From contig CACWSW010000001.1 of NCBI GenBank assembly GCA_902763655.1, positions 5,172 through 69,171 on the forward strand: a stretch of 64,000 bases of DNA, given 5' to 3'. A program made the translations under genes and the position numbers. Shown here one piece after another: positions 1 to 64,000 of this stretch. The notes below the pieces were generated by a model. The model saw nothing but the letters and a program-made list of their open reading frames with translations. It was not told the origin of the DNA and made no database searches. Within the stretch, counting starts at the first letter, position 1. Every line of letters begins with the position of its first letter. This DNA is from an uncultured bacterium. GTDB lineage: Bacteria > Verrucomicrobiota > Kiritimatiellia > RFP12 > UBA1067.

Positions 1-206
1 GCCGGACCTTTTTTCTTCGCGGTCGTCGGCTTCTTCACTGCTGCGGGCTTCTTGGAGGCGGCAGGTTTCGGCTTCGCCTCTGACTTCTTTTTCGCGCCAG
101 CAGGTGACTTCCCTGCAACGCTTTTCACGTGCGCGGGCTTCTTTGCCGATGCCGCGGCCGAACTCTTCATTTTCGATTCTTTCGTGTTTTTCGTCTTTAC
201 GGCCAT
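1..206 (-). CDS. Lys/Ala-rich histone H1-like DNA-binding protein (partial, runs off window start)
   Basis: Minus-strand ATG at 206 preceded by GGAGG RBS. Translation MAVKTKNTKESKMKSSAAASAKKPAHVKS...AKKK is KAAK-type low-complexity, typical of H1/Hc1-like tails. Confidence 0.5.
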   Translation of the reverse strand, partial: MAVKTKNTKESKMKSSAAASAKKPAHVKSVAGKSPAGAKKKSEAKPKPAASKKPAAVKKPTTAKKKGP

Positions 207-335
207 GATACCTCCAAACTATAGTTCTATCATATGCCGAAATGTCAAGAGGGATAGTATATCGTTTTTCCGTCTGAGGCGCAAGGGGGTGACGAAAAAA
301 AGAAATATTCGCTTTCCGGAAAGTTGGCGCGGGTA

Positions 336-1487
336 TCACTTCAGGTGCAGTCTGTCGAGGACCTCCGCCAGACGCTCGCGCTTCTCCATGGCGGCAGCTA
401 GGGGCGACGGGAAGAGCGATGGCTCTGGATCGGCACGCGTCTCGGTGAAGTCGGCAACGCCGAACCCCACAAGCCGCACTGTACGTCTTCCGCCTTCAGG
501 CCACTCGCGGTCGAAGAGTTCCAGCGCGAGGTGCCGGAACGTCATGTCGTCGCGTGCCGGCAGCTCGAAGCGCGCCTGGCGCGTGATGGTGTTGAAAGCG
601 CCGTCGCGAAGCTTCAGCTTCCCCGTGCGCGCCCAGCGCGTCTCTCGCCTCATGCGCCGTCCTACCTCGCCCACAAGACGCAGTAGCGTCTCGCGCACGG
701 CGGTGCGGTCAGTCTCGTCCTCGGGAAACGTATGTTCGCGCGATACGCTCTTCTCCTCCTCTTCGCAAACGACCTCCGAGAAGTCGATGCCGTTGGCATG
801 GCGACGTATGGACTCTGCCGCAGAGTCCCCGAGTATCTTCTGCAGGAAGCGAGGATCGGCCGCCTGCAGGTCGCCGCACGTGCGGTAGCCGTATTTGGCC
901 AATGTCTCGTTCGTCTTCTTGCCGACGCCCCAGAGTATCTTCACGGGGCGTGGTGCGAGCCACGCCCGCACCTCGTCATCCGCGAACGGCATGACGTAGA
1001 GGCCGTCCGGCTTCGCCTCCTCGCTTCCGATCTTGGCGAGCAGGCGGTTCGGCGCCAGCCCTACCGAGCAGGTGAGACGGCATTTCTCCCGCACCTCCGT
1101 CCGCAGCCTCTCGCCCAGCGTGCGCGGATCTCCGAACAGGTGAACCGTCCCCGTCACGTCCAGGAACGCCTCGTCGACGGACACCCCCTCCACGAAAGGC
1201 GAATAGTGCTCCAATATCTCGAAAACCTGCGCCGAAACGGCCGAATACGCCTTCATGCGCGGCTTCACGAAGATGCCATGCGGACACAGGCTGCAGGCCG
1301 TACGGCTCGGCATCGCCGAATGGACGCCAAACTTTCGCGCCTCGTAGGAGCACGTGGAGACCACTCCGCGCTCGTGCGGCCCTGCGCCGACAATTACCGG
1401 CTTGCCGCGCCATTCGGGATGGTCGCGTTGCTCCACGGCCGCGAAGAACGCGTCCATGTCCACGTGCAGTATGACTTTCTTTTCCAC
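336..1487 (-). CDS. dinB: DNA polymerase IV (Y-family translesion polymerase)
   Basis: 383 aa. N-terminus MEKKVILHVDMDAFFAAVEQRD and motifs SIDEAFLDVTG / GLAPNRLLAKIGSE are characteristic of the DinB/UmuC family. Confidence 0.85.
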   Translation of the reverse strand: MEKKVILHVDMDAFFAAVEQRDHPEWRGKPVIVGAGPHERGVVSTCSYEARKFGVHSAMPSRTACSLCPHGIFVKPRMKAYSAVSAQVFEILEHYSPFVEGVSVDEAFLDVTGTVHLFGDPRTLGERLRTEVREKCRLTCSVGLAPNRLLAKIGSEEAKPDGLYVMPFADDEVRAWLAPRPVKILWGVGKKTNETLAKYGYRTCGDLQAADPRFLQKILGDSAAESIRRHANGIDFSEVVCEEEEKSVSREHTFPEDETDRTAVRETLLRLVGEVGRRMRRETRWARTGKLKLRDGAFNTITRQARFELPARDDMTFRHLALELFDREWPEGGRRTVRLVGFGVADFTETRADPEPSLFPSPLAAAMEKRERLAEVLDRLHLK

Positions 1488-1636
1488 AGCTTTCCGATCT
1501 TACGGCCTTTCGGCGCCAACAGTATACACTCTCCCATACGGCCAAGCAACATGGCAATTGGCGAAGTGGGAGCCAGACACTAGGCACGAAGGGCCGAAAG
1601 ATGGTAAAATATCCGCACCTCACAAGGATCAATGTC

Positions 1637-2641
1637 ATGAAACTGCGGAAATGCAAGTCATATGCCATTGGCAGGATTGCCGCCTTTCTTGCCATGCTTT
1701 ACGCATGCGTTGCCCTAGGCGTGCATGCGGAAGCGAACATGCCGCTCATTGCGACGGCGGCGACGATGCAGGGCGCCGAACTCGCGAATGAAGACAAGGC
1801 ATACGGGAAGCTCCACGAGCGGATCGTCGGGCGCATCCAGCTGTGGCCGGAACTGGCGCCGCACGAGACCGGTGCGAATCCTGGGAAGTACGTGTTCGAC
1901 GAGAAGAGGAAGGTCTGGCGCAGGGTTGACGTGTCGCGCCCGGAGCTGATAATACTGAAGCCGGACAAGCCGGTCCGCGACACGCTCGTCGTCGTGATGC
2001 CGGGCGGCGGCTACCAATCACAGCACCTTGGGCACGTCTGCCGCGAGAGCCTGCCGATCCTCCAGTCTGGCCGTTGGGTGGCAGTGCTCCACTACCGCAT
2101 CCCGCGCAGGAAGGGGCGGAAGATCTACGACGCGCCGCGCGAAGACGCGGCGAGAGCGATACGGCACTTGCGCGCCGACGCGGCGAAGTTCGGCTGGTCG
2201 CCAGAGAAGATCGGCGCCGTCGGCTTCTCGGCCGGCGCGCACTTGGCGGCAGTCTCTGCCACATCGTCGCAGGACGCGCTCTACGGTCGTGTCGACGCGC
2301 TGGACGACATCTCGCCGCACCTCAACTTCTCGGTGCCGGTCTATCCAGCTTACGTGGCCGCCGACGGGCCGGAGGGCCCGAACAAGAACGGCGGCGACGG
2401 CGCGGCGATCCAGCCCGAGTTCAAGTTCGACTCGAAGACGCCACCCATGTTCCTCGTGCACGGCGACAAGGACTACTACTCGCCCATGGGATCCGTGCTG
2501 CTCTACGCGGAACTCCACAAGCGGAAGATCCCCGCGCAGCTGTTCGTCTACGCGAACGTGAGCCACGGCCTTGGCGACACCGTCAACGCGCGGGGCTGGC
2601 AGAAGCGGATCGTGGACTGGATACAGAGCATAGGATTTTGA
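1637..2641 (+). CDS. secreted alpha/beta-hydrolase fold esterase/lipase
   Basis: Signal-peptide-like N-terminus (MKLRKCKSYAIGRIAAFLAMLYACVALGVHA). HGGGY oxyanion-hole motif and GFSAGAHLA (GxSxG) nucleophile elbow. Confidence 0.65.
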   Translation: MKLRKCKSYAIGRIAAFLAMLYACVALGVHAEANMPLIATAATMQGAELANEDKAYGKLHERIVGRIQLWPELAPHETGANPGKYVFDEKRKVWRRVDVSRPELIILKPDKPVRDTLVVVMPGGGYQSQHLGHVCRESLPILQSGRWVAVLHYRIPRRKGRKIYDAPREDAARAIRHLRADAAKFGWSPEKIGAVGFSAGAHLAAVSATSSQDALYGRVDALDDISPHLNFSVPVYPAYVAADGPEGPNKNGGDGAAIQPEFKFDSKTPPMFLVHGDKDYYSPMGSVLLYAELHKRKIPAQLFVYANVSHGLGDTVNARGWQKRIVDWIQSIGF

Positions 2642-2651
2642 GGCACGCGCA

Positions 2652-3467
2652 ATGAAGGACGACTACGAGCTGATCGATTCAGGCGACGGACGAAAGTTCG
2701 AGCGCTTTGGAGCCTACACGCTAGTCCGCCCATGCTCGCAGGCGATGTGGCGTCCGCGCGACGCCGCAGCGTGGCGGACCGCTTCGGCCACTTTCGACCG
2801 CGAGGACGGCAACCGCTGGCATGGGCGCAGCGCGCTGCCAAAGGAATGGAACATCGAGACGGCCGGCATCCGATTCAGGCTCAGCGGAACGGACTTCGGC
2901 CACCTCGGCATATTCCCCGAGCAGCGCGAGCAGTGGAAGTGGATCAGGGGGAAGGTTGGGGAACGGGAAACGGTGAGCGTGCTGAATCTGTTCGCATACT
3001 CGGGGGGCAGCACGATCGCGGCGGCGCAAGGCGGGGCGGAGGTGTGCCACCTGGACGCTGCGAAGGGGATGGTGCAGTGGGCGCGCGAGAACGCCGCCCT
3101 GAACGGTCTGCAGGACCACCCCATCCGCTGGATAGCGGACGACGCCCACAAGTTCCTCCGGCGCGAGGTTCGGCGCGGGCGGCGATATGACGCCGTGATC
3201 CTCGATCCGCCGACGTTCGGGCGCGGGGCGAACGGCGAACTGTACAAGATCGAACGCGACCTGCAGGAGACTTTGGGACTCGTGAGGGATGTCCTCTCCG
3301 CGAAGCCGCTCTTCGTGCTCTTCTCCTCGCACACGCCTGGACTCTCGTGCCGCGTGGCGGAGAACGTCATCCGCCAGGCGTTCCCCGCGTGCCGCTCGGT
3401 CGAGGCCGGCGAGATGCTTCTTGGAGACGATTGTCCTTCTGGTGTTTATTGTCGGGGCGTTTTTTGA
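2652..3467 (+). CDS. class I SAM-dependent methyltransferase (RlmI/YccW-like catalytic domain)
   Basis: 271 aa. Rossmann-fold motifs VLNLFAYSGGSTIAAA and VILDPPTFGR typical of the rRNA m5C methyltransferase family. Confidence 0.6.
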   Translation: MKDDYELIDSGDGRKFERFGAYTLVRPCSQAMWRPRDAAAWRTASATFDREDGNRWHGRSALPKEWNIETAGIRFRLSGTDFGHLGIFPEQREQWKWIRGKVGERETVSVLNLFAYSGGSTIAAAQGGAEVCHLDAAKGMVQWARENAALNGLQDHPIRWIADDAHKFLRREVRRGRRYDAVILDPPTFGRGANGELYKIERDLQETLGLVRDVLSAKPLFVLFSSHTPGLSCRVAENVIRQAFPACRSVEAGEMLLGDDCPSGVYCRGVF

Positions 3468-3482
3468 TAGAATATTGGCGCC

Positions 3483-5213
3483 ATGAGGCAGATTCTAAAA
3501 TCGAAGAGGACAATCCTGTTCCTTGCCACGGTCGCGTTCATGCTGTACGGCTTCGGCGGCATGTTCATGCGCTTGCGCCACGTGTTTGCCGATCCGCTAG
3601 AGGACATGTCTTTCGGTTGGCTCGTGCCCGTGTTCTCGCTATATGTCCTGTGGACGTCGCGGCGCGAGCTCAAGGAGTCGGCAGGAAAGCCGTCCGTCCT
3701 CGGGTTCCTGGCATGCCTGCCGTGCATCGCCGTGGCGCTCATAGGCACACGCGGACTGCAGTTGCGGCTGGAGCAGGCGGGCTTTGTTGGCCTTTGCATA
3801 TCCTTGCCTTGGGCGTTCTACGGATGGCGCGTGGCGAAGCTTTGCATGTTTCCGGCGATCTACCTTCTCTTTACCGTGCCGCTGGCCACGTTCCTTGACG
3901 TCGTGACGATTCATCTGCGTCTTCTTGCGAGCGGCACGGCATTCGCGGTTCTGAAGGGCTTCGGCGTTGAGGTGGCGCAGCATGGCACGGCCATCATCGC
4001 GCAGGGCGCCCATGCATTCAACATAGACGTGGCCGAGCCGTGTTCGGGGCTGCGTTCGCTTTTCGCGCTCATGGCGCTAACTGCGGCATACTCGTGGTAC
4101 ACGCAGCCGACATGGCTGCGACGCATCGCGCTCTTTGCCTGCTCTATCCCGCTGGCGGTGCTTGGGAACGTCGTGCGCATCCTCACGATCTGCATGTGCG
4201 CGGCATGGGGATCGGCAGACTTCGCCATGGGGTTCTACCACGACTATTCCGGATACGTCATCTTCATCGTCGCCATCTCGCTCATGGTGGCGTGCGGAGA
4301 GGTCGTAGGACGATTTGCCGACAGCTGGAACAATTCGCACGGCTTGAGGGGCGTGAAGCTTACGAAGGGAGAAAACGAGGGAAGTGCATTCAGGAATCTC
4401 GGCTGCGTCAGGAACCTTGACACTCACACGGACCTCAACGGCAAACAAGTGCGGGGGCCGTTCGTCCCGGGAACAGCGGCAACGGAGGATGCTGGGAACC
4501 GCACCTGGTTGGCGTTGGCGACTGCCGTAATCCTCGCGCCCATCTTCGTGTTCCAGGCGATGACGCCAGTGTCGATGATCATGAGTCCGCCGGAGTTCGA
4601 GCTCCCCCAGAAGATCGCCGGATGCCAAACGGACGGTATCTTGTTCTGCACCAACGAGCAGTGCGCCCGCTCGGTGCTGGCGTCGCGCATGGGAGATGGG
4701 CAGGCTAACTGCCCGGCATGCGGCAGCGAGCTGTCGTCGCACTCGCTCGGGGAGACGAAGGTGCTTCCGGCGGACACCAAGATAATCAAGCGCGTCTATC
4801 GGATGTCGGAAGTGCAGTTCATCGTGTCCGCAGTTATCGGAGGGCAGTCGAAAAGCTCTCTGCACCGTCCGGAACTGTGCATGCCTGCGCAGGGATACGT
4901 GATGAGCAATCCGTGCTCTTTCGACGTGGCGGGACGTCCGTTCCATGCCATCCATCTTTCCGGAGCGAACTCCTCGCCGAGCGTGCTGGCGTACACGTTC
5001 TTCAACCAGGCAGGCGTGAGGACAGCCTCGCACACGCAGCGTATCCTGATCGACACTTGGGACAGGTCAGTGCACAATCGGATCGACCGTTGGGTGATGG
5101 TGACGGTCAACGCCTCCGTCCCGATGGACAGCGCCGGGTTCGATCTCATGCACGAGGCTGACCGTCTCCAGCTGGAGGAGTTCCTGGCGCGACTCTCGGA
5201 GGTGCTGCCATGA
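3483..5213 (+). CDS. exosortase (multi-TM transpeptidase) fused to a C-terminal EpsI-like domain with an inserted Cys4 zinc ribbon
   Basis: 576 aa. N-terminal polytopic region with exosortase signature residues (AEPCSGLRS cysteine motif, GNVVRIL Asn/Arg). C-terminal ~200 aa is EpsI-like with CTNEQC...CPAC. Confidence 0.6.
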   Translation: MRQILKSKRTILFLATVAFMLYGFGGMFMRLRHVFADPLEDMSFGWLVPVFSLYVLWTSRRELKESAGKPSVLGFLACLPCIAVALIGTRGLQLRLEQAGFVGLCISLPWAFYGWRVAKLCMFPAIYLLFTVPLATFLDVVTIHLRLLASGTAFAVLKGFGVEVAQHGTAIIAQGAHAFNIDVAEPCSGLRSLFALMALTAAYSWYTQPTWLRRIALFACSIPLAVLGNVVRILTICMCAAWGSADFAMGFYHDYSGYVIFIVAISLMVACGEVVGRFADSWNNSHGLRGVKLTKGENEGSAFRNLGCVRNLDTHTDLNGKQVRGPFVPGTAATEDAGNRTWLALATAVILAPIFVFQAMTPVSMIMSPPEFELPQKIAGCQTDGILFCTNEQCARSVLASRMGDGQANCPACGSELSSHSLGETKVLPADTKIIKRVYRMSEVQFIVSAVIGGQSKSSLHRPELCMPAQGYVMSNPCSFDVAGRPFHAIHLSGANSSPSVLAYTFFNQAGVRTASHTQRILIDTWDRSVHNRIDRWVMVTVNASVPMDSAGFDLMHEADRLQLEEFLARLSEVLP

Positions 5214-7126
5214 CTGGATTCTGGCAGAATCTCATGGCGTTCTTCGCCAAGACGTCTCCGTACTGGGGACTGTTGCTCGGATCGCTTTTCCTTTCGCTCT
5301 TCCTCACTCCCATTTGCCGTGCTTGCGCGGTGAGGCTCGGGATGGTGGACCTGCCTTCTTCTCGGCGCATCAACACGGTTCCGGTGCCGCGAGGTGGGGG
5401 ACTCGCGATCTTCCTCTCGATGGCGGCGACGCTGTACGTAGGAGCCGACGTATTGGACCTCTTCTCTGTCGTATCGGCCAACGTGCCATCGCTCTCCACC
5501 ATCCATCGCATCATGGCGCTTTCTGGAATGCTCTGCCTTCTTGGACTCGCGGACGACAAGTTCTCCCTGCCGCCTCTGGTCAAGCTGGGAGGGCAGGTGG
5601 CCGTTGCGCTTGGCGCGTACTTCTGGGCGCACGTCTCGTTTGGCGCCCATTATCCGATGCTTCCGATTTGGCTCGATTGCCCGTTCACGGTGTTCTGGAT
5701 CGTGGGGGCGATCAACGCATTCAACCTGATCGACGGACTGGATGGCCTCGCGACGGGGCTGGCCAGCATCGCCGCCATTGGCATGGCTGGCGCACTGTTC
5801 TTCAGCGGACGTCCGGAATGCACGCTTGTGCATTTCGCCTTTCTCGGCGCATGCCTAGGATTCCTGCGCTACAACTTCAATCCCGCGTCTGTGTTTCTCG
5901 GCGACACCGGCTCGATGTTCATCGGGTTCACGCTTGCGACGATACCGCTCGCTAGCGGCGGATCGGACTCGCTCTTCGTCAGTCTGGGCGTGCCTATCCT
6001 AGCGATGGGAGTGCCGATCTTCGACACCGCTCTGGCGATCATGAGGCGCGTGGTAAGGGCATTGCTGCGGCAGATGTCCGGCGCGGAGACCGGAAACACG
6101 CACGTCATGGAGGCTGACACGGACCATCTGCACCATCGCATCCTGCGCCAGCTCGTCACGCAGCGCAAGGCGACGTTGGCGCTTTATTGCCTTGCGGTTT
6201 TCTTTGTCCTCATCGGGCTTGGCGGACTCGCGCTCAAGGGGCGAGCGGTAGCGCTCTACATCGTCGGGTTCATGGTCGCCGTCGTCGTCCTGTTCCGAGA
6301 CATGCGGCGCATCGAGCTATGGGACACGGGACGACTCCTGAACGCCGTCGCCCGCGAGAAGCGGCCGACCGTCTCGCGCCGCCGTCAGATGCTGCGCGTG
6401 CCTTTCCGCCTCACCTTGGACATCATCGTGCTGATCGGCGTATGGGTCATGTCGGCGCTGACGCTCTCCAAGCCTTTGACCGAGGCGGCGCTGCGAAGGG
6501 GACTGGCAACGTACACGATTCCCGTGTTCCTCTGTCTCGTGTTCTTCAGGGCGTACATGACTGTATGGAGCCGCGCACAGCTTTCAAACTACGTGCGCCT
6601 GGTGCTGGCGGTGCTTATCGGCGTGGGAATCGCTGTGGCGACCGTGGAGTTTGCGCAACTGCCACATACCCATCTTTTCATGTTCTCGTGCCTCTACGCT
6701 GCGCTCGCGATCCTCGGCCTTATCGTCACCCGCGTCATGAGGGCAGTCGTGCGCGACTTCTTCTACGCTCTCGACAGCGGGCACCTGTCTGACGCGTCCG
6801 GCTCCGTGCGTACAGTTGTCTATGGTGCGGGCCTGCGGTACCGCGCTTTCCGCCGCGAGCTCGTGCGCTCGGTCGGGTCGGACACCAACAGACGCGTGAT
6901 CGTAGGCCTGCTCGACGACGACGTCCTCCTGCGCGGCCAGTACATCGGCGGCATCAAGATATTCGGCACACTCGAGCAGGCCCCCGCGATACTTCCGCGA
7001 CTGAAGGCTGACCTTGTGGTGGTTGCCTGCCAGATGACTCCTGAACGCCGCGAGGAAGTCAGGCGCATCCTCTCCACCTGCGCCGTCCAGGTCGTGGAAT
7101 GGACGTTCGAGGAGAAGGCGTGGTAG
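5210..7126 (+). CDS. polyprenyl-phosphate glycosyl-1-phosphate transferase (WecA/MraY family) with extra C-terminal domain
   Basis: 638 aa. ATGA overlap with the exosortase gene. PRGGGLAIF motif and multi-TM architecture of GT4 WecA/MraY enzymes. The C-terminal ~250 aa is an additional soluble domain. Confidence 0.6.
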   Translation: MTGFWQNLMAFFAKTSPYWGLLLGSLFLSLFLTPICRACAVRLGMVDLPSSRRINTVPVPRGGGLAIFLSMAATLYVGADVLDLFSVVSANVPSLSTIHRIMALSGMLCLLGLADDKFSLPPLVKLGGQVAVALGAYFWAHVSFGAHYPMLPIWLDCPFTVFWIVGAINAFNLIDGLDGLATGLASIAAIGMAGALFFSGRPECTLVHFAFLGACLGFLRYNFNPASVFLGDTGSMFIGFTLATIPLASGGSDSLFVSLGVPILAMGVPIFDTALAIMRRVVRALLRQMSGAETGNTHVMEADTDHLHHRILRQLVTQRKATLALYCLAVFFVLIGLGGLALKGRAVALYIVGFMVAVVVLFRDMRRIELWDTGRLLNAVAREKRPTVSRRRQMLRVPFRLTLDIIVLIGVWVMSALTLSKPLTEAALRRGLATYTIPVFLCLVFFRAYMTVWSRAQLSNYVRLVLAVLIGVGIAVATVEFAQLPHTHLFMFSCLYAALAILGLIVTRVMRAVVRDFFYALDSGHLSDASGSVRTVVYGAGLRYRAFRRELVRSVGSDTNRRVIVGLLDDDVLLRGQYIGGIKIFGTLEQAPAILPRLKADLVVVACQMTPERREEVRRILSTCAVQVVEWTFEEKAW

Positions 7127-7150
7127 TCACGCCTTCTCCGGAGCGCTGAA

Positions 7151-8269
7151 TCAGGAGTGCTCCCTGACGAAGCGCATCATGTCGTCGTAGCACTCGTCCA
7201 GCTCGGCCTTCTGCAGGTCGGTCAGCGACAGCTTCTCCAGACGCCACTTGCGGTTGTCGCCGACGGCGGTAGTGCCTTCCTCTCCCTTCTTTGCCTTGAA
7301 GTACTGCCGCGAGACGGTCGTCTTGAAGAGGCCGAGCCGCTGGAAGTAGTAGAGGGAGTAGCCGCGCAGTCCGCTGGGCATGTTGCGCTGGTCGATCAGC
7401 AGGCGGAGGAGCGCGTAGGACTCCGTAAGAGTTCCCTTGGCGTCGCGCGACTCCATCTCACGCCAGATGTGCGCGAGAAGGGGTGCGTAGGCGCAACGCT
7501 CGGTGACAAGCCCCTCCGAGCCGCAGCGACGGCTCTGGTATAGCCATTGCCAGCCGCCCCACGCGCTGAAGACGGTGTGGATGACTGGCTTCGCCTTGTT
7601 CTCCTCGATCATCCTGTCGTTCGCGGCAGCGCCGCCGCTCTCCTCCTTGATGTAGCCGTAGATTGCGGGATGTTTCTTCGCAAGCTCGACGAGAAGCGCA
7701 ACGGACGGATCGGGGCAGGTCTTGTTCACGTGGGTCTGGATGATGACGGGGCGTTTTGCAACAGTGGCGAGCGCCTCGAAGTAGGCGCGCAGGTCCGCCT
7801 CCGTCTTGCCGTCGTCCGGAGGGCGCGAGATCATGGCGACGTTCGCGCGCGGATACCTGGCGGCAACCTCCTCTATGGCCTTCGCCTCGCGCAGCATCGT
7901 CTCGCGCGTGCCGTTGCAGCCGAACGTCATCATGGCGGACTTGCCCTGCATGGCCTTGGCGCACGCCTCGTAGCCCTTGACCTTCTCCTCGAACGTGAGC
8001 AGGTCCACGGCGTCGTTCGACTGGCACCAGATGACGCCAGGGCAGCCGTTGTCGGAGACCCACGCGACGGCCTTGCCGAGGGACTCGTAGTCGACGGACC
8101 CGTCCTCGTTGAACGGGGTGGACATGATCGGGAACGGTCCGCGCATGCGCGGGTCCCCGCCGCCAGGGGCCTTCGCGACGGCGGTGGTGGTGCGCGACTG
8201 GCGCGTGGCGGTGCATCCTGCAAGGGCCGCGCCTGCGGCGCCGAGCGCAAGGAACTGTCTTCTGTTCAT
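7151..8269 (-). CDS. DapA/NanA-family class I aldolase (dihydrodipicolinate synthase family) with TAT signal and lipobox
   Basis: Start taken at MNRRQFLALGAAGAALAGC (twin-arginine motif followed by L-A-G-C lipobox). The rest of the protein aligns to the DHDPS/N-acetylneuraminate lyase fold by my recognition. Confidence 0.55.
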   Translation of the reverse strand: MNRRQFLALGAAGAALAGCTATRQSRTTTAVAKAPGGGDPRMRGPFPIMSTPFNEDGSVDYESLGKAVAWVSDNGCPGVIWCQSNDAVDLLTFEEKVKGYEACAKAMQGKSAMMTFGCNGTRETMLREAKAIEEVAARYPRANVAMISRPPDDGKTEADLRAYFEALATVAKRPVIIQTHVNKTCPDPSVALLVELAKKHPAIYGYIKEESGGAAANDRMIEENKAKPVIHTVFSAWGGWQWLYQSRRCGSEGLVTERCAYAPLLAHIWREMESRDAKGTLTESYALLRLLIDQRNMPSGLRGYSLYYFQRLGLFKTTVSRQYFKAKKGEEGTTAVGDNRKWRLEKLSLTDLQKAELDECYDDMMRFVREHS

Positions 8270-8436
8270 GCTAATCCTTCTTTTGCGGTGAAATCGACAG
8301 CAACATTCTACCATAGCGCCGTTCCGTTGGCAACGAGGCGATCGATGCGCTTGTCGATCGCCGATCGCACGAAGGTTGGTAGGCCCCTTCGCCAGAAATA
8401 TGGTATAATTACGTCCGCTGAAAGGACAGCATAAGA

Positions 8437-9339
8437 ATGAAATACGACAAAAACCATGCGTTGCTCGAGACGAGCATTCCTGGGCTGCCGCCTCCATCGA
8501 GCGGCAAGGTGCGCGATGTCTTCGACCTCGGCGACAAGCTACTTATGGTGGTAACGGACCGCATAAGCGCGTTCGACGTGATCCTCCCAGGCGGCATTCC
8601 GGACAAGGGCAAGGTCCTCAACCAGCTATCTCTGTTCTGGATGGAGTTCCTGGGCGTGCCGAACCATCTCGTGACCGCCGACGTGGCCGAATATCCAAGC
8701 TTCCTCAAGTCCGTCGCTGAGGACCTGCGCGGACGCTCGATGCTGGTGAAGAAGGTGGACATGGTCCCGTTCGAGTGCATCGTGCGCGGCTACCTCACGG
8801 GTTCCGGCTGGAAGGAGTACCAGCGGTCGCAGACCGTTAACGGCCAGCCGCTTCGCATGGGCTACCAGAACGCCTCCAAGCTCGACGAGGTCCTCTTCAC
8901 GCCGACCACAAAGGCGGCGATCGGCGACCACGACGAGGCGATCACCGTGGAGGAGATGGCGCGCGAGACCGGCGCAGAGTTGGCAAACGCCCTCAAGGAC
9001 GCGTCAATATCCTGCTACACGAAGGCGGCGGATTACGCCGCCGGTCACGGCATCATCATCGCGGACACGAAATTCGAGTTCGGCCGCGCCGCGGATGGTT
9101 CGCTGATCCTGGCGGACGAGGTGCTCACGCCAGACTCGTCGCGCTTCTGGCCGCAGAAGTCCTACGCGGTAGGCAAGAACCCGCCGTCGCTCGACAAGCA
9201 GTTCGTGCGCGACTGGCTGGACGAGATCGGCTTCAACCGCCAGCCCCCAGCCCCGGAGCTGCCGGACGAGGTTGTACGCAAGACGCACGAAATCTACGTC
9301 AAGGCATACGAGGAGCTTAGTGGAAAGAAGCTGGTCTAG
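8437..9339 (+). CDS. purC: phosphoribosylaminoimidazole-succinocarboxamide synthase (SAICAR synthetase)
   Basis: 300 aa. GKVRDVFDLGDKLLMVVTDRISAFD and the other PurC hallmark motifs are present. Confidence 0.85.
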   Translation: MKYDKNHALLETSIPGLPPPSSGKVRDVFDLGDKLLMVVTDRISAFDVILPGGIPDKGKVLNQLSLFWMEFLGVPNHLVTADVAEYPSFLKSVAEDLRGRSMLVKKVDMVPFECIVRGYLTGSGWKEYQRSQTVNGQPLRMGYQNASKLDEVLFTPTTKAAIGDHDEAITVEEMARETGAELANALKDASISCYTKAADYAAGHGIIIADTKFEFGRAADGSLILADEVLTPDSSRFWPQKSYAVGKNPPSLDKQFVRDWLDEIGFNRQPPAPELPDEVVRKTHEIYVKAYEELSGKKLV

Positions 9340-9709
9340 GGAGGCGAGCGAGGCGCTAGACGCGTATCCGTGGAATTCGCCGGCCGAGAAGGCGAAGGCT
9401 CGTGCGGAGGCCGAGCTGGTGTCGTTCGGGGCGGAGGTGGAGTGCGACGACCTGCCGCTTCCCGTGCGCCGCTGGTTGAAGCGCCAGGCGCGTCCCAGGT
9501 ACGTATGGCGCGGCGAGAGCCTGAAGGTGGCCACCGCGGCGTTCGAGGCGGACCTGCTCTCGCAGGCGCTCGCGGCGAACGGCGGCAGCGTTGCCGCGGC
9601 GGCAAGAGCCCTGGGGTCCACTCCGCGCATCGTCGCCTACAAGGCCAGGAAATACGGCTTAAAGAAAACAACAACACACAAAGGAGCAAGCAGAAATGGG
9701 AATCTTTGA
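9316..9709 (+). CDS. Fis-type helix-turn-helix DNA-binding protein
   Basis: C-terminus GGSVAAAARALGSTPRIVAYKARKYGL is a Fis/NtrC-type HTH. The start is uncertain; I chose the GTG near 9316 just after purC. Confidence 0.4.
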
Positions 9710-10013
9710 CCAGGTAAAGCAGGCGATGCAGATGCGCAGCCAGGCGAAGCGGCTTCAGGCCGAGATCGAGAAGATCCAGTGCGAATACTCGAACGGCGGC
9801 ATCACGGTGACGGCACGCGGCGACTTCACGATCGCATCGATCAAGATCGCCCCGGAGACTTGGAGCGAAGTCGCTTCCGGCAAGACCGAGCGTTTCGAGA
9901 CGATGCTCTTCAACGTCGTCAACGGCGCACTCAAGAGCGTCAAGAAGACGACGCAGGAACAGATGGCTAAACTGATGCAGGACGGCGGCATGAACGGCCT
10001 GTTCGGCAAGTAA
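9696..10013 (+). CDS. ybaB: nucleoid-associated protein YbaB/EbfC
   Basis: 105 aa. Typical YbaB sequence (MQMRSQAKRLQAEIEKIQ...GGITVTARGDFTI) and conserved position upstream of recR. Confidence 0.8.
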   Translation: MGIFDQVKQAMQMRSQAKRLQAEIEKIQCEYSNGGITVTARGDFTIASIKIAPETWSEVASGKTERFETMLFNVVNGALKSVKKTTQEQMAKLMQDGGMNGLFGK

Positions 10014-10018
10014 AGGTC

Positions 10019-10633
10019 GTGCTTGCGCCACTGGACACGCTAGTCGGCACGCTTTCACGCCTGCCAGGACTCGGGCGCCGCAGCGCGGGACGGGCTGCGC
10101 TCGCTCTCTTGCGCGAACCGGAACGCCTTCTCGACCCGCTTGTCCTCGCCTTGCGCGAGGCGCGTGCGGAGGTCACGTGCTGCTCGCGGTGCGGCGCGTT
10201 CACGGTCCGTTCCAAGAACCCGTGCTCGTTCTGCTCTGACGCCACGCGCGACGGATCGTCCGTCTGCGTGGTGGAGGAACCTGCGGACCTGCTGACGATC
10301 GAGTCCTCCGGCGCGTTCCGCGGCCGCTACCACGTGCTGGGCGGCAAGCTCTCGCCCGTTCGCCATCTTGGTCCGGAACGCCTTCGCATCGCCGAGCTCA
10401 AGGACCGCGTAGCGCGCGAAGGCTTCACCGAGATACTGCTGGCGCTATCCACGGACATGGAAGGTGACGCCACTGCCGGATACCTTGCGGAGGTGTTGCG
10501 CGAATGGCCGTCCGCCGATGCGCCTGTGCGCCTAACGCGACTCGCCTTCGGCCTGCCTGCCGATTCCGGCGTATCCTATTCCGATCCTCTCACGCTCCGC
10601 CGCGCGATCGTGCACCGCTGCTCGGTCACGTGA
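10019..10633 (+). CDS. recR: recombination protein RecR
   Basis: 204 aa. HhH N-terminus, Cys4 zinc finger (CSRCGAF...CSFCSD) and Toprim C-terminal region. Confidence 0.85.
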   Translation: MLAPLDTLVGTLSRLPGLGRRSAGRAALALLREPERLLDPLVLALREARAEVTCCSRCGAFTVRSKNPCSFCSDATRDGSSVCVVEEPADLLTIESSGAFRGRYHVLGGKLSPVRHLGPERLRIAELKDRVAREGFTEILLALSTDMEGDATAGYLAEVLREWPSADAPVRLTRLAFGLPADSGVSYSDPLTLRRAIVHRCSVT

Positions 10634-10635
10634 CC

Positions 10636-11796
10636 CTAGCGGGCGCGGAAGGTGCCGGGCGTGTAGCCGAATGCGGCCTTGACCGCTCGCGAGAAGTGGC
10701 TCGCGTTGCAGAAGCCGCATCGCTCGGCAATCGCCGCGACGGGAAGCGCCGTGTTGGAGAGCAGGCTTATGCCCTCGGAGAGGCGTATGCGCCGGATCTC
10801 TTCGCGGAATGTGTGCCCCAGATGCCGCAATGCCTTCATCTCGATAGTTCGGACCGATATGCCGAGCGCGTCGGCCATGACGGATATCTGCACGGACTCG
10901 CCGATATGCGCACGCACGTAGGCGACGGCGCGCGCGAGAATGGGATCCTCTATCGCGAACGCGTCTGTTGACCTGCGCGTCACGATGCGCGGGTAGGCGA
11001 TGTCCACGAGCGGCTCCACGGGACGCCCGTGAAGGAGGTTGTCGAGGATGTGCGCGCAGAGGCGGCCCGTGTTCTCGCCGTCGAGGGCGATCGAGGACAG
11101 GGGAGGAGTGGTCGTCTCGCAGAGGATGGCGTCGTCGTCCGTGGAGAGGACGGACACGCCCTCCGGCACGCGTATGCCGGCGTCCATGCACGCGGCGAGT
11201 ATCTGCTGGCCGCGCATGTCCTTTACAGTGTAGAGGGCCGTGGAGTTGGGAAGGGCGGCAAGCCAGGCACCGAGTCGAGGCGCCTCGATGGCGAAGTCGG
11301 CCACTTCCTCCGGCGAGGGGTCGGGGTACACTGCGCATGGAAGACCTTCCTTCGCGAGACGCGCCGTGAATCCCTCGCGCCGACCGTCGGACCAGTCTGC
11401 CGTGCGCACGGCGCCCACGAACGCGAAAGAGCGATACCCGCGCGCTAGGAAGTACTCGGCGGCGAGCCGGCCGAGGTTCTGGTGGTCGCGGCGGACGAAC
11501 ACGCAGCCCTTTGGCGGACGGCGCTTGCCCTGCGGAGGATTGATGAACACCGCCGGCCGCTTGAGTGCGGCCAGTCGGGAGATAAGCTCGGGATGCGCAG
11601 AGAGGGCGATGACGCCGGAGCACTTCCAGTCCGCTATCCGGCGGAGTCCCTGCCCGGCTATGTCGCCGGTGTTAAGGTGGAACATCCACGGACCGTGGTC
11701 GCGGGCGTACGACAGCACACCTTCAAGGATGCGGCGCTGCGTGAAGTTCGCCGTCGGGAGCGTCACGAGTATCTTCGGAATCGATGACATGCGCAT
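10636..11796 (-). CDS. XylR-like transcriptional regulator (periplasmic-binding-fold sensor + AraC-type HTH)
   Basis: 386 aa. N-terminal LacI/PBP-like sugar-sensor fold and C-terminal AraC HTH (YVRAHIGESVQISVMADALGISVRTIE...FGYTPGTFR). Confidence 0.7.
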   Translation of the reverse strand: MRMSSIPKILVTLPTANFTQRRILEGVLSYARDHGPWMFHLNTGDIAGQGLRRIADWKCSGVIALSAHPELISRLAALKRPAVFINPPQGKRRPPKGCVFVRRDHQNLGRLAAEYFLARGYRSFAFVGAVRTADWSDGRREGFTARLAKEGLPCAVYPDPSPEEVADFAIEAPRLGAWLAALPNSTALYTVKDMRGQQILAACMDAGIRVPEGVSVLSTDDDAILCETTTPPLSSIALDGENTGRLCAHILDNLLHGRPVEPLVDIAYPRIVTRRSTDAFAIEDPILARAVAYVRAHIGESVQISVMADALGISVRTIEMKALRHLGHTFREEIRRIRLSEGISLLSNTALPVAAIAERCGFCNASHFSRAVKAAFGYTPGTFRAR

Positions 11797-11855
11797 AGTG
11801 TACCATAATGGCGGCGTGTCACATCGGGCGGCAATGTGATATAATTACGACCGCC

Positions 11856-13349
11856 ATGAAGATGCTGTCGTCCATATGCCTGGCGGCTGGACTCGCCGCG
11901 CAGGCCGTGCCGGTCACGAACCTGTCCTGGTCGCTTTCGCGCTTTGCGCGGATCGAGGGCAAGTTCCTTGTTGTCGACGTGCCGCCCGAGAAGGCCCGCG
12001 AGGGCGGTCGCGGCGTGGCGTACGTGGACCTGTCCAAGTTCGACGGCAAGTGCATCAAGGCCGAGATCGTGGCGAGAGGCGAGAACATCAGCAAGCCGCG
12101 CGACTCGTGGAACGGACTCAAGTTCATGTTCCATTACAAGGATGCAGAGTCCGGAATCGACTACTGGCCGAACACGAGGACCCGCCTCGGCAGCTTCCCG
12201 ACGCAGACGATCACGGTCTCCGACTCGCGTCACGGAAGGAAGGCGGGCCGCGCAGAGCTGTCGCTCGGCCTGCAGGATTCCAGCGGCAAGGTCGTGTTCG
12301 ACCTTTCGACTCTGCGGATCGACCAGGAGGAGGATCTCTATCCGGTCACGAACCAGAGCTACCGCGTCTCCTACCCGGACCGCGTGCGCAACCGTCCCGT
12401 GCTGCGCGGCGTGATGCTGCCTGGAGGTCGGTGCAGGGAGGATGACTTCCGCACGCTCCGCGAATGGGGCGCGACGCTTGCGCGCTACCAGATGACGCGC
12501 AACTTCTCCGCCATCGGCAAGGACCGCGATCTCGACGAGTACGACCGCTGGCTTGACGGCAAGCTCGACCACCTCGAGCGCGACGTGCTCCCGTGGGCCG
12601 CGAAGTACGGCATCAAGATCGTCGTGGACATGCACTGCCCGCCTGGCGGGCGCGATCCCGACAAGGACTGGACGATGTACCACGACGCGAAGTACGCAGA
12701 CCATTTCATCGCGTGCTGGCGGCGGATCGCGACGCGCTTCAGGTGCAGGCCAGAGATCTACGGCTTCGACCTCATCAACGAGCCGACGCAGACGCGCCGC
12801 GCGGTCTGCGACTACTGGACCATCCAGAAGCGCGCCGCCGAGGCCATCCGCGCTATCGACCCGGAGACGACGATAATAATCGAGTCGAACGGCTGGGACT
12901 CGGCAGACACGTTCAGCTATCTCTCGCCGCTCGCGATGGACAACGTGATCTACCAGGTGCACATGTACCAGCCCGGCGAGTACACGCACCAGGGTGTCCA
13001 CTGCGCCGACGACAACTATCCGAAGTTCGCTTACCCGAACGCGAAGAAGGGCTGGAACCGCGACTTCATCCGCAAGAGGCTCGCGCCCGTGCGCGCGTTC
13101 GAGAAGCGCCACAACGCGAAGATCTACGTGGGCGAGTTCAGCGCGATCACATGGGCCGAGGGCGCGGGACAGTACATCGCGGACTGCATATCGCTGTTCG
13201 AGGAATACGGATGGGACTGGACCTACCACGCGTTCCGCGAGTGGCCGGGATGGAGCGTGGAACACGAGGTGGACGGCAAGCGCGGCAAGTACAAGCCGTC
13301 CGCCGACAACCCGCGCCGCAGGGCGCTTCTCGAGGGCTTCGCGCGCTGA
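11856..13349 (+). CDS. secreted glycoside hydrolase family 5 (cellulase/mannanase-like) with N-terminal accessory domain
   Basis: Signal peptide MKMLSSICLAAGLAAQA. GH5 catalytic signatures FDLINEP (acid/base Glu) and YVGEFSAI (nucleophile Glu). Confidence 0.7.
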   Translation: MKMLSSICLAAGLAAQAVPVTNLSWSLSRFARIEGKFLVVDVPPEKAREGGRGVAYVDLSKFDGKCIKAEIVARGENISKPRDSWNGLKFMFHYKDAESGIDYWPNTRTRLGSFPTQTITVSDSRHGRKAGRAELSLGLQDSSGKVVFDLSTLRIDQEEDLYPVTNQSYRVSYPDRVRNRPVLRGVMLPGGRCREDDFRTLREWGATLARYQMTRNFSAIGKDRDLDEYDRWLDGKLDHLERDVLPWAAKYGIKIVVDMHCPPGGRDPDKDWTMYHDAKYADHFIACWRRIATRFRCRPEIYGFDLINEPTQTRRAVCDYWTIQKRAAEAIRAIDPETTIIIESNGWDSADTFSYLSPLAMDNVIYQVHMYQPGEYTHQGVHCADDNYPKFAYPNAKKGWNRDFIRKRLAPVRAFEKRHNAKIYVGEFSAITWAEGAGQYIADCISLFEEYGWDWTYHAFREWPGWSVEHEVDGKRGKYKPSADNPRRRALLEGFAR

Positions 13350-13371
13350 AATCACGGAAGGACGTTTCTAG

Positions 13372-14055
13372 ATGGATAGAGCGGACATCAAGGCTGTGGT
13401 GGTGCTGAGCGGAGGACAGGATTCCGCTACGTGCCTCGCGCTCGCGGTGCGGAAGTATGGCGCAGGCCACGTGGCGGCGATAACGTTCCGTTACGGCCAG
13501 CGCCACGCGCTTGAGACTAAGTTCGCGCGCGGACTCTCGCGCCACTTCGGCATCGCGAGCCACAAGGTGGTGTCTCTCGGCTTCTACCGCCAGCTCACCA
13601 CCAACGCGCTCATGGATCCCGCGCAGAAGATAGAGCGCCGGAAGGGGAGCGCCTGCCCTACCACGGTGGTCGAAGGACGCAACGCCTTCTTCCTGCTGGC
13701 GGCGGCGGTTTGGGCGAAGTCGCTCGGGGCCAAGGAGATATACACTGGGGTGTCGGAGGCCGACTACTCCGGCTATCCGGACTGCCGCGCCGCGTTCATC
13801 CGCGCACAGCAACGCATGCTGCGCCTTGCTCTAGAGTGGCCCGTGCGGATAGTCACGCCTTTCATCCGCATGACAAAGGCCGAGGAGTGGGCGCTCGCGG
13901 ACCGGCTAGGCATATTCGAACTCGTGCGCGACCGCACGCTCACCTGCTACAACGGCATCCCGGGCGCGGGCTGCGGCAAGTGCCCGGCCTGCCGGCTGCG
14001 CAACAACGGACTCAAGGAGTACAATGCTCACCGTCACGAAAAGCATAAAGTTTGA
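13372..14055 (+). CDS. queC: 7-cyano-7-deazaguanine synthase
   Basis: 227 aa. VVVLSGGQDSATCLA PP-loop motif and C-terminal zinc motif CYNGIPGAGCGKCPACRLR. Confidence 0.85.
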   Translation: MDRADIKAVVVLSGGQDSATCLALAVRKYGAGHVAAITFRYGQRHALETKFARGLSRHFGIASHKVVSLGFYRQLTTNALMDPAQKIERRKGSACPTTVVEGRNAFFLLAAAVWAKSLGAKEIYTGVSEADYSGYPDCRAAFIRAQQRMLRLALEWPVRIVTPFIRMTKAEEWALADRLGIFELVRDRTLTCYNGIPGAGCGKCPACRLRNNGLKEYNAHRHEKHKV

Positions 14056-14437
14056 CGCGGCGCACGTCCTGACGAACCATCAGGGGCTCTGCAAGAACCT
14101 CCACGGACACACGTACCGCGTGGAGGTGTCGGTCACTCAGCCGCCGGAATCCACTGCGGACATGGTGATCGACTTCAAGGACCTGAAGCATATATGCGAG
14201 GAGACGATCATCGCGCGCTTCGACCACGCGTTCATTTACGACAGCACTTCGGAGGGGGAGAGCGAGATAGCGGCCGTCGTCACGAAGCACGGCATGCGCG
14301 CCGTGGCGCTTCCGTTCCGGTCGACGGCCGAGAACCTCGCGCGGCACTTCTACGAGCAGCTTTCCACCAGCGTGCCCGGCCTCAGCGCCGTGCGCGTCTG
14401 GGAAACACCTGATTCATGTGCGGAGTACAAGAAATGA
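14024..14437 (+). CDS. queD: 6-carboxy-5,6,7,8-tetrahydropterin synthase
   Basis: 137 aa. KFDAAHVL...CKNLHGHTYRVEV QueD/PTPS signature. Overlaps the queC 3' end. Confidence 0.8.
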   Translation: MLTVTKSIKFDAAHVLTNHQGLCKNLHGHTYRVEVSVTQPPESTADMVIDFKDLKHICEETIIARFDHAFIYDSTSEGESEIAAVVTKHGMRAVALPFRSTAENLARHFYEQLSTSVPGLSAVRVWETPDSCAEYKK

Positions 14438-15060
14438 GCGTATACCACCTGCGTTCCATATTTTCGTCGTTGCAGGGCGAAGGCCGAAATTCTGGCCGCC
14501 CCGCCACGTTCGTGCGTTTCGCCACCTGCAACCTGAACTGCAAATGGTGCGACGCGCACAAGTCCGAACGCCTTGCGCTGACCGTCACGGAAGTGATGAA
14601 GGAAGTCGAGAAGCGAAACAACCGCTCGGTCGTTATCACGGGCGGAGAGCCGACTATCCAGCATGGCCTGACCGACCTCGTGCGAGCGCTGAAGGGCTCT
14701 GGATACTGGGTGGCCCTGGAGACGAACGGCGTCAACAGGCCGCACCATCCCGAGCTGTTCGACTACATCTCGGTATCGCCGAAGAGCGAATACTCCGCCC
14801 GCTACTCTGACGAGCGCATGCTCCACCAGGCTAACGAGGTGCGCATAGTGGCGGTGACGGACGAGATCTCCGCCTTCTGCCGCAACATGCGCGAGCGCAT
14901 CACGGCGACGGACTACTACATCTCGCCGCTGGAACAGGACGGCAAGATACACTACCGCCGCGCGCTCAACCTGCTGGTGAAGCTGAACAAGCTCACGCCT
15001 GGCATCACGCCTCCGTGGTCACTGTCGATCCAGATGCACAAGGTCCTCGGCATCCGCTGA
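14434..15060 (+). CDS. queE: 7-carboxy-7-deazaguanine synthase (radical SAM)
   Basis: Start at MSVYHLRS. RFATCNLNCKWCD radical-SAM cysteine motif of QueE. Confidence 0.8.
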   Translation: MSVYHLRSIFSSLQGEGRNSGRPATFVRFATCNLNCKWCDAHKSERLALTVTEVMKEVEKRNNRSVVITGGEPTIQHGLTDLVRALKGSGYWVALETNGVNRPHHPELFDYISVSPKSEYSARYSDERMLHQANEVRIVAVTDEISAFCRNMRERITATDYYISPLEQDGKIHYRRALNLLVKLNKLTPGITPPWSLSIQMHKVLGIR

Positions 15061-15125
15061 CGGCGGTTGACTGCGCGGCCTAGGATATGCTATCCTTTTC
15101 GCAACCACAACCAAGGAGTAAAAAA

Positions 15126-15485
15126 ATGGCATGCTTCACAGTTCCCCTCGCGACGGCCGTAGTGGCCAGCGCCGCGAAGACAGCTCTGCCCGCATCGGCG
15201 CAGAAGAACCCATTTGTCGCCAAGCTGGGCTGGCTTGGCAAGATGATGTTCGGTGGCAGCTTCCTGCTGGCCATCGAGCACGTCTACCACGGAGAGATCA
15301 TATTCACGCCGCCGTTCCTCACCGCGGTGAAGGAAGGTCCCGAGGCTACCTCGGACATGCTGCACGAGATGGCCACGCGCGGCGTCGCCATGGCGGTGCT
15401 GCTGGGCGTGGTGTGGGTGGCCATGGTCGGAATCAGCACGTGGCTTGAACGTTCGAAGGCGGCCGTGCCGCAGCAGGAGGCCTAA
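15126..15485 (+). CDS. small membrane protein, unknown function
   Basis: AAGGAG RBS before the ATG at 15126. Two predicted TM segments. Confidence 0.4.
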   Translation: MACFTVPLATAVVASAAKTALPASAQKNPFVAKLGWLGKMMFGGSFLLAIEHVYHGEIIFTPPFLTAVKEGPEATSDMLHEMATRGVAMAVLLGVVWVAMVGISTWLERSKAAVPQQEA

Positions 15486-15488
15486 GCC

Positions 15489-15770
15489 ATGTGCGAGATC
15501 ATGACCATTGTCGCCGCGCTCGCGTTCACGGCGCTCTACTACTTCGGTAAGAAAAAGGGCAAGCCCAGCAAGGCCATCTTCACGACGATGCTGATGTTCT
15601 GGGGCGCGGCGCTCATGTGGAGCGTCGACTGCATCGCCAACAAGCTTGACGGCGAGGAGCTCTTCGACATCAGCCGCGAGGACACGGTCCTCGGCTTCAT
15701 CATTCTCGGCGCCGGCCTGCTCGTGTTCGGGGCTCTCAGCCTCTTCGGCCGCCGCCAAGTGCAGGTCTGA
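15489..15770 (+). CDS. small membrane protein, unknown function
   Basis: 93 aa. Three hydrophobic helices. Tightly linked to the preceding gene. Confidence 0.4.
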   Translation: MCEIMTIVAALAFTALYYFGKKKGKPSKAIFTTMLMFWGAALMWSVDCIANKLDGEELFDISREDTVLGFIILGAGLLVFGALSLFGRRQVQV

Positions 15771-15787
15771 AGCAAAAGGAATCAGCG

Positions 15788-16843
15788 ATGGGCAACTCAA
15801 TCGAATCGATGCCTTGGGGCAGCTTCGAGGGACGCGATGTGCGCCTGTGGCGCCTCGTGAACGCTAACGGCATGGAGCTTGACTTCACCGACTACGGCGG
15901 TCGCCTGATCAAGGCGATCGTTCCCGACCGCGACGGCAAGCTCGACAACGTGACGCTAGGCTGGAACACCCTGGACGAGTATGTGGTGGAGCACGGCGGC
16001 ACCTACTACGGCGCGCTCGTGGGCCGCTACGGCAACCGCATACGCGACGGCAAGTTCACGCTCGGCGGCAAGGAGTACGTGCTTGAGTGCACTAACGCGC
16101 CGGGCGGCATCCCGTGCGCGCTGCACGGCGGAACGCGCGGCTTCTCCCTGCGTTGCTGGGACGTGGTCGAGGAGATCCATACCGACGACAAGGTCGGCCT
16201 CGTCATGGAAATAACCTCTCCTGACGGCGAGGGCGGATATCCGGGCAACGTGAAGGTGCGCGCCACCCTCACGCTCGACAACGCGAACGTCTGGCGCATC
16301 GGCTGGGAGGCCACCACCGACCAGGCGACGCCGCTCTCCCTCACCGAGCACGCCTACTGGAACCTGAACGGCGCGGCGAGCGGCACGACCATCATGGATC
16401 ACACGATGCAGATCAGCGCCGACCGCTTCACGCCCTACAACGTGGGCATGATCCCGACCGGCGAGCTGCGTTCCGTGGAAGGCACGCCGTTCGACTTCCG
16501 CCAGCCGCACGCGATAGGCGCGAACCACGACGCGGACGACGACTGCCTGAAGTACGGCGCGGGCTACGACATCAACTGGGTGGTGAACGGCTGGGACGGC
16601 ACTACTCTCCGCCACGCCTGCACTCTCGCCTCCGCGGCGACGGGCAGGAAGCTGGAGGTGTGGACCACCGAGCCCGGCATGCAGGTGTACGACGGCTACT
16701 ACCTGCCTGTCCGCAACTCTGGCGTTGCGCTGGAGACGCAGCACTTCCCTGACTCGCCGAACAAGCCGGAGTTCCCGACGACCATCGTGCAGCCGGGCCA
16801 GACGCTGCGCACGGCGACAGAATACCGTTTCTCGGCGAGCTGA
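15788..16843 (+). CDS. galM: aldose 1-epimerase (galactose mutarotase)
   Basis: 351 aa. GWNTLDEY / YYGALVGRYGNRI / HGG motifs of the GalM family. Confidence 0.8.
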   Translation: MGNSIESMPWGSFEGRDVRLWRLVNANGMELDFTDYGGRLIKAIVPDRDGKLDNVTLGWNTLDEYVVEHGGTYYGALVGRYGNRIRDGKFTLGGKEYVLECTNAPGGIPCALHGGTRGFSLRCWDVVEEIHTDDKVGLVMEITSPDGEGGYPGNVKVRATLTLDNANVWRIGWEATTDQATPLSLTEHAYWNLNGAASGTTIMDHTMQISADRFTPYNVGMIPTGELRSVEGTPFDFRQPHAIGANHDADDDCLKYGAGYDINWVVNGWDGTTLRHACTLASAATGRKLEVWTTEPGMQVYDGYYLPVRNSGVALETQHFPDSPNKPEFPTTIVQPGQTLRTATEYRFSAS

Positions 16844-16904
16844 GGATGCCGACGGTTGCCAGCGGGAAGGGGATTTGGTATCATATACGCCCGTTCCCGC
16901 GAGT

Positions 16905-16981
16905 TGCGACTGTAGCTCAATTGGATAGAGCGTTGGCCTCCGAAGCCGAAGGTTGCTGGTTCGATCCCAGTCAGTCGCACC
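16905..16981 (+). tRNA. tRNA-Arg (anticodon CCG)
   Basis: Manual cloverleaf: acceptor GCGACTG/CAGTCGC, D-stem GCTC/GAGC, anticodon stem TTGGC/GCCGA with loop CTCCGAA, T-arm GCTGG-TTCGATC-CCAGT, discriminator A plus CCA. Confidence 0.8.
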
Positions 16982-16983
16982 AA
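16957..16983. repeat. attL core: 27-bp direct repeat GGTTCGATCCCAGTCAGTCGCACCAAT (3' end of tRNA-Arg)
   Basis: Exact 27/27 match with 63486-63512. Flanking bases differ on both sides. Confidence 0.7.
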
Positions 16984-16997
16984 TAGACAAAGCAAAA

Positions 16998-17024
16998 AAG
17001 CACTGCAAAACCAGTGCTTTTTTT
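16998..17024 (+). terminator. rho-independent terminator after tRNA-Arg
   Basis: Stem AGCACTG / CAGTGCT with loop CAAAAC, followed by TTTTTTTG. Confidence 0.5.
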
Positions 17025-17043
17025 GTTTCGTTCGGCTATTGAG

Positions 17044-17110
17044 TTATGATACAGAATATGATACAATTCCTGCCAGAGAAAAAGAACGCAATAAGGGAAA
17101 TGAGCGAAAA
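17044..17110. repeat. att-proximal repeat block (ATGATACAGAAT ATGATACAAT ... AACGCAATAAGGGAAATGAGCGAAAA); second copy at 63395-63450
   Basis: 24-bp near-identical segment (1 mismatch) plus a 26-bp related segment in the same order. It lies just inside both prophage ends. Candidate integrase arm-type sites. Confidence 0.45.
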
Positions 17111-18243
17111 TGCTTTATAAAAACAACGGCGGAAAGAACTGGTGGGTGATGTTCCGGGACCCTCGTCGGCCAGGAAAATTCATCCGCCAATCGACCGGCA
17201 CGTCCTCCATCGAGCATGCGCGGTCGATCGAGGAGGCCATGCACCTGTCGATCAAGGGCAAGATAGACGACAAGAAGATGAAATCCATCCTCGACGCAAT
17301 CTTCCCTAGGGAGCGCGAGGGATCCGGTCTGCCGATCGGCCAGCTGTGGGCGACGTACGAGCGGTTCATGTCGATGCGCGATCGCAAGCCGGGCGAACGG
17401 CTCGTAAAGCAGCGGAAGAAAAACCTCGAGGACTTCATCGAATGGACGAAGACAGAATTCCCGGTCACGACGGTCGAGGAGGTGACGTTCGACTGCGCGA
17501 TGGCGTACGCCGAATTCCTGAAGAAGAAGTCGAAGCCGAAGGACAAAAAGCACAAGGCGAAGCTGAAGGACAAGAGCCGGAAGGAATACATCGGAAACCT
17601 GTCCACGATCTGGAAGGCTGCCGAGGCGCTGTACGACGTCCGCAACCCGTGGAAGGATCTCCGTCCGGCCGTGCGCGACGGGCAGCGCCACGCCGCTTTC
17701 TCGCGCGCCCAGGAGCGCGCCGTGCTGGAGGCCGCGAAAGCGAGCGCCGTGCCGCATTGGTACGAGGCGTGCCTAATCGCCCGGTGGACCGGACTCCGTA
17801 AACACGATGTCGTGTTCCTGGAATGGAGCAAGGTGGATTTCGAAAAGGGCGTCATTCGCACGAAGCCGATCAAGACGCAAGGCTACAACATCGAGGTCGA
17901 AGTGCCGATGGTGGCCGTTCTGCGCGACGCCCTGAAGGGCCTGTTCGTGAAGGGCAGGAAGTACGTGCTTCCGGAGTTCGCGAAAGTCTATCCGGGCGAT
18001 CCGGAAGACTGCGCCTTCGCCGGGATCCTGAAGGCCGCCGGCGTGACCGATCCGACGATCACGTTTCACAGTTGGCGGCACACCTTCAGGACACGCCTTG
18101 CGGAGGCCGGAGTCAGCAACGACCTCGCAAAGCGCCTCGGCGGATGGACGCAGGACGCGACCGTGCAACGGTACGACCACGCCGACAAAACGGAGGAGAT
18201 TCGCCAGGCGCTCGAGTCTACTTCTTCTGCGGCTCGTCCTTGA
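17110..18243 (+). CDS. int: tyrosine recombinase / phage integrase
   Basis: 377 aa. C-terminal catalytic region HSWRHTFRTRLAEAGV...LGGWT...VQRYDH (R..HxxR..Y). Immediately adjacent to the tRNA attL. Confidence 0.85.
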   Translation: MLYKNNGGKNWWVMFRDPRRPGKFIRQSTGTSSIEHARSIEEAMHLSIKGKIDDKKMKSILDAIFPREREGSGLPIGQLWATYERFMSMRDRKPGERLVKQRKKNLEDFIEWTKTEFPVTTVEEVTFDCAMAYAEFLKKKSKPKDKKHKAKLKDKSRKEYIGNLSTIWKAAEALYDVRNPWKDLRPAVRDGQRHAAFSRAQERAVLEAAKASAVPHWYEACLIARWTGLRKHDVVFLEWSKVDFEKGVIRTKPIKTQGYNIEVEVPMVAVLRDALKGLFVKGRKYVLPEFAKVYPGDPEDCAFAGILKAAGVTDPTITFHSWRHTFRTRLAEAGVSNDLAKRLGGWTQDATVQRYDHADKTEEIRQALESTSSAARP

Positions 18244-21200
18244 CGCGGTAGCGGTATATCTTCCGCAAGTCGCGCACGACCGAATTGCTGTCGCTCATCC
18301 AGCGACCGGCGGCGTCGAGCATGTTGTCCCAGGTGTCGCCGTCTGAGTCGAATATCGCCTCTAGCAGCTTCGCGCCGTCGTTCACTTGGTTCTTCAGCCA
18401 CGATTCCATCGGCAGCATCGAGGAGCCGCCCTTGATCGAGTAGCCCTTGATGGCACGTTCGAGCGTGTACTTGCAGCAGAAACCGGCGACGAAGAGCGAT
18501 CCGTACGGTCCCAGGAGACACGTGATTATCCAGTCATTCAGCTCGTCTTCCGGCGGTTCCTGTCCGAGACACGCTTTGTACAGTTCCCCCATCCAGAAAT
18601 AAGCTGACGAGAGGATGAAGTGATTAAGGAGGATTGCGCGTCCCAGGCTGCCCCAGCGCTTCACCGAGTCCGGACGCGCGATCACCTCGCGGATCGCTCG
18701 CACTTCGTACTGTAGGTACTGCTGTTGCGTGGAGAGGAACTGGAACATGATGCGCCCGAGCTTGTTGCGCCGCTGGATCGAGGTCTGGTTTTCCATGCGG
18801 CCAGACTGCTGCGTCCGTTCGATGATGCTCCACGTCTCGGCCATGGCGTCGTCCTCGGACATGCCGCGATCCAAGCAGTCGCGGTAGATGCCCTGCCCGA
18901 CGACGAGAGCCGGCACGACGTCGCCCAACTTGGTCGTGATCATCGACTTCTGGAGCATACGCTTCAGCCAGCCCGCGTTCTGCTGGCTGAGCGCGTTGCG
19001 GACGGCCTCGGAGGATCCCAGGTTCCAGCGTGTGCGCCTCTGCTCGGAATCCCATATCTTGCCCATCGCGGCCATACCCTCCGGCGTGAATGCGCTCACC
19101 ATGTACTTTGCCGTGTTGACAAGCCCGATCTCGAAGCCGAACGCCGGGATCGAGGTCGTCTGCTTGGCCATGACGCCGATGTTTCCGCCGAGCGCGCACA
19201 GCGCAGTCCAGCCGCGTATCTGGTCGGAGAAATACTGGACGCCCGCCGTGGATCTGTCGTACGCGCCGTGTCCGGCCAGAATGTCCGTGATAAAGCCCTG
19301 CATGAGGTCGTCCACGGACGCGCCGTGGTTCGCCCTGACGGTCTCGCGGAGTTCGGACCGGCCGAAGATGCCGCGCATTTCCAGTCCCAGCTGCGCGTGG
19401 TGCTTCCACTGCGCGGCCTCTTCCATGCGGGACGCCCACATCGAGAAGATGTCGGCCGACGTGTCGAAGTCGCGCTCGTTCCGGACGCGCGGCGTGAGCG
19501 CCTTTGGGAATATCGTCCAGCCGACACCCTGTCCTTTCTCGAGTCCCTGCGTCTCGAGCATCATCTTGACCGGGAAGTAGTTCGGCAGCTCCGCGTACAC
19601 GCCGATCCCGAAGAGCGAATGGCATACGCCGGAGAGGTCGGAGCGGTTGTTCTCGTACCACTGGCCAAGCCATTTCAGCATGTTCATGTCAGCCGGATCG
19701 AGGAGACGCATTATCTCGGCCGCCTGTCCCTCGCGGTGGTGCTTCACGATGTTGTCGTGGTAGCCACCCTCCCAGACGGTCTTCGTCTGGCCGGGATTCT
19801 CCTCGTCCTCGACCTGAACTTTGCGGCCCTCCTGGAGGAGCGAGACGAGCAGCTGGAGCGCGCGGCCCTTGGTGGGCGTGACGCGCTTTCCGCCGACGAC
19901 GCCCATGTACTGCGTGAAGCGCTCGTCCGGAGCCATCATGTCCTTCATGACGGCGTTGAAGCTCTTGCCGTAGATTCCCTCGACCGCGGAGTGAAAGGCG
20001 TCGTTGTGGCGGCGCTTTTCGGCTTCTGACCTGTCGCCGGCCTTCTGCACCTCGCGGGCGATGTAGTCCACGATGTCCTTCACGGCTGCGGCGTCAGCGT
20101 CGGACGCGTGGCGCATGCAGTCCTGCAAAAGCGATATGAAGCCCATGTGGCCGGTGATGAAGCGGTTCAAGGCGTCCGCCTTGCCGCCCTCGCGGATGGT
20201 CGTGCGCTTCGGATCGGCGAACGCGACGGCCAGCAGGTGCGCGGCCTTCTTCGTGCGGATGTCGCGATCTGACATTTCGCGCACGATGTCGTCCGACTCG
20301 CCGCGCGCGAAGTCCTGCCACCATTGGACGGCGGCCTCTATCTCGCCGACGGGCTTGTAGCGGAGCGCGCCGAACTCCCGCAGGACATTCAGCTTGCGGA
20401 TCGTCTCGACGAACTCGCGGCTCTGGTCGCGGTCGCGCCCGGCGTCCGCGAAATCGACGGAGAGCGCGTCAAGCGTCTCTTGGAGCTGTCGGGCTTCTTC
20501 CGCCGCCGCGTCCGGAGTAAGCCACATCGCGTGGCGCATGTAGCGCGCGCGGAGTTCCGCTTCGGCCGAAACCTTGCGCTTGCCCTCTTCCTTGTCGGGC
20601 TTGAACCGTCCCTGCGCACTAAAGCTCTCCCGCAGGAACAGGTCGAGCTTTTCGCACATCTGCTTCTGCGTGTCGCGGATGCGCTGCGCGTTTATGAGCG
20701 CGCCCAGGAACTCCATCTCGGAGATTAGCCCCTGCACGGTCGGCACAGAGTCGAGCTTTGCAATGCCACGCATGGCCGTCTCGCGGCTGCGGGAGTATGT
20801 GAGGTCGCGGCAAAGCTTCGCGTAGACGCTCTGCGCCGTCTTGCGCAGGAACTGCACGGCCACGAGGTCGCGCCACACGTCGGCGTCCTTCGCAAGTCCG
20901 TGTTCCTTGATCCACTGCCGGCGGGCCAGCTCGGCGACAAAGCGCGCAAGGTGGCGCGGGTTCTCCAGGTTGAGCGCGGATTTCTTCACGGCCTCGGCCA
21001 GCGCGTCGCCCTCGGTGCCTTCGCCGGAGGAATCGCCTTCGGCCTCGAGAGCTTCCTCGCCCTCGCCCATGGCGGCCTCGTTCTCGGCGTCGCGCCCGGC
21101 GGCCGCCTTGCGGTTCTTGCGGTTCTGCTCGTCCACGCCTGTCTGTCGTCCGGACGCGGACACGATGTCGTCCACGACGGCCTTCACCTTGGCGTCGATC

Positions 21201-24200
21201 TCGACGGCCGCCTCTTCCGATTCCTCGGCGGACGCCGCACCTTCCTCGTCGGCCGTTCCCTCTCCCTCGCCGGACGTGCCCTGCGGCGCGTCCTTCTCCG
21301 TGAGAGGGTTGTCCGCAAGGTGCATGATCGTCTCGGAGAGGTTGATGCCGTAGGCGTTCTCGATCGCGCCGGAGTCCAGGCCGGTCTGGACGCGCACGGC
21401 GTCCTCCACGATCTGCGCCTGACGCTCCTCGAGCGCCGTGTTCGCCCTCGCCCCGAACGCGCCCAGGCGTGCGCCCTCGCGGGCTTCCTGACGCATCTCG
21501 CGCCCGAACTGCTCGCGCATCGTGTCGGGCAGGTGCTCGAGGACGAGGGAATCGCTCACGCCGCGCCCGATGTCGTCGCGGATGCGCCTTGCGAGCTTCT
21601 GCGCGCCGGACATGACGCGCTGCGACTCTACGCCGATCTTCGTTGTGTCCCATTCGGGATGCAGCCGGCGCATCATCTTCTGCACCGTTGTCACCTTGAC
21701 GGACCTGTCGGACACCTTGTCCGACTTCCCGAGCGCGATCCTGGCGGCGACGGCGGCGGAAAGCAGTTCCTCGTCGCTCATGCCGCGAAGCTGCGGATAG
21801 ACGAGGCCGGAGCGCGGCGCCTCCGTGGAGAAAAGAGTGCCCTGCGTAGCAGGCCAGCTCTTACCCTCTAGAAGCCCAGGCCGCCCCAGTCGTCCCGCAG
21901 CTCCTGTTCCGTCGGACGCTTCGACCAATCTATCCTCTCCACCGGGTGCCCTGCGGACTTCTCCGTAGGCGGGATCGAGGTAGTTGCCGTCTTCCCAGAT
22001 CGGCTTTTGTCCGATGGTGACGTCGTTTGAGAACTGGTCATAGTAGTCAGCCTCCTTCTTCACTAGATTATATGCGCGCGTAGGATTGTCCTGACACGCA
22101 CGTATCACGACAGGGTTGATCCAGCGGCCTGTGGCGAGCGTCCGCAGGAGCGCGCGTCCGAACGCATGGAGTATCGGGACGCGGTTGTTGTGCAGGTACA
22201 CCGTGTACCCTGCGGCATGCCAGTCCGCGATCTTCTTGCGTAGTCCCTCCGCGTCGTCCCCCAGGACGGGCAGCACGACGTTCTCGCCGCGCCGCGGATC
22301 GCCCTCTGCGCGGTTCTGGATGTCGCGGATCATCTGCTTGTTCAACATCGAGCTTTCGGCGTGGACATAGTTCGCGCCGTTACCGTCGTTGAATCCCGGC
22401 AGCTCCTTCTTGCAGGCGTCGCAGTCTAGGACGCGCGAGCGGTACCACACCGAGAGCGCGTTCGCGAACACCGACGACTTGCCCGCAGCCGGCGGCCCGA
22501 CGATGATGTCGATGCGGAAATCCCTCTGCGTCTCGTAGGACGGGTTCTGGAGCGGGATAGGTGGCAAGTCCGGACGGCCCTCGTTCGCCGCGACTATCAA
22601 CGCCTCCTCCTTTGCCGTGCCGTCCTTGCGCGTTTCCAGCGCCTCGTTGTTTTTGCCGGTGATCGAGTCCGCCATCAGCAAGTCGTATATTTTCCGGTGG
22701 ACGGCAAGGCGTTCCGGCGTCGGGTGAGGCTTGCCGTCCTCGCCGGTCACAAAAGCCGTCGGATCGTCCAGTGCCGAATCCTTGCGGAAGTTCGGAAGGA
22801 CGCCGTTCAGTATCTCGTCGGTCGCCTCGGCGGACGTTATGAGCCGATCAAGCAGCGCTGCGGTTTCTTCCGCAGACAAGTCTCCGGCGTTCAACGCCTC
22901 GTCGATTATTGCATTCAGCTCGCGCCCGATCGGACGCTGGAACTGCTTGGCCCTCGCCCATCGAGTTCCCGTTTCCGTGGACGTGCCGTCGGGCTTCAGG
23001 TAGTCCTTCAGCCCAGGCAGCAGGTCGGTGGCACCGCTTACACCGCTGCGCTCGAGTAGTCCTCTCCGAACATTTCGCAGTAGTGCTTCATCGTTGCGAC
23101 GGAGTCTTGCCGCAGCGAGACGATCTCGGAGGGTGTCAGCTCGTAGCTTGCGGAGTTCGCGGGCTTGCGACTGGGTAAGCTCGGCGACGCCGTTTGCGAT
23201 TCCTGCTTCTTTGAGTTCTTCATCGAGGTTGTTCCCGAATTTAGCATACAACGCCTGCATGGCATCGCTGCTGATTGCTATGGTATCAGAAAACTGGCTG
23301 GCCGTCAACGTGGAAATTGCGACAATTTTTCCGCCGCGCGACTGTATGTACTTGCGCAGTTCGTTCAACGTGCCGCCCTGCGTCACGTGGTCGTCCACGA
23401 GAATGTATTCGGCGCCGCGCTGGACGGGGCCAGAGAACGTAGCCACGCGCATCATGCGCTCTACGGCGTTCGCGCCGGTGTGGTTCGCCCGCACCGTCTG
23501 CACGATCCCGTCTGCGAAGCGAAGCCCTGTGATCCTGTGGATCATGAATGCGTACGCGGCGGGAATCTTGTTGCGTCCCGTTGCCTCTTCGGCGTGGACG
23601 TAGGCGACGATCGCGCGCGGATGCTCTGCGGCGAGCGCGCGAAGCTTCTCCCATTTCGGATTTTTCTTCTTCCCGTCCGTCGCCTCTCCCAGGATGTTCC
23701 GGACAAGCTCGAGCGCGGCACCTTCGCTTCCGGCCTTGGCCCGCGTGTGCAGGTCGAGCCACTTCTGCTTGACGCTGGCGAGCGTGGTCTGGATCATCAC
23801 CTTCGGGAAGTTCGCCGGCCACGGCTGGACGGCGCCCTCGACGGGAATGCCCTGCATGATCTCGCGCTTGCGCATCGCGTCGGTTAGTTCCCTCGAGACG
23901 GAGTAGCGCGCTTCTCCAAGATCGACGCGGCTGGTTCGGCTGTCTGTGAGACGGTTGACCTTCTTGTTGTCAACGATGAGGGGATCGTAACTCCTGACGC
24001 TACCCCATTTCCCCGACGCATCCTGCCAGAGAACGTCCGTCACGTTTCCGTTCTCTATTTGGCGGTATATCGCTTGCTGCGCGGCCATGCCGTAGTCGTC
24101 CATCGACTGGTCGCCGACTACGAACAGGAACGCTCCGCCTGTTGCGCCGCGATAGTCGGCCAGGATGTCCGTGATCCTCTTGTCGTCGGCACCGTCGAAC

Positions 24201-27200
24201 GTTTCCGTCGGGACGTTGGCGACCGACGTTACGAAATTCGCCTTGCTGTCAACGGTTATGAACGTCAGCATCTTGCCGCGTTCGGATGCCATGCGCTGGA
24301 GTCGGGCGTAGAACACGGCGATGTTGTCGAGGCCGAACTTCTCCCCGCTCTCTCTCAACGAGTCATGGAACGCGGCATTGTCCTTTGTTGGCTTCTCGAA
24401 CGGATTGCCATGGAAGGACGCCTCCAAATCCGCTGCGCTCATGCGGCGGATGTTGTAGTCGCCCCATTGGTTCATTTCGGCGTATTGGTCATGGTCGATG
24501 ATGACATGCCCGTCGAGAAAGACGCCCTGCCGGTCGAAGTACGTGCGAAGCTCTCCCGTCACGTTTATGTCCGCCCGCGAAGGGAACACATTCCCGGACG
24601 GGTGGTTGTGGAGAAGCCACACGCCGTCCGGCTTCACCTTGGCGATCATGCGCTCGATCTCGGCGTAGGTGTTCTCGCGCGGCGTGTGCACCGTCGTCGC
24701 GGACGCGCCAGGAAGCCGCGCCGTCACGCCGGTCTGCCAGACAACCTCGCCGTTCCTGGTGAAGATGTAGCGGAAAGTCTCGAAGCACGGGTTCCTGTAC
24801 ACCTGCGCGAGCGCGGCCAGGTCTTTTGCCGTCCTTATGGTCTTTCCTATGAGCGTCGTCCGCGCCTCGCCGTGGAAGTCGCGGTTTATCGAGTTTCCCA
24901 GCTCCGTTCCGCCGATCTGGTCGAGGACGCGCTGCGCCTCGGTCTGCGCGGCGCGGAGGTTCGTCTTCTCGGTCTCGGAAAGCCCCTCGGTCGAGACGGA
25001 GTAGCGCACGTCGGGGTTGCCGGAAAATTCGCCGTTGTTGTCGGTGGCTGACTTTACCTGCGCGCCGCCGTCAAGCGGCACGTAGCTGACGCCTCGCAAA
25101 GTATAGCCCTGCTCGTTTTCCGCTGGGTCGCCGCCCTCGTCGTAGACGATGCCGTCGTACTTGTCGCCGAAATTGTCCTTCAGGAACTCTCCGTCCACGA
25201 CCGACGCCTCTCCCCAATCAAGCGCGCCAGATTTGCCGGTCTGGAATTCGTGGTCGGGATAGGCCTTCTTCAGGTCTGCGAGGCATTTCGGATCGCGGAT
25301 GTCGAACGGACGGCGAATGTCCAGATAGTATGCGCGGACATTGCCATATCTCTTGGCATACTCCTGATCGCCAGTGAAGTACGCCTCGGGCATCACGACG
25401 CCCTTGCCGGTTTCCTGTGCCAGAGGATCGAACGCTGCGCCCCGGTAGACGACAAGCGGCTCTCCGTTGGCGTCTACTATTTTTGAACAATCTTCATTGC
25501 CCGGATTGACGCCCGAAAGGAAATATGATATCTTACGGTCCGCATGAGGCTTACGGCCCGTGCTTCCAGCGCCAAGGCTACCGGTCTGACTTCCGGCAAG
25601 ATTGGCGCTTGCATTATATACGAAGACGTCCGACACTTCGGCAGCATGCACCAGATTCTTGTCCGCCACCGTAGAGGTTTTGCTCTCCCGCACGGTGAAG
25701 TGTACGAAAAACTCTCCTTCGGCGCTCTTGAACTTGTTGACGTAATGGTGATAGTTCTCGATGTTAGAGGTGTGGTCCTTGTGTCCTTCGACCGGGTTTT
25801 CCTTTTCGCTCCAGCATCTGATCGCGCTCTCGAAGAGTTTCTTGTATGCAGCGACATACTTGCGCTGATAGACCATCTTTCCCGCCGTGTTCCCCGGGAA
25901 ACGCACCTTGCGCCCGTCACGGCCGTTGGTGACAATGCCGAAGTCCACAAACGCCTCGGCTATTGCGTCCTTGTTCGCCAAGGGCTGTACGCTTGAAATG
26001 TCTACCGTGGCGATTCCATCCAATATGCCTGACGCTTCTATGTCGAACCAGCGTTTCGTTATCTCAGCCTTCTCCCAGTCGCCGAACCACTTCTTAAACG
26101 TGGGCGTCCTGACCATCACCCACTGGCTTTCGTTGAGCCGCGTAGGTTTCCCGTTCGGAGCCTTCATCCAGCCGCGCTTCTTCGTGCCGTCCTCGTTTGT
26201 GTAGCGGGCGACAACTTCGTCATATTCGAGTTGCGCCTGCGGCGACAGGCTGAACCGCGCGCCGCCCTCGCCGGCGGCCCTCTGCGCGGCCATGACCTCG
26301 GCGCGGGTGGCTGGCGTCCCGCCGAACATGTCCTCCGTCTCGGTGTTGACTGCGCGGGCGTTCTTGATGTAGTCCGCCAGGTAGCCGGAAATGAGGTCGA
26401 TGACACGCTTCTTCCCCGCCTCGCTCTCCACGTCCTCGCGGTCGAACGAGCGCAGCTGTTCGGATTTTGCGAACAGGTCGCCCAGGATTCGCGCCTCGTC
26501 CGACGGCGCGCGAAACATGTCGCCCTGCGACATGAACGCCTCCCATGAGAGGCCTCGCTTGCGCGTCCCGTCCTTGGCCGTCTCGCGCCAGTCGTGGCGC
26601 GTCTTGCCTTTCTCGGTTCTGGCCGTCTCGTCCTTGTCGCGCCATTCCGTGAAGAGCTGCAAGGCCTCCGCGAGCGGAGCGCGCAGGTCGTAGGCTGGCT
26701 TCGCGTCCGCGAGCGCCATCAGCTCAGGCGTCATCTTCATCAGCGCGCGCAGCTCGCTCTGCATGTCGAGACGTCCGGCGTTCGACATGATCTTGTTCAA
26801 GAGCGCGTTGTTCCCCTCGCCGCCCAGCAGCACGGCGAGCGCGGCGTTCTGGATGCGCGTCTGCCCCTCTTCGGTGAGCGATCCGTCTTCCGCGACCATG
26901 CCCTGCGCGCCGGTCTCCTGGCGGAACTTCCCGATGGCGTCGCCGCTCTTCGTCTCGTCGATCCGTCCGTCGGCCCGGAACTCCATGCGCGGCAGGAGGT
27001 TGTTGTCGATCAGGATCTTCGCGTCGTTCGACGCCTGTTCGCGGACGTTGAAGCCCCGGTTCTGCGACTCGTTCGCGAGCCGCACGACCTCGTGGACGTC
27101 CGCCTTTCCGTCCGGAGACTCGATGCGCTCGAGCACGAACACCAGAAGCGGCTTCTTCACGTCGTCGCCGATCTCGATGCCGCGCCTGGCTGCATCCTCG

Positions 27201-30200
27201 CGCACGAACTTCTCGAGCTCGCCCGCTGTCCCTTTCGCATACGCGAGCCTGGCACCGTTCACGCGGTGGTTACCGATGATGACGTTTGAGTTATTCAAAA
27301 GCCACACAATCCCGTTATTTGCTATCGGCTGCACGGTCCCGATCTGGAGCGGATCGGGATTCGCGCCGATCTTCTCGACGAGCGCGCGGCTTTCCTCGCT
27401 CTTGTCGTCGCGGTTCTGGTTGCCTCGGTCGTGGTAGTCGGCGTCGGTCGAAGTGATTACGCCCGTCTCAACGTCGCGCACTTCCAGCCGTCCGACGAGC
27501 TTCACTGGGCTGTTCGGAAGTCCGACCTTGTAGTACCGCTGGTTCGGCGTGGCGGCGTCCGCAGGGTGTTCTGCGGTGGCGGCCTGTACGGGCGCCGCTG
27601 TCGGCGCGGGAGTGACGGTAGGAGCAGGACTCGCAGGAGCTGGGGACGGCTCTTCCTCTTTGATTTCGGCCTGTGCCTCGGCCTCCGCCTCCGCGCGGTC
27701 GGCGTCCGTCACTTCAACCGGCATTGAGGATTTCGGCGTGGCCGTGGGTTCCGCCGTCTGCTGCGGCACTTTGCGAAGCTCCACGCCCAGGGTTCCGCTT
27801 CCAAGTTCGCCGCGCAGGATTCTGTCGTAGAGTCCTTTCAGCTGGTACGGCTTGCCGGTCTTGGGATCCGTCACCTCGTCGGAAGGGCCGAACTGACCGA
27901 AGAATTTGATGATCTTCCCAGCCCAGGAGTCGAGCATCTTGTCGAAGCGGGAGGAAACGGCGTGGGAAACGTAGTGGCCGCTCGCGTAGCGTTCCATTTC
28001 GTGCGCCATGCGCTCGTCGAGCTTGCGTTCCCAGTTGTCCGCCGTCACGTCGATGCCGAGCGTCTTTGCGAGCTGCTGCACGTCCGCGTCGGCCAGAGTC
28101 CCCCGGACGAACTGCCAGAGCGAGTGGAAGGTTTCATGGCGCACGGTCGCCTGTGTCGCCGCCGGGCCGTAGCCGATGTCGGCGATGTGACCGTTGGCAA
28201 GGCGTATCACGCTGTCGGCGTTCACGCGCACCTTTTGCCCCTTGGAATCGGTCAGCTCGAACACGCCGCTTCCCATTCTCGCGGCGTTGGACGCGAAAAG
28301 CGCCTCCTGATACCGCTGGGCGTCGGAGAGCATTTCCCACCTTATGCCGTCGCCCAGCTCCTCGTGCCGCTCGTTGAAAGAGTCGCCGAACGCGCTGCCG
28401 ATCTTGGCGTTCTCGTCCGCCTCTGCACGCAGCTCGTCCGAGAAGTCGCCCACGCGGTAGGCGATCGTCTTCTCCGTGCCATCGTCCATCCTGACGCGAC
28501 CGGAGTAGATGCCGTTTTCCGGATCGGACGCGAAGCTGCCATCGACATAGCCGGGAAGGACGGTCTTGATCGTCGCCTCGTCGATGTCCGCGAGCGACAT
28601 GTTCAAGGACGTCCACGCCCGCGCCTGCGGAGAGAACGCCGTCGCCTCGGCCTCGGTCTGGAGGTACTGCGCCATCACTTCGGCCGTCTTCACGTCCACG
28701 CCGGCGGCGTCCGCGATCTCCTGAACGGCGTCGCCGGTCTGCGGATCGCGCCAGGCGCGCCGTGCCGCCGTGATCGCCTCCTCGAAGCGGTGCGGGTTCT
28801 CGGCCTCGTCGCCGTCCTCCTCGCCCTGCCAGTGCTTCTCGACGGCGGCGCGGACGTTCACGGCCTGCTGGATCACGTCAACGAGTCCGGCGTCGTAGTC
28901 GAATGCCTTGGAAGGGTCTTCGCCTCTCTGGTCGAGGCTGAGCATCGTGTCCTCGGCTGTTGCACCGGCGCGACGGTTCGCGTGGCGCGTCATGGCGTTG
29001 TGGATGTGCTGCCGCCGCGTCATGTTGCCGATGGTCGTCACGCCGAATCCGAGCGACGACGGCACCATGTCGGCAGCCGTGTCGATGAAAGTTGCGTAGT
29101 CGTTCGGAAGGGTGGCGGCGAAGCTGTCCCAGAGCGCCTTGGCCTCGTTCGCCAGCGTGGCGTTGCCGTCCTTGCGGAGTTCCTGGCAGAGCTTGTCGAA
29201 CGCCTTGCCGTGTTCGATCGCCATCTGCTGGAGAGGTTCTTCGACAGCGCCCTCGGTGAGCGTGACCTTCACGCCCTCGGTGAAGCCTTTCGAGACGCGG
29301 TTCGCGAGCCACTTCCTGAAGCCCGCCGCGCCGTCCGTCTTGATCGCCTGTGCCATCGCCGCGAACGTGAGCGACTTGATCTGCGCGGGCGCAAGCGACG
29401 ATTCGAGTCCGGGCACGTAGAGCTGTTCGATCTTGGCGTTTATGAGTCCGATCGCCGCAGCGGTCAAGATGGATTCCTCACGGCTGATGCCCGCCGCGTC
29501 CGCATTGGCGATGTACTCCGACGCGAACGCGCTGAACGCCGACGCTTCGCCGGCGGCCCACATTCCGGCGCCCGCCGCGTCCTTCCACTTCGCCGCCTTG
29601 ACGACGTTCGGGATCTCGCGGAGCGCCGCCGTGTACTGATCGACCGCCGCAAGCTGCCGCCTCATGGCGATGGCGGATGCAAACTCGCTGACCTTCTTCG
29701 CGCCCTTGCCCGCCTTGACCGCTCCCTCCACGTCCGCGAGCCAGCGCGTACGGGATGCCTCGGCGGCCGCCTTCGCGAGCGTAAGCCCGCCCTCGGCGAC
29801 TTCCTTCTGCAACTTGGCTCGGACGATCGTGGCCTGTGCGCCCTTGGCCAGCTTGCCGCCCTTGCCGATCATCGAGTAGGGAATGAACCAGTGCATGTTC
29901 TCCGCGAGTCCCTGGAACGCTTCGCCAAAAAGCGAGTCGGCTTCAGGAAGGTTCTGCTTCATCGCCTGTTCGGCGCGCGCGATCGCGTCCCATCCCTTGA
30001 AGAACGCCTTGCGCTCGTCCTCGTCCATCGCGCACTTCGCGTATGTCCACATGGCCGCGTCTCTGGCCATTTCGCCAGTGTCCGTGACGAGTCCGACGAC
30101 AGACTGCTGGAAGCCGTAAAGCCCCAGCTGGAAGCGGTTCATCCAAGTGTCGTCCGTGAAGTCCGTCTGGATTCCGAGGATGCGTCCCTTCTTCTGGTCG

Positions 30201-31060
30201 CCGCGCATCAGCGAGAACGCGGCGTACACGCGGTCGCGCTCGTCCTCCGGCAGTCCTTCGATGTTCGCCGCGTCCGGCGTTCCGTCGCTGAACGACTTGG
30301 CGAGGAGGTAGCCCGCGCGGTCGCTCAGGCCGTGGGCGAACTGGAGGAACGTCGCGAGCGTCTGGCGGCGGGAGAGCTTCGTGTCGTAGTCGGCGATCAC
30401 GTCGGCGCGGTAGGCGGCCTTCTTCTCCTCGTCCATCGAGTCGTAGAACGAGTTGCGGATCGCGTCTTCGCGCCATTCCCTGTCGATCTCCTGTCCCTTG
30501 CGCTGTTCCTCGGTCCATGGAATCGCGAATGCCGACATGTCGCCGGCGGCCATGGCGACAAGCGGATTCGTGCCGCGTTCGCCTTTCATCTTTGACTTGA
30601 CCATGTTCCCGGTCGTCTCGTGCTCGAGCGCGTACTTGAACTTGGCCTCGTCGTCCATCTGCCGCCACTTGGTGTACTCCGGGTCTTCGATCAGCGTGTA
30701 GTCGCCCTTGACGAACTTCCGCAGCATGTCGATGTTCGCGCACGGATCCTTCGACGCGCGCTTGCCGAACGCGACGGATCCGTCCTCGTCCGGAAGGCCA
30801 AACATTCCTTCCGTGACGCTCTGGTAGAGCGCGGACGCGCCCGCGTCGTCGAGCTTGGAGACGTCCGTGGAGAAGAGCATGTCGGCGCTGGCCTTGAATC
30901 TGGCCTTGCGCTCATTCTTCGTACGGTCGTCGAAGTCGTCCGTGCCGCCGGCGAACGACGGCGGGCGGACGAACGTGCCGCCGCCCGTCTTCCGCTCGCC
31001 CATCCCGAGGAAATCAGTCACGTCACTTGGCAGTCTTTCCGTCTTCTCTTCTTCCGCCAT
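18218..31060 (-). CDS. giant multidomain 'polyvalent' virion protein (~4280 aa) with JAB/RadC, PRTase, P-loop kinase, HExxH and ParB-like motifs
   Basis: Single uninterrupted 12.9-kb reading frame. The ATG at 31060 has a GGAG RBS. Recognisable motifs are listed in the findings. Sits at the end of the structural module, like ejection proteins. Confidence 0.75.
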   Translation of the reverse strand: MAEEEKTERLPSDVTDFLGMGERKTGGGTFVRPPSFAGGTDDFDDRTKNERKARFKASADMLFSTDVSKLDDAGASALYQSVTEGMFGLPDEDGSVAFGKRASKDPCANIDMLRKFVKGDYTLIEDPEYTKWRQMDDEAKFKYALEHETTGNMVKSKMKGERGTNPLVAMAAGDMSAFAIPWTEEQRKGQEIDREWREDAIRNSFYDSMDEEKKAAYRADVIADYDTKLSRRQTLATFLQFAHGLSDRAGYLLAKSFSDGTPDAANIEGLPEDERDRVYAAFSLMRGDQKKGRILGIQTDFTDDTWMNRFQLGLYGFQQSVVGLVTDTGEMARDAAMWTYAKCAMDEDERKAFFKGWDAIARAEQAMKQNLPEADSLFGEAFQGLAENMHWFIPYSMIGKGGKLAKGAQATIVRAKLQKEVAEGGLTLAKAAAEASRTRWLADVEGAVKAGKGAKKVSEFASAIAMRRQLAAVDQYTAALREIPNVVKAAKWKDAAGAGMWAAGEASAFSAFASEYIANADAAGISREESILTAAAIGLINAKIEQLYVPGLESSLAPAQIKSLTFAAMAQAIKTDGAAGFRKWLANRVSKGFTEGVKVTLTEGAVEEPLQQMAIEHGKAFDKLCQELRKDGNATLANEAKALWDSFAATLPNDYATFIDTAADMVPSSLGFGVTTIGNMTRRQHIHNAMTRHANRRAGATAEDTMLSLDQRGEDPSKAFDYDAGLVDVIQQAVNVRAAVEKHWQGEEDGDEAENPHRFEEAITAARRAWRDPQTGDAVQEIADAAGVDVKTAEVMAQYLQTEAEATAFSPQARAWTSLNMSLADIDEATIKTVLPGYVDGSFASDPENGIYSGRVRMDDGTEKTIAYRVGDFSDELRAEADENAKIGSAFGDSFNERHEELGDGIRWEMLSDAQRYQEALFASNAARMGSGVFELTDSKGQKVRVNADSVIRLANGHIADIGYGPAATQATVRHETFHSLWQFVRGTLADADVQQLAKTLGIDVTADNWERKLDERMAHEMERYASGHYVSHAVSSRFDKMLDSWAGKIIKFFGQFGPSDEVTDPKTGKPYQLKGLYDRILRGELGSGTLGVELRKVPQQTAEPTATPKSSMPVEVTDADRAEAEAEAQAEIKEEEPSPAPASPAPTVTPAPTAAPVQAATAEHPADAATPNQRYYKVGLPNSPVKLVGRLEVRDVETGVITSTDADYHDRGNQNRDDKSEESRALVEKIGANPDPLQIGTVQPIANNGIVWLLNNSNVIIGNHRVNGARLAYAKGTAGELEKFVREDAARRGIEIGDDVKKPLLVFVLERIESPDGKADVHEVVRLANESQNRGFNVREQASNDAKILIDNNLLPRMEFRADGRIDETKSGDAIGKFRQETGAQGMVAEDGSLTEEGQTRIQNAALAVLLGGEGNNALLNKIMSNAGRLDMQSELRALMKMTPELMALADAKPAYDLRAPLAEALQLFTEWRDKDETARTEKGKTRHDWRETAKDGTRKRGLSWEAFMSQGDMFRAPSDEARILGDLFAKSEQLRSFDREDVESEAGKKRVIDLISGYLADYIKNARAVNTETEDMFGGTPATRAEVMAAQRAAGEGGARFSLSPQAQLEYDEVVARYTNEDGTKKRGWMKAPNGKPTRLNESQWVMVRTPTFKKWFGDWEKAEITKRWFDIEASGILDGIATVDISSVQPLANKDAIAEAFVDFGIVTNGRDGRKVRFPGNTAGKMVYQRKYVAAYKKLFESAIRCWSEKENPVEGHKDHTSNIENYHHYVNKFKSAEGEFFVHFTVRESKTSTVADKNLVHAAEVSDVFVYNASANLAGSQTGSLGAGSTGRKPHADRKISYFLSGVNPGNEDCSKIVDANGEPLVVYRGAAFDPLAQETGKGVVMPEAYFTGDQEYAKRYGNVRAYYLDIRRPFDIRDPKCLADLKKAYPDHEFQTGKSGALDWGEASVVDGEFLKDNFGDKYDGIVYDEGGDPAENEQGYTLRGVSYVPLDGGAQVKSATDNNGEFSGNPDVRYSVSTEGLSETEKTNLRAAQTEAQRVLDQIGGTELGNSINRDFHGEARTTLIGKTIRTAKDLAALAQVYRNPCFETFRYIFTRNGEVVWQTGVTARLPGASATTVHTPRENTYAEIERMIAKVKPDGVWLLHNHPSGNVFPSRADINVTGELRTYFDRQGVFLDGHVIIDHDQYAEMNQWGDYNIRRMSAADLEASFHGNPFEKPTKDNAAFHDSLRESGEKFGLDNIAVFYARLQRMASERGKMLTFITVDSKANFVTSVANVPTETFDGADDKRITDILADYRGATGGAFLFVVGDQSMDDYGMAAQQAIYRQIENGNVTDVLWQDASGKWGSVRSYDPLIVDNKKVNRLTDSRTSRVDLGEARYSVSRELTDAMRKREIMQGIPVEGAVQPWPANFPKVMIQTTLASVKQKWLDLHTRAKAGSEGAALELVRNILGEATDGKKKNPKWEKLRALAAEHPRAIVAYVHAEEATGRNKIPAAYAFMIHRITGLRFADGIVQTVRANHTGANAVERMMRVATFSGPVQRGAEYILVDDHVTQGGTLNELRKYIQSRGGKIVAISTLTASQFSDTIAISSDAMQALYAKFGNNLDEELKEAGIANGVAELTQSQARELRKLRADTLRDRLAAARLRRNDEALLRNVRRGLLERSGVSGATDLLPGLKDYLKPDGTSTETGTRWARAKQFQRPIGRELNAIIDEALNAGDLSAEETAALLDRLITSAEATDEILNGVLPNFRKDSALDDPTAFVTGEDGKPHPTPERLAVHRKIYDLLMADSITGKNNEALETRKDGTAKEEALIVAANEGRPDLPPIPLQNPSYETQRDFRIDIIVGPPAAGKSSVFANALSVWYRSRVLDCDACKKELPGFNDGNGANYVHAESSMLNKQMIRDIQNRAEGDPRRGENVVLPVLGDDAEGLRKKIADWHAAGYTVYLHNNRVPILHAFGRALLRTLATGRWINPVVIRACQDNPTRAYNLVKKEADYYDQFSNDVTIGQKPIWEDGNYLDPAYGEVRRAPGGEDRLVEASDGTGAAGRLGRPGLLEGKSWPATQGTLFSTEAPRSGLVYPQLRGMSDEELLSAAVAARIALGKSDKVSDRSVKVTTVQKMMRRLHPEWDTTKIGVESQRVMSGAQKLARRIRDDIGRGVSDSLVLEHLPDTMREQFGREMRQEAREGARLGAFGARANTALEERQAQIVEDAVRVQTGLDSGAIENAYGINLSETIMHLADNPLTEKDAPQGTSGEGEGTADEEGAASAEESEEAAVEIDAKVKAVVDDIVSASGRQTGVDEQNRKNRKAAAGRDAENEAAMGEGEEALEAEGDSSGEGTEGDALAEAVKKSALNLENPRHLARFVAELARRQWIKEHGLAKDADVWRDLVAVQFLRKTAQSVYAKLCRDLTYSRSRETAMRGIAKLDSVPTVQGLISEMEFLGALINAQRIRDTQKQMCEKLDLFLRESFSAQGRFKPDKEEGKRKVSAEAELRARYMRHAMWLTPDAAAEEARQLQETLDALSVDFADAGRDRDQSREFVETIRKLNVLREFGALRYKPVGEIEAAVQWWQDFARGESDDIVREMSDRDIRTKKAAHLLAVAFADPKRTTIREGGKADALNRFITGHMGFISLLQDCMRHASDADAAAVKDIVDYIAREVQKAGDRSEAEKRRHNDAFHSAVEGIYGKSFNAVMKDMMAPDERFTQYMGVVGGKRVTPTKGRALQLLVSLLQEGRKVQVEDEENPGQTKTVWEGGYHDNIVKHHREGQAAEIMRLLDPADMNMLKWLGQWYENNRSDLSGVCHSLFGIGVYAELPNYFPVKMMLETQGLEKGQGVGWTIFPKALTPRVRNERDFDTSADIFSMWASRMEEAAQWKHHAQLGLEMRGIFGRSELRETVRANHGASVDDLMQGFITDILAGHGAYDRSTAGVQYFSDQIRGWTALCALGGNIGVMAKQTTSIPAFGFEIGLVNTAKYMVSAFTPEGMAAMGKIWDSEQRRTRWNLGSSEAVRNALSQQNAGWLKRMLQKSMITTKLGDVVPALVVGQGIYRDCLDRGMSEDDAMAETWSIIERTQQSGRMENQTSIQRRNKLGRIMFQFLSTQQQYLQYEVRAIREVIARPDSVKRWGSLGRAILLNHFILSSAYFWMGELYKACLGQEPPEDELNDWIITCLLGPYGSLFVAGFCCKYTLERAIKGYSIKGGSSMLPMESWLKNQVNDGAKLLEAIFDSDGDTWDNMLDAAGRWMSDSNSVVRDLRKIYRYRVKDEPQKK

Positions 31061-32894
31061 CGTCTTTACTCCGTTCTTCCATCTGATCTGCTTCCCATCT
31101 CGTACGCGTCTCGCGCTGCATGTCCATGACGTTGCGGACGGTCGCGTCGCGGTTCTTGTCAAGCCCGCCCTTCATCCACCCGGTCTTCAGGCGTGTTATC
31201 TCGCGCTCGACGACGCCCTCGCGGTTCATGTCCGGCCCCAGGGCGCGGAGCGTCCTGAGAAGCGTGTCGCCGTAGGCCAGCAGGTCGGAAGCCGAAATGG
31301 TTTCCGGCTTTTCCTGGGCGAGCATGTCGGCCAGTGTAATCGGATCGGCAAACATCTTCTCGAAGAATCCAAACTGTCTCGGAGCGGATCGATCGGGCGC
31401 ATAGTAGCCCGTCGTGTCGTTTCCCGCGTCCTTCCGCGCGGTCGCGGTCGGCTCGCCGCCCTTGTCGAGGTCAGCGCTGTAGCCGAACGCCAGGTAGAAC
31501 TTGCGCATGGCGTTCGCCTCCTGGTCGGAGAGCTGTCCGGAAAGGCGCGTCTCGAAGCTCCGCATGAAGGAAGGGGAGAGCTGCTTGCCGAGCGAAAGCG
31601 CGCGGAACTTCCGCCAGATGGCGGCCTGCGCGTCGTTCGCGTCGTCCTGCGAAAGCGATCCGTCCATTTTCAGGAGGTCGAGCGTCGCAAGCGAGCGCGC
31701 AAGGTTCTCCTCGTTTCCCTTGATCGCGTCGGCGGACGCCTTCTCCTTGGCCTTGGACGCGGCCGTGCGCATTTCGCTCGCGGCGTCCATGTATGCCATG
31801 GCCCGCTTGGGGTCTGTCATGCGCAGCGTCGGGTCGCGGCCCATCGCTTCGTAGGCCTCGGCCCAAAACTCCTGCGGCACGTCGCGAAGCTTCAGCTCGC
31901 GTTCCGTGAAGTCCCTGCCGACGGCCTGGCGCGCCTCGCGCTCTTCGGCCTCCTTCTGGGCGAGAAACAGACGCTTCTCCTTCTTCACCTCTCCGATGAG
32001 CGTCTTGCGGTACTCCCCGTCCACCGTACGCGATCCGCCGGGAAGGTTGTCGGCTATGAGGTCGGGAAGGGCGTCCTTCAAGCCGCCCTTGACGGCCTCC
32101 TCCACCTTGTCGAAGTCCTCTGCTGACGTGCATCCCTGTAGCGAGTTGTCGATGAAGTCGGCGGCGAGCTGGACGGCCAGCGCCTCGCGGTTCGCCTTTC
32201 GCGTCTCTGGCGTGGCGAGCGTGAGCGTGTCCACGCGTTCCTGCTGGGCAAAGATGTCGGGCAGGACCTCGGTGCGTCCGTTCTTCCAGATCATGCGCTG
32301 CGTGGCGAGGTTCCCCTTGGCGGAGTCGAGTTCCATGCGCCGGTACTCTCTGGCCTGATGGTCGGCGAGTCGCGATACGGTGGCGCGCCGGTAGTTCGCG
32401 AGCTTGTCCATCGTGCGCTCGCGCACACGGTCGTTCGCGTCGATGGAGTCGCCGATCTTCCTGAACGTGTCCGCGAAGGCCTTGTCCCATTCGTCCACGA
32501 GGGTCTTTGTGCCCTCGCCGGTGCGTAGGTAGAAGCCGCGTTTCTGGCCTTCGAGGTGCTTCCGGTCGGGCGCGTTCCAGTCGGTGATCTCACGGTCGTC
32601 GCGGCCCATCTTCTCCATGTTGTCCATCATGGCGTTCGCGTAGTCGTCAACCTTGCGGTCCTCCTCGCGCTGCTGGATGGCGCCTATCGCGCCTGCGACC
32701 GCTCCGAGCGCGCGCACGCCCGCACCGATGGCGTCGCCCATCATCATTCCGGGGCGTGCCATGTGCGGCGCGTATATGCCGGGGCGATGGTGCTGGACGG
32801 TGCCGATGTCCGTGCTTGTCGCGCCGTGTGCCATGCTCGTGGAACCAAGGTTTCCGAGCCGTTCGCTTCTCTGCGTTATGTTGATCACGCCCAT
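31023..32894 (-). CDS. phage internal virion/structural protein, unknown function
   Basis: 623 aa, charged, coiled-coil-rich. Lies between the tail genes and the giant ORF. Confidence 0.4.
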   Translation of the reverse strand: MGVINITQRSERLGNLGSTSMAHGATSTDIGTVQHHRPGIYAPHMARPGMMMGDAIGAGVRALGAVAGAIGAIQQREEDRKVDDYANAMMDNMEKMGRDDREITDWNAPDRKHLEGQKRGFYLRTGEGTKTLVDEWDKAFADTFRKIGDSIDANDRVRERTMDKLANYRRATVSRLADHQAREYRRMELDSAKGNLATQRMIWKNGRTEVLPDIFAQQERVDTLTLATPETRKANREALAVQLAADFIDNSLQGCTSAEDFDKVEEAVKGGLKDALPDLIADNLPGGSRTVDGEYRKTLIGEVKKEKRLFLAQKEAEEREARQAVGRDFTERELKLRDVPQEFWAEAYEAMGRDPTLRMTDPKRAMAYMDAASEMRTAASKAKEKASADAIKGNEENLARSLATLDLLKMDGSLSQDDANDAQAAIWRKFRALSLGKQLSPSFMRSFETRLSGQLSDQEANAMRKFYLAFGYSADLDKGGEPTATARKDAGNDTTGYYAPDRSAPRQFGFFEKMFADPITLADMLAQEKPETISASDLLAYGDTLLRTLRALGPDMNREGVVEREITRLKTGWMKGGLDKNRDATVRNVMDMQRETRTRWEADQMEERSKDDGGRREDGKTAK

Positions 32895-32910
32895 CCGTCA
32901 GCCTCCTTCC

Positions 32911-33744
32911 TCACCAGAACGCCCAACCCGATCCGCCGCCGGAGCCTCCCGATCCGCTTGATCCGCCGGAGCTGCCTGTGCTGCCGTATTTCGAGTCCCA
33001 TGACGTGTAGGCGCTTGCGCCGCCGCCAAGCAGTCCGGAGATGAGCGCCAGCCGCCCGGCCTTCTTTGTCGCCCGCGCCGCCTTTCTTCCGTAGGCAAGC
33101 GTCTCCGCCGCAGACTGTCTCGCGTTCTCCAGCGTGAGCGCCGCAGCCTTTCGCGCGTCGGCGGCCGACTCGGCGTCGCTCTGCGCCTTGAACACGAGGT
33201 TGTTTGCGCCCTGGAGCGAGTTGGCTGCGTTCCGTTGCTGGGTGCGCTTCTCCTCCTCGAACGTCCACTGGTTCATCTTGGCGTTATCGAGGATGGTGCT
33301 GATGTCGGCCTGCCCCTCCGTGGCGGAGGACTGGATGATGTAGCCGAACGTGTCGTTCGGGTTCGCGTCCACGGCGAAGCCGTTGCCGGCGAACTGGGCG
33401 TACTGCTGGCCGATCTCCTGCGCGAGGATGCGCGATCGGCGTGCGGCCTCGCGCTCGCCCTTCAGCTGCTCGATGTTCGCCTTCTCCTGCGCGATCTCGC
33501 CCTGCCGCAGCTCCTCGTCGGCATGAAACTTCTCCTTGTTGGCCTCCAGCATGTCCATGAGGGACCGTCGGTCAAGCGCACGCGCCTCGGCGTTCTGCGC
33601 CTCCGCCGCGGCGGCGGCCTCTCGCTGTATCTGCTGCGCCTGTATCTGCGACTGCTGCCGGATGAGCTTCGCCTCCTCGCCCGAGTTGATGTACGACGTT
33701 ATGCCGGAGGCGACGCTGTTGACCGCTGCTGCTATGAATGACAT
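32911..33744 (-). CDS. phage structural protein with Gly/Ser-rich C-terminus
   Basis: 277 aa. Q/A/E-rich coiled-coil N-terminus and a GSSGGSSGSGGSGGGSGW tail. Confidence 0.4.
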   Translation of the reverse strand: MSFIAAAVNSVASGITSYINSGEEAKLIRQQSQIQAQQIQREAAAAAEAQNAEARALDRRSLMDMLEANKEKFHADEELRQGEIAQEKANIEQLKGEREAARRSRILAQEIGQQYAQFAGNGFAVDANPNDTFGYIIQSSATEGQADISTILDNAKMNQWTFEEEKRTQQRNAANSLQGANNLVFKAQSDAESAADARKAAALTLENARQSAAETLAYGRKAARATKKAGRLALISGLLGGGASAYTSWDSKYGSTGSSGGSSGSGGSGGGSGWAFW

Positions 33745-34277
33745 GACCGCTCCTTCCTTTTGCCTAACGCCTCGATTTCGCGCCGAGTCGTTTCAAGCAA
33801 GACCAGAAAATCGTCCTTCACCGGCACGCGGCCGATCTCGCGCATGCCGAGCATGCGCTTCTGCCACGCGACCGACCTCTCGAACGAGGCCGGAGGCCAT
33901 GACCTGAACGTGTCCACCCATGGCGGCATCTGCTCCACCATCCACCGGAATCCTTCGAGCGTTCCCTTGACGAACGAGAACGCATGCCTGTCCACGTTCT
34001 CGCACGACATGTAGGATATTCCGCGCAAGTTGCTCATGTACGAATTGTCGGGCATCGTCAGCACGCCAAGATAGCCGAGGATGTCGCCGTTTTCCGCGCG
34101 CACGGTCCAGCACTGGTCGTGTTCCGCCAGAAGCGTCCGTCTGCCTTCCGCGTCCGCGAGCATCTGTCCTCTGCGCTCGCCCTCCCGGAAGTGGCTTTCC
34201 ACGTAGTCTATGTCTTCCTGGGTGGCCTCGCTCAAAGTCATGCCGCCGGGAAGCCGTTTCAGTATCCTGAAGCTCAT
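33732..34277 (-). CDS. hypothetical phage protein
   Basis: Start at MSFRILKRL, in an ATGA overlap with the upstream tail fibre stop. Confidence 0.35.
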   Translation of the reverse strand: MSFRILKRLPGGMTLSEATQEDIDYVESHFREGERRGQMLADAEGRRTLLAEHDQCWTVRAENGDILGYLGVLTMPDNSYMSNLRGISYMSCENVDRHAFSFVKGTLEGFRWMVEQMPPWVDTFRSWPPASFERSVAWQKRMLGMREIGRVPVKDDFLVLLETTRREIEALGKRKERSCHS

Positions 34278-37200
34278 TGCTGCCCGTTCCCTCCGTTCTC
34301 GTATTCGACCTGGTACGTGGTGCTGACGGAAAGGATCGTGAGCGGCCACGGCTCGACGTGCTTCAGGTGCACGCGCCCGTCGCGGCTGTTGGAGCCGGTC
34401 ATGAGCTTCTTGCAGTCCTTCGACGAGAGCGCGACCGAGGTGCCGTCCCGAAGGGCGGGAAGGGCTACCTCGCGCCATCCGGACGACGCGCCGTAGGGCT
34501 TGACGCTGAACGTCGTCGCGTCCGTGACGCGGATCTCCGTCTCGGTCGCGTTCTTGATCTCCATCTGCGCCGTCTGGCCCTTTTCCGGCTCTGGCCGCAC
34601 CGAAACGAACTCCGACTCGACTGGCCAGCCGATCGCGTACGTACCGTCCCCGAGCGCGACTCCTTGCTCGCCGGTTCCGGTCGGCGCCGAATCGGTTTCG
34701 ATGTGCATGCCGTCAAGGACAACCTGGCTCGCGTCCGTCATTGCGTCGTCGTCGTCGCGCACCTTCCACAGCTGGAACACGCCCGACTTCTCGACGAGCA
34801 GCATCATCTCCGTCGTGCCGTTGACGATGCACTTGGGGCTGACGATCTCCTTGGCCTTCCACCCGCCGCCCAGCTCCTGGACGCTCCACGCGGCGACCTC
34901 CTGCTCCTTCATGTACACGAGCGTCGCCACGCGCCCGTCCGCGAGGACGCACTCGACGATGGAGTCCGGATGCTGCTTGTAGGCCATCGAGACGATGGGG
35001 TTTGCGCGGAAGACGCTCTGCGCGATGACGGATAGGTCTTCAGACTGGTAGCTGTCGGAGGTGTAGTTGTAGTTGATCGACCGGAGGCACGTGCCGCCGC
35101 GCTCGGCGAACAGCGTCTCGTCCGCGAGCTGCAAGGGCTGGAGCGCACGGTCGCTCCCGACCATCGACTGGAGCTTCGCGGATGCGGTCTTGTAGGTGAG
35201 GGCGTTGCCGCTCACCGGCGATATGAGCCATTCCCCGCCGTCGCCGAAGAGCATCAGGTCGCGGCCCATGACGAGGTGGTTGATGTTCGGGAACTCCGTC
35301 GCGGCAAGCGTCAGCTCGAGCGCGTCGTCCTCCCGGATCGACTCGTGCGCCGTGAAGTTGTAGAGGTCTGCGATCCGGCTCATCCAGATAGTGGACGGGC
35401 TGTTGCGCGTCGAGGCGAACACAAGCCGCTGTTCGTAGATGCCCACGCAACCGGGATATTCGTCCGCAGCTGAGAAGTGCGCGTCCTGCGTGTCGTCCGG
35501 CGGCGTGACGGTCATGTCCGGGTTTATGTAGTCGTCCTGGACGATGCCGGAGTCGGACGTGCCGCCGCTGTAGAAGTGGATCGCGTGTATGCAGCCCTGC
35601 TGGTTGTTCGTCCAGTAGGAGTACACGGATTCGGAGAATGTGAACTTGATCGACTTGACGTTGCCGAAGTCGGCGATTCCGTCGAACGTGCTCTTGAAGT
35701 CGAAGTCCAGGCGGCGGAGGTGCGCGTTGAACTCTTCCTTGCAGTCGCCCTTGCCGTAGAGGTGGCCGTACACCGTGTCGCCGTTCGGCGCGGTGAACGC
35801 CTTGCGCTGGAGACCGATCCAGTCCTCGTAGATACCGTAGTAGGATCCTCCCGAGATTCCCCCGAACGAAAAACCCTGCGGCGCGTCGGCGGTCTTCGAG
35901 GTCGTGCCGGTGGTGCCGTCCGTCTTGCGGTAGGTGACAGTGCAGGTGACGCGGTTCGTCGAGACGATCAGGTACGACGAGTTGCTTTCCTTGTCGTAGA
36001 TTCGCCCGTCGAGCATGAGCCGGATGCGGTCAAAGCGCGTGGACGCGGGGAAGTCGAATACGATGCCGTGCGACTGGTTCGCCGCCGTGCTGATGAGGCA
36101 GATGTCGTTCGCAGGGCTGGAGGTGAACGAGTCCTTTCCGGACGAGACCATCTTGCGGAGGATGTCGCCCGTCGCCCAGCCCTTGTTCTCCTCGAAGTCC
36201 GCAGCGCAAACGAGCATTCCGGTCGGCTTCGTGTTGTCCGGCATGAAGAGCGGGTAGGTGTCAACGGCGCCGGAAACGCCGCCGGCGATCCTGTCCACGC
36301 CGACGGTGGCGATGAGGCCGTAGCCGTTGCCGTTGTCTTTGTAGACGTTGTAGTAGTCCGGCTCGTCATCGTTCGCGCCCTTGGCGATGGTGATGTTCAC
36401 GACGGCGTTGTTCGCCCATGGCATGTCGTAGTCCACGGCGTATGGGGAGGACGGGCGCGACTCCTTGCCGTCCTTGATGTAGGTCGCCACGTAGCGGACT
36501 GTGCGCGTGACGATGACAGACGTCGCGCTCGCGGAGTTTTCGGCCGATCCGTCCGTCGTGACCGTATTCATGGTCGAGCCGGTCGCGAGGCCATTGTTGT
36601 AGGTGACAGTCTCCTCCTTGGTGATCGACTTGGTGAACGACTTGACGGACACGGTGGTCGTCTTCTTGCCAGTCGAGCGGTTCACGCTGACTGACGTGCA
36701 GGTGTAGGAGCATGCGTACGAGCAGGAACCGTCCGATCCGTCGGCCTTGTTCCCGCTGAAGCCCGCGTCTGTCACCGTTCCGAGCGCCTTGCAGGCGTTC
36801 TTGAACGTTGTGACGGCCGCTTTCTGCGTGTTCGTGAGCCAGGACGGCGGCGTCGTGAACTCGGCGGGCCAGTTGTCGGTCTCCTTCGGGTCGTTTCCAA
36901 CCATCGTCGCCGATTCGACGACAGGCGGGGAGAAGTCGGTGTTGTCAAGCTGAAGCTCCTCGAAGTAGGCCTTGCCGTGCGTGTCGAAGTAGATCTTCGC
37001 GGGCGGGTAGTCGCGGTGCGCGATGAAGAGCGTGTCGCCGGACTGCCGGATGCAGAGGTCGGAAAGGTCGGCATCGGCGTATGGGATGGCGAAACGGTAC
37101 GGGATCAGGTCGTGCGACGATCCGTCCCAGGCGTAGTCGCCCTCGCCGTTCTGTTTGAATCCGTGGTAGCCGTCGGACGTCGGATCCGTCTGGTTTGCCA

Positions 37201-39037
37201 CAGTTCCCTCTTCGCCGTACATGTCGAGCGTGTTGTACGTGTTCGAGGATGTGTCCTTAAGATCGGCAAAGGAAAACTCGCCGCGCACAACGCGAAACTT
37301 CTCTTGTGACCACAATGTGCCGCCACGGCGGTAGATGTATCTCGTGAAATGGTCGCGGTCGCAGATGAACCGTCCGCCGTTCAGCAAAAGTTTCGCAGAG
37401 GCGTCCTTGTTGAAGACGTAAGACCAGTATTCCGTGAAGGACGGCGGCGCGTATGTGCTTGCGTTGAAGAACTCGCCCCCGTTCACGGTGCAGACTCCAG
37501 AGAAGGAAAAGAGCGTCTTTCCCGTGCTGTCGTTTATCTCGTTGACGACTCTGCCGCCGTTCACGATTATGTTGCAAGCACCGGAAGACGCGAACATCGT
37601 CACGCCATGCGTGCTGCTCGAGGAGAAGTTCTCGAAGCTTCCGTCGTCTATCGTGATGTCCGCCAGCGTGGCGCGGACAAAAGTTGACGCTGCGGCGTAG
37701 TTGGTGTACTCAATGTTGCCCTTGAACACCATGTTTCCGGACGGTACGTTGCTGATTCTGCTGGACGAAAAGAACGCGCAAGGGTTCCCGACACCTATCA
37801 GCGACACTTTTCCGCCTACACGTGCGGAATCGACTACAAGCGTGACGGATGAGTTCTGAACCACAAATCCGCCCTCAACGCCGTTCACGGTGACCTTATA
37901 GCCGTAAAGGTCGAGAGTGACGGTCTTCGCGTCCTGCGTCGCTGTCGTCACGGTGGAGACGACATCGACCGTCGCAGAGTAGGACGGCGAGTAAACCGTG
38001 CCGCTCCACGTCGTCGAGCCGTCAGTCGCCTTCATGCGCCAGTAGCCGTTTTCAAGAACCATCGTGTAGGTCTTGGACGAGTCGTAGTCCGTACCGGAGA
38101 ACGACCACGTGCAGGTGGCCGTGACGCTTGCGCCGTTGTCTGTGAAAGTGACGGTCTTCGCGTCCTGCGTCCCGTTCTTCGTGGCCGTCACCGTCGTTCC
38201 GTTGTCGTCGCGGGTGAACGTCCAGACGTTCCCGCTCCAAGCGACGCTCCAAGCGTTCCCGTCTGAGAACGACCAGTTGCGCGTCGCCGTGACGAACCGC
38301 TCGTTGAAGGTGAGAGTCGAGCGCGTGCCGTAGTAGTCCGTCTCGCGCGACCAGAACGTCGAGCTGCCCTTGACGATCCGGTACTGGCGCGCGTGATTTG
38401 TCGTGTCGGCGTTGTACGTCACGCTGACGGCGGTTTCGCCGCAATGCCAGGACGAGGAGGGCGTGACGACGACCGACGACGAGATATGGAGATTGCTGTG
38501 CAACCGCACCGTGTCGCCGTCCACGGCGGCGTTGAACGCGGCCTGAAGCGTTGCGTGGCGTGTGACGGTGTAGTTTCCTGCAGAAACGCGGTGAATGAGG
38601 TCAACGGGCGTTTCCGTGCTTTGGCGCATGTCCTTTCCGGCGATGACGACGGCCTTGCCGTCCTCGTCGATTGCGACGTATGGGCTGACAGTGCGGACAT
38701 GCCGGTTGTCGGACGTGAGAATGCCCTCGCGGCTGGCGACGAATCCTATGCCGCCGGAAAGGATGACGTACCGTCCGTCGTCGCCGTTGGTGACGGGCAC
38801 GAGGCGCATCTTGCCTGGCGTTATCGGCGTTCCGTCGTACGTAGTCCCGAGCAGGCCGTCCAGATCCGCCGTGAGGTCTGTGCCGCGCCTCTTGGAGATG
38901 CAGCCCTGCCGCTTGACGAGGAAGTTCTTCAGGAGCGTCGCGCCCTTGAAGTACCTGTCCATGTCCTGGCGGCCCATGACGTTCGCGTCGAGCTGTCCGG
39001 CGATGAAGGCGTGCTGCGTGTTCTTCCAGAGCGGCAT
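34274..39037 (-). CDS. tail fibre / tailspike-like host-recognition protein (1587 aa), probable parallel beta-helix region
   Basis: Very long Thr/Ser/Asn/Gly-rich protein with repetitive ~20-25 aa beta-strand-like units (VNGG..., NGGRVVN..., FSFSGVCTVNGG...). Position after the tail genes. Confidence 0.5.
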   Translation of the reverse strand: MPLWKNTQHAFIAGQLDANVMGRQDMDRYFKGATLLKNFLVKRQGCISKRRGTDLTADLDGLLGTTYDGTPITPGKMRLVPVTNGDDGRYVILSGGIGFVASREGILTSDNRHVRTVSPYVAIDEDGKAVVIAGKDMRQSTETPVDLIHRVSAGNYTVTRHATLQAAFNAAVDGDTVRLHSNLHISSSVVVTPSSSWHCGETAVSVTYNADTTNHARQYRIVKGSSTFWSRETDYYGTRSTLTFNERFVTATRNWSFSDGNAWSVAWSGNVWTFTRDDNGTTVTATKNGTQDAKTVTFTDNGASVTATCTWSFSGTDYDSSKTYTMVLENGYWRMKATDGSTTWSGTVYSPSYSATVDVVSTVTTATQDAKTVTLDLYGYKVTVNGVEGGFVVQNSSVTLVVDSARVGGKVSLIGVGNPCAFFSSSRISNVPSGNMVFKGNIEYTNYAAASTFVRATLADITIDDGSFENFSSSSTHGVTMFASSGACNIIVNGGRVVNEINDSTGKTLFSFSGVCTVNGGEFFNASTYAPPSFTEYWSYVFNKDASAKLLLNGGRFICDRDHFTRYIYRRGGTLWSQEKFRVVRGEFSFADLKDTSSNTYNTLDMYGEEGTVANQTDPTSDGYHGFKQNGEGDYAWDGSSHDLIPYRFAIPYADADLSDLCIRQSGDTLFIAHRDYPPAKIYFDTHGKAYFEELQLDNTDFSPPVVESATMVGNDPKETDNWPAEFTTPPSWLTNTQKAAVTTFKNACKALGTVTDAGFSGNKADGSDGSCSYACSYTCTSVSVNRSTGKKTTTVSVKSFTKSITKEETVTYNNGLATGSTMNTVTTDGSAENSASATSVIVTRTVRYVATYIKDGKESRPSSPYAVDYDMPWANNAVVNITIAKGANDDEPDYYNVYKDNGNGYGLIATVGVDRIAGGVSGAVDTYPLFMPDNTKPTGMLVCAADFEENKGWATGDILRKMVSSGKDSFTSSPANDICLISTAANQSHGIVFDFPASTRFDRIRLMLDGRIYDKESNSSYLIVSTNRVTCTVTYRKTDGTTGTTSKTADAPQGFSFGGISGGSYYGIYEDWIGLQRKAFTAPNGDTVYGHLYGKGDCKEEFNAHLRRLDFDFKSTFDGIADFGNVKSIKFTFSESVYSYWTNNQQGCIHAIHFYSGGTSDSGIVQDDYINPDMTVTPPDDTQDAHFSAADEYPGCVGIYEQRLVFASTRNSPSTIWMSRIADLYNFTAHESIREDDALELTLAATEFPNINHLVMGRDLMLFGDGGEWLISPVSGNALTYKTASAKLQSMVGSDRALQPLQLADETLFAERGGTCLRSINYNYTSDSYQSEDLSVIAQSVFRANPIVSMAYKQHPDSIVECVLADGRVATLVYMKEQEVAAWSVQELGGGWKAKEIVSPKCIVNGTTEMMLLVEKSGVFQLWKVRDDDDAMTDASQVVLDGMHIETDSAPTGTGEQGVALGDGTYAIGWPVESEFVSVRPEPEKGQTAQMEIKNATETEIRVTDATTFSVKPYGASSGWREVALPALRDGTSVALSSKDCKKLMTGSNSRDGRVHLKHVEPWPLTILSVSTTYQVEYENGGNGQQ

Positions 39038-39049
39038 GGTCCTCTCCCG

Positions 39050-40054
39050 TTAAACGAGTCCGTGGAACGAGTGGCGCGGCAGGTGCGGGCCGTCCGGGCG
39101 GATGCCGTGCATGGCGTCCACGTAGTGGTTGCGTCCCCAGGCGTCCTTTGGCGTGGACGACTCGCGGGCGTCCTCCGCCTTGGCGTCGCGGAGCGCGGCG
39201 GCGTACTTCCCCTCCAGCAGCTCAACGAGGTTCGGCACCTCGGTCTGCGCGGTGTCTGCGGCGAGACGGTAGAGGTAGAGGCGGCGGATCGCGGACGGCC
39301 ACCTGTCCGGCCTCTTGTCGTCGCGGACGTACACGGCCTTGACGACCGGCGCGCGCGCGACGATGGACGAGCCGAACACCTTCCAGTCGTCGAGCCGCCC
39401 GCCGTGGGCGTACACGGCCAGCAGACGGGCGCATCCCGCAGGAACTTCGCTCGCGAAGGCGTACGGGTCGCAGCCGTGCGGAACCTTGCAGGAGGGAGTC
39501 GGCTCCTCCGCCTTGGCGAAGTTCCAAGGATGGACGGAGAGGACGACGTGGCGAACGCCGTCCGCGAGCGCGGAGGCCCTGTCCGTGATCGTCTTGATCG
39601 ACCGCGGAAGGTGCCCGTCGGTCGGATCGAAGCGCGGCACGAGAAGGGCCAGGAGGTCGCGCGTCAGCGCGTCCGTGACGGCCTTGCGCTCCTTCTCCAG
39701 CTCCTCGACGCGCGCCTGAGCGAGCTTCTGCGCGGCGAGCGACGCCCAGAGCTTCAGGTCTTCCATGCGGCCAGCAAGCGGAATGGCCAGCTCGCGGGCG
39801 ATGGCGTAAGCGAGCGCGGCCCGCATGGCCTGTGTCCAGTTCGTCGTGTCCGCGTCCGTCGCGGCCGAGGCTGTCACTGTCCAGTCGTGGGCCGCCCACA
39901 CTTCGGCGATGGCCGTGCCGAACGACACCTGGCTCTTGCGCCATTCAAGCGAATCGTCCGTAGCCGCGTTCGCGACCGTCGGAAGATCGACGTCCTGCCG
40001 CAGGAGGTAAAGCGCCTCCTGGCAGACGGCTATGTTGCTCGCGTTGATCGTCAT
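39050..40054 (-). CDS. phage tail-associated protein, unknown function
   Basis: 334 aa ORF immediately upstream of the tail fibre gene, co-oriented. Confidence 0.4.
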   Translation of the reverse strand: MTINASNIAVCQEALYLLRQDVDLPTVANAATDDSLEWRKSQVSFGTAIAEVWAAHDWTVTASAATDADTTNWTQAMRAALAYAIARELAIPLAGRMEDLKLWASLAAQKLAQARVEELEKERKAVTDALTRDLLALLVPRFDPTDGHLPRSIKTITDRASALADGVRHVVLSVHPWNFAKAEEPTPSCKVPHGCDPYAFASEVPAGCARLLAVYAHGGRLDDWKVFGSSIVARAPVVKAVYVRDDKRPDRWPSAIRRLYLYRLAADTAQTEVPNLVELLEGKYAAALRDAKAEDARESSTPKDAWGRNHYVDAMHGIRPDGPHLPRHSFHGLV

Positions 40055-40076
40055 GGCCTCGCCCTCCGTTGGATTG

Positions 40077-40640
40077 CTACTTCACCGTGCAGTCCGTGCA
40101 GTTGCCCGCCGTGTCGCACTGTACGCTGGTGGTCCCGTCCGTCACCTTGACCGTGTTGTCGGCGGTGTTCGCCGTGACCGTCGCCTTAGACACGTCGCCG
40201 CCCTTGTCGCTGAAGTAGCTGATCACTTTCTTGGCCGTGGCAAGCGCGACGTCTGCCTGCGCTCCTCCGCCGGCGACTTTCGTATAAGCCTCGGCGGCGG
40301 TCGCGATCAGCTGCGTCACGCCATCGAGCGAGGTGTGCACGAGCGCGGTGAGGTTGGTCGCGTCGGCGCCTCCGCGATAGTTGTTGATCGCAAGCTCGGC
40401 GGAACCGGCTTTCGCTGACAACGAATCGAATTCTTGCCAGTTCCAGTGTTGAAAGTAATCCACTGACCATCCGCCGTCCAGGACCAGGGGATTGCCAGCA
40501 GCGTCCTTTACGACAGAGACCGTGCCGTCCGCGTTCTGGACGGTCGCGAGAGACTGGGCTTTGCGGTCAACCTCGATCGACTTGCAGCCCGTAATGGCCG
40601 CCGCACACGCGGCGAGCGCGATTATCATCATTCTTTTCAT
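40077..40640 (-). CDS. phage-encoded lipoprotein
   Basis: MKRMMIIALAACAAAITGC signal peptide with lipobox Cys. Confidence 0.55.
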   Translation of the reverse strand: MKRMMIIALAACAAAITGCKSIEVDRKAQSLATVQNADGTVSVVKDAAGNPLVLDGGWSVDYFQHWNWQEFDSLSAKAGSAELAINNYRGGADATNLTALVHTSLDGVTQLIATAAEAYTKVAGGGAQADVALATAKKVISYFSDKGGDVSKATVTANTADNTVKVTDGTTSVQCDTAGNCTDCTVK

Positions 40641-40683
40641 TGTTACTCCTTTGTTTTCCGAGGCGGCACCATGTCGCCCGAAA

Positions 40684-41334
40684 TCACTTGCTGATTATCA
40701 GCTGCACGCGTCCGCCGTTGAACGCCGTGCCGCTCGCGTAGATGAAGTCGCCGGGCGCGAACACGCCGCTGACGGCGTTCGTCTTGAAGCCGCCGGAGAG
40801 CGTCACGTTGCAGATGTCGTTCGTGACGTACTTCGCCGCCTGGCGCTGGACCGTGTAGGGCATGACGCGGCGCGACGACTCGACCTTGTACGGGATGTTC
40901 GTGTACACTTCGACGCCAACTAGCTTGTTCGTCGTGATCAGCAGGTCGGGCCACGGATAGACGGACGGCATGGCGTTCATCGCCCGCACAAGGAAGTTGG
41001 TCACGACCACCGTGTTCGTCGTCCCCGCGACCGTGACGGCATTCGTGCGCCACGCGCTCACCATGTCGTTTGTGACGGTGTGCGTGAGGTTGCTCCACGC
41101 GGTCGTGTAGATGATGTTCGTCACCGTCCGCGTCTCGTTCCACGTGATCGAGAGCGCCGTCACCTTCTTCAGGACGACGGTTCCGCTCGCATTCGTGCTG
41201 ACGGCATGCAGCATCACGCCGGCGCAAGGCGTAGGCACGGCGTTGTCGCCGGATCCCAGAGGAACGGCGTCGTAGGCAGCCCATGCGGACACGGCCAGCG
41301 CTGCGGCCGCGCAAAACCAGATGATTTTCTTCAT
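40684..41334 (-). CDS. secreted phage protein
   Basis: Start at MKKIIWFCAAAALAVSAWA signal peptide. Thr/Asn/Val-rich beta-type sequence. Confidence 0.4.
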   Translation of the reverse strand: MKKIIWFCAAAALAVSAWAAYDAVPLGSGDNAVPTPCAGVMLHAVSTNASGTVVLKKVTALSITWNETRTVTNIIYTTAWSNLTHTVTNDMVSAWRTNAVTVAGTTNTVVVTNFLVRAMNAMPSVYPWPDLLITTNKLVGVEVYTNIPYKVESSRRVMPYTVQRQAAKYVTNDICNVTLSGGFKTNAVSGVFAPGDFIYASGTAFNGGRVQLIISK

Positions 41335-41792
41335 TTGTCTTTTCCTTTGTAGTGGCGCGCGCCGAACAGCCGGAGCACGCTGTATTCGATGTTGGCGCGC
41401 CACGCGGCGATGCCAAAATGCCTGAGAAGGGCGTAGTAGCACTCGTCCGCCTCCCTGCGGGTGAGGTCAGACGGAAGCGCATAGCAAAAGTATCTGCTAT
41501 CATGGATCTGGGCGGCGTTCGGCTCGAAGTCGCCGTAAAGCCAGTCGTGCAGCACGGCCGCGTAGACGCGCGGGGCCTGCAAGGGATGTCCGCACAGCCG
41601 CCACAGGAAACGGGGGATGCTCGCGCCGTCCGTACGCGTCCCGGCTGGCACCGTGAAGCGGAAGCCACACACCTCGTCGATGTGCCAGTCCTCCATGAGA
41701 ACGGCATCGGTCTCTCCGAGCGGCGTTATCGGGAGCCGGATTATCGGCGCCGCGCATGATGCCCATTTGGTCGTCATCAGCCGCCTCCCCAC
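41331..41792 (-). CDS. DUF1353-like phage protein
   Basis: FTVPAGTRTDGASIPRFLW ... LHDWLY resembles the DUF1353 conserved core. Confidence 0.45.
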   Translation of the reverse strand: MGRRLMTTKWASCAAPIIRLPITPLGETDAVLMEDWHIDEVCGFRFTVPAGTRTDGASIPRFLWRLCGHPLQAPRVYAAVLHDWLYGDFEPNAAQIHDSRYFCYALPSDLTRREADECYYALLRHFGIAAWRANIEYSVLRLFGARHYKGKDK

Positions 41793-41938
41793 ACTTTAGC
41801 GAGTGCCCAGCCGAACAGGCCTCCGCTCGGAAACAGCAGCCACATGAAACGCTGGATCCAGACGATGTTCGTCTTCACAGACGCCAGTTCGGTCTCGACC
41901 TTGCCGAGTCTCTGGTAGATTTCCGCGTTGTCGCCCAT
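41777..41938 (-). CDS. small single-TM protein (possible holin-like)
   Basis: 53 aa, MGDNAEIYQRLGKVETELASVKTNIVWIQRFMWLLFPSGGLFGWALAKVW. The start abuts the upstream gene's stop. Confidence 0.3.
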   Translation of the reverse strand: MGDNAEIYQRLGKVETELASVKTNIVWIQRFMWLLFPSGGLFGWALAKVWGGG

Positions 41939-42417
41939 CACCTGTCGCCTCCCGCCGTGACCGTCACCGTGACGTTCGACACGCTCGCCTTCTCCTGCTG
42001 GCGCCTGAGCCTCGCCTTGGCAAGCTCCCTCGGGACGCCCTTGACGAGCGTTGTCTTCAGCCGCGAGTTCGCGTTGCTGACGGACACGGACGGCGGGACG
42101 TACGGCGCCTCGAACGTGAACTCGGTTCCGTCCTCGTGGCGTTCCGTCTTTACGAGCGTCGTGCCGTTCGTCGTGACGGTCTGTAGCATCAGCTTCCCGT
42201 GCCAGGCCCTCCGGCCGTTGCCGTTCTCGCAGTCGCGGTGGTACTTGCGGTTGATGAGCTGCAATGCGGCGATCAGGTCTGCCTGAGTCCACGTGTTCGT
42301 CGATCCGTCCGAGAAGAGCGTCTGGGCGACGACCTGCGAGAGGTTGCCTTCGGGACGGAGCGCGAGAGGCGCGAGCGCCGCCAGGGCGAGCGCGAAGAGT
42401 GCTGCTGTCTTATTCAT
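41938..42417 (-). CDS. secreted phage protein
   Basis: MNKTAALFALALAALAPLALR signal peptide. Confidence 0.4.
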   Translation of the reverse strand: MNKTAALFALALAALAPLALRPEGNLSQVVAQTLFSDGSTNTWTQADLIAALQLINRKYHRDCENGNGRRAWHGKLMLQTVTTNGTTLVKTERHEDGTEFTFEAPYVPPSVSVSNANSRLKTTLVKGVPRELAKARLRRQQEKASVSNVTVTVTAGGDR

Positions 42418-43063
42418 CGTCTGGTTCTCCTTCTTCTTCCGGCAGGATGAACACCGGCGGTGCGATCTTCTCGCCGTCGGCCTCGATCGCCGTTCGGATC
42501 GGGATCAGGTCGAGGTTGTAGAGCCTGTCCGTCATCCAAATCGTCTGCCAGACGCCGTTCGTGTGTACGGCCGGTCCTGGCGTCCATGTGGTGTAGCAGT
42601 ACCAACGGTTCGAGATGGCGTTCTCGAAGGCGAAGTCAAGCGGGTTCGGGAAGTCCGCGAGCGTCGCCGCGTAGGCGGTCACCATTTCTTCCTCGTTCGT
42701 CGATCCGTCCGGCCAGTACGAAAGGACGATCGGCGCGGACGACGGGATCAGGTACGAGTGGAAGGCGACGTGAACGAGGTCATTGGTGACGTACGATCCC
42801 GCGTCCACCAGATACGCGATCTCGATGTCCGTGCGAGGGAAGCTGACGTTGCGAGTGGCCTTGCTCCCGCCGTACAGCACCGCGCAGACGACGGCGACAG
42901 TGGCCATGACGCCCTGCACCTTCGACTTGCCGAACATCGTCCGCACGCGCGAGAGCATGTCCCTCGCGAAAGGAACGCATACGGCTCCCGCGATGATCGC
43001 GAGCGCGCAAGCGCAGAGCCAAAGGACGGACGCACCGAATCCCGCTATGAGCGCCTCGGTCAC
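42410..43063 (-). CDS. membrane-anchored phage protein
   Basis: GTG start overlapping the upstream stop (GTGA). N-terminal TM segment ALIAGFGASVLWLCACALAIIAGAV. Confidence 0.35.
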   Translation of the reverse strand: MTEALIAGFGASVLWLCACALAIIAGAVCVPFARDMLSRVRTMFGKSKVQGVMATVAVVCAVLYGGSKATRNVSFPRTDIEIAYLVDAGSYVTNDLVHVAFHSYLIPSSAPIVLSYWPDGSTNEEEMVTAYAATLADFPNPLDFAFENAISNRWYCYTTWTPGPAVHTNGVWQTIWMTDRLYNLDLIPIRTAIEADGEKIAPPVFILPEEEGEPDDE

Positions 43064-44511
43064 TGCACGACCTCCCACGTGATCGAACCGTTGTTGTATA
43101 CCGGCCTCACCTTGTGGATGCCGTCGGTGCAGAGGATCCCGCCCTCCGTGGATATGGGCGCGGAGTTCTTGATGTACGTCTCGCCGCCAACCTCGTACTC
43201 CGCATTTACGAACATCTTTGGCAGCGCGGTCTTTCCCCACACCTCTGCCACCCAGGCACCGCTAGAACCTGTCCATTCCACGTTCGCCACGCAGTCGCCG
43301 GCCGTCTCGGCCTTCCAGTCAGCCGTCGAGAGGTTGGCACAGACCTTGACGGTCGGATGCGACTCGCTCACGACGGCGTAGGTGATGTGCATGTGGGTGA
43401 TTCCCATCACGCTTGTCGTCGTGATGGATCCCGCCTGCGCGCCGACGGTGCGCTTGTTCCCCTTGACGATCTCGAAAAGCGAATTGCCCTCGTCGTCGCT
43501 GATCCGGAAGAAGCCGTTTGTCATGTTGCCGCCAGTCTCGGTGACAAGCCCGTTCGACACGAGCACCCATATCGCGCCCTCGGACGTGATCGTTCGCTGG
43601 TAGGCAAGCCCTGCGGCGATGGCGATCTTCGGGCTGCTGATCCACGTGTAGCCGTCAGGCGCGTAGTTCCCCGTGTGGCTCTCGTAGAAGCCCCAGGCGC
43701 GGTCTGCCTTTTCGTCCATGAGAGCGGCGATCTGCGCCTTGTCGTGGTAGTTCGTCGGCAGGTAGGTGCCGAAGAGCCAGTTCCAGCGCGTCATCTCGTT
43801 CCAGACGATCTTCCAGTAGTTCGATCCGCCTTCGTCCACGCGCTGCTGGAAGCTCATGGACGGCATCGTGACGGTGGAGTCGTAGTTCGTTATTACGACC
43901 TTCGCGTCGTCGCCCTGTAGGTAGGCGATGGCCGTTGTGGCCTTGCCGTCCGCCGTTGCCGCGAGGTTCGACGAGGCGTTGTACTGGGCCATTGTCGGCG
44001 CGCCCACGTCCGACGCCGAAAGCGTTATGTCGGACGAGAGCGCCTTGCCGTTCACCGTGCGGCTCGTCGGCACGTCGCCCGAAAGGTGCGTCGGCGTGTT
44101 GGTTATCTCGTGCCATCCGTAGACCGGCTTGTTCGCGCCCTTCGCCCATGCCGGGACGTGCGGATCGGTTTCGCCGGTCAGGAAGTCGTTCCATCCGATG
44201 TCCTGCATCGACCAGTAGCCGCCCGAGCCGTACGTCGTGAACTTCCAGAACGAGACGCCGTTGGACGATATGGTCGTGGACATGTCGAGGCCGCCCTGCG
44301 ACTTCGGGAAGCGCAGCGGCCCGTACATGTCGCCGCCCTGCTGCGTGAACTGCGAGAAGTACGGATCCTCCTCGGACATGGAGAGTCCGGAGAGGTCAAC
44401 GTTCGTCACCACGTTGTCGTTCAGCCCCAGGATGCCGTACTTGGCCGTGCTGACGCTGGCGCCGTGCGCCGCGAACGCCGCGAGGATCGCGAGAAAAGCG
44501 AGTCGTCTCAT
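43060..44511 (-). CDS. secreted tail-associated protein
   Basis: Start at MRRLAFLAILAAFAAHGASVS signal peptide. 483 aa, Thr/Ser/Gly-rich. Confidence 0.4.
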   Translation of the reverse strand: MRRLAFLAILAAFAAHGASVSTAKYGILGLNDNVVTNVDLSGLSMSEEDPYFSQFTQQGGDMYGPLRFPKSQGGLDMSTTISSNGVSFWKFTTYGSGGYWSMQDIGWNDFLTGETDPHVPAWAKGANKPVYGWHEITNTPTHLSGDVPTSRTVNGKALSSDITLSASDVGAPTMAQYNASSNLAATADGKATTAIAYLQGDDAKVVITNYDSTVTMPSMSFQQRVDEGGSNYWKIVWNEMTRWNWLFGTYLPTNYHDKAQIAALMDEKADRAWGFYESHTGNYAPDGYTWISSPKIAIAAGLAYQRTITSEGAIWVLVSNGLVTETGGNMTNGFFRISDDEGNSLFEIVKGNKRTVGAQAGSITTTSVMGITHMHITYAVVSESHPTVKVCANLSTADWKAETAGDCVANVEWTGSSGAWVAEVWGKTALPKMFVNAEYEVGGETYIKNSAPISTEGGILCTDGIHKVRPVYNNGSITWEVVQ

Positions 44512-45143
44512 GATACGGTTCCTCCCATCGCCTCGAATATCGTCTTGATCGCGTCCGCCATCTTTATGGCGTTGACCGTGGAGAACTCGAACGTCTTGCC
44601 CTGGAGCGTCACGGTCACGCGCTCCGACTTCAGCCACTCCTCCAGCGTCCCCTCGTAGCCGTTCTCGACCGCGAGCTGGTAGGCGCTCTTGCCGTCCTGC
44701 CCGGGCGTTCCGGGCGGGCCTTTGAGCGTGGCCATCCCGAACGCGGCCCGGTCAAGCTCGAACACCTCCGGCGACCAGTCGATGAATATTGCGCCGACTG
44801 CCTCCACATCCGGCTTCCACGTCCACGTGTCGCCGTCGTTTTCCGTCACCTGCTGGTTGAGGTAGAGTCCGAATTGATGACGCGCGGCCTCACCGTGGAA
44901 CGCCTTGCGGAGTTCCGCGCCGGTGAGGTCGAGCGTAAGCGCGCCGTCGTCGTAGGACGACTGCGCGAGCGGAAGGGTCGAGCCTTGCGCGAAGACGGTC
45001 AGCACCGGCCTGTGGTTCGCGCTGTCCGGCTCCCAGCCGTCCAGCTCCACCGCAGTCCTCGTCCCGAGGAACATCTTCCCCGATACGATCCTGAGCGACG
45101 ACCTTTCGGCGTCAACCTCTATCGTGACCTTCTTCGCCATGGC
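44508..45143 (-). CDS. phage structural protein with short collagen-like motif
   Basis: Start at MAKKVTIEV. Contains GPPGTPGQDGKSAYQLAVENGYEGTLEEWL, a Gly-X-Y motif recurrent in tail-fibre proteins. Confidence 0.4.
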   Translation of the reverse strand, partial: AMAKKVTIEVDAERSSLRIVSGKMFLGTRTAVELDGWEPDSANHRPVLTVFAQGSTLPLAQSSYDDGALTLDLTGAELRKAFHGEAARHQFGLYLNQQVTENDGDTWTWKPDVEAVGAIFIDWSPEVFELDRAAFGMATLKGPPGTPGQDGKSAYQLAVENGYEGTLEEWLKSERVTVTLQGKTFEFSTVNAIKMADAIKTIFEAMGGTVS

Positions 45144-45153
45144 CCGTCCTCCG

Positions 45154-45615
45154 TCAGTCGATGTCCTGTCCCTGCGCGCGCAGGAGCTTCTTGGCCAGTT
45201 CCTCGCAGGTGTCTTTGGCCTTGTACGCGGCGCCGCAAGCGTCAAGCGCAGCCGTCAGCTTCTCCTTGCCGAGCGCCGCAGTCCTCTTCAAGAGTTCGTC
45301 CTGGGCGATCTTCTCGGCGCGGGCCTGTTCGGCAGCAGCTTCCTCGAGCGTGGGCTGACGCGTTCCAACGGCTTCGCCGTTCTGCGGTAGCGCGTCGCGG
45401 GCGTCTGGATCGTTCGCCGGTGGCGGTGTCGGCTTGTCGCCGTCGCCATCCTTCGGAAGCTCGACGTTCGCGATCGGAAGCTCCGTTTCGGCCTCGACGA
45501 AATTGCCGAGCATGTGCGGCGGGAAGGGCATCCCGTTCGGCCATTCGATCGTCTGTCCCTTGTCAACGATTCCGCGTCCGGGCACCTGCGTCGCGGATTT
45601 GCAAAGTATCTTCAT
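45154..45615 (-). CDS. hypothetical phage protein
   Basis: 153 aa, Pro/Asp-rich middle. Lies between the capsid and tail genes. Confidence 0.35.
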   Translation of the reverse strand: MKILCKSATQVPGRGIVDKGQTIEWPNGMPFPPHMLGNFVEAETELPIANVELPKDGDGDKPTPPPANDPDARDALPQNGEAVGTRQPTLEEAAAEQARAEKIAQDELLKRTAALGKEKLTAALDACGAAYKAKDTCEELAKKLLRAQGQDID

Positions 45616-45697
45616 TGTCGTTCCTTTCGGGATTGCCCCGCCGTCCGCGAGAGCGTAGTAGACGCGGACGGCGGAGCGGTTTTACGCATTGCCTTGG

Positions 45698-46138
45698 CTA
45701 CGCCTCGACGACGGCGCGGACGGCGTCGCCCTGCTTGGCGACGTCCTCGGTGCCCTGGACGCGAGCGGTGTCCAGGTCGTGCTCGAGCGCGTCCGTGATC
45801 TCGGCGAACACGGTGGTCGCCGCGTCGATCGCGGTCAGGACCTTCACCTCGGCCTTGAGGTAGCGCTTCAGCCCGAGCGGGAGACGTCCCTCGTAGAGCT
45901 TCGCGCCGACGTTCGTCGCCGTGATGACGTCGGACCAGTCGCTGCCGTTGGCGGACGTGAGCACCTTGAAGCGCACGTAGCCGTCGGACGCCGAAGCGCC
46001 GAGCTGCGCCTTGATGAAGAGACGCCCGTCGATGTCGTCCCCGTTGTAGCGGGTGTCGATCAGCTTGGACGTGATCTCCGTGTTCTGCGTGGCGGCGAGC
46101 GCCTTGTTCAGGAAGAACATGAGCATTTTGTCGTGCAT
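45698..46138 (-). CDS. hypothetical phage head-associated protein
   Basis: 146 aa ORF immediately downstream of the capsid gene. Confidence 0.35.
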   Translation of the reverse strand: MHDKMLMFFLNKALAATQNTEITSKLIDTRYNGDDIDGRLFIKAQLGASASDGYVRFKVLTSANGSDWSDVITATNVGAKLYEGRLPLGLKRYLKAEVKVLTAIDAATTVFAEITDALEHDLDTARVQGTEDVAKQGDAVRAVVEA

Positions 46139-46156
46139 TGTCTTTCCCTCCTTGGA

Positions 46157-47206
46157 TTAGGCGGAGAACGCGGGCACTTCGGCCTCGTTCGCCTTCATCG
46201 GGTCCATGATGCGGACGGGGATGCCGAAGAGGCGCTTCTCCTTCCGGGCTTCGACGTGCTGGAACGTGATCGCGTTCCCGCGCGTGAGGCGGCTGAACAA
46301 CACGCAGACCTTCTCCCACATCAGCTTGTCCATGTAGAAGCACTGCTTCACGTCGTCGTCCATGACGCGCTGCGACAGACGGTCGATCAGCTCGACGTAG
46401 GACGCCTCGTAGCCCTTGGTGAGCATGAGGTCGCGCTGGATGTTGCAGATGCGCCCGCCGTAGCGGTAGTCGCGCACCGCGAGGCCGAGCTTCCAGTAGA
46501 TGTACTGGATGTAGGCTTCGTAGGTGGCGTCGCCGCCAATGTCGGGGTCGGGGATGTCCGTCACGCGCTTGTCGCTCTTCTCGATGCCGCCCGTGCCGGA
46601 CTTCTCCGGGTGGAAGCAGGTGATCGTGTTGGGCGACCAGCCGACGAGCGCGATGGAGCCGAGCTTCGTCTTGGCGCCGGTGTTGCCGGTGAGGCCGAGC
46701 GCGTTGAACACGTAGTGCGCCGATTCCGTGTCGTCCGCCGTCTCGCTGCCATACGCGCTGTAGTGCTTGAAGAGGCCGTTGATGCCGAGCGGGTTGTCGG
46801 CGATCAGGCCGTACACGAGCGCGTTGGCAAGCTCCTCCTTCATGCCCGTGATGTTGGCGCGGATCTCGTCCTCGAGCACCGCGTCCTTGTCGTCGGATTC
46901 GTCGTAGAGCTTCTTGTCCACGAGGATCTTCGTGGCCATGCGCCCGCACGACACCTTGATCTTGGCCTTGCTCCCCTTGTTGGAGGGGATGCCGCCGTAG
47001 TATGTGGTCCACACCGGCTTCGGCGTTTCCGTGCGCACCGTCGTCTGGAGCGCGGAGCCGTCGTTCGCGGGGATGACCGTGATGTCGTCCAGCATCTCGA
47101 TTTTCTTCGCGACGAGCTCGACGATCCGGTGGGCGAAGTTGCCCTTCGGGTCGAGGCCCTTCACGAAGTCAAGGTATGTCAGGACTCTTGTTCCGTTTAC
47201 CTGCAT
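46157..47206 (-). CDS. putative major capsid protein
   Basis: 349 aa. Position after the scaffold-like gene in the terS-terL-portal-scaffold-capsid order. No motif-level proof. Confidence 0.5.
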   Translation of the reverse strand: MQVNGTRVLTYLDFVKGLDPKGNFAHRIVELVAKKIEMLDDITVIPANDGSALQTTVRTETPKPVWTTYYGGIPSNKGSKAKIKVSCGRMATKILVDKKLYDESDDKDAVLEDEIRANITGMKEELANALVYGLIADNPLGINGLFKHYSAYGSETADDTESAHYVFNALGLTGNTGAKTKLGSIALVGWSPNTITCFHPEKSGTGGIEKSDKRVTDIPDPDIGGDATYEAYIQYIYWKLGLAVRDYRYGGRICNIQRDLMLTKGYEASYVELIDRLSQRVMDDDVKQCFYMDKLMWEKVCVLFSRLTRGNAITFQHVEARKEKRLFGIPVRIMDPMKANEAEVPAFSA

Positions 47207-47294
47207 TTTCCGATTCCTTGTTTTCGGTTTGCACGGTGCGTCCGTGCCCGTCCGCCGCCTTGTGTCGCACCCGCGAACCCGACGGCAAAATCAT

Positions 47295-48071
47295 TTACTT
47301 CCAGCTGCTCGCGATACCCTCGAACCCTGCGGACTGTCCGGTCGTGCCTCCGCCGCCACCGCCGCCCGCCGGCTGCATGTTCGTCGGATGATGCGCGCCG
47401 TACCACTTCATCAGTTCCAGGAACTCGGGATCGTTCCCGATCTCGGAGTTGCGGACGATGTAGTTCATCACGCCGTCCTTCGCGAAGGCGGCGTCGATTC
47501 CGGCGTTGATCTGCTCGAAGTCGGCCTTGCTGTACTTCTGGATCGCGGCATCGTGCATCCGCTTGTTGTCGGCAAAGCGCTCGGCGTTGCGCTCCTTGAA
47601 CTGCTCAACCTGGTAGCGCGCGAGCGCGTTGACGAGCTTCCCTGCCGTTTCGACCGAGATGCCCGCCTCCTTCAGGATCGGGGCGACGGCCTTCATCGCG
47701 CCCTGGTCAACCTCGACGTCCTTGGCGATCTCCGCGTCGATCGTCACCTTCGTCGCATAATCCTCGACGTTTATCTCCGTCGGCGGCGTGGTCGTCGCTG
47801 GCGGCGTGGTGGTTGCGGGCGGCGTGGTGGTCGCTGGCGGCTCTCCCGCCGCAACAGGAATGGTCGGCTCCTCGCCAGCAGGCGGAGTAGTCGTAGCCGG
47901 CGGCGTAGTGGTCGCGGGCGGCGTGGTGGTCGCGGGCGGCGTGGTCGTAGTCGGCGGCGTGGTTGTTGCCGGTGGCGTGGTCGTCGCCGGTGGCGTTGTC
48001 GTCGTCGCCGGTGGCGTGGTCGTCGCTGGCGGCGTGGTTGTTGCCGGTGGCGTGGTCGTCGTATCTTCCAT
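47295..48071 (-). CDS. putative scaffolding/head protein with N-terminal (TTPPATT)n repeats
   Basis: 258 aa. The first ~100 aa are ~13 tandem 7-aa TTPPATT units. The C-terminal half is alpha-helical and charged. Located between portal and capsid. Confidence 0.45.
   Translation of the reverse strand: MEDTTTTPPATTTPPATTTPPATTTTPPATTTPPATTTPPTTTTPPATTTPPATTTPPATTTPPAGEEPTIPVAAGEPPATTTPPATTTPPATTTPPTEINVEDYATKVTIDAEIAKDVEVDQGAMKAVAPILKEAGISVETAGKLVNALARYQVEQFKERNAERFADNKRMHDAAIQKYSKADFEQINAGIDAAFAKDGVMNYIVRNSEIGNDPEFLELMKWYGAHHPTNMQPAGGGGGGGTTGQSAGFEGIASSWK
47775..48068. repeat. 21-bp tandem repeat array (coding TTPPATT)
   Basis: ggcggcgtggtggtcgctggc-type units repeated ~13 times, visible directly in the sequence. 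Confidence 0.6.
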
Positions 48072-48073
48072 TG

Positions 48074-48424
48074 CTAGTCCTCGTTCTTGTCGTTGCCCAG
48101 CTTCGCCTTGGCCCTTGCCTTGGCTATGGCTGCGAAATGCTTTCGGGTGAGTTCGCCCAGAAACTCTGGGCCGCCGTCCGCGATGGCGAGCGAGCGCTTC
48201 AGGAATCCGACAACGCTGCGCTTGCCCTGCGTGAATGCGTCAAGCTCGTCCGGCGGGATCGACTCGCCGAACAGATTCCAGTTGACGTACTGGAACCACT
48301 GGCGGAAGTCTTCGTTCGCGACGAGGCGCGAGAGGGATTCGCGGAGTTCCGAGAACCGGTGTGCCTCCAGCTCCTTCTGCTCTCGCTCCTCGTTGGGCGA
48401 TGCGGCTGCGAACGGATTGTTCAT
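48074..48424 (-). CDS. hypothetical phage protein
   Basis: 116 aa. ATGA-type coupling with the portal gene. Confidence 0.4.
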   Translation of the reverse strand: MNNPFAAASPNEEREQKELEAHRFSELRESLSRLVANEDFRQWFQYVNWNLFGESIPPDELDAFTQGKRSVVGFLKRSLAIADGGPEFLGELTRKHFAAIAKARAKAKLGNDKNED

Positions 48425-50166
48425 GCCGCGCCTCCGTTCTGCGCCATCGCCGCCGCCAGCTGGCTGCCGGCGTGGTCTTCGTCGAGAGGTATGCTGCCGA
48501 CGTTCTTGGCCGTGTCCGCCGCGACCTGCGCCTTCGCAAGCTGCGCCTGCTCCTCCGCCGCCTGCCTTTCGGCCTCTTCCGCCTCCGCGACCTCCTCGTC
48601 GCTCTTCAGGCAGGATTCCGGACAGCCGATCAGCTCGGCAAGCGTGGTGAGCATCTTGTCGGCGTTCACGCGGTGGAGCGCGCCAGGCACTCCGCCCTTG
48701 GCCATCGTCGCCGCCGTGTCGAAAATCTGCTGGATGCCGACGATGACGCTCTGCTTCTGCGCAAGGTGGATCGCGGAGACGTACTCCACGTCCACGCTCG
48801 CCAGCTGCCTGGCCTGTTCCGGCGTGAGCGGCTGCGGCATCGCCGCGACCGTGTACTTCGCCATGATCGAGACGAGCGGATCGAGAAGTTCCGTGTCGAA
48901 GAGCGTTGCGACCGGCGCCAGGCGCTGCATGGCCTCGCGGACGTGCGCCTCCACCTCTGTTGCCGTCATGCGGCCCGTCTCGCCCCTGCGCACCGCGTCG
49001 ATCACGCTGAAGGCGTCGTTGTAGAAGAGACGCGCGATCTCCTGCGTGGCGTCTGCGCGCTCCTCCCTCGCCCCCTCCGGCCCAGGCGGATTCGGAAACA
49101 CCGGCACGACCGGCGCGGCCCTCTGCTCGCCGAAGCGCGCGTAGTTGACGGCTCCGCGATAGAGACGTAGGCCCTCGTCCTTCATCTCGTCCGCCGCGAC
49201 GACGGCCGGCTCAGACTGCCGCCCGACGATATTCAGCTCGTCGAACTTGAACGACTGGCATCCTCTCGCCAGGTCTAGCGCGTCGATCCCGGGTCCCAGC
49301 CCGTACACGTCTCCGTCCTCGCACTCCATCCTCGGCGCCACGATGGGCTTGATCGAGAATCCGATCGCCCGCAGGAAGCCGTCGTTCTTGTGGCCGGCGG
49401 CCTTCTTCAGCCAGAAGATGGAGCGGTAGACCGTCTCGTCCGACATCTTCAGCTCGCGGGCGATCTCGTCGTCCTTCTTCGCGTCGCCGGTCGCGTTCGG
49501 CTCGATGAGGTTGCACACCTCGAAGCGCGCCGTCGGGTTCTTCTCCGCGTCGATGACGTACTGCGGGCAGGTCTCGCGCCCGAAGTTCTGGATGATCTGC
49601 GCCGCCGTCCACGCGAAACGCCTTACGCACGTGTCAACCTGCCCGTCATCGCCGACTCCGAGCGCGTATGTGCCCACGCGCAGGGTCGTCATGCGCGCGA
49701 TCCGCGCCTTGTCCGCCGTCACGACCGCGCAGCTGAATCCGAACGAGAGCAGCTGCTTGTACATCCGGTTCAGCATCGGATAGGCGTTCGAGCGCGAGAA
49801 CGTCCATCGCGTCGCCTGGGTCATGTTGTCGAGAAGCTTCCTCTGCTCGTGCGTGGTCTCGCCGTCCGGCGTCATGAAGTCGGGCAGCTTGAACCTGAAC
49901 CACGGCGTCGTCGGGCTGGTGAGGTTGCCGTGAAATCCGGCCGCGCCACGGCGCATGCAGTCCATCGGAACCGTGGTCAGCATCCGGTGGTCGTCGTCGT
50001 GCTGGTAGCCGTCGGCCATCTCCTCCACGCCCTTTGCGAGGCCAGGTATCGCTGCGGGATAGAACTCGCGCGCGACGTCCAGCAGAAGCGGCCTGCGCTT
50101 CTCGAACGCGTTGAAGAGCTGCGTCTCGACGTGACGGCAGTGCTTGGCTATGAGCGCGTAGTCCAT
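48421..50166 (-). CDS. putative portal protein
   Basis: 581 aa ORF directly downstream of terL. Acidic C-terminal tail. Assigned by position and size. Confidence 0.55.
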   Translation of the reverse strand: MDYALIAKHCRHVETQLFNAFEKRRPLLLDVAREFYPAAIPGLAKGVEEMADGYQHDDDHRMLTTVPMDCMRRGAAGFHGNLTSPTTPWFRFKLPDFMTPDGETTHEQRKLLDNMTQATRWTFSRSNAYPMLNRMYKQLLSFGFSCAVVTADKARIARMTTLRVGTYALGVGDDGQVDTCVRRFAWTAAQIIQNFGRETCPQYVIDAEKNPTARFEVCNLIEPNATGDAKKDDEIARELKMSDETVYRSIFWLKKAAGHKNDGFLRAIGFSIKPIVAPRMECEDGDVYGLGPGIDALDLARGCQSFKFDELNIVGRQSEPAVVAADEMKDEGLRLYRGAVNYARFGEQRAAPVVPVFPNPPGPEGAREERADATQEIARLFYNDAFSVIDAVRRGETGRMTATEVEAHVREAMQRLAPVATLFDTELLDPLVSIMAKYTVAAMPQPLTPEQARQLASVDVEYVSAIHLAQKQSVIVGIQQIFDTAATMAKGGVPGALHRVNADKMLTTLAELIGCPESCLKSDEEVAEAEEAERQAAEEQAQLAKAQVAADTAKNVGSIPLDEDHAGSQLAAAMAQNGGAA

Positions 50167-50175
50167 CGCGGCCCC

Positions 50176-50439
50176 TTACGATCCGAGCTTGGACGACTTT
50201 CCGCCGAACGACGACCAGGTGGAGCGGATGCCGGTGAGGCGGCTGCGCGCGAGCGCCTGGTTCTGCTGCGCGGTCTGCGTATCGACGCTGATGTCACGCG
50301 CGACCGCAGGCGTCACGACATCGGTTGTCGGCGACTGCACCGTCGGCGCGATCGGCGCGGACGACGCCGCAGCCCTTGTCACGGTCTGCTGTGACCTGAC
50401 AGGTGCTGAAGCTGCTTTGCTGCTCGATTTGTGTCCCAT
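50176..50439 (-). CDS. small hypothetical phage protein
   Basis: Start at MGHKSSSKAASAPV. Ser/Thr/Ala-rich, 87 aa. Confidence 0.3.
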   Translation of the reverse strand: MGHKSSSKAASAPVRSQQTVTRAAASSAPIAPTVQSPTTDVVTPAVARDISVDTQTAQQNQALARSRLTGIRSTWSSFGGKSSKLGS

Positions 50440-50623
50440 GGTTTCGCTCCTTGCTGGTTGTCTCGTGTACGCGTAGATCATACACCACGCTACGAAAAAA
50501 TCTTTCTGCGCGCGGAAGGGCGAAAAGTTAAAAGGGCGCAAGGGAACGCAATAAGCGATATGAGCGCGTCGCGCCCGCAAAAAAAAGATTAAAAACGCCT
50601 CTTTTTCGCTTGACAGGTTTTCG

Positions 50624-52192
50624 TCAGCGCGCAAAGAGCCGGTTCGACGCTTCCCGTCGGCCGGCCTTCTCGCCCTGCGCCCCCGTCGGCGCTCCTCCCT
50701 CCGGAGGCGTGAAGTCGCGAAGCACCTCCTCGTCCGTGAGGTCGGCCATGCAGTCGATCATGTCGTCGTGCGGGATGCTCGCCTGGTCGCCCGTGTAGAG
50801 AAGAAGTTCCTCTTCGACCATCTCCTGCACGAGGTCGTATATCTGCGCTTCCGGCGGGCGTCCGTCGCCCGGTTCCACTATGCGGGTGCGCACCATTCTA
50901 AGCGGAAGCACGATGTCCCTCTTCGCGAACGGAACGACAAGCCGCATGATTCGGAAGTCCTTGTTCGTGTTGTGCCGAAGCTCTCGGACGGTGAAGTGGT
51001 AGAGCCGTCTGTCCATCTCGATCCGCAGCGCTTCCACGTCGCTCATCGGCCCGACTTGCTCCCACCAGACGCAATCGACCTTGCGCGGCCCGCCGAAGCG
51101 TTCGACCAGGCGAAACAGTTCCTTAATTTTTTCGTCCAGGTTGAGCCGCGCATGCACTCCGTCCAGCAGATACGAGCGTCCGTCACGGTTCTTCCCCCAC
51201 ACCTGGATGCCGGTGTAGTCGCTCGTCTTCTTCTTCGACTTCGCGCCGTCCACGAGGATGATGATGCGCATCTGCCGCCAGTCGATTTCCCCGGAGTAGT
51301 ATTCGAGCCATTCGCGCCTGAACACCGTCTTGCCAGCCCGCCTCGGATCGCAGTCGAGAAGGGCGGCCGCCTGGTACGGCCCAAGCTGTGAACGCTGCAT
51401 GGCGTACCACGAATCGCGGTAGTGTTCGGGAAAGAGCGTATTCCAGCCGTCCGGCCCGTCCTTGTGCGCCGGATAGATAAGCGACTCGTAGCGCGGATAG
51501 TCGGGATTCTTCTTCATTTCCTCGTAGATTCGTCCCACGAGGTCGTCAACATGCCAGCGCGTGGCGCACACGATGATGATGTGCGCGGGCGCGTTCGTGC
51601 GGGTGCAAAGGTCTGTCTTGAACGATTCCCATGTCTTGTCGCGCGTGGTCTGGCTCTCGGCCTCCTCCGCGTTCTTGCAGTAGTCGTCGATGATGATAAG
51701 ATTGCCGCCCTTGCCGGTGATCGAACCTCCAAGGCCCTGCGCGTAAACCGACGAAACGGAGTCCTTGATGCGCCATTCGTCCGTGGCGTTCTTCTCCGGG
51801 TCGATCCTCATGCCAGGAAACAGCCGTCCGTACGCCTCGCCCTCGACGATGTTCTGCACGTTTGAGCTGAAGCCCTTGACAAGCGAGGATCCGTAGCCGG
51901 ACATGATGACGTTCGGCTGCATGTCGCGGCACCGTCCGAGGAAGTATGCCGGCAACGCGCGCGAAACGAGGTCGCTCTTGCCGTGGCGGAAGGGCATGTT
52001 CACGATGAGGTATGTGTCTATCCCACGCCGGAAGTCCTCGACGGCCCGCGTCAGCCGTGCGCAAAGCTCGCGCGTGTGCCGTCCGATATGCAGCGGCGAC
52101 GGCATCCACCAGACGTATTGCAGGAACGCCAGCAGGTTTCCCTGCGCGGCCCTGCGCAAAAGCTCTATCCTCGCTTCCCTCGGCCCGATCAT
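50624..52192 (-). CDS. terL: terminase large subunit
   Basis: 522 aa. Walker A-like FRHGKSDLVS, ATPase and nuclease regions. ATGA overlap with terS. Confidence 0.8.
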   Translation of the reverse strand: MIGPREARIELLRRAAQGNLLAFLQYVWWMPSPLHIGRHTRELCARLTRAVEDFRRGIDTYLIVNMPFRHGKSDLVSRALPAYFLGRCRDMQPNVIMSGYGSSLVKGFSSNVQNIVEGEAYGRLFPGMRIDPEKNATDEWRIKDSVSSVYAQGLGGSITGKGGNLIIIDDYCKNAEEAESQTTRDKTWESFKTDLCTRTNAPAHIIIVCATRWHVDDLVGRIYEEMKKNPDYPRYESLIYPAHKDGPDGWNTLFPEHYRDSWYAMQRSQLGPYQAAALLDCDPRRAGKTVFRREWLEYYSGEIDWRQMRIIILVDGAKSKKKTSDYTGIQVWGKNRDGRSYLLDGVHARLNLDEKIKELFRLVERFGGPRKVDCVWWEQVGPMSDVEALRIEMDRRLYHFTVRELRHNTNKDFRIMRLVVPFAKRDIVLPLRMVRTRIVEPGDGRPPEAQIYDLVQEMVEEELLLYTGDQASIPHDDMIDCMADLTDEEVLRDFTPPEGGAPTGAQGEKAGRREASNRLFAR

Positions 52193-52695
52193 TCCTTGAC
52201 CTCCTCGGATTCAACGTCGATCGTCTGCGCATCCTGGTCGATGATGGCTTGCAGGTCGGCGTCGCTCATGCCCTCGACGCCGCGCGGCGTGTAGCTGTCC
52301 GCCTTGCCGCCGTCCTTCAAGATCGTCTCCTCCGGCGCGTTCAGGCCTTTCAGCTTCGCCAGAACCTCTATTCCCTTCAGGGCGCCCTTGGAAAGCAGCA
52401 GCCCGGCCTGGTCCGCTTCCATGACGCGCTCGTACAGCTTGTCGGCCAGGTCTTCTCCGCGCCTCTCCCACATTTCGCGGTTCTTGCGTTTCGCTTCCCC
52501 GGCAAGCTCCGCGATCCGGCTGATGATGTCGGCCCGCTTCGTCAAGCGGCTCGCACGGTTGTCTATCGTATGGACGCGCCTCTTGTCTGACGTTATCGCA
52601 AGCGAGAACGCTTCGGAATAGGCCTCGCGGGCAGTCGATCCGAGCGCCGAGAGCTGGCAGAACCGCTCCTCCATCAGTGTCAGGCCTTGTTTCAT
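52189..52695 (-). CDS. terS: terminase small subunit
   Basis: 168 aa. N-terminus LTLMEERFCQLSALGSTAREAYSEAFS...ASRLTKRADIISRI matches the Terminase_2 small-subunit pattern. Confidence 0.7.
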   Translation of the reverse strand: MKQGLTLMEERFCQLSALGSTAREAYSEAFSLAITSDKRRVHTIDNRASRLTKRADIISRIAELAGEAKRKNREMWERRGEDLADKLYERVMEADQAGLLLSKGALKGIEVLAKLKGLNAPEETILKDGGKADSYTPRGVEGMSDADLQAIIDQDAQTIDVESEEVKE

Positions 52696-52769
52696 CCCTC
52701 GTCACTCCCGATAACTCCCGAAAACACCCTGTTTTTCAAGCGCCTTGCGGCGTTTGAAGCCAAACGGAC

Positions 52770-52787
52770 GATCACTTCGAAGTGATC
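52770..52787. promoter_or_regulatory. 18-bp perfect palindrome GATCACTTCGAAGTGATC between replication and packaging modules
   Basis: Exact reverse-complement symmetry. Located ~75 bp upstream of the terS start and right after the primase stop. Confidence 0.4.
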
Positions 52788-52788
52788 A

Positions 52789-55782
52789 CTAAAAATCCCA
52801 GTTGAAATCATCCGTTTCATTTTCTACGTTCCCTTCTTCTTCTTGCAAGGGGAGCGGGGAAGGCGCGCGCGCGCGTGCTGGCGCCTGGTACGCCCCCGCG
52901 CCCCGCGTGGCCGTGGTTTCCGCGTCCGGTGGGTTAGGTGGATTAAAAAGGCGATTTTCCACAAACCCGTGCGCGTTCGCGCTCTCATGGGTTTTGGCAA
53001 AAGTGGCTTCGGAATCCACCAAACCCACCGACATTCGACCGAGCGCGGTCATGCCGCGAAACGCATAGACGCTCCGGCCCTCGCGCAATTTCGGCTCGTC
53101 CATGCGGAAAACGATGGAAAACTGGCGCATATACTTGTTTAGCGCCTTGCCGACACGACGGGACGAGAAGATGACCTTCGTCTTGTCGTCCTCGTCGTCG
53201 CCCTGCTTGGCGATTATAAGCTCCGACATTTCGCCAGCCGTGCCGGTCCACTCGTAGCCCTTGTCGCTCAGCACGGCCATGATCTCCTTGGTCACGGCGT
53301 CGTTCATCAAGGGGAGAATGGCCTTGTCGGCCTCCGCAGCGCCTAGGGCCTGGATGACTCCTTCCTCGTCACCGATCGCGCGGCCGACGCGCACGGAGAA
53401 CTCGCCGTAGTCCGGATGACGCCGGTTGATCGACTTGTCCACCGGCTCCTTGTCGAGCAGGACCTTCGCGAGCGTCCGCGCGATCCACGTCAGGTACTCG
53501 TCGCGGTTCGCTGCGATCTCGGCCGAAAGCTCCGCGTCCTGGCTGACGTTCCGGTTCAAGGTGAGCGGGATCGTGATAAGCCGGTCGGCAAGTCCGCCGT
53601 TGCCCTCAGTCGAGAAGATGGGGTTGTTCGACGTGAGGATGATGTGCGCGTTCGCGCGGAGGATCGAGACGCCGAACGTCGTGTAGAGCGTCCTGCGCTT
53701 CGTCTGGCCGTCCGTGGCCGCCGTCTGTAGGGTGTCGCTGGCCCACTTGACCTTGGTGTCGAAGTTGTCGAAGACTTCGAGCTTGCCGTCGTTGACCGTC
53801 GCCCAGAACGCGTCGAGGCCCTTGTCGCCGTCCTCTATCTGCTGCACGGAGAGGTCGAGCGCGCCGTCCTGGCGCATCCCGAGGATTTCCTTTATCCCCT
53901 TGGCCATGCGCGTTTTGCCCGATCCGGCGCCGCCTGTGATTAGAAGGGGCGGCTTCGTCGCGTGGCAAGCGAGGAGGTTCATCGTCCAGAGCCGCACGTT
54001 CATGAGGCCGTTCGCGTCCGCGAAGCTCGCGCCGGTGAATATCTTGGCCGTCGCGAACGGATCCTTCCCGTCGCCCTCGAGGAGCTTCCAGGGCGCGAGC
54101 GTCTTGCCCCGGAGGAACACAACTCCGTCCGTCCCGTTTTGCACGATCTCGCACTTGCCGTCCTTCACGCGGCACATCGAGGTGTCGCCTGATGAAATGT
54201 ACACCGCGTCGCCGCGCCTCTCCCAGCTGTTGCCGGGCCTCACGCCGCGCGAATAGTCCTCGTTTACCGCTATCTGCTTCACAAGCCCCAGCACCTTCGC
54301 GAGGTCGCCTTTCTTCGGATCGACGTCCTCGAGCTTGGCGTTCCTGGCGACGAACGCGAAGAACTCGTCGCTCATGATCCGCATCAGGGTGCAGCTCTTC
54401 GCGTCCCGGTCCAGGAACATGCACGTCGCGAAGTCCCGGTAGTCGCTGTGCCAGAAGAAGCTGCCGCGCATGATGAGCCATATCGCCGCGCTCCACGCCT
54501 TCAGGCGCACGGGAACGCCCTTCGGAAGCTCGTTGTTCGGGCATTTGCGGCTCACGGCGTACACCGAGGCCGCGAAAACGCGCTCGACCGTCCAGCCGTA
54601 TTCAAGCGTGATCGTCGCGAAGCGGCCTCCGCCAATGTCGAAATCCACCGCGTACTTTTCCACGTCTTCGTCGGGGGCGCGGGGGACGGGCGCGCCGAAC
54701 CTGCCGCGCGCCGGCTTGTCTGGTGTATCTGATGCGGTATCGCCGCCGCCGTTTCTCTGGCCGCTGGCGCGGCCTTCGGCGGCGGCAACATCCGTAGATG
54801 TGCGCTCCGCGAACGTCCGTCCGTCGTCCTTCGCCGCAAGCTCGAGCGTCGCCGCGTCGAAGTTCCACTCGTCCGGCCAGGGCGCGGCCTCCTTCACCGC
54901 TTCCATGAACGCGGCCCTGTCCGCCTTCAGCCCGGCCTTTCGCCTCGCCTCCACCCAGTCCGTGAAGTCCTTCGGATGCTCCTCCCCGACCGGCGGCATG
55001 ACCATCAGCTTGATCTTGCCCTCGAAACCTGCCGCCAGGAACTGGCGCCGCACGTCCGCCGCATGCTTCTGTCCGCGCCAGTGTTCGATCTCCTCCTCCA
55101 CCGTCTCGCCCCGGACGTGCTTCGTCACCTTCTTCGTCCTGGGGTCGTTGTCCGCTATGATGATGATCCCGCCCGCGCCCTTGAACCAGTCGATCCAGTC
55201 CTTCGGGAACTTGAAGCCCCACTTCATCGCGCCGGCGACGTTGCAGGTCGCCGCGCATCCGCAAACCTCCTCGACCGTCATCACGTCCTTCTCGCCCTCG
55301 ACGACGACGATTGTCTTGCCGGCCTTCGCCGCCGCGACGACGCGCGGAAGACGGAAGGGGACGCGGGCGATGTTCTTCTTGGAGAGTCCGAAGCTCCATC
55401 CGAACTTCGCCTCCGGATCGGGCGTCTTGATGATGAACGTCTTCTTGCCGTCCTCCTTCACGTACCGGCAGCTCTTGTAGAGGACGGTTCCCTGTTCGTC
55501 CGTGTAGAGGTAGTCGCACACCCACTTGCCCCAGCGGCCCTTGATCGTCCGCTGCGGCCTGTCGTTCGACGGCATCAGGTCCGCCATCTTCAGCCCGACG
55601 GCGCTGACGACCGCATCCGCGCTGCATCCGACGTGGCAGTGTACGAGCCAGCGCCCGTCCTCGCCGCGCGCGATCGAGAGCGACGGATTGTCGTCGCCGT
55701 GCGCGGGACACCGGGCGATCCATCCGCCGCCCGTCTGCCGCACACCCTCGAACTTTCCCAGAAACTCGCTTTCGGAAATCAT
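52789..55782 (-). CDS. DNA primase-helicase (CHC2 zinc finger + Toprim + P4-type P-loop NTPase)
   Basis: Start at MISESEF. CPAHGDDNPS...HCHVGC zinc finger. Toprim VVVVEGEKD / IIIADNDPRTKK. Walker A LLITGGAGSGKTRMA. Confidence 0.75.
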   Translation of the reverse strand: MISESEFLGKFEGVRQTGGGWIARCPAHGDDNPSLSIARGEDGRWLVHCHVGCSADAVVSAVGLKMADLMPSNDRPQRTIKGRWGKWVCDYLYTDEQGTVLYKSCRYVKEDGKKTFIIKTPDPEAKFGWSFGLSKKNIARVPFRLPRVVAAAKAGKTIVVVEGEKDVMTVEEVCGCAATCNVAGAMKWGFKFPKDWIDWFKGAGGIIIIADNDPRTKKVTKHVRGETVEEEIEHWRGQKHAADVRRQFLAAGFEGKIKLMVMPPVGEEHPKDFTDWVEARRKAGLKADRAAFMEAVKEAAPWPDEWNFDAATLELAAKDDGRTFAERTSTDVAAAEGRASGQRNGGGDTASDTPDKPARGRFGAPVPRAPDEDVEKYAVDFDIGGGRFATITLEYGWTVERVFAASVYAVSRKCPNNELPKGVPVRLKAWSAAIWLIMRGSFFWHSDYRDFATCMFLDRDAKSCTLMRIMSDEFFAFVARNAKLEDVDPKKGDLAKVLGLVKQIAVNEDYSRGVRPGNSWERRGDAVYISSGDTSMCRVKDGKCEIVQNGTDGVVFLRGKTLAPWKLLEGDGKDPFATAKIFTGASFADANGLMNVRLWTMNLLACHATKPPLLITGGAGSGKTRMAKGIKEILGMRQDGALDLSVQQIEDGDKGLDAFWATVNDGKLEVFDNFDTKVKWASDTLQTAATDGQTKRRTLYTTFGVSILRANAHIILTSNNPIFSTEGNGGLADRLITIPLTLNRNVSQDAELSAEIAANRDEYLTWIARTLAKVLLDKEPVDKSINRRHPDYGEFSVRVGRAIGDEEGVIQALGAAEADKAILPLMNDAVTKEIMAVLSDKGYEWTGTAGEMSELIIAKQGDDEDDKTKVIFSSRRVGKALNKYMRQFSIVFRMDEPKLREGRSVYAFRGMTALGRMSVGLVDSEATFAKTHESANAHGFVENRLFNPPNPPDAETTATRGAGAYQAPARARAPSPLPLQEEEGNVENETDDFNWDF

Positions 55783-55988
55783 ATCCCGCCTTCCTCTTCG
55801 CGCCTGACTTCGATCACTTCGATGTCGCGCATTTCCGCAAGGTCGCTCGGCGTGGGCCGGTTGTAGCTGCGGTCGTCCATGACGAGCCGGTACTTGACGT
55901 TCCTGGCCGCCTTCGCCCTCGAGACGGCGAACGTCCTGCGCGTCCCGCAGTCCGTCCTCACCGTCCACCAGCATTTGTCCCGTTCCAT
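55779..55988 (-). CDS. small hypothetical phage protein
   Basis: 69 aa. ATGA overlap with the primase start. Confidence 0.3.
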   Translation of the reverse strand: MERDKCWWTVRTDCGTRRTFAVSRAKAARNVKYRLVMDDRSYNRPTPSDLAEMRDIEVIEVRREEEGGI

Positions 55989-56003
55989 GCCTTGCTCCTT
56001 TCC

Positions 56004-56141
56004 TTAGAACGTCACCGTGGCCGTCAGCGTCGCCGCCGCGATCCAGTAGATGAACCTGCGCCAGTCGCCGCAAGCGGCGTACACTACCGCCGCAGCGACG
56101 TCCAGGACGATCAGCGCGACCGGAAATATCTTCGCAATCAT
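56004..56141 (-). CDS. small membrane peptide
   Basis: 45 aa hydrophobic peptide (MIAKIFPVALIVLDVAAAVVYAACGDW...). Confidence 0.25.
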   Translation of the reverse strand: MIAKIFPVALIVLDVAAAVVYAACGDWRRFIYWIAAATLTATVTF

Positions 56142-56320
56142 TTCTTGCGCTCCTTCCTTGGCTTGTAGCGCTTGCGCATGTACCCGGCCATGTACGCGTT
56201 GTACATCATGCGTTTCCCCCATTCGCAGCTCGGCGCGTCCGGCGGGCGCATCTCGGCCCGATGGACGCACCAGCCGCGATCGAACTTCGGGCATCGCCCG
56301 CATGTCCGCTTCCGCTTCAC
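56138..56320 (-). CDS. small Cys-rich basic protein (zinc-ribbon-like)
   Basis: MKRKRTCGRCPKFDRGWCVHR... Its stop overlaps the downstream start (ATGA). Confidence 0.3.
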   Translation of the reverse strand: MKRKRTCGRCPKFDRGWCVHRAEMRPPDAPSCEWGKRMMYNAYMAGYMRKRYKPRKERKK

Positions 56321-57864
56321 GCCGCCTTCCTCCTTGGCACATTGAACAGACCGGCCTTACGATGCCGCTTGTGTTCCTTCTTAAGGAACGCCGCGATCCG
56401 ATCCGCGAACTCGCGCACTTCTTCGGGCGGTGTTGTATTGCCTTTGAGATAGCATTGGCTCACGCGCCAGTTCCTGCGGTCGATCTCGATGTCGCAGTAG
56501 CTCTTCCCTCCGAGGCCCAGCATCACGATCAGCCTGTCGCCCTCGACGATGCCGCGACCGTAGGTGCCGTTGCCGACGCAGTTGCCCATTCGCCGCCCCT
56601 CGGCGCGAAGTTCCTTCTGCGTCTTCGCCAGGACGAGCGTATAGCCGCAACCCCTGAGCGTCGCCGTGCGCTTCAGCGACTTCTGGAACGCCTCGATCTC
56701 CTCGAAGCGCACCTTCATCGTCTTTGCGATCCATTCCCTCTCGGCCTTTTCCTCCGCCTTGCGGCGCTTCTTCTCGGCCCGTTCGCGTATTTCCTCCAGC
56801 CGCGCACACTCGCGTTCCAGTTCCTCCAGGCGCGCCATGAACGCCTTACGGCCGCCGCGCGTCGGAGGGTAGAGGGTGCCGTCGTTCTTGAGGTCAAGCC
56901 CGGCGTCGAAGGCATGCTGGATGTAACGCCCGTACTCGTAGCCGTCCACATGCCATTTCTTCAGCAGCCCCGCGAGCCGTTCGTAGTCGAGTTTGAGCCT
57001 GACGCCTGTACGGTCGTTCCCGGGATATTTAAGATGCCAGCGCATGCTGTCCAGCTCGTGGGAAAGGTTGTGTACGACGATTTCGTAATGATGGCGCGCA
57101 TCTTCCAGCGTCGTGTCGTGACGCGCCGCCCAAAGGACGTACTTGATCGGCAGATGGCTGTGTTTCCGCAGCATCGCCATGTTGTCCTTCGCCCATTGGA
57201 ATATGCGTTTTTGCTTCAGCGCCTTCAGCCCGGCCGGGTTTATGAAGCAGTAAAGCCCGCACTTCGCCAGCAGCTCGACCTTCGGCTCCCGACGGTAGAG
57301 AGCAAGCCACTCCATCAGACCTGTGTTGCATGGCACGTCGTCGTCGTACTGGCAGTATTGGTACCGTGTTCCCTCCAACGCCTGTGGGTTCACGGTTTCG
57401 TCGAATGTGCGGTTGAATCCAGGGCGACCGTGCTTGAAGTCCATGTGGTAGGACCTGTCGTCAACCCGCCTCCCTATCCGGAACTTCTCGCCCGCGCGCG
57501 GCTTCCGCTTGCGGTAGTCGCTTTTCGCCCACCGGACCGTCCATCCGGCAATCCCGTAATAGGACATGTCGCGGTATTCCTGCCAGCCTGTTTCCGGACG
57601 CATCCACATGACTTCCTTGACGATCGGCACGTAGTTCACGTCCAGACGCACGGCCACGTTCACGATGCAGACCTCTTTCTTCGTCGGCTTGTCGTAACCT
57701 AACACCTCCGCAAGGCTCTTTTCCTTGCGTTCGCATGGCACGATGTAGTTGTACCTGATCGTCCGCCGGTTGAATTTCTTCATCCGGTCGATCCGCCGGT
57801 AGAATTCCCTGTACTGGCGGTCGAACTCCACGACCTCCGCATACTGTTCGTTGGTAAGCATCAT
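56317..57864 (-). CDS. PcfJ-like protein (tentative)
   Basis: 515 aa. The C-terminal region containing GRRMGNCVGNGTYG resembles PcfJ-family proteins, as I recall them from conjugative elements and phages. Confidence 0.35.
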   Translation of the reverse strand: MMLTNEQYAEVVEFDRQYREFYRRIDRMKKFNRRTIRYNYIVPCERKEKSLAEVLGYDKPTKKEVCIVNVAVRLDVNYVPIVKEVMWMRPETGWQEYRDMSYYGIAGWTVRWAKSDYRKRKPRAGEKFRIGRRVDDRSYHMDFKHGRPGFNRTFDETVNPQALEGTRYQYCQYDDDVPCNTGLMEWLALYRREPKVELLAKCGLYCFINPAGLKALKQKRIFQWAKDNMAMLRKHSHLPIKYVLWAARHDTTLEDARHHYEIVVHNLSHELDSMRWHLKYPGNDRTGVRLKLDYERLAGLLKKWHVDGYEYGRYIQHAFDAGLDLKNDGTLYPPTRGGRKAFMARLEELERECARLEEIRERAEKKRRKAEEKAEREWIAKTMKVRFEEIEAFQKSLKRTATLRGCGYTLVLAKTQKELRAEGRRMGNCVGNGTYGRGIVEGDRLIVMLGLGGKSYCDIEIDRRNWRVSQCYLKGNTTPPEEVREFADRIAAFLKKEHKRHRKAGLFNVPRRKAA

Positions 57865-58289
57865 TCCACCTCGCCTTTCTGATAAAGAGCATGTGCCGAT
57901 GCTTCTGGGTCTTGCTCATATTGCAGAATCACTCGCTCGCCGATAAACAACACATATCGGTTCTTCGGGAACTCGCCCAGCTCTTTGGCCCGCACCGGAA
58001 CATTCGCTCCGAGGAACAGATATACCGCGCCCTCGTCACGACCGGCAATGAAAGCCATCCTTGGCGAGAATCTTCCATATCCGTTCTGGAACTCTATGAC
58101 TGGTGTCTTGCCTTCGCACATACGCTTCTCCCAGTTCTCGATGCGCTTCTCCCAGTACGGCGTTGCCTCGCGGAACTCGACCTTCTTCATGCCGGAGTCG
58201 ATCATCCTGTACCAGTGGCTCTTCAGTCCAAGGTGCAGGACGGCGCACTCGCTTCGCTTCAGCCTTCTGTTCTGCGCCCCAGGTATCAT
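57861..58289 (-). CDS. ASCH-domain protein (tentative)
   Basis: GMKKVEFR fits the GxKxxExR ASCH signature. 142 aa. Confidence 0.4.
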   Translation of the reverse strand: MIPGAQNRRLKRSECAVLHLGLKSHWYRMIDSGMKKVEFREATPYWEKRIENWEKRMCEGKTPVIEFQNGYGRFSPRMAFIAGRDEGAVYLFLGANVPVRAKELGEFPKNRYVLFIGERVILQYEQDPEASAHALYQKGEVE

Positions 58290-58504
58290 ACCGCACCACC
58301 TTTCTCTTCGTTGTCTTCTTCTTCGTCCTCTTCGACATCTTCGTCACACTCGAGCACGTCGGCTATCCGCTCTAGCGCATCCGCCGCGCGCGAAATCGAA
58401 TGGATGACATGGAACAGCCATGCAATGCCGACACCGGCAACACAAACGACCGTAAACAGACCAAAGGCCGGGAACAGAAATTCTTTCAGGAACTGCATCA
58501 TCAT
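58286..58504 (-). CDS. small membrane protein with acidic tail
   Basis: 72 aa. One TM segment and a DEDVEEDEEEDNEE tail. Confidence 0.3.
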   Translation of the reverse strand: MMMQFLKEFLFPAFGLFTVVCVAGVGIAWLFHVIHSISRAADALERIADVLECDEDVEEDEEEDNEEKGGAV

Positions 58505-58785
58505 CCTTCCACCTCGCCTTCGTTCTGAGTTGCACTTGCGCCAGGGACAGTCCTCGGAGGTCTTAGGCTACCCGCACAGACTGTCCCCGGCGTAAGATTA
58601 TTTCCGCTATTGTCGGCGCCATGCCCCCTCCGCAAAAGCGTCCTGGCCCCATCGAGCCAGTTGTCGCAGTCGTCGATGAACTCCTTCATCTGGCCCTCGT
58701 CGCAGTTCTGCTTGATGATTTCGCGCAACGTCGCAATCATCGGCTGCGCCTTAAACACCAGGTCTATCGCTTTAACCGGCTTCAT
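58501..58785 (-). CDS. small hypothetical phage protein
   Basis: Start at MKPVKAIDLVF. ATGA overlaps on both sides. Confidence 0.3.
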   Translation of the reverse strand: MKPVKAIDLVFKAQPMIATLREIIKQNCDEGQMKEFIDDCDNWLDGARTLLRRGHGADNSGNNLTPGTVCAGSLRPPRTVPGASATQNEGEVEG

Positions 58786-59009
58786 GACTTCACCTCGCCT
58801 TCGCATATCCGCTGGAATATGTCTGAGAGCACAAGCCATTCCTTATCCCATTTGGCCGACGCATCTACGCAATTCATTACGCGCGCGAAATACATTCTCT
58901 TCAAGCCGTCAAGCAGATCATGGAAACAATTTTCGCTCAGCTCTCTTATGGGGATCTTCCCGGACAGAACATTGTCGATCAGTTCCTGTTTCTCTTTGTC
59001 GTCCATCAT
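58782..59009 (-). CDS. small hypothetical phage protein
   Basis: 75 aa (MMDDKEKQELIDNVLSGKIP...). Confidence 0.3.
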   Translation of the reverse strand: MMDDKEKQELIDNVLSGKIPIRELSENCFHDLLDGLKRMYFARVMNCVDASAKWDKEWLVLSDIFQRICEGEVKS

Positions 59010-59539
59010 TCCACCTCCCGCTCGTCCACCTCTGCGGCATACCAGTCCGCCGTGTGTGCGGCGATGATCTGCTGCGCGAAAGCCTTCATCGCCGCCCGGA
59101 ACTCGCTCTCGGAATACTCCTTGCCGACTCCCCACGGCCCCATGTGGAACATGATAGCAGCGATCTCCTCGCGCATCAGCTGGATTCCCAGTTCCGCCGC
59201 GATCGCAACGGAGCATGCCCCGTGCCCGTGATACTCCGGCTGCACATACTCCCACTTCTCTTCCTCGCCAGGCACGGCGCGGTAGCACCGACACTTCACG
59301 AGGTCGTGAAGCATCCCCACGAGATACGGCGATTCCTTGCGCGGCCAGTACACGCACAGCGCACCCGTGAGCGCGAGCAGCCGCCGAGTCACATTCACGC
59401 TGTGCCGCATCAGCCCACCGTGCTTCGCCAGGTGGTGTCCCTTGCTGGCCGGCTGCGAGAAATATCCCATTCCACGCATCGCTGTCGTGACCGGTGCGCC
59501 GATTCCCGCAAACGCAAGATAGGTTTCAGCGTCGCTCAT
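59006..59539 (-). CDS. HD-domain phosphohydrolase
   Basis: Start at MSDAETYLAF. H..H (KGHHLAKHGG) and HD (MLHDLVK) metal-binding motifs. Confidence 0.55.
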   Translation of the reverse strand: MSDAETYLAFAGIGAPVTTAMRGMGYFSQPASKGHHLAKHGGLMRHSVNVTRRLLALTGALCVYWPRKESPYLVGMLHDLVKCRCYRAVPGEEEKWEYVQPEYHGHGACSVAIAAELGIQLMREEIAAIMFHMGPWGVGKEYSESEFRAAMKAFAQQIIAAHTADWYAAEVDEREVE

Positions 59540-59680
59540 TTCTCCGTCCCTCCTTCCGACGACTTCTGATCTTGTTCGTCTTTGTCGTTCCATGGCCAGA
59601 AGGCCAAGAGAAGCATTGAGATAAACACGCCCGTCGCGATGTTTGCCGCAAGTATGTTATACCCATTTTCAAACATCCTT
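59537..59680 (-). CDS. small membrane peptide
   Basis: 45 aa, MFENGYNILAANIATGVFISMLLLAFWPW... Its stop overlaps the HD gene start. Confidence 0.25.
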
Positions 59681-60358
59681 CACCTCGCTTTCCTGTTCCG
59701 GCGTTTCCAGCATCTCGAAGAAGAAGCCCTGCTGCTGTTTCGGCTTCTTCGCCTTGGCCTTGGCTTTCGCCTTGGCCTGGCGCTCTTTCTCCTTCCTTAT
59801 CTCGGAAGGCGTCTCGGCCGTCTTCTTCGGCTTCGCCTTCTTCTCGGTCTTCGTCTTCGCTTGCCGCGCCGGAGCCTTTGCGGGCGCGTCCCAGTCCGCC
59901 GGCACGTCCTCGAACCAGTGCATCGCGATCGCGTACACCACGGCCGGGTCGATGTGGCCGCTCGATCCATGCAGCGCTTTCCTTGCCACGGCCTCTATGA
60001 ACTTCCAGCAGCCCTTGGCGTCCTTGCCCTCGGCCTTGCATCGGGCCTTCAGCTCGTCGGTCGCGTTCTTCCGGAAGTATGCCTCGACCGCTTTCACGGG
60101 ATCCGTCGGGTCGATGTCGCCAGCGTCCTTGATGAAACACTTCCAGGCTTCCTCCACCCAGTCGCGCTTCTTTGTTTCCGTTTCCGGCTTTTCCGTTTCC
60201 GAATCAGGCTTTTCCGTTCCCGAATCAGCCTTTCCCGTTTCCGAATCAGCCTTTCCCGTTTCCGTTTCGCCGGGCCTGTTCGCGGCCCGCTCCTTTTCCG
60301 AGAATCCTTCGGCCTCCAATGGCACACCGTCACCATCCAATTCTACCTTTTCGCTCAT
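59669..60358 (-). CDS. hypothetical phage protein with acidic repeat N-terminus and Lys/Ala-rich C-terminus
   Basis: 229 aa. ETGKADS tandem repeats encoded by three copies of a 21-bp DNA repeat (~60199-60262). Confidence 0.4.
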   Translation of the reverse strand: MSEKVELDGDGVPLEAEGFSEKERAANRPGETETGKADSETGKADSGTEKPDSETEKPETETKKRDWVEEAWKCFIKDAGDIDPTDPVKAVEAYFRKNATDELKARCKAEGKDAKGCWKFIEAVARKALHGSSGHIDPAVVYAIAMHWFEDVPADWDAPAKAPARQAKTKTEKKAKPKKTAETPSEIRKEKERQAKAKAKAKAKKPKQQQGFFFEMLETPEQESEVKDV

Positions 60359-60361
60359 ACC

Positions 60362-61471
60362 TCAGCCCTCCTTCCTGTAGGGCATGACGACCGCCACCCA
60401 CGGCAGCGCGCATGTCAGCTTAATCGGCTTCCCGTCGCCCTCGTCGAAATGGAGCGTGAAGTCGTCCTCGTCGATAGACTCCAACGCGTCCTTCATCAGG
60501 CGCGGATTCACGCGGAACTCGCCTTTCACGCCCTCGTCCATCTTGCATGCCGCCATGCTCGCGTTCGCCGCCGTGATGTCGTTCTTCGCCTCGAACACGG
60601 CGCTCGTGTTCTTCAGCGTGATCTTGACGCCGCTCGCCTCGTCGCTCGCGAGAGCGGCCCGGCCCATCGCTTCCAGGAACGCTCCGCGCTTCAGCTCCGC
60701 GCGGTGCTTCTGGTTCTTCGGCACGACCTGGCGCCAGTTCGGGTACTTGTCCGCCAGAACCTTCGCCGTCATTATCCACGTGTCCCCGACGATCTGCACG
60801 GCCGATCCGTCGAACACCACATCGACGTCGTTCTCCTCGTCCATGCGTTCCAGAAGCCCGTAGAGGATCGCGACCGTCTTTGTCGGCAGGGTGATGTTCA
60901 TTCCAGGCTGCGCCGCGTCCGCCACGTCTTCCTTCTCGACATGCGCAAGCCTCCGTCCGTCGGTCGCGGTCATTCCGAGCATGCCGTCCTTCAGGTCGAT
61001 GTTCACGCCTTCCAGGTTCTTCCGCGTCGTGTCCGTAGAGACGGCGAACTTCACCTTCCGCAGCATTTCGCGAAGGGTCATGCACGGAAGGCTCAGCTTC
61101 GCGCGCGCCTCGGCCTTCGGACCGGCCATCACCGGGAAGTCCATCGCATCGCCGGCCGCGAGCTTGAACTTCACGCCGTTTGCCTCTATGGCCAGCCTGT
61201 GGTTGGCCGATTCCATTTCCACCTTGCCCTCCGGCATCGCGCCGACGAACGACGCGAACGCCGTGCCGGGAACCGTCACCGTCCCCTTGTCGCGAATGTC
61301 GCCGTCCATGCGCCATTCGACCTGGACGTCGCCGTTCGAGCCTGTCACCGACAGGCTTCCGCTCGCGTCCAGCCTGATCTTGCTGAACGCGCTAAGGCCG
61401 TCTTTCGTGACAAGCCCCTTGACTGCTTGGGCCGCCTCCGCAAGTGCGGCCCTCGTTATCGTAGCTTTCAT
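60362..61471 (-). CDS. dnaN: DNA polymerase III beta sliding clamp (phage-encoded)
   Basis: 369 aa. Three-domain clamp pattern and typical N-terminus MKATITRAALAEAAQAVKGLV...IRLDASGSLSVTGSNGD. Confidence 0.8.
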   Translation of the reverse strand: MKATITRAALAEAAQAVKGLVTKDGLSAFSKIRLDASGSLSVTGSNGDVQVEWRMDGDIRDKGTVTVPGTAFASFVGAMPEGKVEMESANHRLAIEANGVKFKLAAGDAMDFPVMAGPKAEARAKLSLPCMTLREMLRKVKFAVSTDTTRKNLEGVNIDLKDGMLGMTATDGRRLAHVEKEDVADAAQPGMNITLPTKTVAILYGLLERMDEENDVDVVFDGSAVQIVGDTWIMTAKVLADKYPNWRQVVPKNQKHRAELKRGAFLEAMGRAALASDEASGVKITLKNTSAVFEAKNDITAANASMAACKMDEGVKGEFRVNPRLMKDALESIDEDDFTLHFDEGDGKPIKLTCALPWVAVVMPYRKEG

Positions 61472-61666
61472 CTATTGTTTCTCCGTTTGATTCGCCAGCT
61501 CCGTCTGGCGTCCGTCCTGGCGTTCCGCCAGAAGTCCTTTGCGTTCCAGCCGCTCGCGGATCGCAAGCCGCGTCTGCTGGTTTATCGTTCCCTCGGAATC
61601 GTCCGCGAGAGTCTTAAGCCCCGCGTACCATACCTCCGGCACCTTGACATGTATCACCGCGTCCAT
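61472..61666 (-). CDS. ribbon-helix-helix (Arc/CopG-type) DNA-binding protein
   Basis: 64 aa. Beta-strand IHVKVP, then helix / GT loop / helix (INQQTRLAIRERLER). AGGAAGGAAG RBS. Confidence 0.45.
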   Translation of the reverse strand: MDAVIHVKVPEVWYAGLKTLADDSEGTINQQTRLAIRERLERKGLLAERQDGRQTELANQTEKQ

Positions 61667-61679
61667 GATTCTTCCTTCC

Positions 61680-62072
61680 TCAAACCATCCCGCTCCTCGG
61701 CAACGGCGCGAAGCCGTCCTTCCGGAGCTGCGGGCCTCTGCGCCCGCTCCGCGCGTACGGCCCGTCCGGCGTCTTCTCCTCGAGCGCGGCGATCGTCTCG
61801 TCCGTCCACCACCTTTTCGCGTACGCCTCGCTAACCTTGTGCGCGACACGTTCCAGCCAGCCGTGGATGTCCTCGAAGCAATAGACGGTCTGCGTACGCT
61901 TCTCGTCGCTCTCCCAGTTTCCCTGCCGCGCGCGCACCCAGCCGCGCTTCCATACCGCCTTCAGCACGGCGACGTTTATGCCGAACTGGTCCTTGACCTG
62001 ATCCGGCGTCCCCCAGCGCATGTCGTAGGGCCTTTCGCGCTGGCCGAATATCTCGCTCGCCGTCTCGCTCAC
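61680..62072 (-). CDS. hypothetical early phage protein
   Basis: 130 aa ORF in the early leftward operon. Confidence 0.35.
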   Translation of the reverse strand: MSETASEIFGQRERPYDMRWGTPDQVKDQFGINVAVLKAVWKRGWVRARQGNWESDEKRTQTVYCFEDIHGWLERVAHKVSEAYAKRWWTDETIAALEEKTPDGPYARSGRRGPQLRKDGFAPLPRSGMV

Positions 62073-62452
62073 AGTAGCCTCCCTTGTTCCATCGGATCGG
62101 CCGCCCGCGCCGGTGCGACTGGCTGCATCGGCGCGGCGGGCTTCTGCACCGGCTCCGCCGGCTTGTCAGGAATCACCTGCTTCTCGGCCTTCCGCCAAAT
62201 CTCCCTCACGCGCTCGGGCACCTTCGGCGGGGTCGGCGCCTCGCCCCGCTCCTCCGCTTCCTTCGCGGACACCGCGAAGTCGTCGATCAGTTTCCACATC
62301 AGCGCGTCTCCGACATGAGGCGCCTGGAACGTCAGCCACTCGGTGACGGCCTTCCAGTAGTCCGGGAAGGGGAGGTCGCTGGCCTTCGTCACGTTCGGCC
62401 AGCACCTCCTCGCCGCCTTCGCGAGCGACGTCTTTACCTCGCCAGCCGTCAC
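62069..62452 (-). CDS. hypothetical early phage protein
   Basis: 127 aa. ATGA overlap with the neighbouring gene. Confidence 0.35.
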   Translation of the reverse strand: MTAGEVKTSLAKAARRCWPNVTKASDLPFPDYWKAVTEWLTFQAPHVGDALMWKLIDDFAVSAKEAEERGEAPTPPKVPERVREIWRKAEKQVIPDKPAEPVQKPAAPMQPVAPARAADPMEQGRLL

Positions 62453-62661
62453 GGCCTCGCCTCCGTGCCAACTTCTTCGAGGTCGTTGATCGCGCTCGAC
62501 TGCGGCGGCGTCGCGGCGAGATACAGCCAGAAGAGAACGACGCCGAAGATGGCCAGCAGGATCCCGCCGATCACCTCCAAGATCGCCTGACGCCTCAGCT
62601 TCCGGCGAAGCTCGCGCTCCTCCGGCCGCTCGGTTTCCCTGTACCAGTCTTCAAGATTCAT
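62449..62661 (-). CDS. small membrane protein (first gene of leftward early operon)
   Basis: 70 aa. One TM segment ILLAIFGVVLFWLYLAA. Confidence 0.35.
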   Translation of the reverse strand: MNLEDWYRETERPEERELRRKLRRQAILEVIGGILLAIFGVVLFWLYLAATPPQSSAINDLEEVGTEARP

Positions 62662-62681
62662 TCATGCCTCCCATCTTCGGA

Positions 62682-62764
62682 TGTGCGCACACCCAAGGTG
62701 TGCAAAAAAAATTAGGTGTTATCACGCAAGCGCGGACATGCCCGCCTTGCGGGATGTGCGCACA
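62682..62764. promoter_or_regulatory. early control region: two ATGTGCGCACACCC operators (62681-62694, 62754-62767) flanking a hairpin
   Basis: Core TGTGCGCACA is a perfect 10-bp palindrome. There are two copies here plus a third at 63173-63186, all with the identical 14-bp sequence ATGTGCGCACACCC. Confidence 0.5.
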
Positions 62765-62869
62765 CCCTACGGCCAGAAGAAATCGTGCGTATTCTGCGCA
62801 CGTATTCCTCCGGAGAAAAGCCGCGTTTTGCAGCCACGCGTTCGAGCTTGCTTCTGAATGATTCTTGAT

Positions 62870-63136
62870 TCATCCGTTCACCTCACTTTTCTTGACTATT
62901 TCCTCGACTACTTCTACCGCTTCCTTGTGCTCAGGCGTGACCTTCCCTTTGGAGTCGATGACGCCCATGCCCAAGGCAAGAGATTCGATGCCGCGCCAGA
63001 TGACGTCGGTCAAGGTCATGTTCTTCTGCTCGGCGATGTAAACCGCGATCGCTTTCTTGTGCGGTTCGACATAGACGCCGATGCGGACTTTGCCCTGTTT
63101 GTGTCTTCCTTTGCGAGTTGTTTTTTTCTGATTCAC
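62870..63136 (-). CDS. RHH-type (CopG/Arc-like) phage repressor
   Basis: GTG start with AGGAG RBS. KVRIGVYVEPHKKAIAVYIAEQKNMTLTDVIWRGIESL matches the beta-strand, helix, loop, helix RHH pattern. Operators lie on both sides. Confidence 0.5.
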   Translation of the reverse strand: MNQKKTTRKGRHKQGKVRIGVYVEPHKKAIAVYIAEQKNMTLTDVIWRGIESLALGMGVIDSKGKVTPEHKEAVEVVEEIVKKSEVNG

Positions 63137-63173
63137 GATTCTACTCCTGATGACGGCGTAAAGTATATCAAAA

Positions 63174-63183
63174 TGTGCGCACA
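63174..63183. promoter_or_regulatory. third TGTGCGCACA operator upstream of the repressor gene
   Basis: Identical 14-bp ATGTGCGCACACCC ~40 bp upstream of the repressor start. Suggests autoregulation. Confidence 0.45.
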
Positions 63184-63485
63184 CCCGTCAACCACAAATT
63201 TACACTTTTTTACACGCCCCAAAAATGCTATAATATGGGGCGTGACGGTGAAGCATATTCTCTGCGCCATGTCGATTGGCTTGATACTCTGGTCTGTACA
63301 CGACCAGAGCTACTACGTCGCCGTCGTGGGCTGCCTTTGTCTATTGGGGTCTGCGTTCTACAAGGGGTAAGTCATGGCTATAGCCCGCTGGTTTTTATGA
63401 TACGGAATATGATACAATGAAAGAAAACAATAAGCGAAATGAGCGAAAAACCCCCGAAAAACCACCCCCAGAACCCCGGGGCCTC

Positions 63486-63512
63486 GGTTCGATCCCAGTC
63501 AGTCGCACCAAT
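63486..63512. repeat. attR core: 27-bp direct repeat GGTTCGATCCCAGTCAGTCGCACCAAT
   Basis: Exact copy of 16957-16983. Only the tRNA 3' portion is present here, so this is not a second tRNA. Confidence 0.7.
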
Positions 63513-63528
63513 CAAGGAAGGTGGTGAC

Positions 63529-64000
63529 ATGAAGAAAGTGCATTTCACGAAGATGCATGGCGCGGGAAACGATTTCGTGCTGATAGACGATCGCGAGGAG
63601 ACTTTCCCCGTACATGACCATCTGCGCCTTGCGGCTCTGGCAACGGCGCACACTGGCATCGCCTGCGAGGGCGTGATACTCGTCCAGCCGTCCAAGGTGG
63701 CCGATTTCCACATGGCGTTCTTCAATCCCGACGGGACCGAAGCGGACCTCTGCGGGAACGGCGCGCGCTGCGTTGCGGCGTTTGCGCGGGAGATCGGCGT
63801 GGTGCGCTCGCCTGCCATGACGTTCCACACGCGCGCCGGACTGGTGGACGCGGAGATCGTCGGGCCGGGCAGCGTGAAGGTGTGGATGCCGGAGCCCCGG
63901 CACCGCCGCTACAACATGCAGGTGCAGCTGCCGGGACAGGCGGTCACGGGCGACTTCGTCGAGGCGGGAGTGCCGCACTTCATCGTGCAGTGCACGAGCG
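63529..64000 (+). CDS. dapF: diaminopimelate epimerase (partial, runs off window end)
   Basis: N-terminus MKKVHFTKMHGAGNDFVLIDDRE and the CGNGARC active-site motif of DapF. Confidence 0.8.
   Translation, partial: MKKVHFTKMHGAGNDFVLIDDREETFPVHDHLRLAALATAHTGIACEGVILVQPSKVADFHMAFFNPDGTEADLCGNGARCVAAFAREIGVVRSPAMTFHTRAGLVDAEIVGPGSVKVWMPEPRHRRYNMQVQLPGQAVTGDFVEAGVPHFIVQCTS

Follow-up and report, generated by a model that had tools for sequence, protein, structure and literature searches.

A RadC-clade JAB domain with a conserved JAMM catalytic site in a giant polyvalent protein of a podovirus-like prophage

Introduction

Most bacteria, like many plasmids and phages, carry RadC-type JAB domains, and we know of no substrate that decades of work have assigned to them. 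Our literature searches found no experimentally defined RadC activity, substrate or anti-defence role, and reviews from 2025–26 still present RadC as uncharacterised or as a putative nuclease.

The closest described systems are the polyvalent proteins defined by Iyer, Burroughs, Anand, de Souza and Aravind (2017, J Bacteriol; PMC5512222). That study depicted RadC-containing polyvalent architectures (Fig. 4H), argued that RadC acts on nucleic acids or nucleotides and is without a ubiquitin-tail groove, and assigned polyprotein processing in polyvalent proteins to zincin peptidases, the HExxH motif being present in 36% of all polyvalent proteins. It also describes P1 DdrB and the N4 virion RNA polymerase as packaged. 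A further precedent is gp47 of the podovirus phi24B, a 2,811-aa polyvalent protein that proteomics found in virions and that was put forward as an ejection protein (bioRxiv 10.64898/2026.04.10.717836); its domains are given there as LPD5, LPD1, LPD38 and MuF-C, and a JAB domain was not reported. Here, we analyze a giant prophage protein carrying a RadC-clade JAB domain. The find is incremental because the 2017 study had already described the protein class, the domain and the link between the two (PMC5512222).

Results

The window, i.e. the whole stretch of DNA analysed here, comprises 64,000 nucleotides from an uncultured bacterium of the Kiritimatiellia (contig CACWSW010000001.1). A sequence-only reading had placed an exact RadC-like JAMM signature at 24557–24610, in residues 2185–2202 of a giant ORF, giving no strand. 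Translation confirms the motif: HNHPSGNVFPSRADINVT is encoded by 18 codons on the minus strand, the plus strand of the same segment translating to RHVYVRPRREHIPGRVVV. Residue numbers follow the 4,314 numbering from the first TTG unless said otherwise; counted from M35, the motif comprises residues 2151–2168. Translating the window in all six frames yields the pattern HNHPSG-x3-PS-x2-D-x3-T exactly once, and its 11 fixed residues give a roughly estimated chance expectation of ~1e-9 over ~128,000 six-frame positions. The JAMM signature E...H-x-H-x(7)-S-x(2)-D is complete, with the predicted zinc ligands H2185 and H2187, S2195 and D2198 inside the motif and the upstream catalytic glutamate, E2128 (codon 24779–24781, minus strand), falling within the family motif YRNPxFETxR. 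This motif, together with SRLP and GHVvID, forms the signature of the subfamily. In a 151-sequence alignment, H2185, S2195, D2198 and E2128 are each conserved in 151 of 151 sequences and H2187 in 150; given these near-invariant catalytic residues, the JAB domain is very likely catalytically competent, as judged by conservation. Three arginines, R2123, R2131 and R2149, are each kept in at least 144 of the 151 sequences.

The motif lies in a domain spanning residues 2085–2250 (24413–24910, minus strand). An HMM search and a structure prediction had been named as checks by the sequence-only reading, and both agree with a JAB assignment. The Pfam RadC profile (PF04002) matches residues 2169–2230 with a significant 35.7 bits (gathering threshold 22.1, E 9.6e-9), the match being confined to the C-terminal half of the profile (positions 55–116 of 121). 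A PDB profile search with the domain matched only RadC 2qlc (E 4.4e-9), a crystal structure of RadC from Chlorobium tepidum. The AlphaFold2 model, with a pLDDT of ~90 in the core, has the JAMM fold; Foldseek again ranked 2qlc first (E 3e-8, TM 0.79–0.80 on target), followed by PfJAMM1 (5lda, E 4e-4, TM 0.41), and no PDB match with E<1e-3 falls outside the JAB proteins (2qlc chains and 5lda). Matches of the model to deubiquitinases are weak (TM 0.25–0.45 on target, E 1e-3 to 4e-2). Within this RadC-clade JAB (JAMM/MPN+) domain, the motif forms the predicted zinc-binding core. The word "metalloprotease" applied to it earlier is an assumption, as no RadC-clade JAB domain is known to have peptidase activity.

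Cellular RadC/YicR shares with this domain its fold, the HNHPSGxxxPSxxDxxxT core and the upstream glutamate. However, the JAB domain scores far below the NCBIfam equivalog or subfamily cut-offs (PRK00024/TIGR00608; 36.2 bits against 180 and 28.8 against 133.85), which excludes a cellular RadC orthologue. In addition, the N-terminal HhH-type domain of cellular RadC (PF20582) has no match in the giant protein, whereas PF04002 and PF20582 are both present in a canonical RadC (P0004). Cellular RadC is also a stand-alone protein of ~220 residues, while the JAB domain here is embedded around residue 2,100 of 4,280.

The gene encoding this domain spans 18218–31060 on the minus strand and specifies 4,280 aa from ATG M35. 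The mechanical ORF (18218–31162, minus strand) has 4,314 codons and starts at a TTG at 31162; the true start is likely the ATG at 31060 (M35), preceded at 10 nt by a GGAG, and the alignment of the orthologue P0005 to the giant protein begins at aa 37. GC3 is 0.83, typical for coding sequence, and the gene occupies 28% of the 46.5-kb prophage described below. At least eight modules were counted in the protein (Pfam, PHROGs, fold match), within the range of 2–15 unrelated domains by which polyvalent proteins are recognised, and the ART-PolyVal, ddrB-ParB, LPD3 and Zeta_toxin domains all reach Pfam thresholds. The giant protein is thus a textbook polyvalent protein of the Iyer et al. 2017 class. 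The sequence-only reading had not recognised the class of the whole ORF. Searching PDB sequences and NCBIfam with the whole protein turned up only RadC and weak PRTase/XopC matches.

From the N-terminus, the first recognisable element is an HETFH motif at aa 1009 (28124–28138, minus strand), the sole HExxH of the protein, found by motif search. The motif makes this a candidate site of a zincin peptidase; Pfam scans of the giant protein gave no HMM match in this region, and the N-terminal 1,200 residues are otherwise unannotated. A DdrB-like ParB domain follows at aa 1244–1341 (27140–27433, minus strand; PF18763, 37.5 bits against a threshold of 27.6). The large polyvalent-protein-associated domain 3 (LPD3; PF18798) occupies aa 1742–1828 (25679–25939, minus strand), scoring 23.5 bits in the whole-protein scan and 27.7 against a threshold of 27 when scanned as a fragment. 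An ART-PolyVal ADP-ribosyltransferase domain lies at aa 1897–2046 (25025–25474, minus strand; PF18760, 45.6 bits against 31.2), its match spanning the full profile length. LPD3 and ART belong to a cassette at aa 1656–2049 (25016–26197, minus strand) delimited by BLASTP against P0005 and the orthologous ORF of prophage L003, in both of which residues ~1640–1655 of the protein in the window are joined straight to residue ~2050. As both collinear orthologues lack a counterpart of the cassette, this module was gained or lost directly upstream of the JAB domain.

Beyond the JAB domain and its extension (see below), a phosphoribosyltransferase-like domain with the motif VDDHVTQGGT covers aa 2471–2690 (23093–23752, minus strand; phrog_22413, E 1.9e-44). 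Pfam Pribosyltran matches it weakly (20.6 bits against 26.3), and so do the XopC and PRTase models of NCBIfam. A Zeta-toxin-like P-loop kinase with the Walker A motif GPPAAGKS is found at aa 2880–3038 (22049–22525, minus strand; PF06414, 27.1 bits against 22.3). The chain ends in a C-terminal module of ~1,050 residues (aa 3181–4234; 18461–21622, minus strand), delimited by BLASTP and hydropathy and containing one hydrophobic segment at aa 4211–4230. Searches of this module (Pfam, PHROGs and homologue search) recognised no domain and matched no known ejection proteins. It is kept in the orthologues and is also present, at 24% identity, in a distant giant protein (P0006); querying with the last 815 residues recovered nothing but fragments of orthologous giant proteins from Kiritimatiellae-type MAGs and one protein of 26% identity. 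We regard the module as a candidate packaging or ejection anchor.

Directly after the JAB domain, residues ~2270–2400 (23963–24355, minus strand) form an extension that is present in 29 of 150 homologues. Its AlphaFold2 model (pLDDT 75.5, pTM 0.71) best matches RadC 2qlc among PDB structures (probability 0.99, E 0.01, TM 0.5–0.56 over 121–127 columns), with Rpn11, JAMM1 and deaminases ranking next, and the E, HxH, S and D of JAMM are all missing from it. At the sequence level, hhalign found no significant similarity between the extension and the JAB core (probability 2.6%), and neither Pfam nor PDB sequences yielded a match to it. The fold match of the model is therefore what leads us to read the extension as probably another RadC-like JAB fold, an inactive pseudo-JAB, which may serve as a structural partner of the active JAB domain. 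About one-fifth of members would carry this previously undescribed, probably inactive JAB-like partner domain.

With the JAB region as query, a word-indexed search found just 4 homologues, and an exhaustive representative search was then used. It yielded 1,524 homologues, and 857 cluster representatives matched at E<=1e-10. Among the best 150 homologues, 127 are at least 1,000 residues long, and coverage of the giant protein is highest over the JAB domain (~150 of 150); the 151 aligned homologues have little else in common. IMG/VR contains 313 stretches encoding this JAB subfamily, in ORFs with a median length of 2,375 aa whose neighbours include tail fibre/spike proteins, internal virion proteins (phrog_418, 6 neighbour ORFs) and integrases. 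This JAB subfamily is found almost only inside giant phage ORFs. A Pfam scan of 21 homologous giant proteins detected RadC (PF04002) in 17, ART-PolyVal in 6, LPD3 in 3, LPD38, ddrB-ParB, LPD39 and Zeta in 2 each, and InPase in 1, so that the subfamily co-occurs with the phage-only domains LPD38 and InPase. Domain modules are shuffled among these relatives, and orthologues differ by whole cassettes; the JAB module itself is 89% identical in the orthologue P0005.

The placement of the JAB domain in a giant ORF of a mobile element, proposed earlier, is borne out by a tRNA, attachment repeats and an integrase that mark a prophage. Specifically, an exact repeat search identified two identical 27-bp repeats on the plus strand, the left one (16958–16984) overlapping the 3' end of a tRNA-Arg(CCG) gene (16906–16982, ARAGORN) and the right one at 63486–63512, which bound a prophage of 46.5 kb integrated at tRNA-Arg in a host of Kiritimatiellota/Lentisphaerota type. 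A tyrosine integrase gene (17110–18243, plus strand; Pfam Phage_integrase, E 6.4e-20) is convergent with the giant gene and overlaps its 3' end. At the other end, the start of the giant gene is overlapped by the gene directly upstream (31023–32894, minus strand), whose 623-aa product has no family match in Pfam or PHROGs and has a homologue at the same position in the orthologous prophage L003. Two genes upstream of the giant gene lies an internal virion protein homologue (32911–33744, minus strand; phrog_418, E 1.4e-9). A Lentisphaeraceae MAG carries an orthologous prophage with the same neighbours around the giant gene. The prophage is podovirus-like and looks complete. Besides the internal virion protein, its structural genes specify a capsid protein, tail proteins and a T7-type portal; it also has a terminase and a candidate head protease (47295–48071). 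When the structural module was compared at the DNA level with 50,697 phage records, no match was returned, which indicates that this phage lineage is absent from GenBank phages.

Discussion

The giant protein resembles described polyvalent proteins in being a long chain of unrelated enzymes (ART-PolyVal, ddrB-ParB, LPD3, Zeta-like, PRTase-like and RadC-JAB), encoded on a mobile element next to virion genes; it differs in that its RadC subfamily is common in phage contigs, as the IMG/VR count illustrates. With the virion giants of podoviruses (gp47, N4 vRNAP and T7 gp14–16) it shares a very large gene at the internal-virion/tail-fibre module, although Pfam, PHROGs and PDB searches detected no sequence similarity to gp47, N4 vRNAP or T7 gp16. 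Moreover, phi24B gp47 was detected in virions, whereas the giant protein here is known from its gene.

Building on the observed domain identity, fold, catalytic conservation, polyvalent architecture, prophage context and gene position, we consider it likely that the locus encodes a competent RadC-clade JAB module that works as a zinc-dependent hydrolase effector within a virion-packaged and ejected prophage polyvalent protein. Packaging, timing of action and substrate are the parts that we infer. The giant protein would be synthesised late, alongside the internal virion proteins, packaged into the capsid and then ejected into the cell with the DNA, with the C-terminal module probably serving packaging or ejection. 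Within minutes of entry, the ParB-like NTPase/nuclease, ADP-ribosyltransferase, JAB, PRTase-like and Zeta-like modules would target nucleic acids, or else host molecules of defence or signalling; the JAB module would do so as a zinc-dependent hydrolase. Delivery in the virion is suggested by the position of the gene near internal-virion and tail genes and by the precedents of phi24B gp47, P1 DdrB and N4 vRNAP. As to the substrate of the JAB module, we lean slightly towards a phosphate- or carboxylate-bearing one of nucleic-acid or nucleotide type over a peptide bond, because of the argument of Iyer et al. and the three conserved arginines. The conservation of R2123, R2131 and R2149 would fit an anionic substrate.

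The sequence-only reading had instead raised polyprotein processing and the countering of ubiquitin-like defences. In the first of these alternatives, the JAB domain would be a self-processing peptidase that severs the linkers between the domains of the 4,280-residue chain after packaging or ejection and thereby frees the enzymes. To our knowledge, every biochemically characterised JAMM domain is a peptidase or isopeptidase, which favours such an activity. The same is true of the PDB structural neighbours of the model beyond RadC, all of them peptidases (Rpn11, BRCC36, AMSH and PfJAMM1). The domain also sits mid-chain among unrelated enzymes, at a relative position of 0.4–0.7 in most of 127 homologues; it is present in two copies in 6 of the 127, as is seen for processing zincins; and the tandem of an active and an inactive domain recalls the MPN+/MPN- pairs of isopeptidase complexes. 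Furthermore, 82 of the 127 JAB-bearing giant proteins have no HExxH, so that the usual candidate processing peptidase is missing from them. However, the remaining 35% with HExxH compare with the 36% background for all polyvalent proteins; the JAB domain thus neither replaces nor avoids zincins, and the count does not discriminate between a peptidase and an effector. Against self-processing, polyvalent proteins have been assigned zincin peptidases for this role (PMC5512222), and the giant protein has its own HETFH at aa 1009, while the phage has its candidate head protease. RadC has also been argued to be without a groove for a peptide tail (PMC5512222), and no conserved cleavage motif or ubiquitin-like domain was identified, including in the Pfam scan of 21 homologues. 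On balance, we regard self-processing as doubtful.

A bolder reading is that the JAB domain and its dead neighbour form an injected MPN+/MPN- isopeptidase in cis, which would either split the giant protein into its working enzymes on arrival or remove bacterial ubiquitin-like conjugates of antiviral defence. The likeness to JAMM isopeptidases (Rpn11–Rpn8, CSN5–CSN6, BRCC36–Abraxas, Cap3 and Bil/Bub) lies in the E...HxH...S..D motif and the core fold and, for pairs of the Rpn11–Rpn8 type, in an active domain beside a probable inactive one. In contrast to those systems, the two domains here are fused in cis, no ubiquitin-like partner gene was seen in the scanned prophage ORFs, and structural similarity is weak (TM 0.25–0.45 on target, compared with 0.8 for RadC). 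We consider this reading improbable; if true, it would provide the first defined biochemical activity for the RadC clade and a new class of injected anti-defence enzyme.

The JAB domain could also be an injected deconjugating enzyme that disarms defence by stripping Bil/Bub-type modifications or those of Cap2-primed CD-NTases (CBASS). Its JAMM catalytic set is intact, other presumed anti-defence enzymes accompany it in the polyvalent protein, and the structure of a bacterial BubCD JAB (9ea4) is among the weak fold matches (rank 23, E 0.01). Yet the domain is far nearer to RadC than to any deubiquitinase, and Pfam and PHROGs scans of prophage ORFs, which covered part of the small ones, showed no ubiquitin-like, E1 or E2 genes; nor did the Pfam scan of the 21 homologous giant proteins show any. 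The argued lack of a ubiquitin-tail groove in RadC (PMC5512222) likewise speaks against the anti-ubiquitin role, and our literature search found no link between the RadC clade and Ubl systems. We therefore hold deconjugation to be very unlikely. Finally, that the motif is a chance match or the functionless remnant of a decayed cellular radC within the giant ORF, for which the low NCBIfam RadC scores (36 against 180 and 29 against 134) and the missing N-terminal domain might speak, can be rejected with near certainty on the RadC Pfam score, homologue search, conservation and fold: the six-frame-unique pattern lies within an entire domain backed by Pfam, PDB and the predicted fold, the 151 homologues keep every catalytic residue save for one H2187 substitution, and the family counts 857 cluster representatives and an orthologue 89% identical over the JAB module.

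The JAB domain at this locus represents a distinct RadC subfamily that is very widespread, has a conserved catalytic site and resides almost exclusively in giant phage proteins, which probably enter the cell by injection together with the DNA. The prophage and its orthologues, which differ by whole cassettes, offer an experimental handle on RadC function and on the delivery and processing of polyvalent proteins.

A RadC-type JAB domain within a giant ORF

The 54 bases at 24557–24610 encode, on the minus strand, HNHPSGNVFPSRADINVT, corresponding to residues 2185–2202 of a 4,314-codon ORF (18218..31162, −); the plus strand carries no such motif. The sequence-only reading had placed a RadC/JAB (JAMM) signature, HNHPSG-x3-PS-x2-D-x3-T, at this position, and both its location and its residue numbering agree with the ORF translation, with the strand corrected to minus. 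Because eleven residues of the pattern are fixed and the complete pattern occurs only once across the six-frame translation of the window, a chance match is negligible. The mechanical ORF start, a TTG at 31162, is probably unused. Judging from sequence context, translation probably begins at ATG M35 (31060), which is preceded by GGAG 10 nt upstream and shared with the orthologue P0005; the protein is then 4,280 residues long. The upstream gene, encoding a 623-aa protein, overlaps this ATG by 38 nt (31023–31060), and the giant gene (−) and the integrase gene (+) converge with a 26-nt overlap of their 3′ ends (18218–18243), leaving no space for an intergenic terminator.

The motif region scored 35.7 bits for Pfam RadC (PF04002; threshold 22.1), and phrog_10276 ("DNA repair protein", PHROG) matched the same residues. 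E2128 supplies the catalytic glutamate that the JAMM signature has upstream of this motif. HMMER, run exhaustively with aa 2085–2440 over 1.84 billion representative proteins, retrieved 1,524 relatives at E ≤ 1e-3, 857 of them at E ≤ 1e-10. In an alignment of the query with the JAB regions of the 150 best among these 1,524 (151 sequences), E2128, H2185, S2195 and D2198 were invariant, H2187 was retained in 150 of 151, and R2123, P2125, T2129, R2131, R2149, P2151, N2186, P2188, G2190, T2202 and H2219 were conserved in at least 90%, defining the subfamily signature YRNPxFETxR ... SRLP ... HNHPSGxxxPSxxDxxxT ... GHVvID.

In an AlphaFold2 model based on a 37-sequence alignment, the JAB core reached a pLDDT of ~90. 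Its top PDB match was the RadC crystal structure 2qlc (E 3e-8, TM 0.79–0.80 on target), with PfJAMM1, BRCC36 and Rpn11 following at far weaker scores; in a profile search against all PDB sequences, 2qlc was the sole match to the domain. The domain is therefore a RadC-clade JAB with an intact and strongly conserved catalytic site. The RadC-like assignment made from sequence thus holds, since the RadC/JAB HMM match lies above threshold and the predicted structure has the JAMM fold. Orthology to cellular RadC was rejected, as the NCBIfam RadC models scored 36 against a cut-off of 180 and 29 against 134; the 2qlc fold is common to both proteins, whereas Pfam scans found the N-terminal domain of cellular RadC to be absent from the giant protein.

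A probable inactivated JAB duplicate

In 29 of the best 150 homologues, the alignment runs 130–150 residues past the JAB core, covering aa ~2270–2400 (23963–24355). Sequence-level searches matched this extension to no family. The best whole-PDB match of its AlphaFold2 model (pLDDT 75.5, pTM 0.71) was again RadC 2qlc (probability 0.99, E 0.01, TM 0.5–0.56, nearly full length), followed by Rpn11, JAMM1, BRCC36 partners and cytidine-deaminase-fold proteins. The extension lacks the catalytic Glu, HxH, Ser and Asp. On this moderate-confidence fold match, it is probably an inactivated JAB duplicate, which would create an active/inactive tandem. One Asp of the extension (TDV motif) is invariant across 22 aligned sequences. 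Two HNHP-type JAB copies per polypeptide were seen in 6 of 127 giant homologues (P0007, P0010, P0011 and others).

Polyvalent architecture and prophage context

Pfam matches at or above threshold comprise ddrB-ParB (aa 1244–1341), ART-PolyVal (aa 1897–2046) and a Zeta toxin-like kinase (aa 2880–3038), while LPD3 (aa 1742–1828) reached threshold only as a scanned fragment; a PRTase-like domain (aa 2471–2690) matched phrog_22413 (E 1.9e-44). No family matched the N-terminal 1,200 or the C-terminal 1,100 residues, and the protein has a single HExxH motif (HETFH, aa 1009). With this make-up the protein is a textbook example of the polyvalent class described by Iyer et al (2017; PMC5512222), who already list RadC among the component domains.

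P0005 (4,113 aa) and the orthologous ORF of a Lentisphaeraceae MAG prophage (L003; 4,065 aa) align collinearly with the window protein except at two points: both lack the LPD3+ART cassette directly upstream of the JAB (aa 1656–2049; window 25016–26197), and both carry another insert of ~160–190 residues after the pseudo-JAB domain. Identity to the window protein along the N-terminal part, JAB module and C-terminal part is 73%, 89% and 80% for P0005 and 69%, 55% and 79% for the L003 ORF, a mosaic pattern. In the metagenomic fragment P0001, the PRTase-like domain lies upstream of the JAB, reversing the order found in the window.

An exact 27-bp direct repeat, GGTTCGATCCCAGTCAGTCGCACCAAT, occurs at 16958–16984, where it forms the 3′ end of tRNA-Arg(CCG) (16906–16982), and at 63486–63512; the two copies therefore bound a prophage of ~46.5 kb, which looks complete and lies entirely within the window. 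The left 17 kb holds cellular genes (dinB, exosortase, purC, queC/D/E, aldose epimerase). Its queC-queD-queE cluster for 7-deazaguanine synthesis (13372–15060, +), ~2 kb from the integration tRNA on the host side, is taken as cellular because it lies outside the att repeats. The integration tRNA is followed by a tyrosine integrase (17110–18243, +). The minus-strand genes of the prophage run, in order, from primase, large terminase, T7-type portal, candidate protease and GP7-type capsid protein through tail proteins, including one of 1,587 aa, and an internal virion protein homologue (phrog_418) to the 623-aa protein without assigned function and the giant gene, which occupies 27.6% of the prophage. 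The prophage encodes a 1,094-aa primase-type protein (52789–56073, −), a PcfJ-like protein (56317–57864, −) and a DNA polymerase III beta-clamp homologue (60362–61471, −). The integrase, 623-aa protein, internal virion protein and tail protein neighbours are all kept in the Lentisphaeraceae prophage; close relatives of the C-terminal module are found in Kiritimatiellae MAGs.

Distribution of the JAB subfamily

Among the best 150 of the 1,524 homologues, 127 are 1,000–5,767 residues long. The JAB module alone is common to these homologues; the ParB region is shared by ~17, ART by ~10 and the C-terminal region by 2–4. The subfamily is encoded on 313 IMG/VR stretches. In the 66 of 80 retrieved viral loci where the motif could be located, the enclosing ORF has a median length of 2,375 aa and is at least 1,000 aa long in 64. 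In ten viral loci a homologue of the 1,587-aa tail protein is followed ~3 kb downstream by the giant ORF, and PHROG matches among 134 neighbouring ORFs were to tail protein/fibre/spike families (8), the phrog_418 internal virion protein (6) and integrases (5). Pfam scanning of 21 homologous giant proteins identified RadC in 17, ART-PolyVal in 6, LPD3 in 3, LPD38, ddrB-ParB, LPD39 and Zeta in 2 each, and InPase in 1. In the survey of Iyer et al (2017; PMC5512222), LPD38, DdrB-ParB and InPase are listed as confined to phages and RadC to conjugative elements; given the phage loci and the phage-only co-domains, the RadC-JAB subfamily is common in phage-type polyvalent proteins, extending that survey.

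The subfamily also occurs on conjugative plasmids, such as Nitrosomonas plasmid NZ_CP133084.1. There, the closest plasmid relative is a 368-aa stand-alone JAB protein directly downstream of a 965-aa zincin-like metallopeptidase (L001 8925–12948); the pair adjoins relaxase and coupling-protein genes and resembles a polyvalent arrangement divided between two genes. The 152-aa ORF P0002 (GCA_045603485.1, JAZUMF010000102.1; L002 10001–10459) matches the N-terminal half of the JAB module at 63% identity and ends before the HNH motif. It lies alone amid ordinary cellular genes, followed by ~1.3 kb without called genes, and has the appearance of a degenerate leftover from a related element.

Possible function and delivery

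Iyer et al argued for nucleic-acid or nucleotide processing by RadC, citing the absence of the ubiquitin-tail groove and its positional equivalence to nucleases (PMC5512222); papers from 2025–26 continue to treat it as a putative nuclease or as uncharacterised. Three arginines, each retained in 144 or more of the 151 sequences, suggest to us an anionic JAB substrate. A peptidase is a serious alternative: all characterised JAMM enzymes are peptidases, 65% of JAB-bearing giant proteins have no HExxH motif, and the active JAB with its probable dead partner resembles MPN+/MPN− isopeptidase pairs. The rate at which these giant proteins carry HExxH (35%) equals that of polyvalent proteins generally (36%), so this count is not decisive. 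The metalloprotease label and polyprotein processing suggested by the sequence-only reading are unproven and run partly contrary to the published RadC-clade reasoning. Its further suggestion of anti-ubiquitin-like defence, likewise unproven, has no specific support, as no Ubl, E1 or E2 turned up among the scanned prophage ORFs or in 21 homologous giant proteins, and the domain resembles deubiquitinases only weakly in structure.

The giant protein has a RadC fold whose JAMM site is intact and conserved, along with a polyvalent architecture, and its gene keeps a conserved position at the internal-virion/tail-fibre end of podovirus-like structural modules. We infer that the protein may travel in the capsid and be ejected together with the DNA, in which case its enzyme modules would be active immediately upon entry. 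P1 DdrB and the N4 virion RNA polymerase (PMC5512222) set precedents for such delivery, as does gp47 of podovirus phi24B, a 2,811-aa polyvalent protein that proteomics found in virions and that is a proposed ejection protein (bioRxiv 10.64898/2026.04.10.717836). The findings add modestly to this picture: RadC-JAB modules are widespread among phage-type polyvalent proteins, a subset has a probable dead JAB partner, and more than a quarter of this prophage genome is given to one gene.
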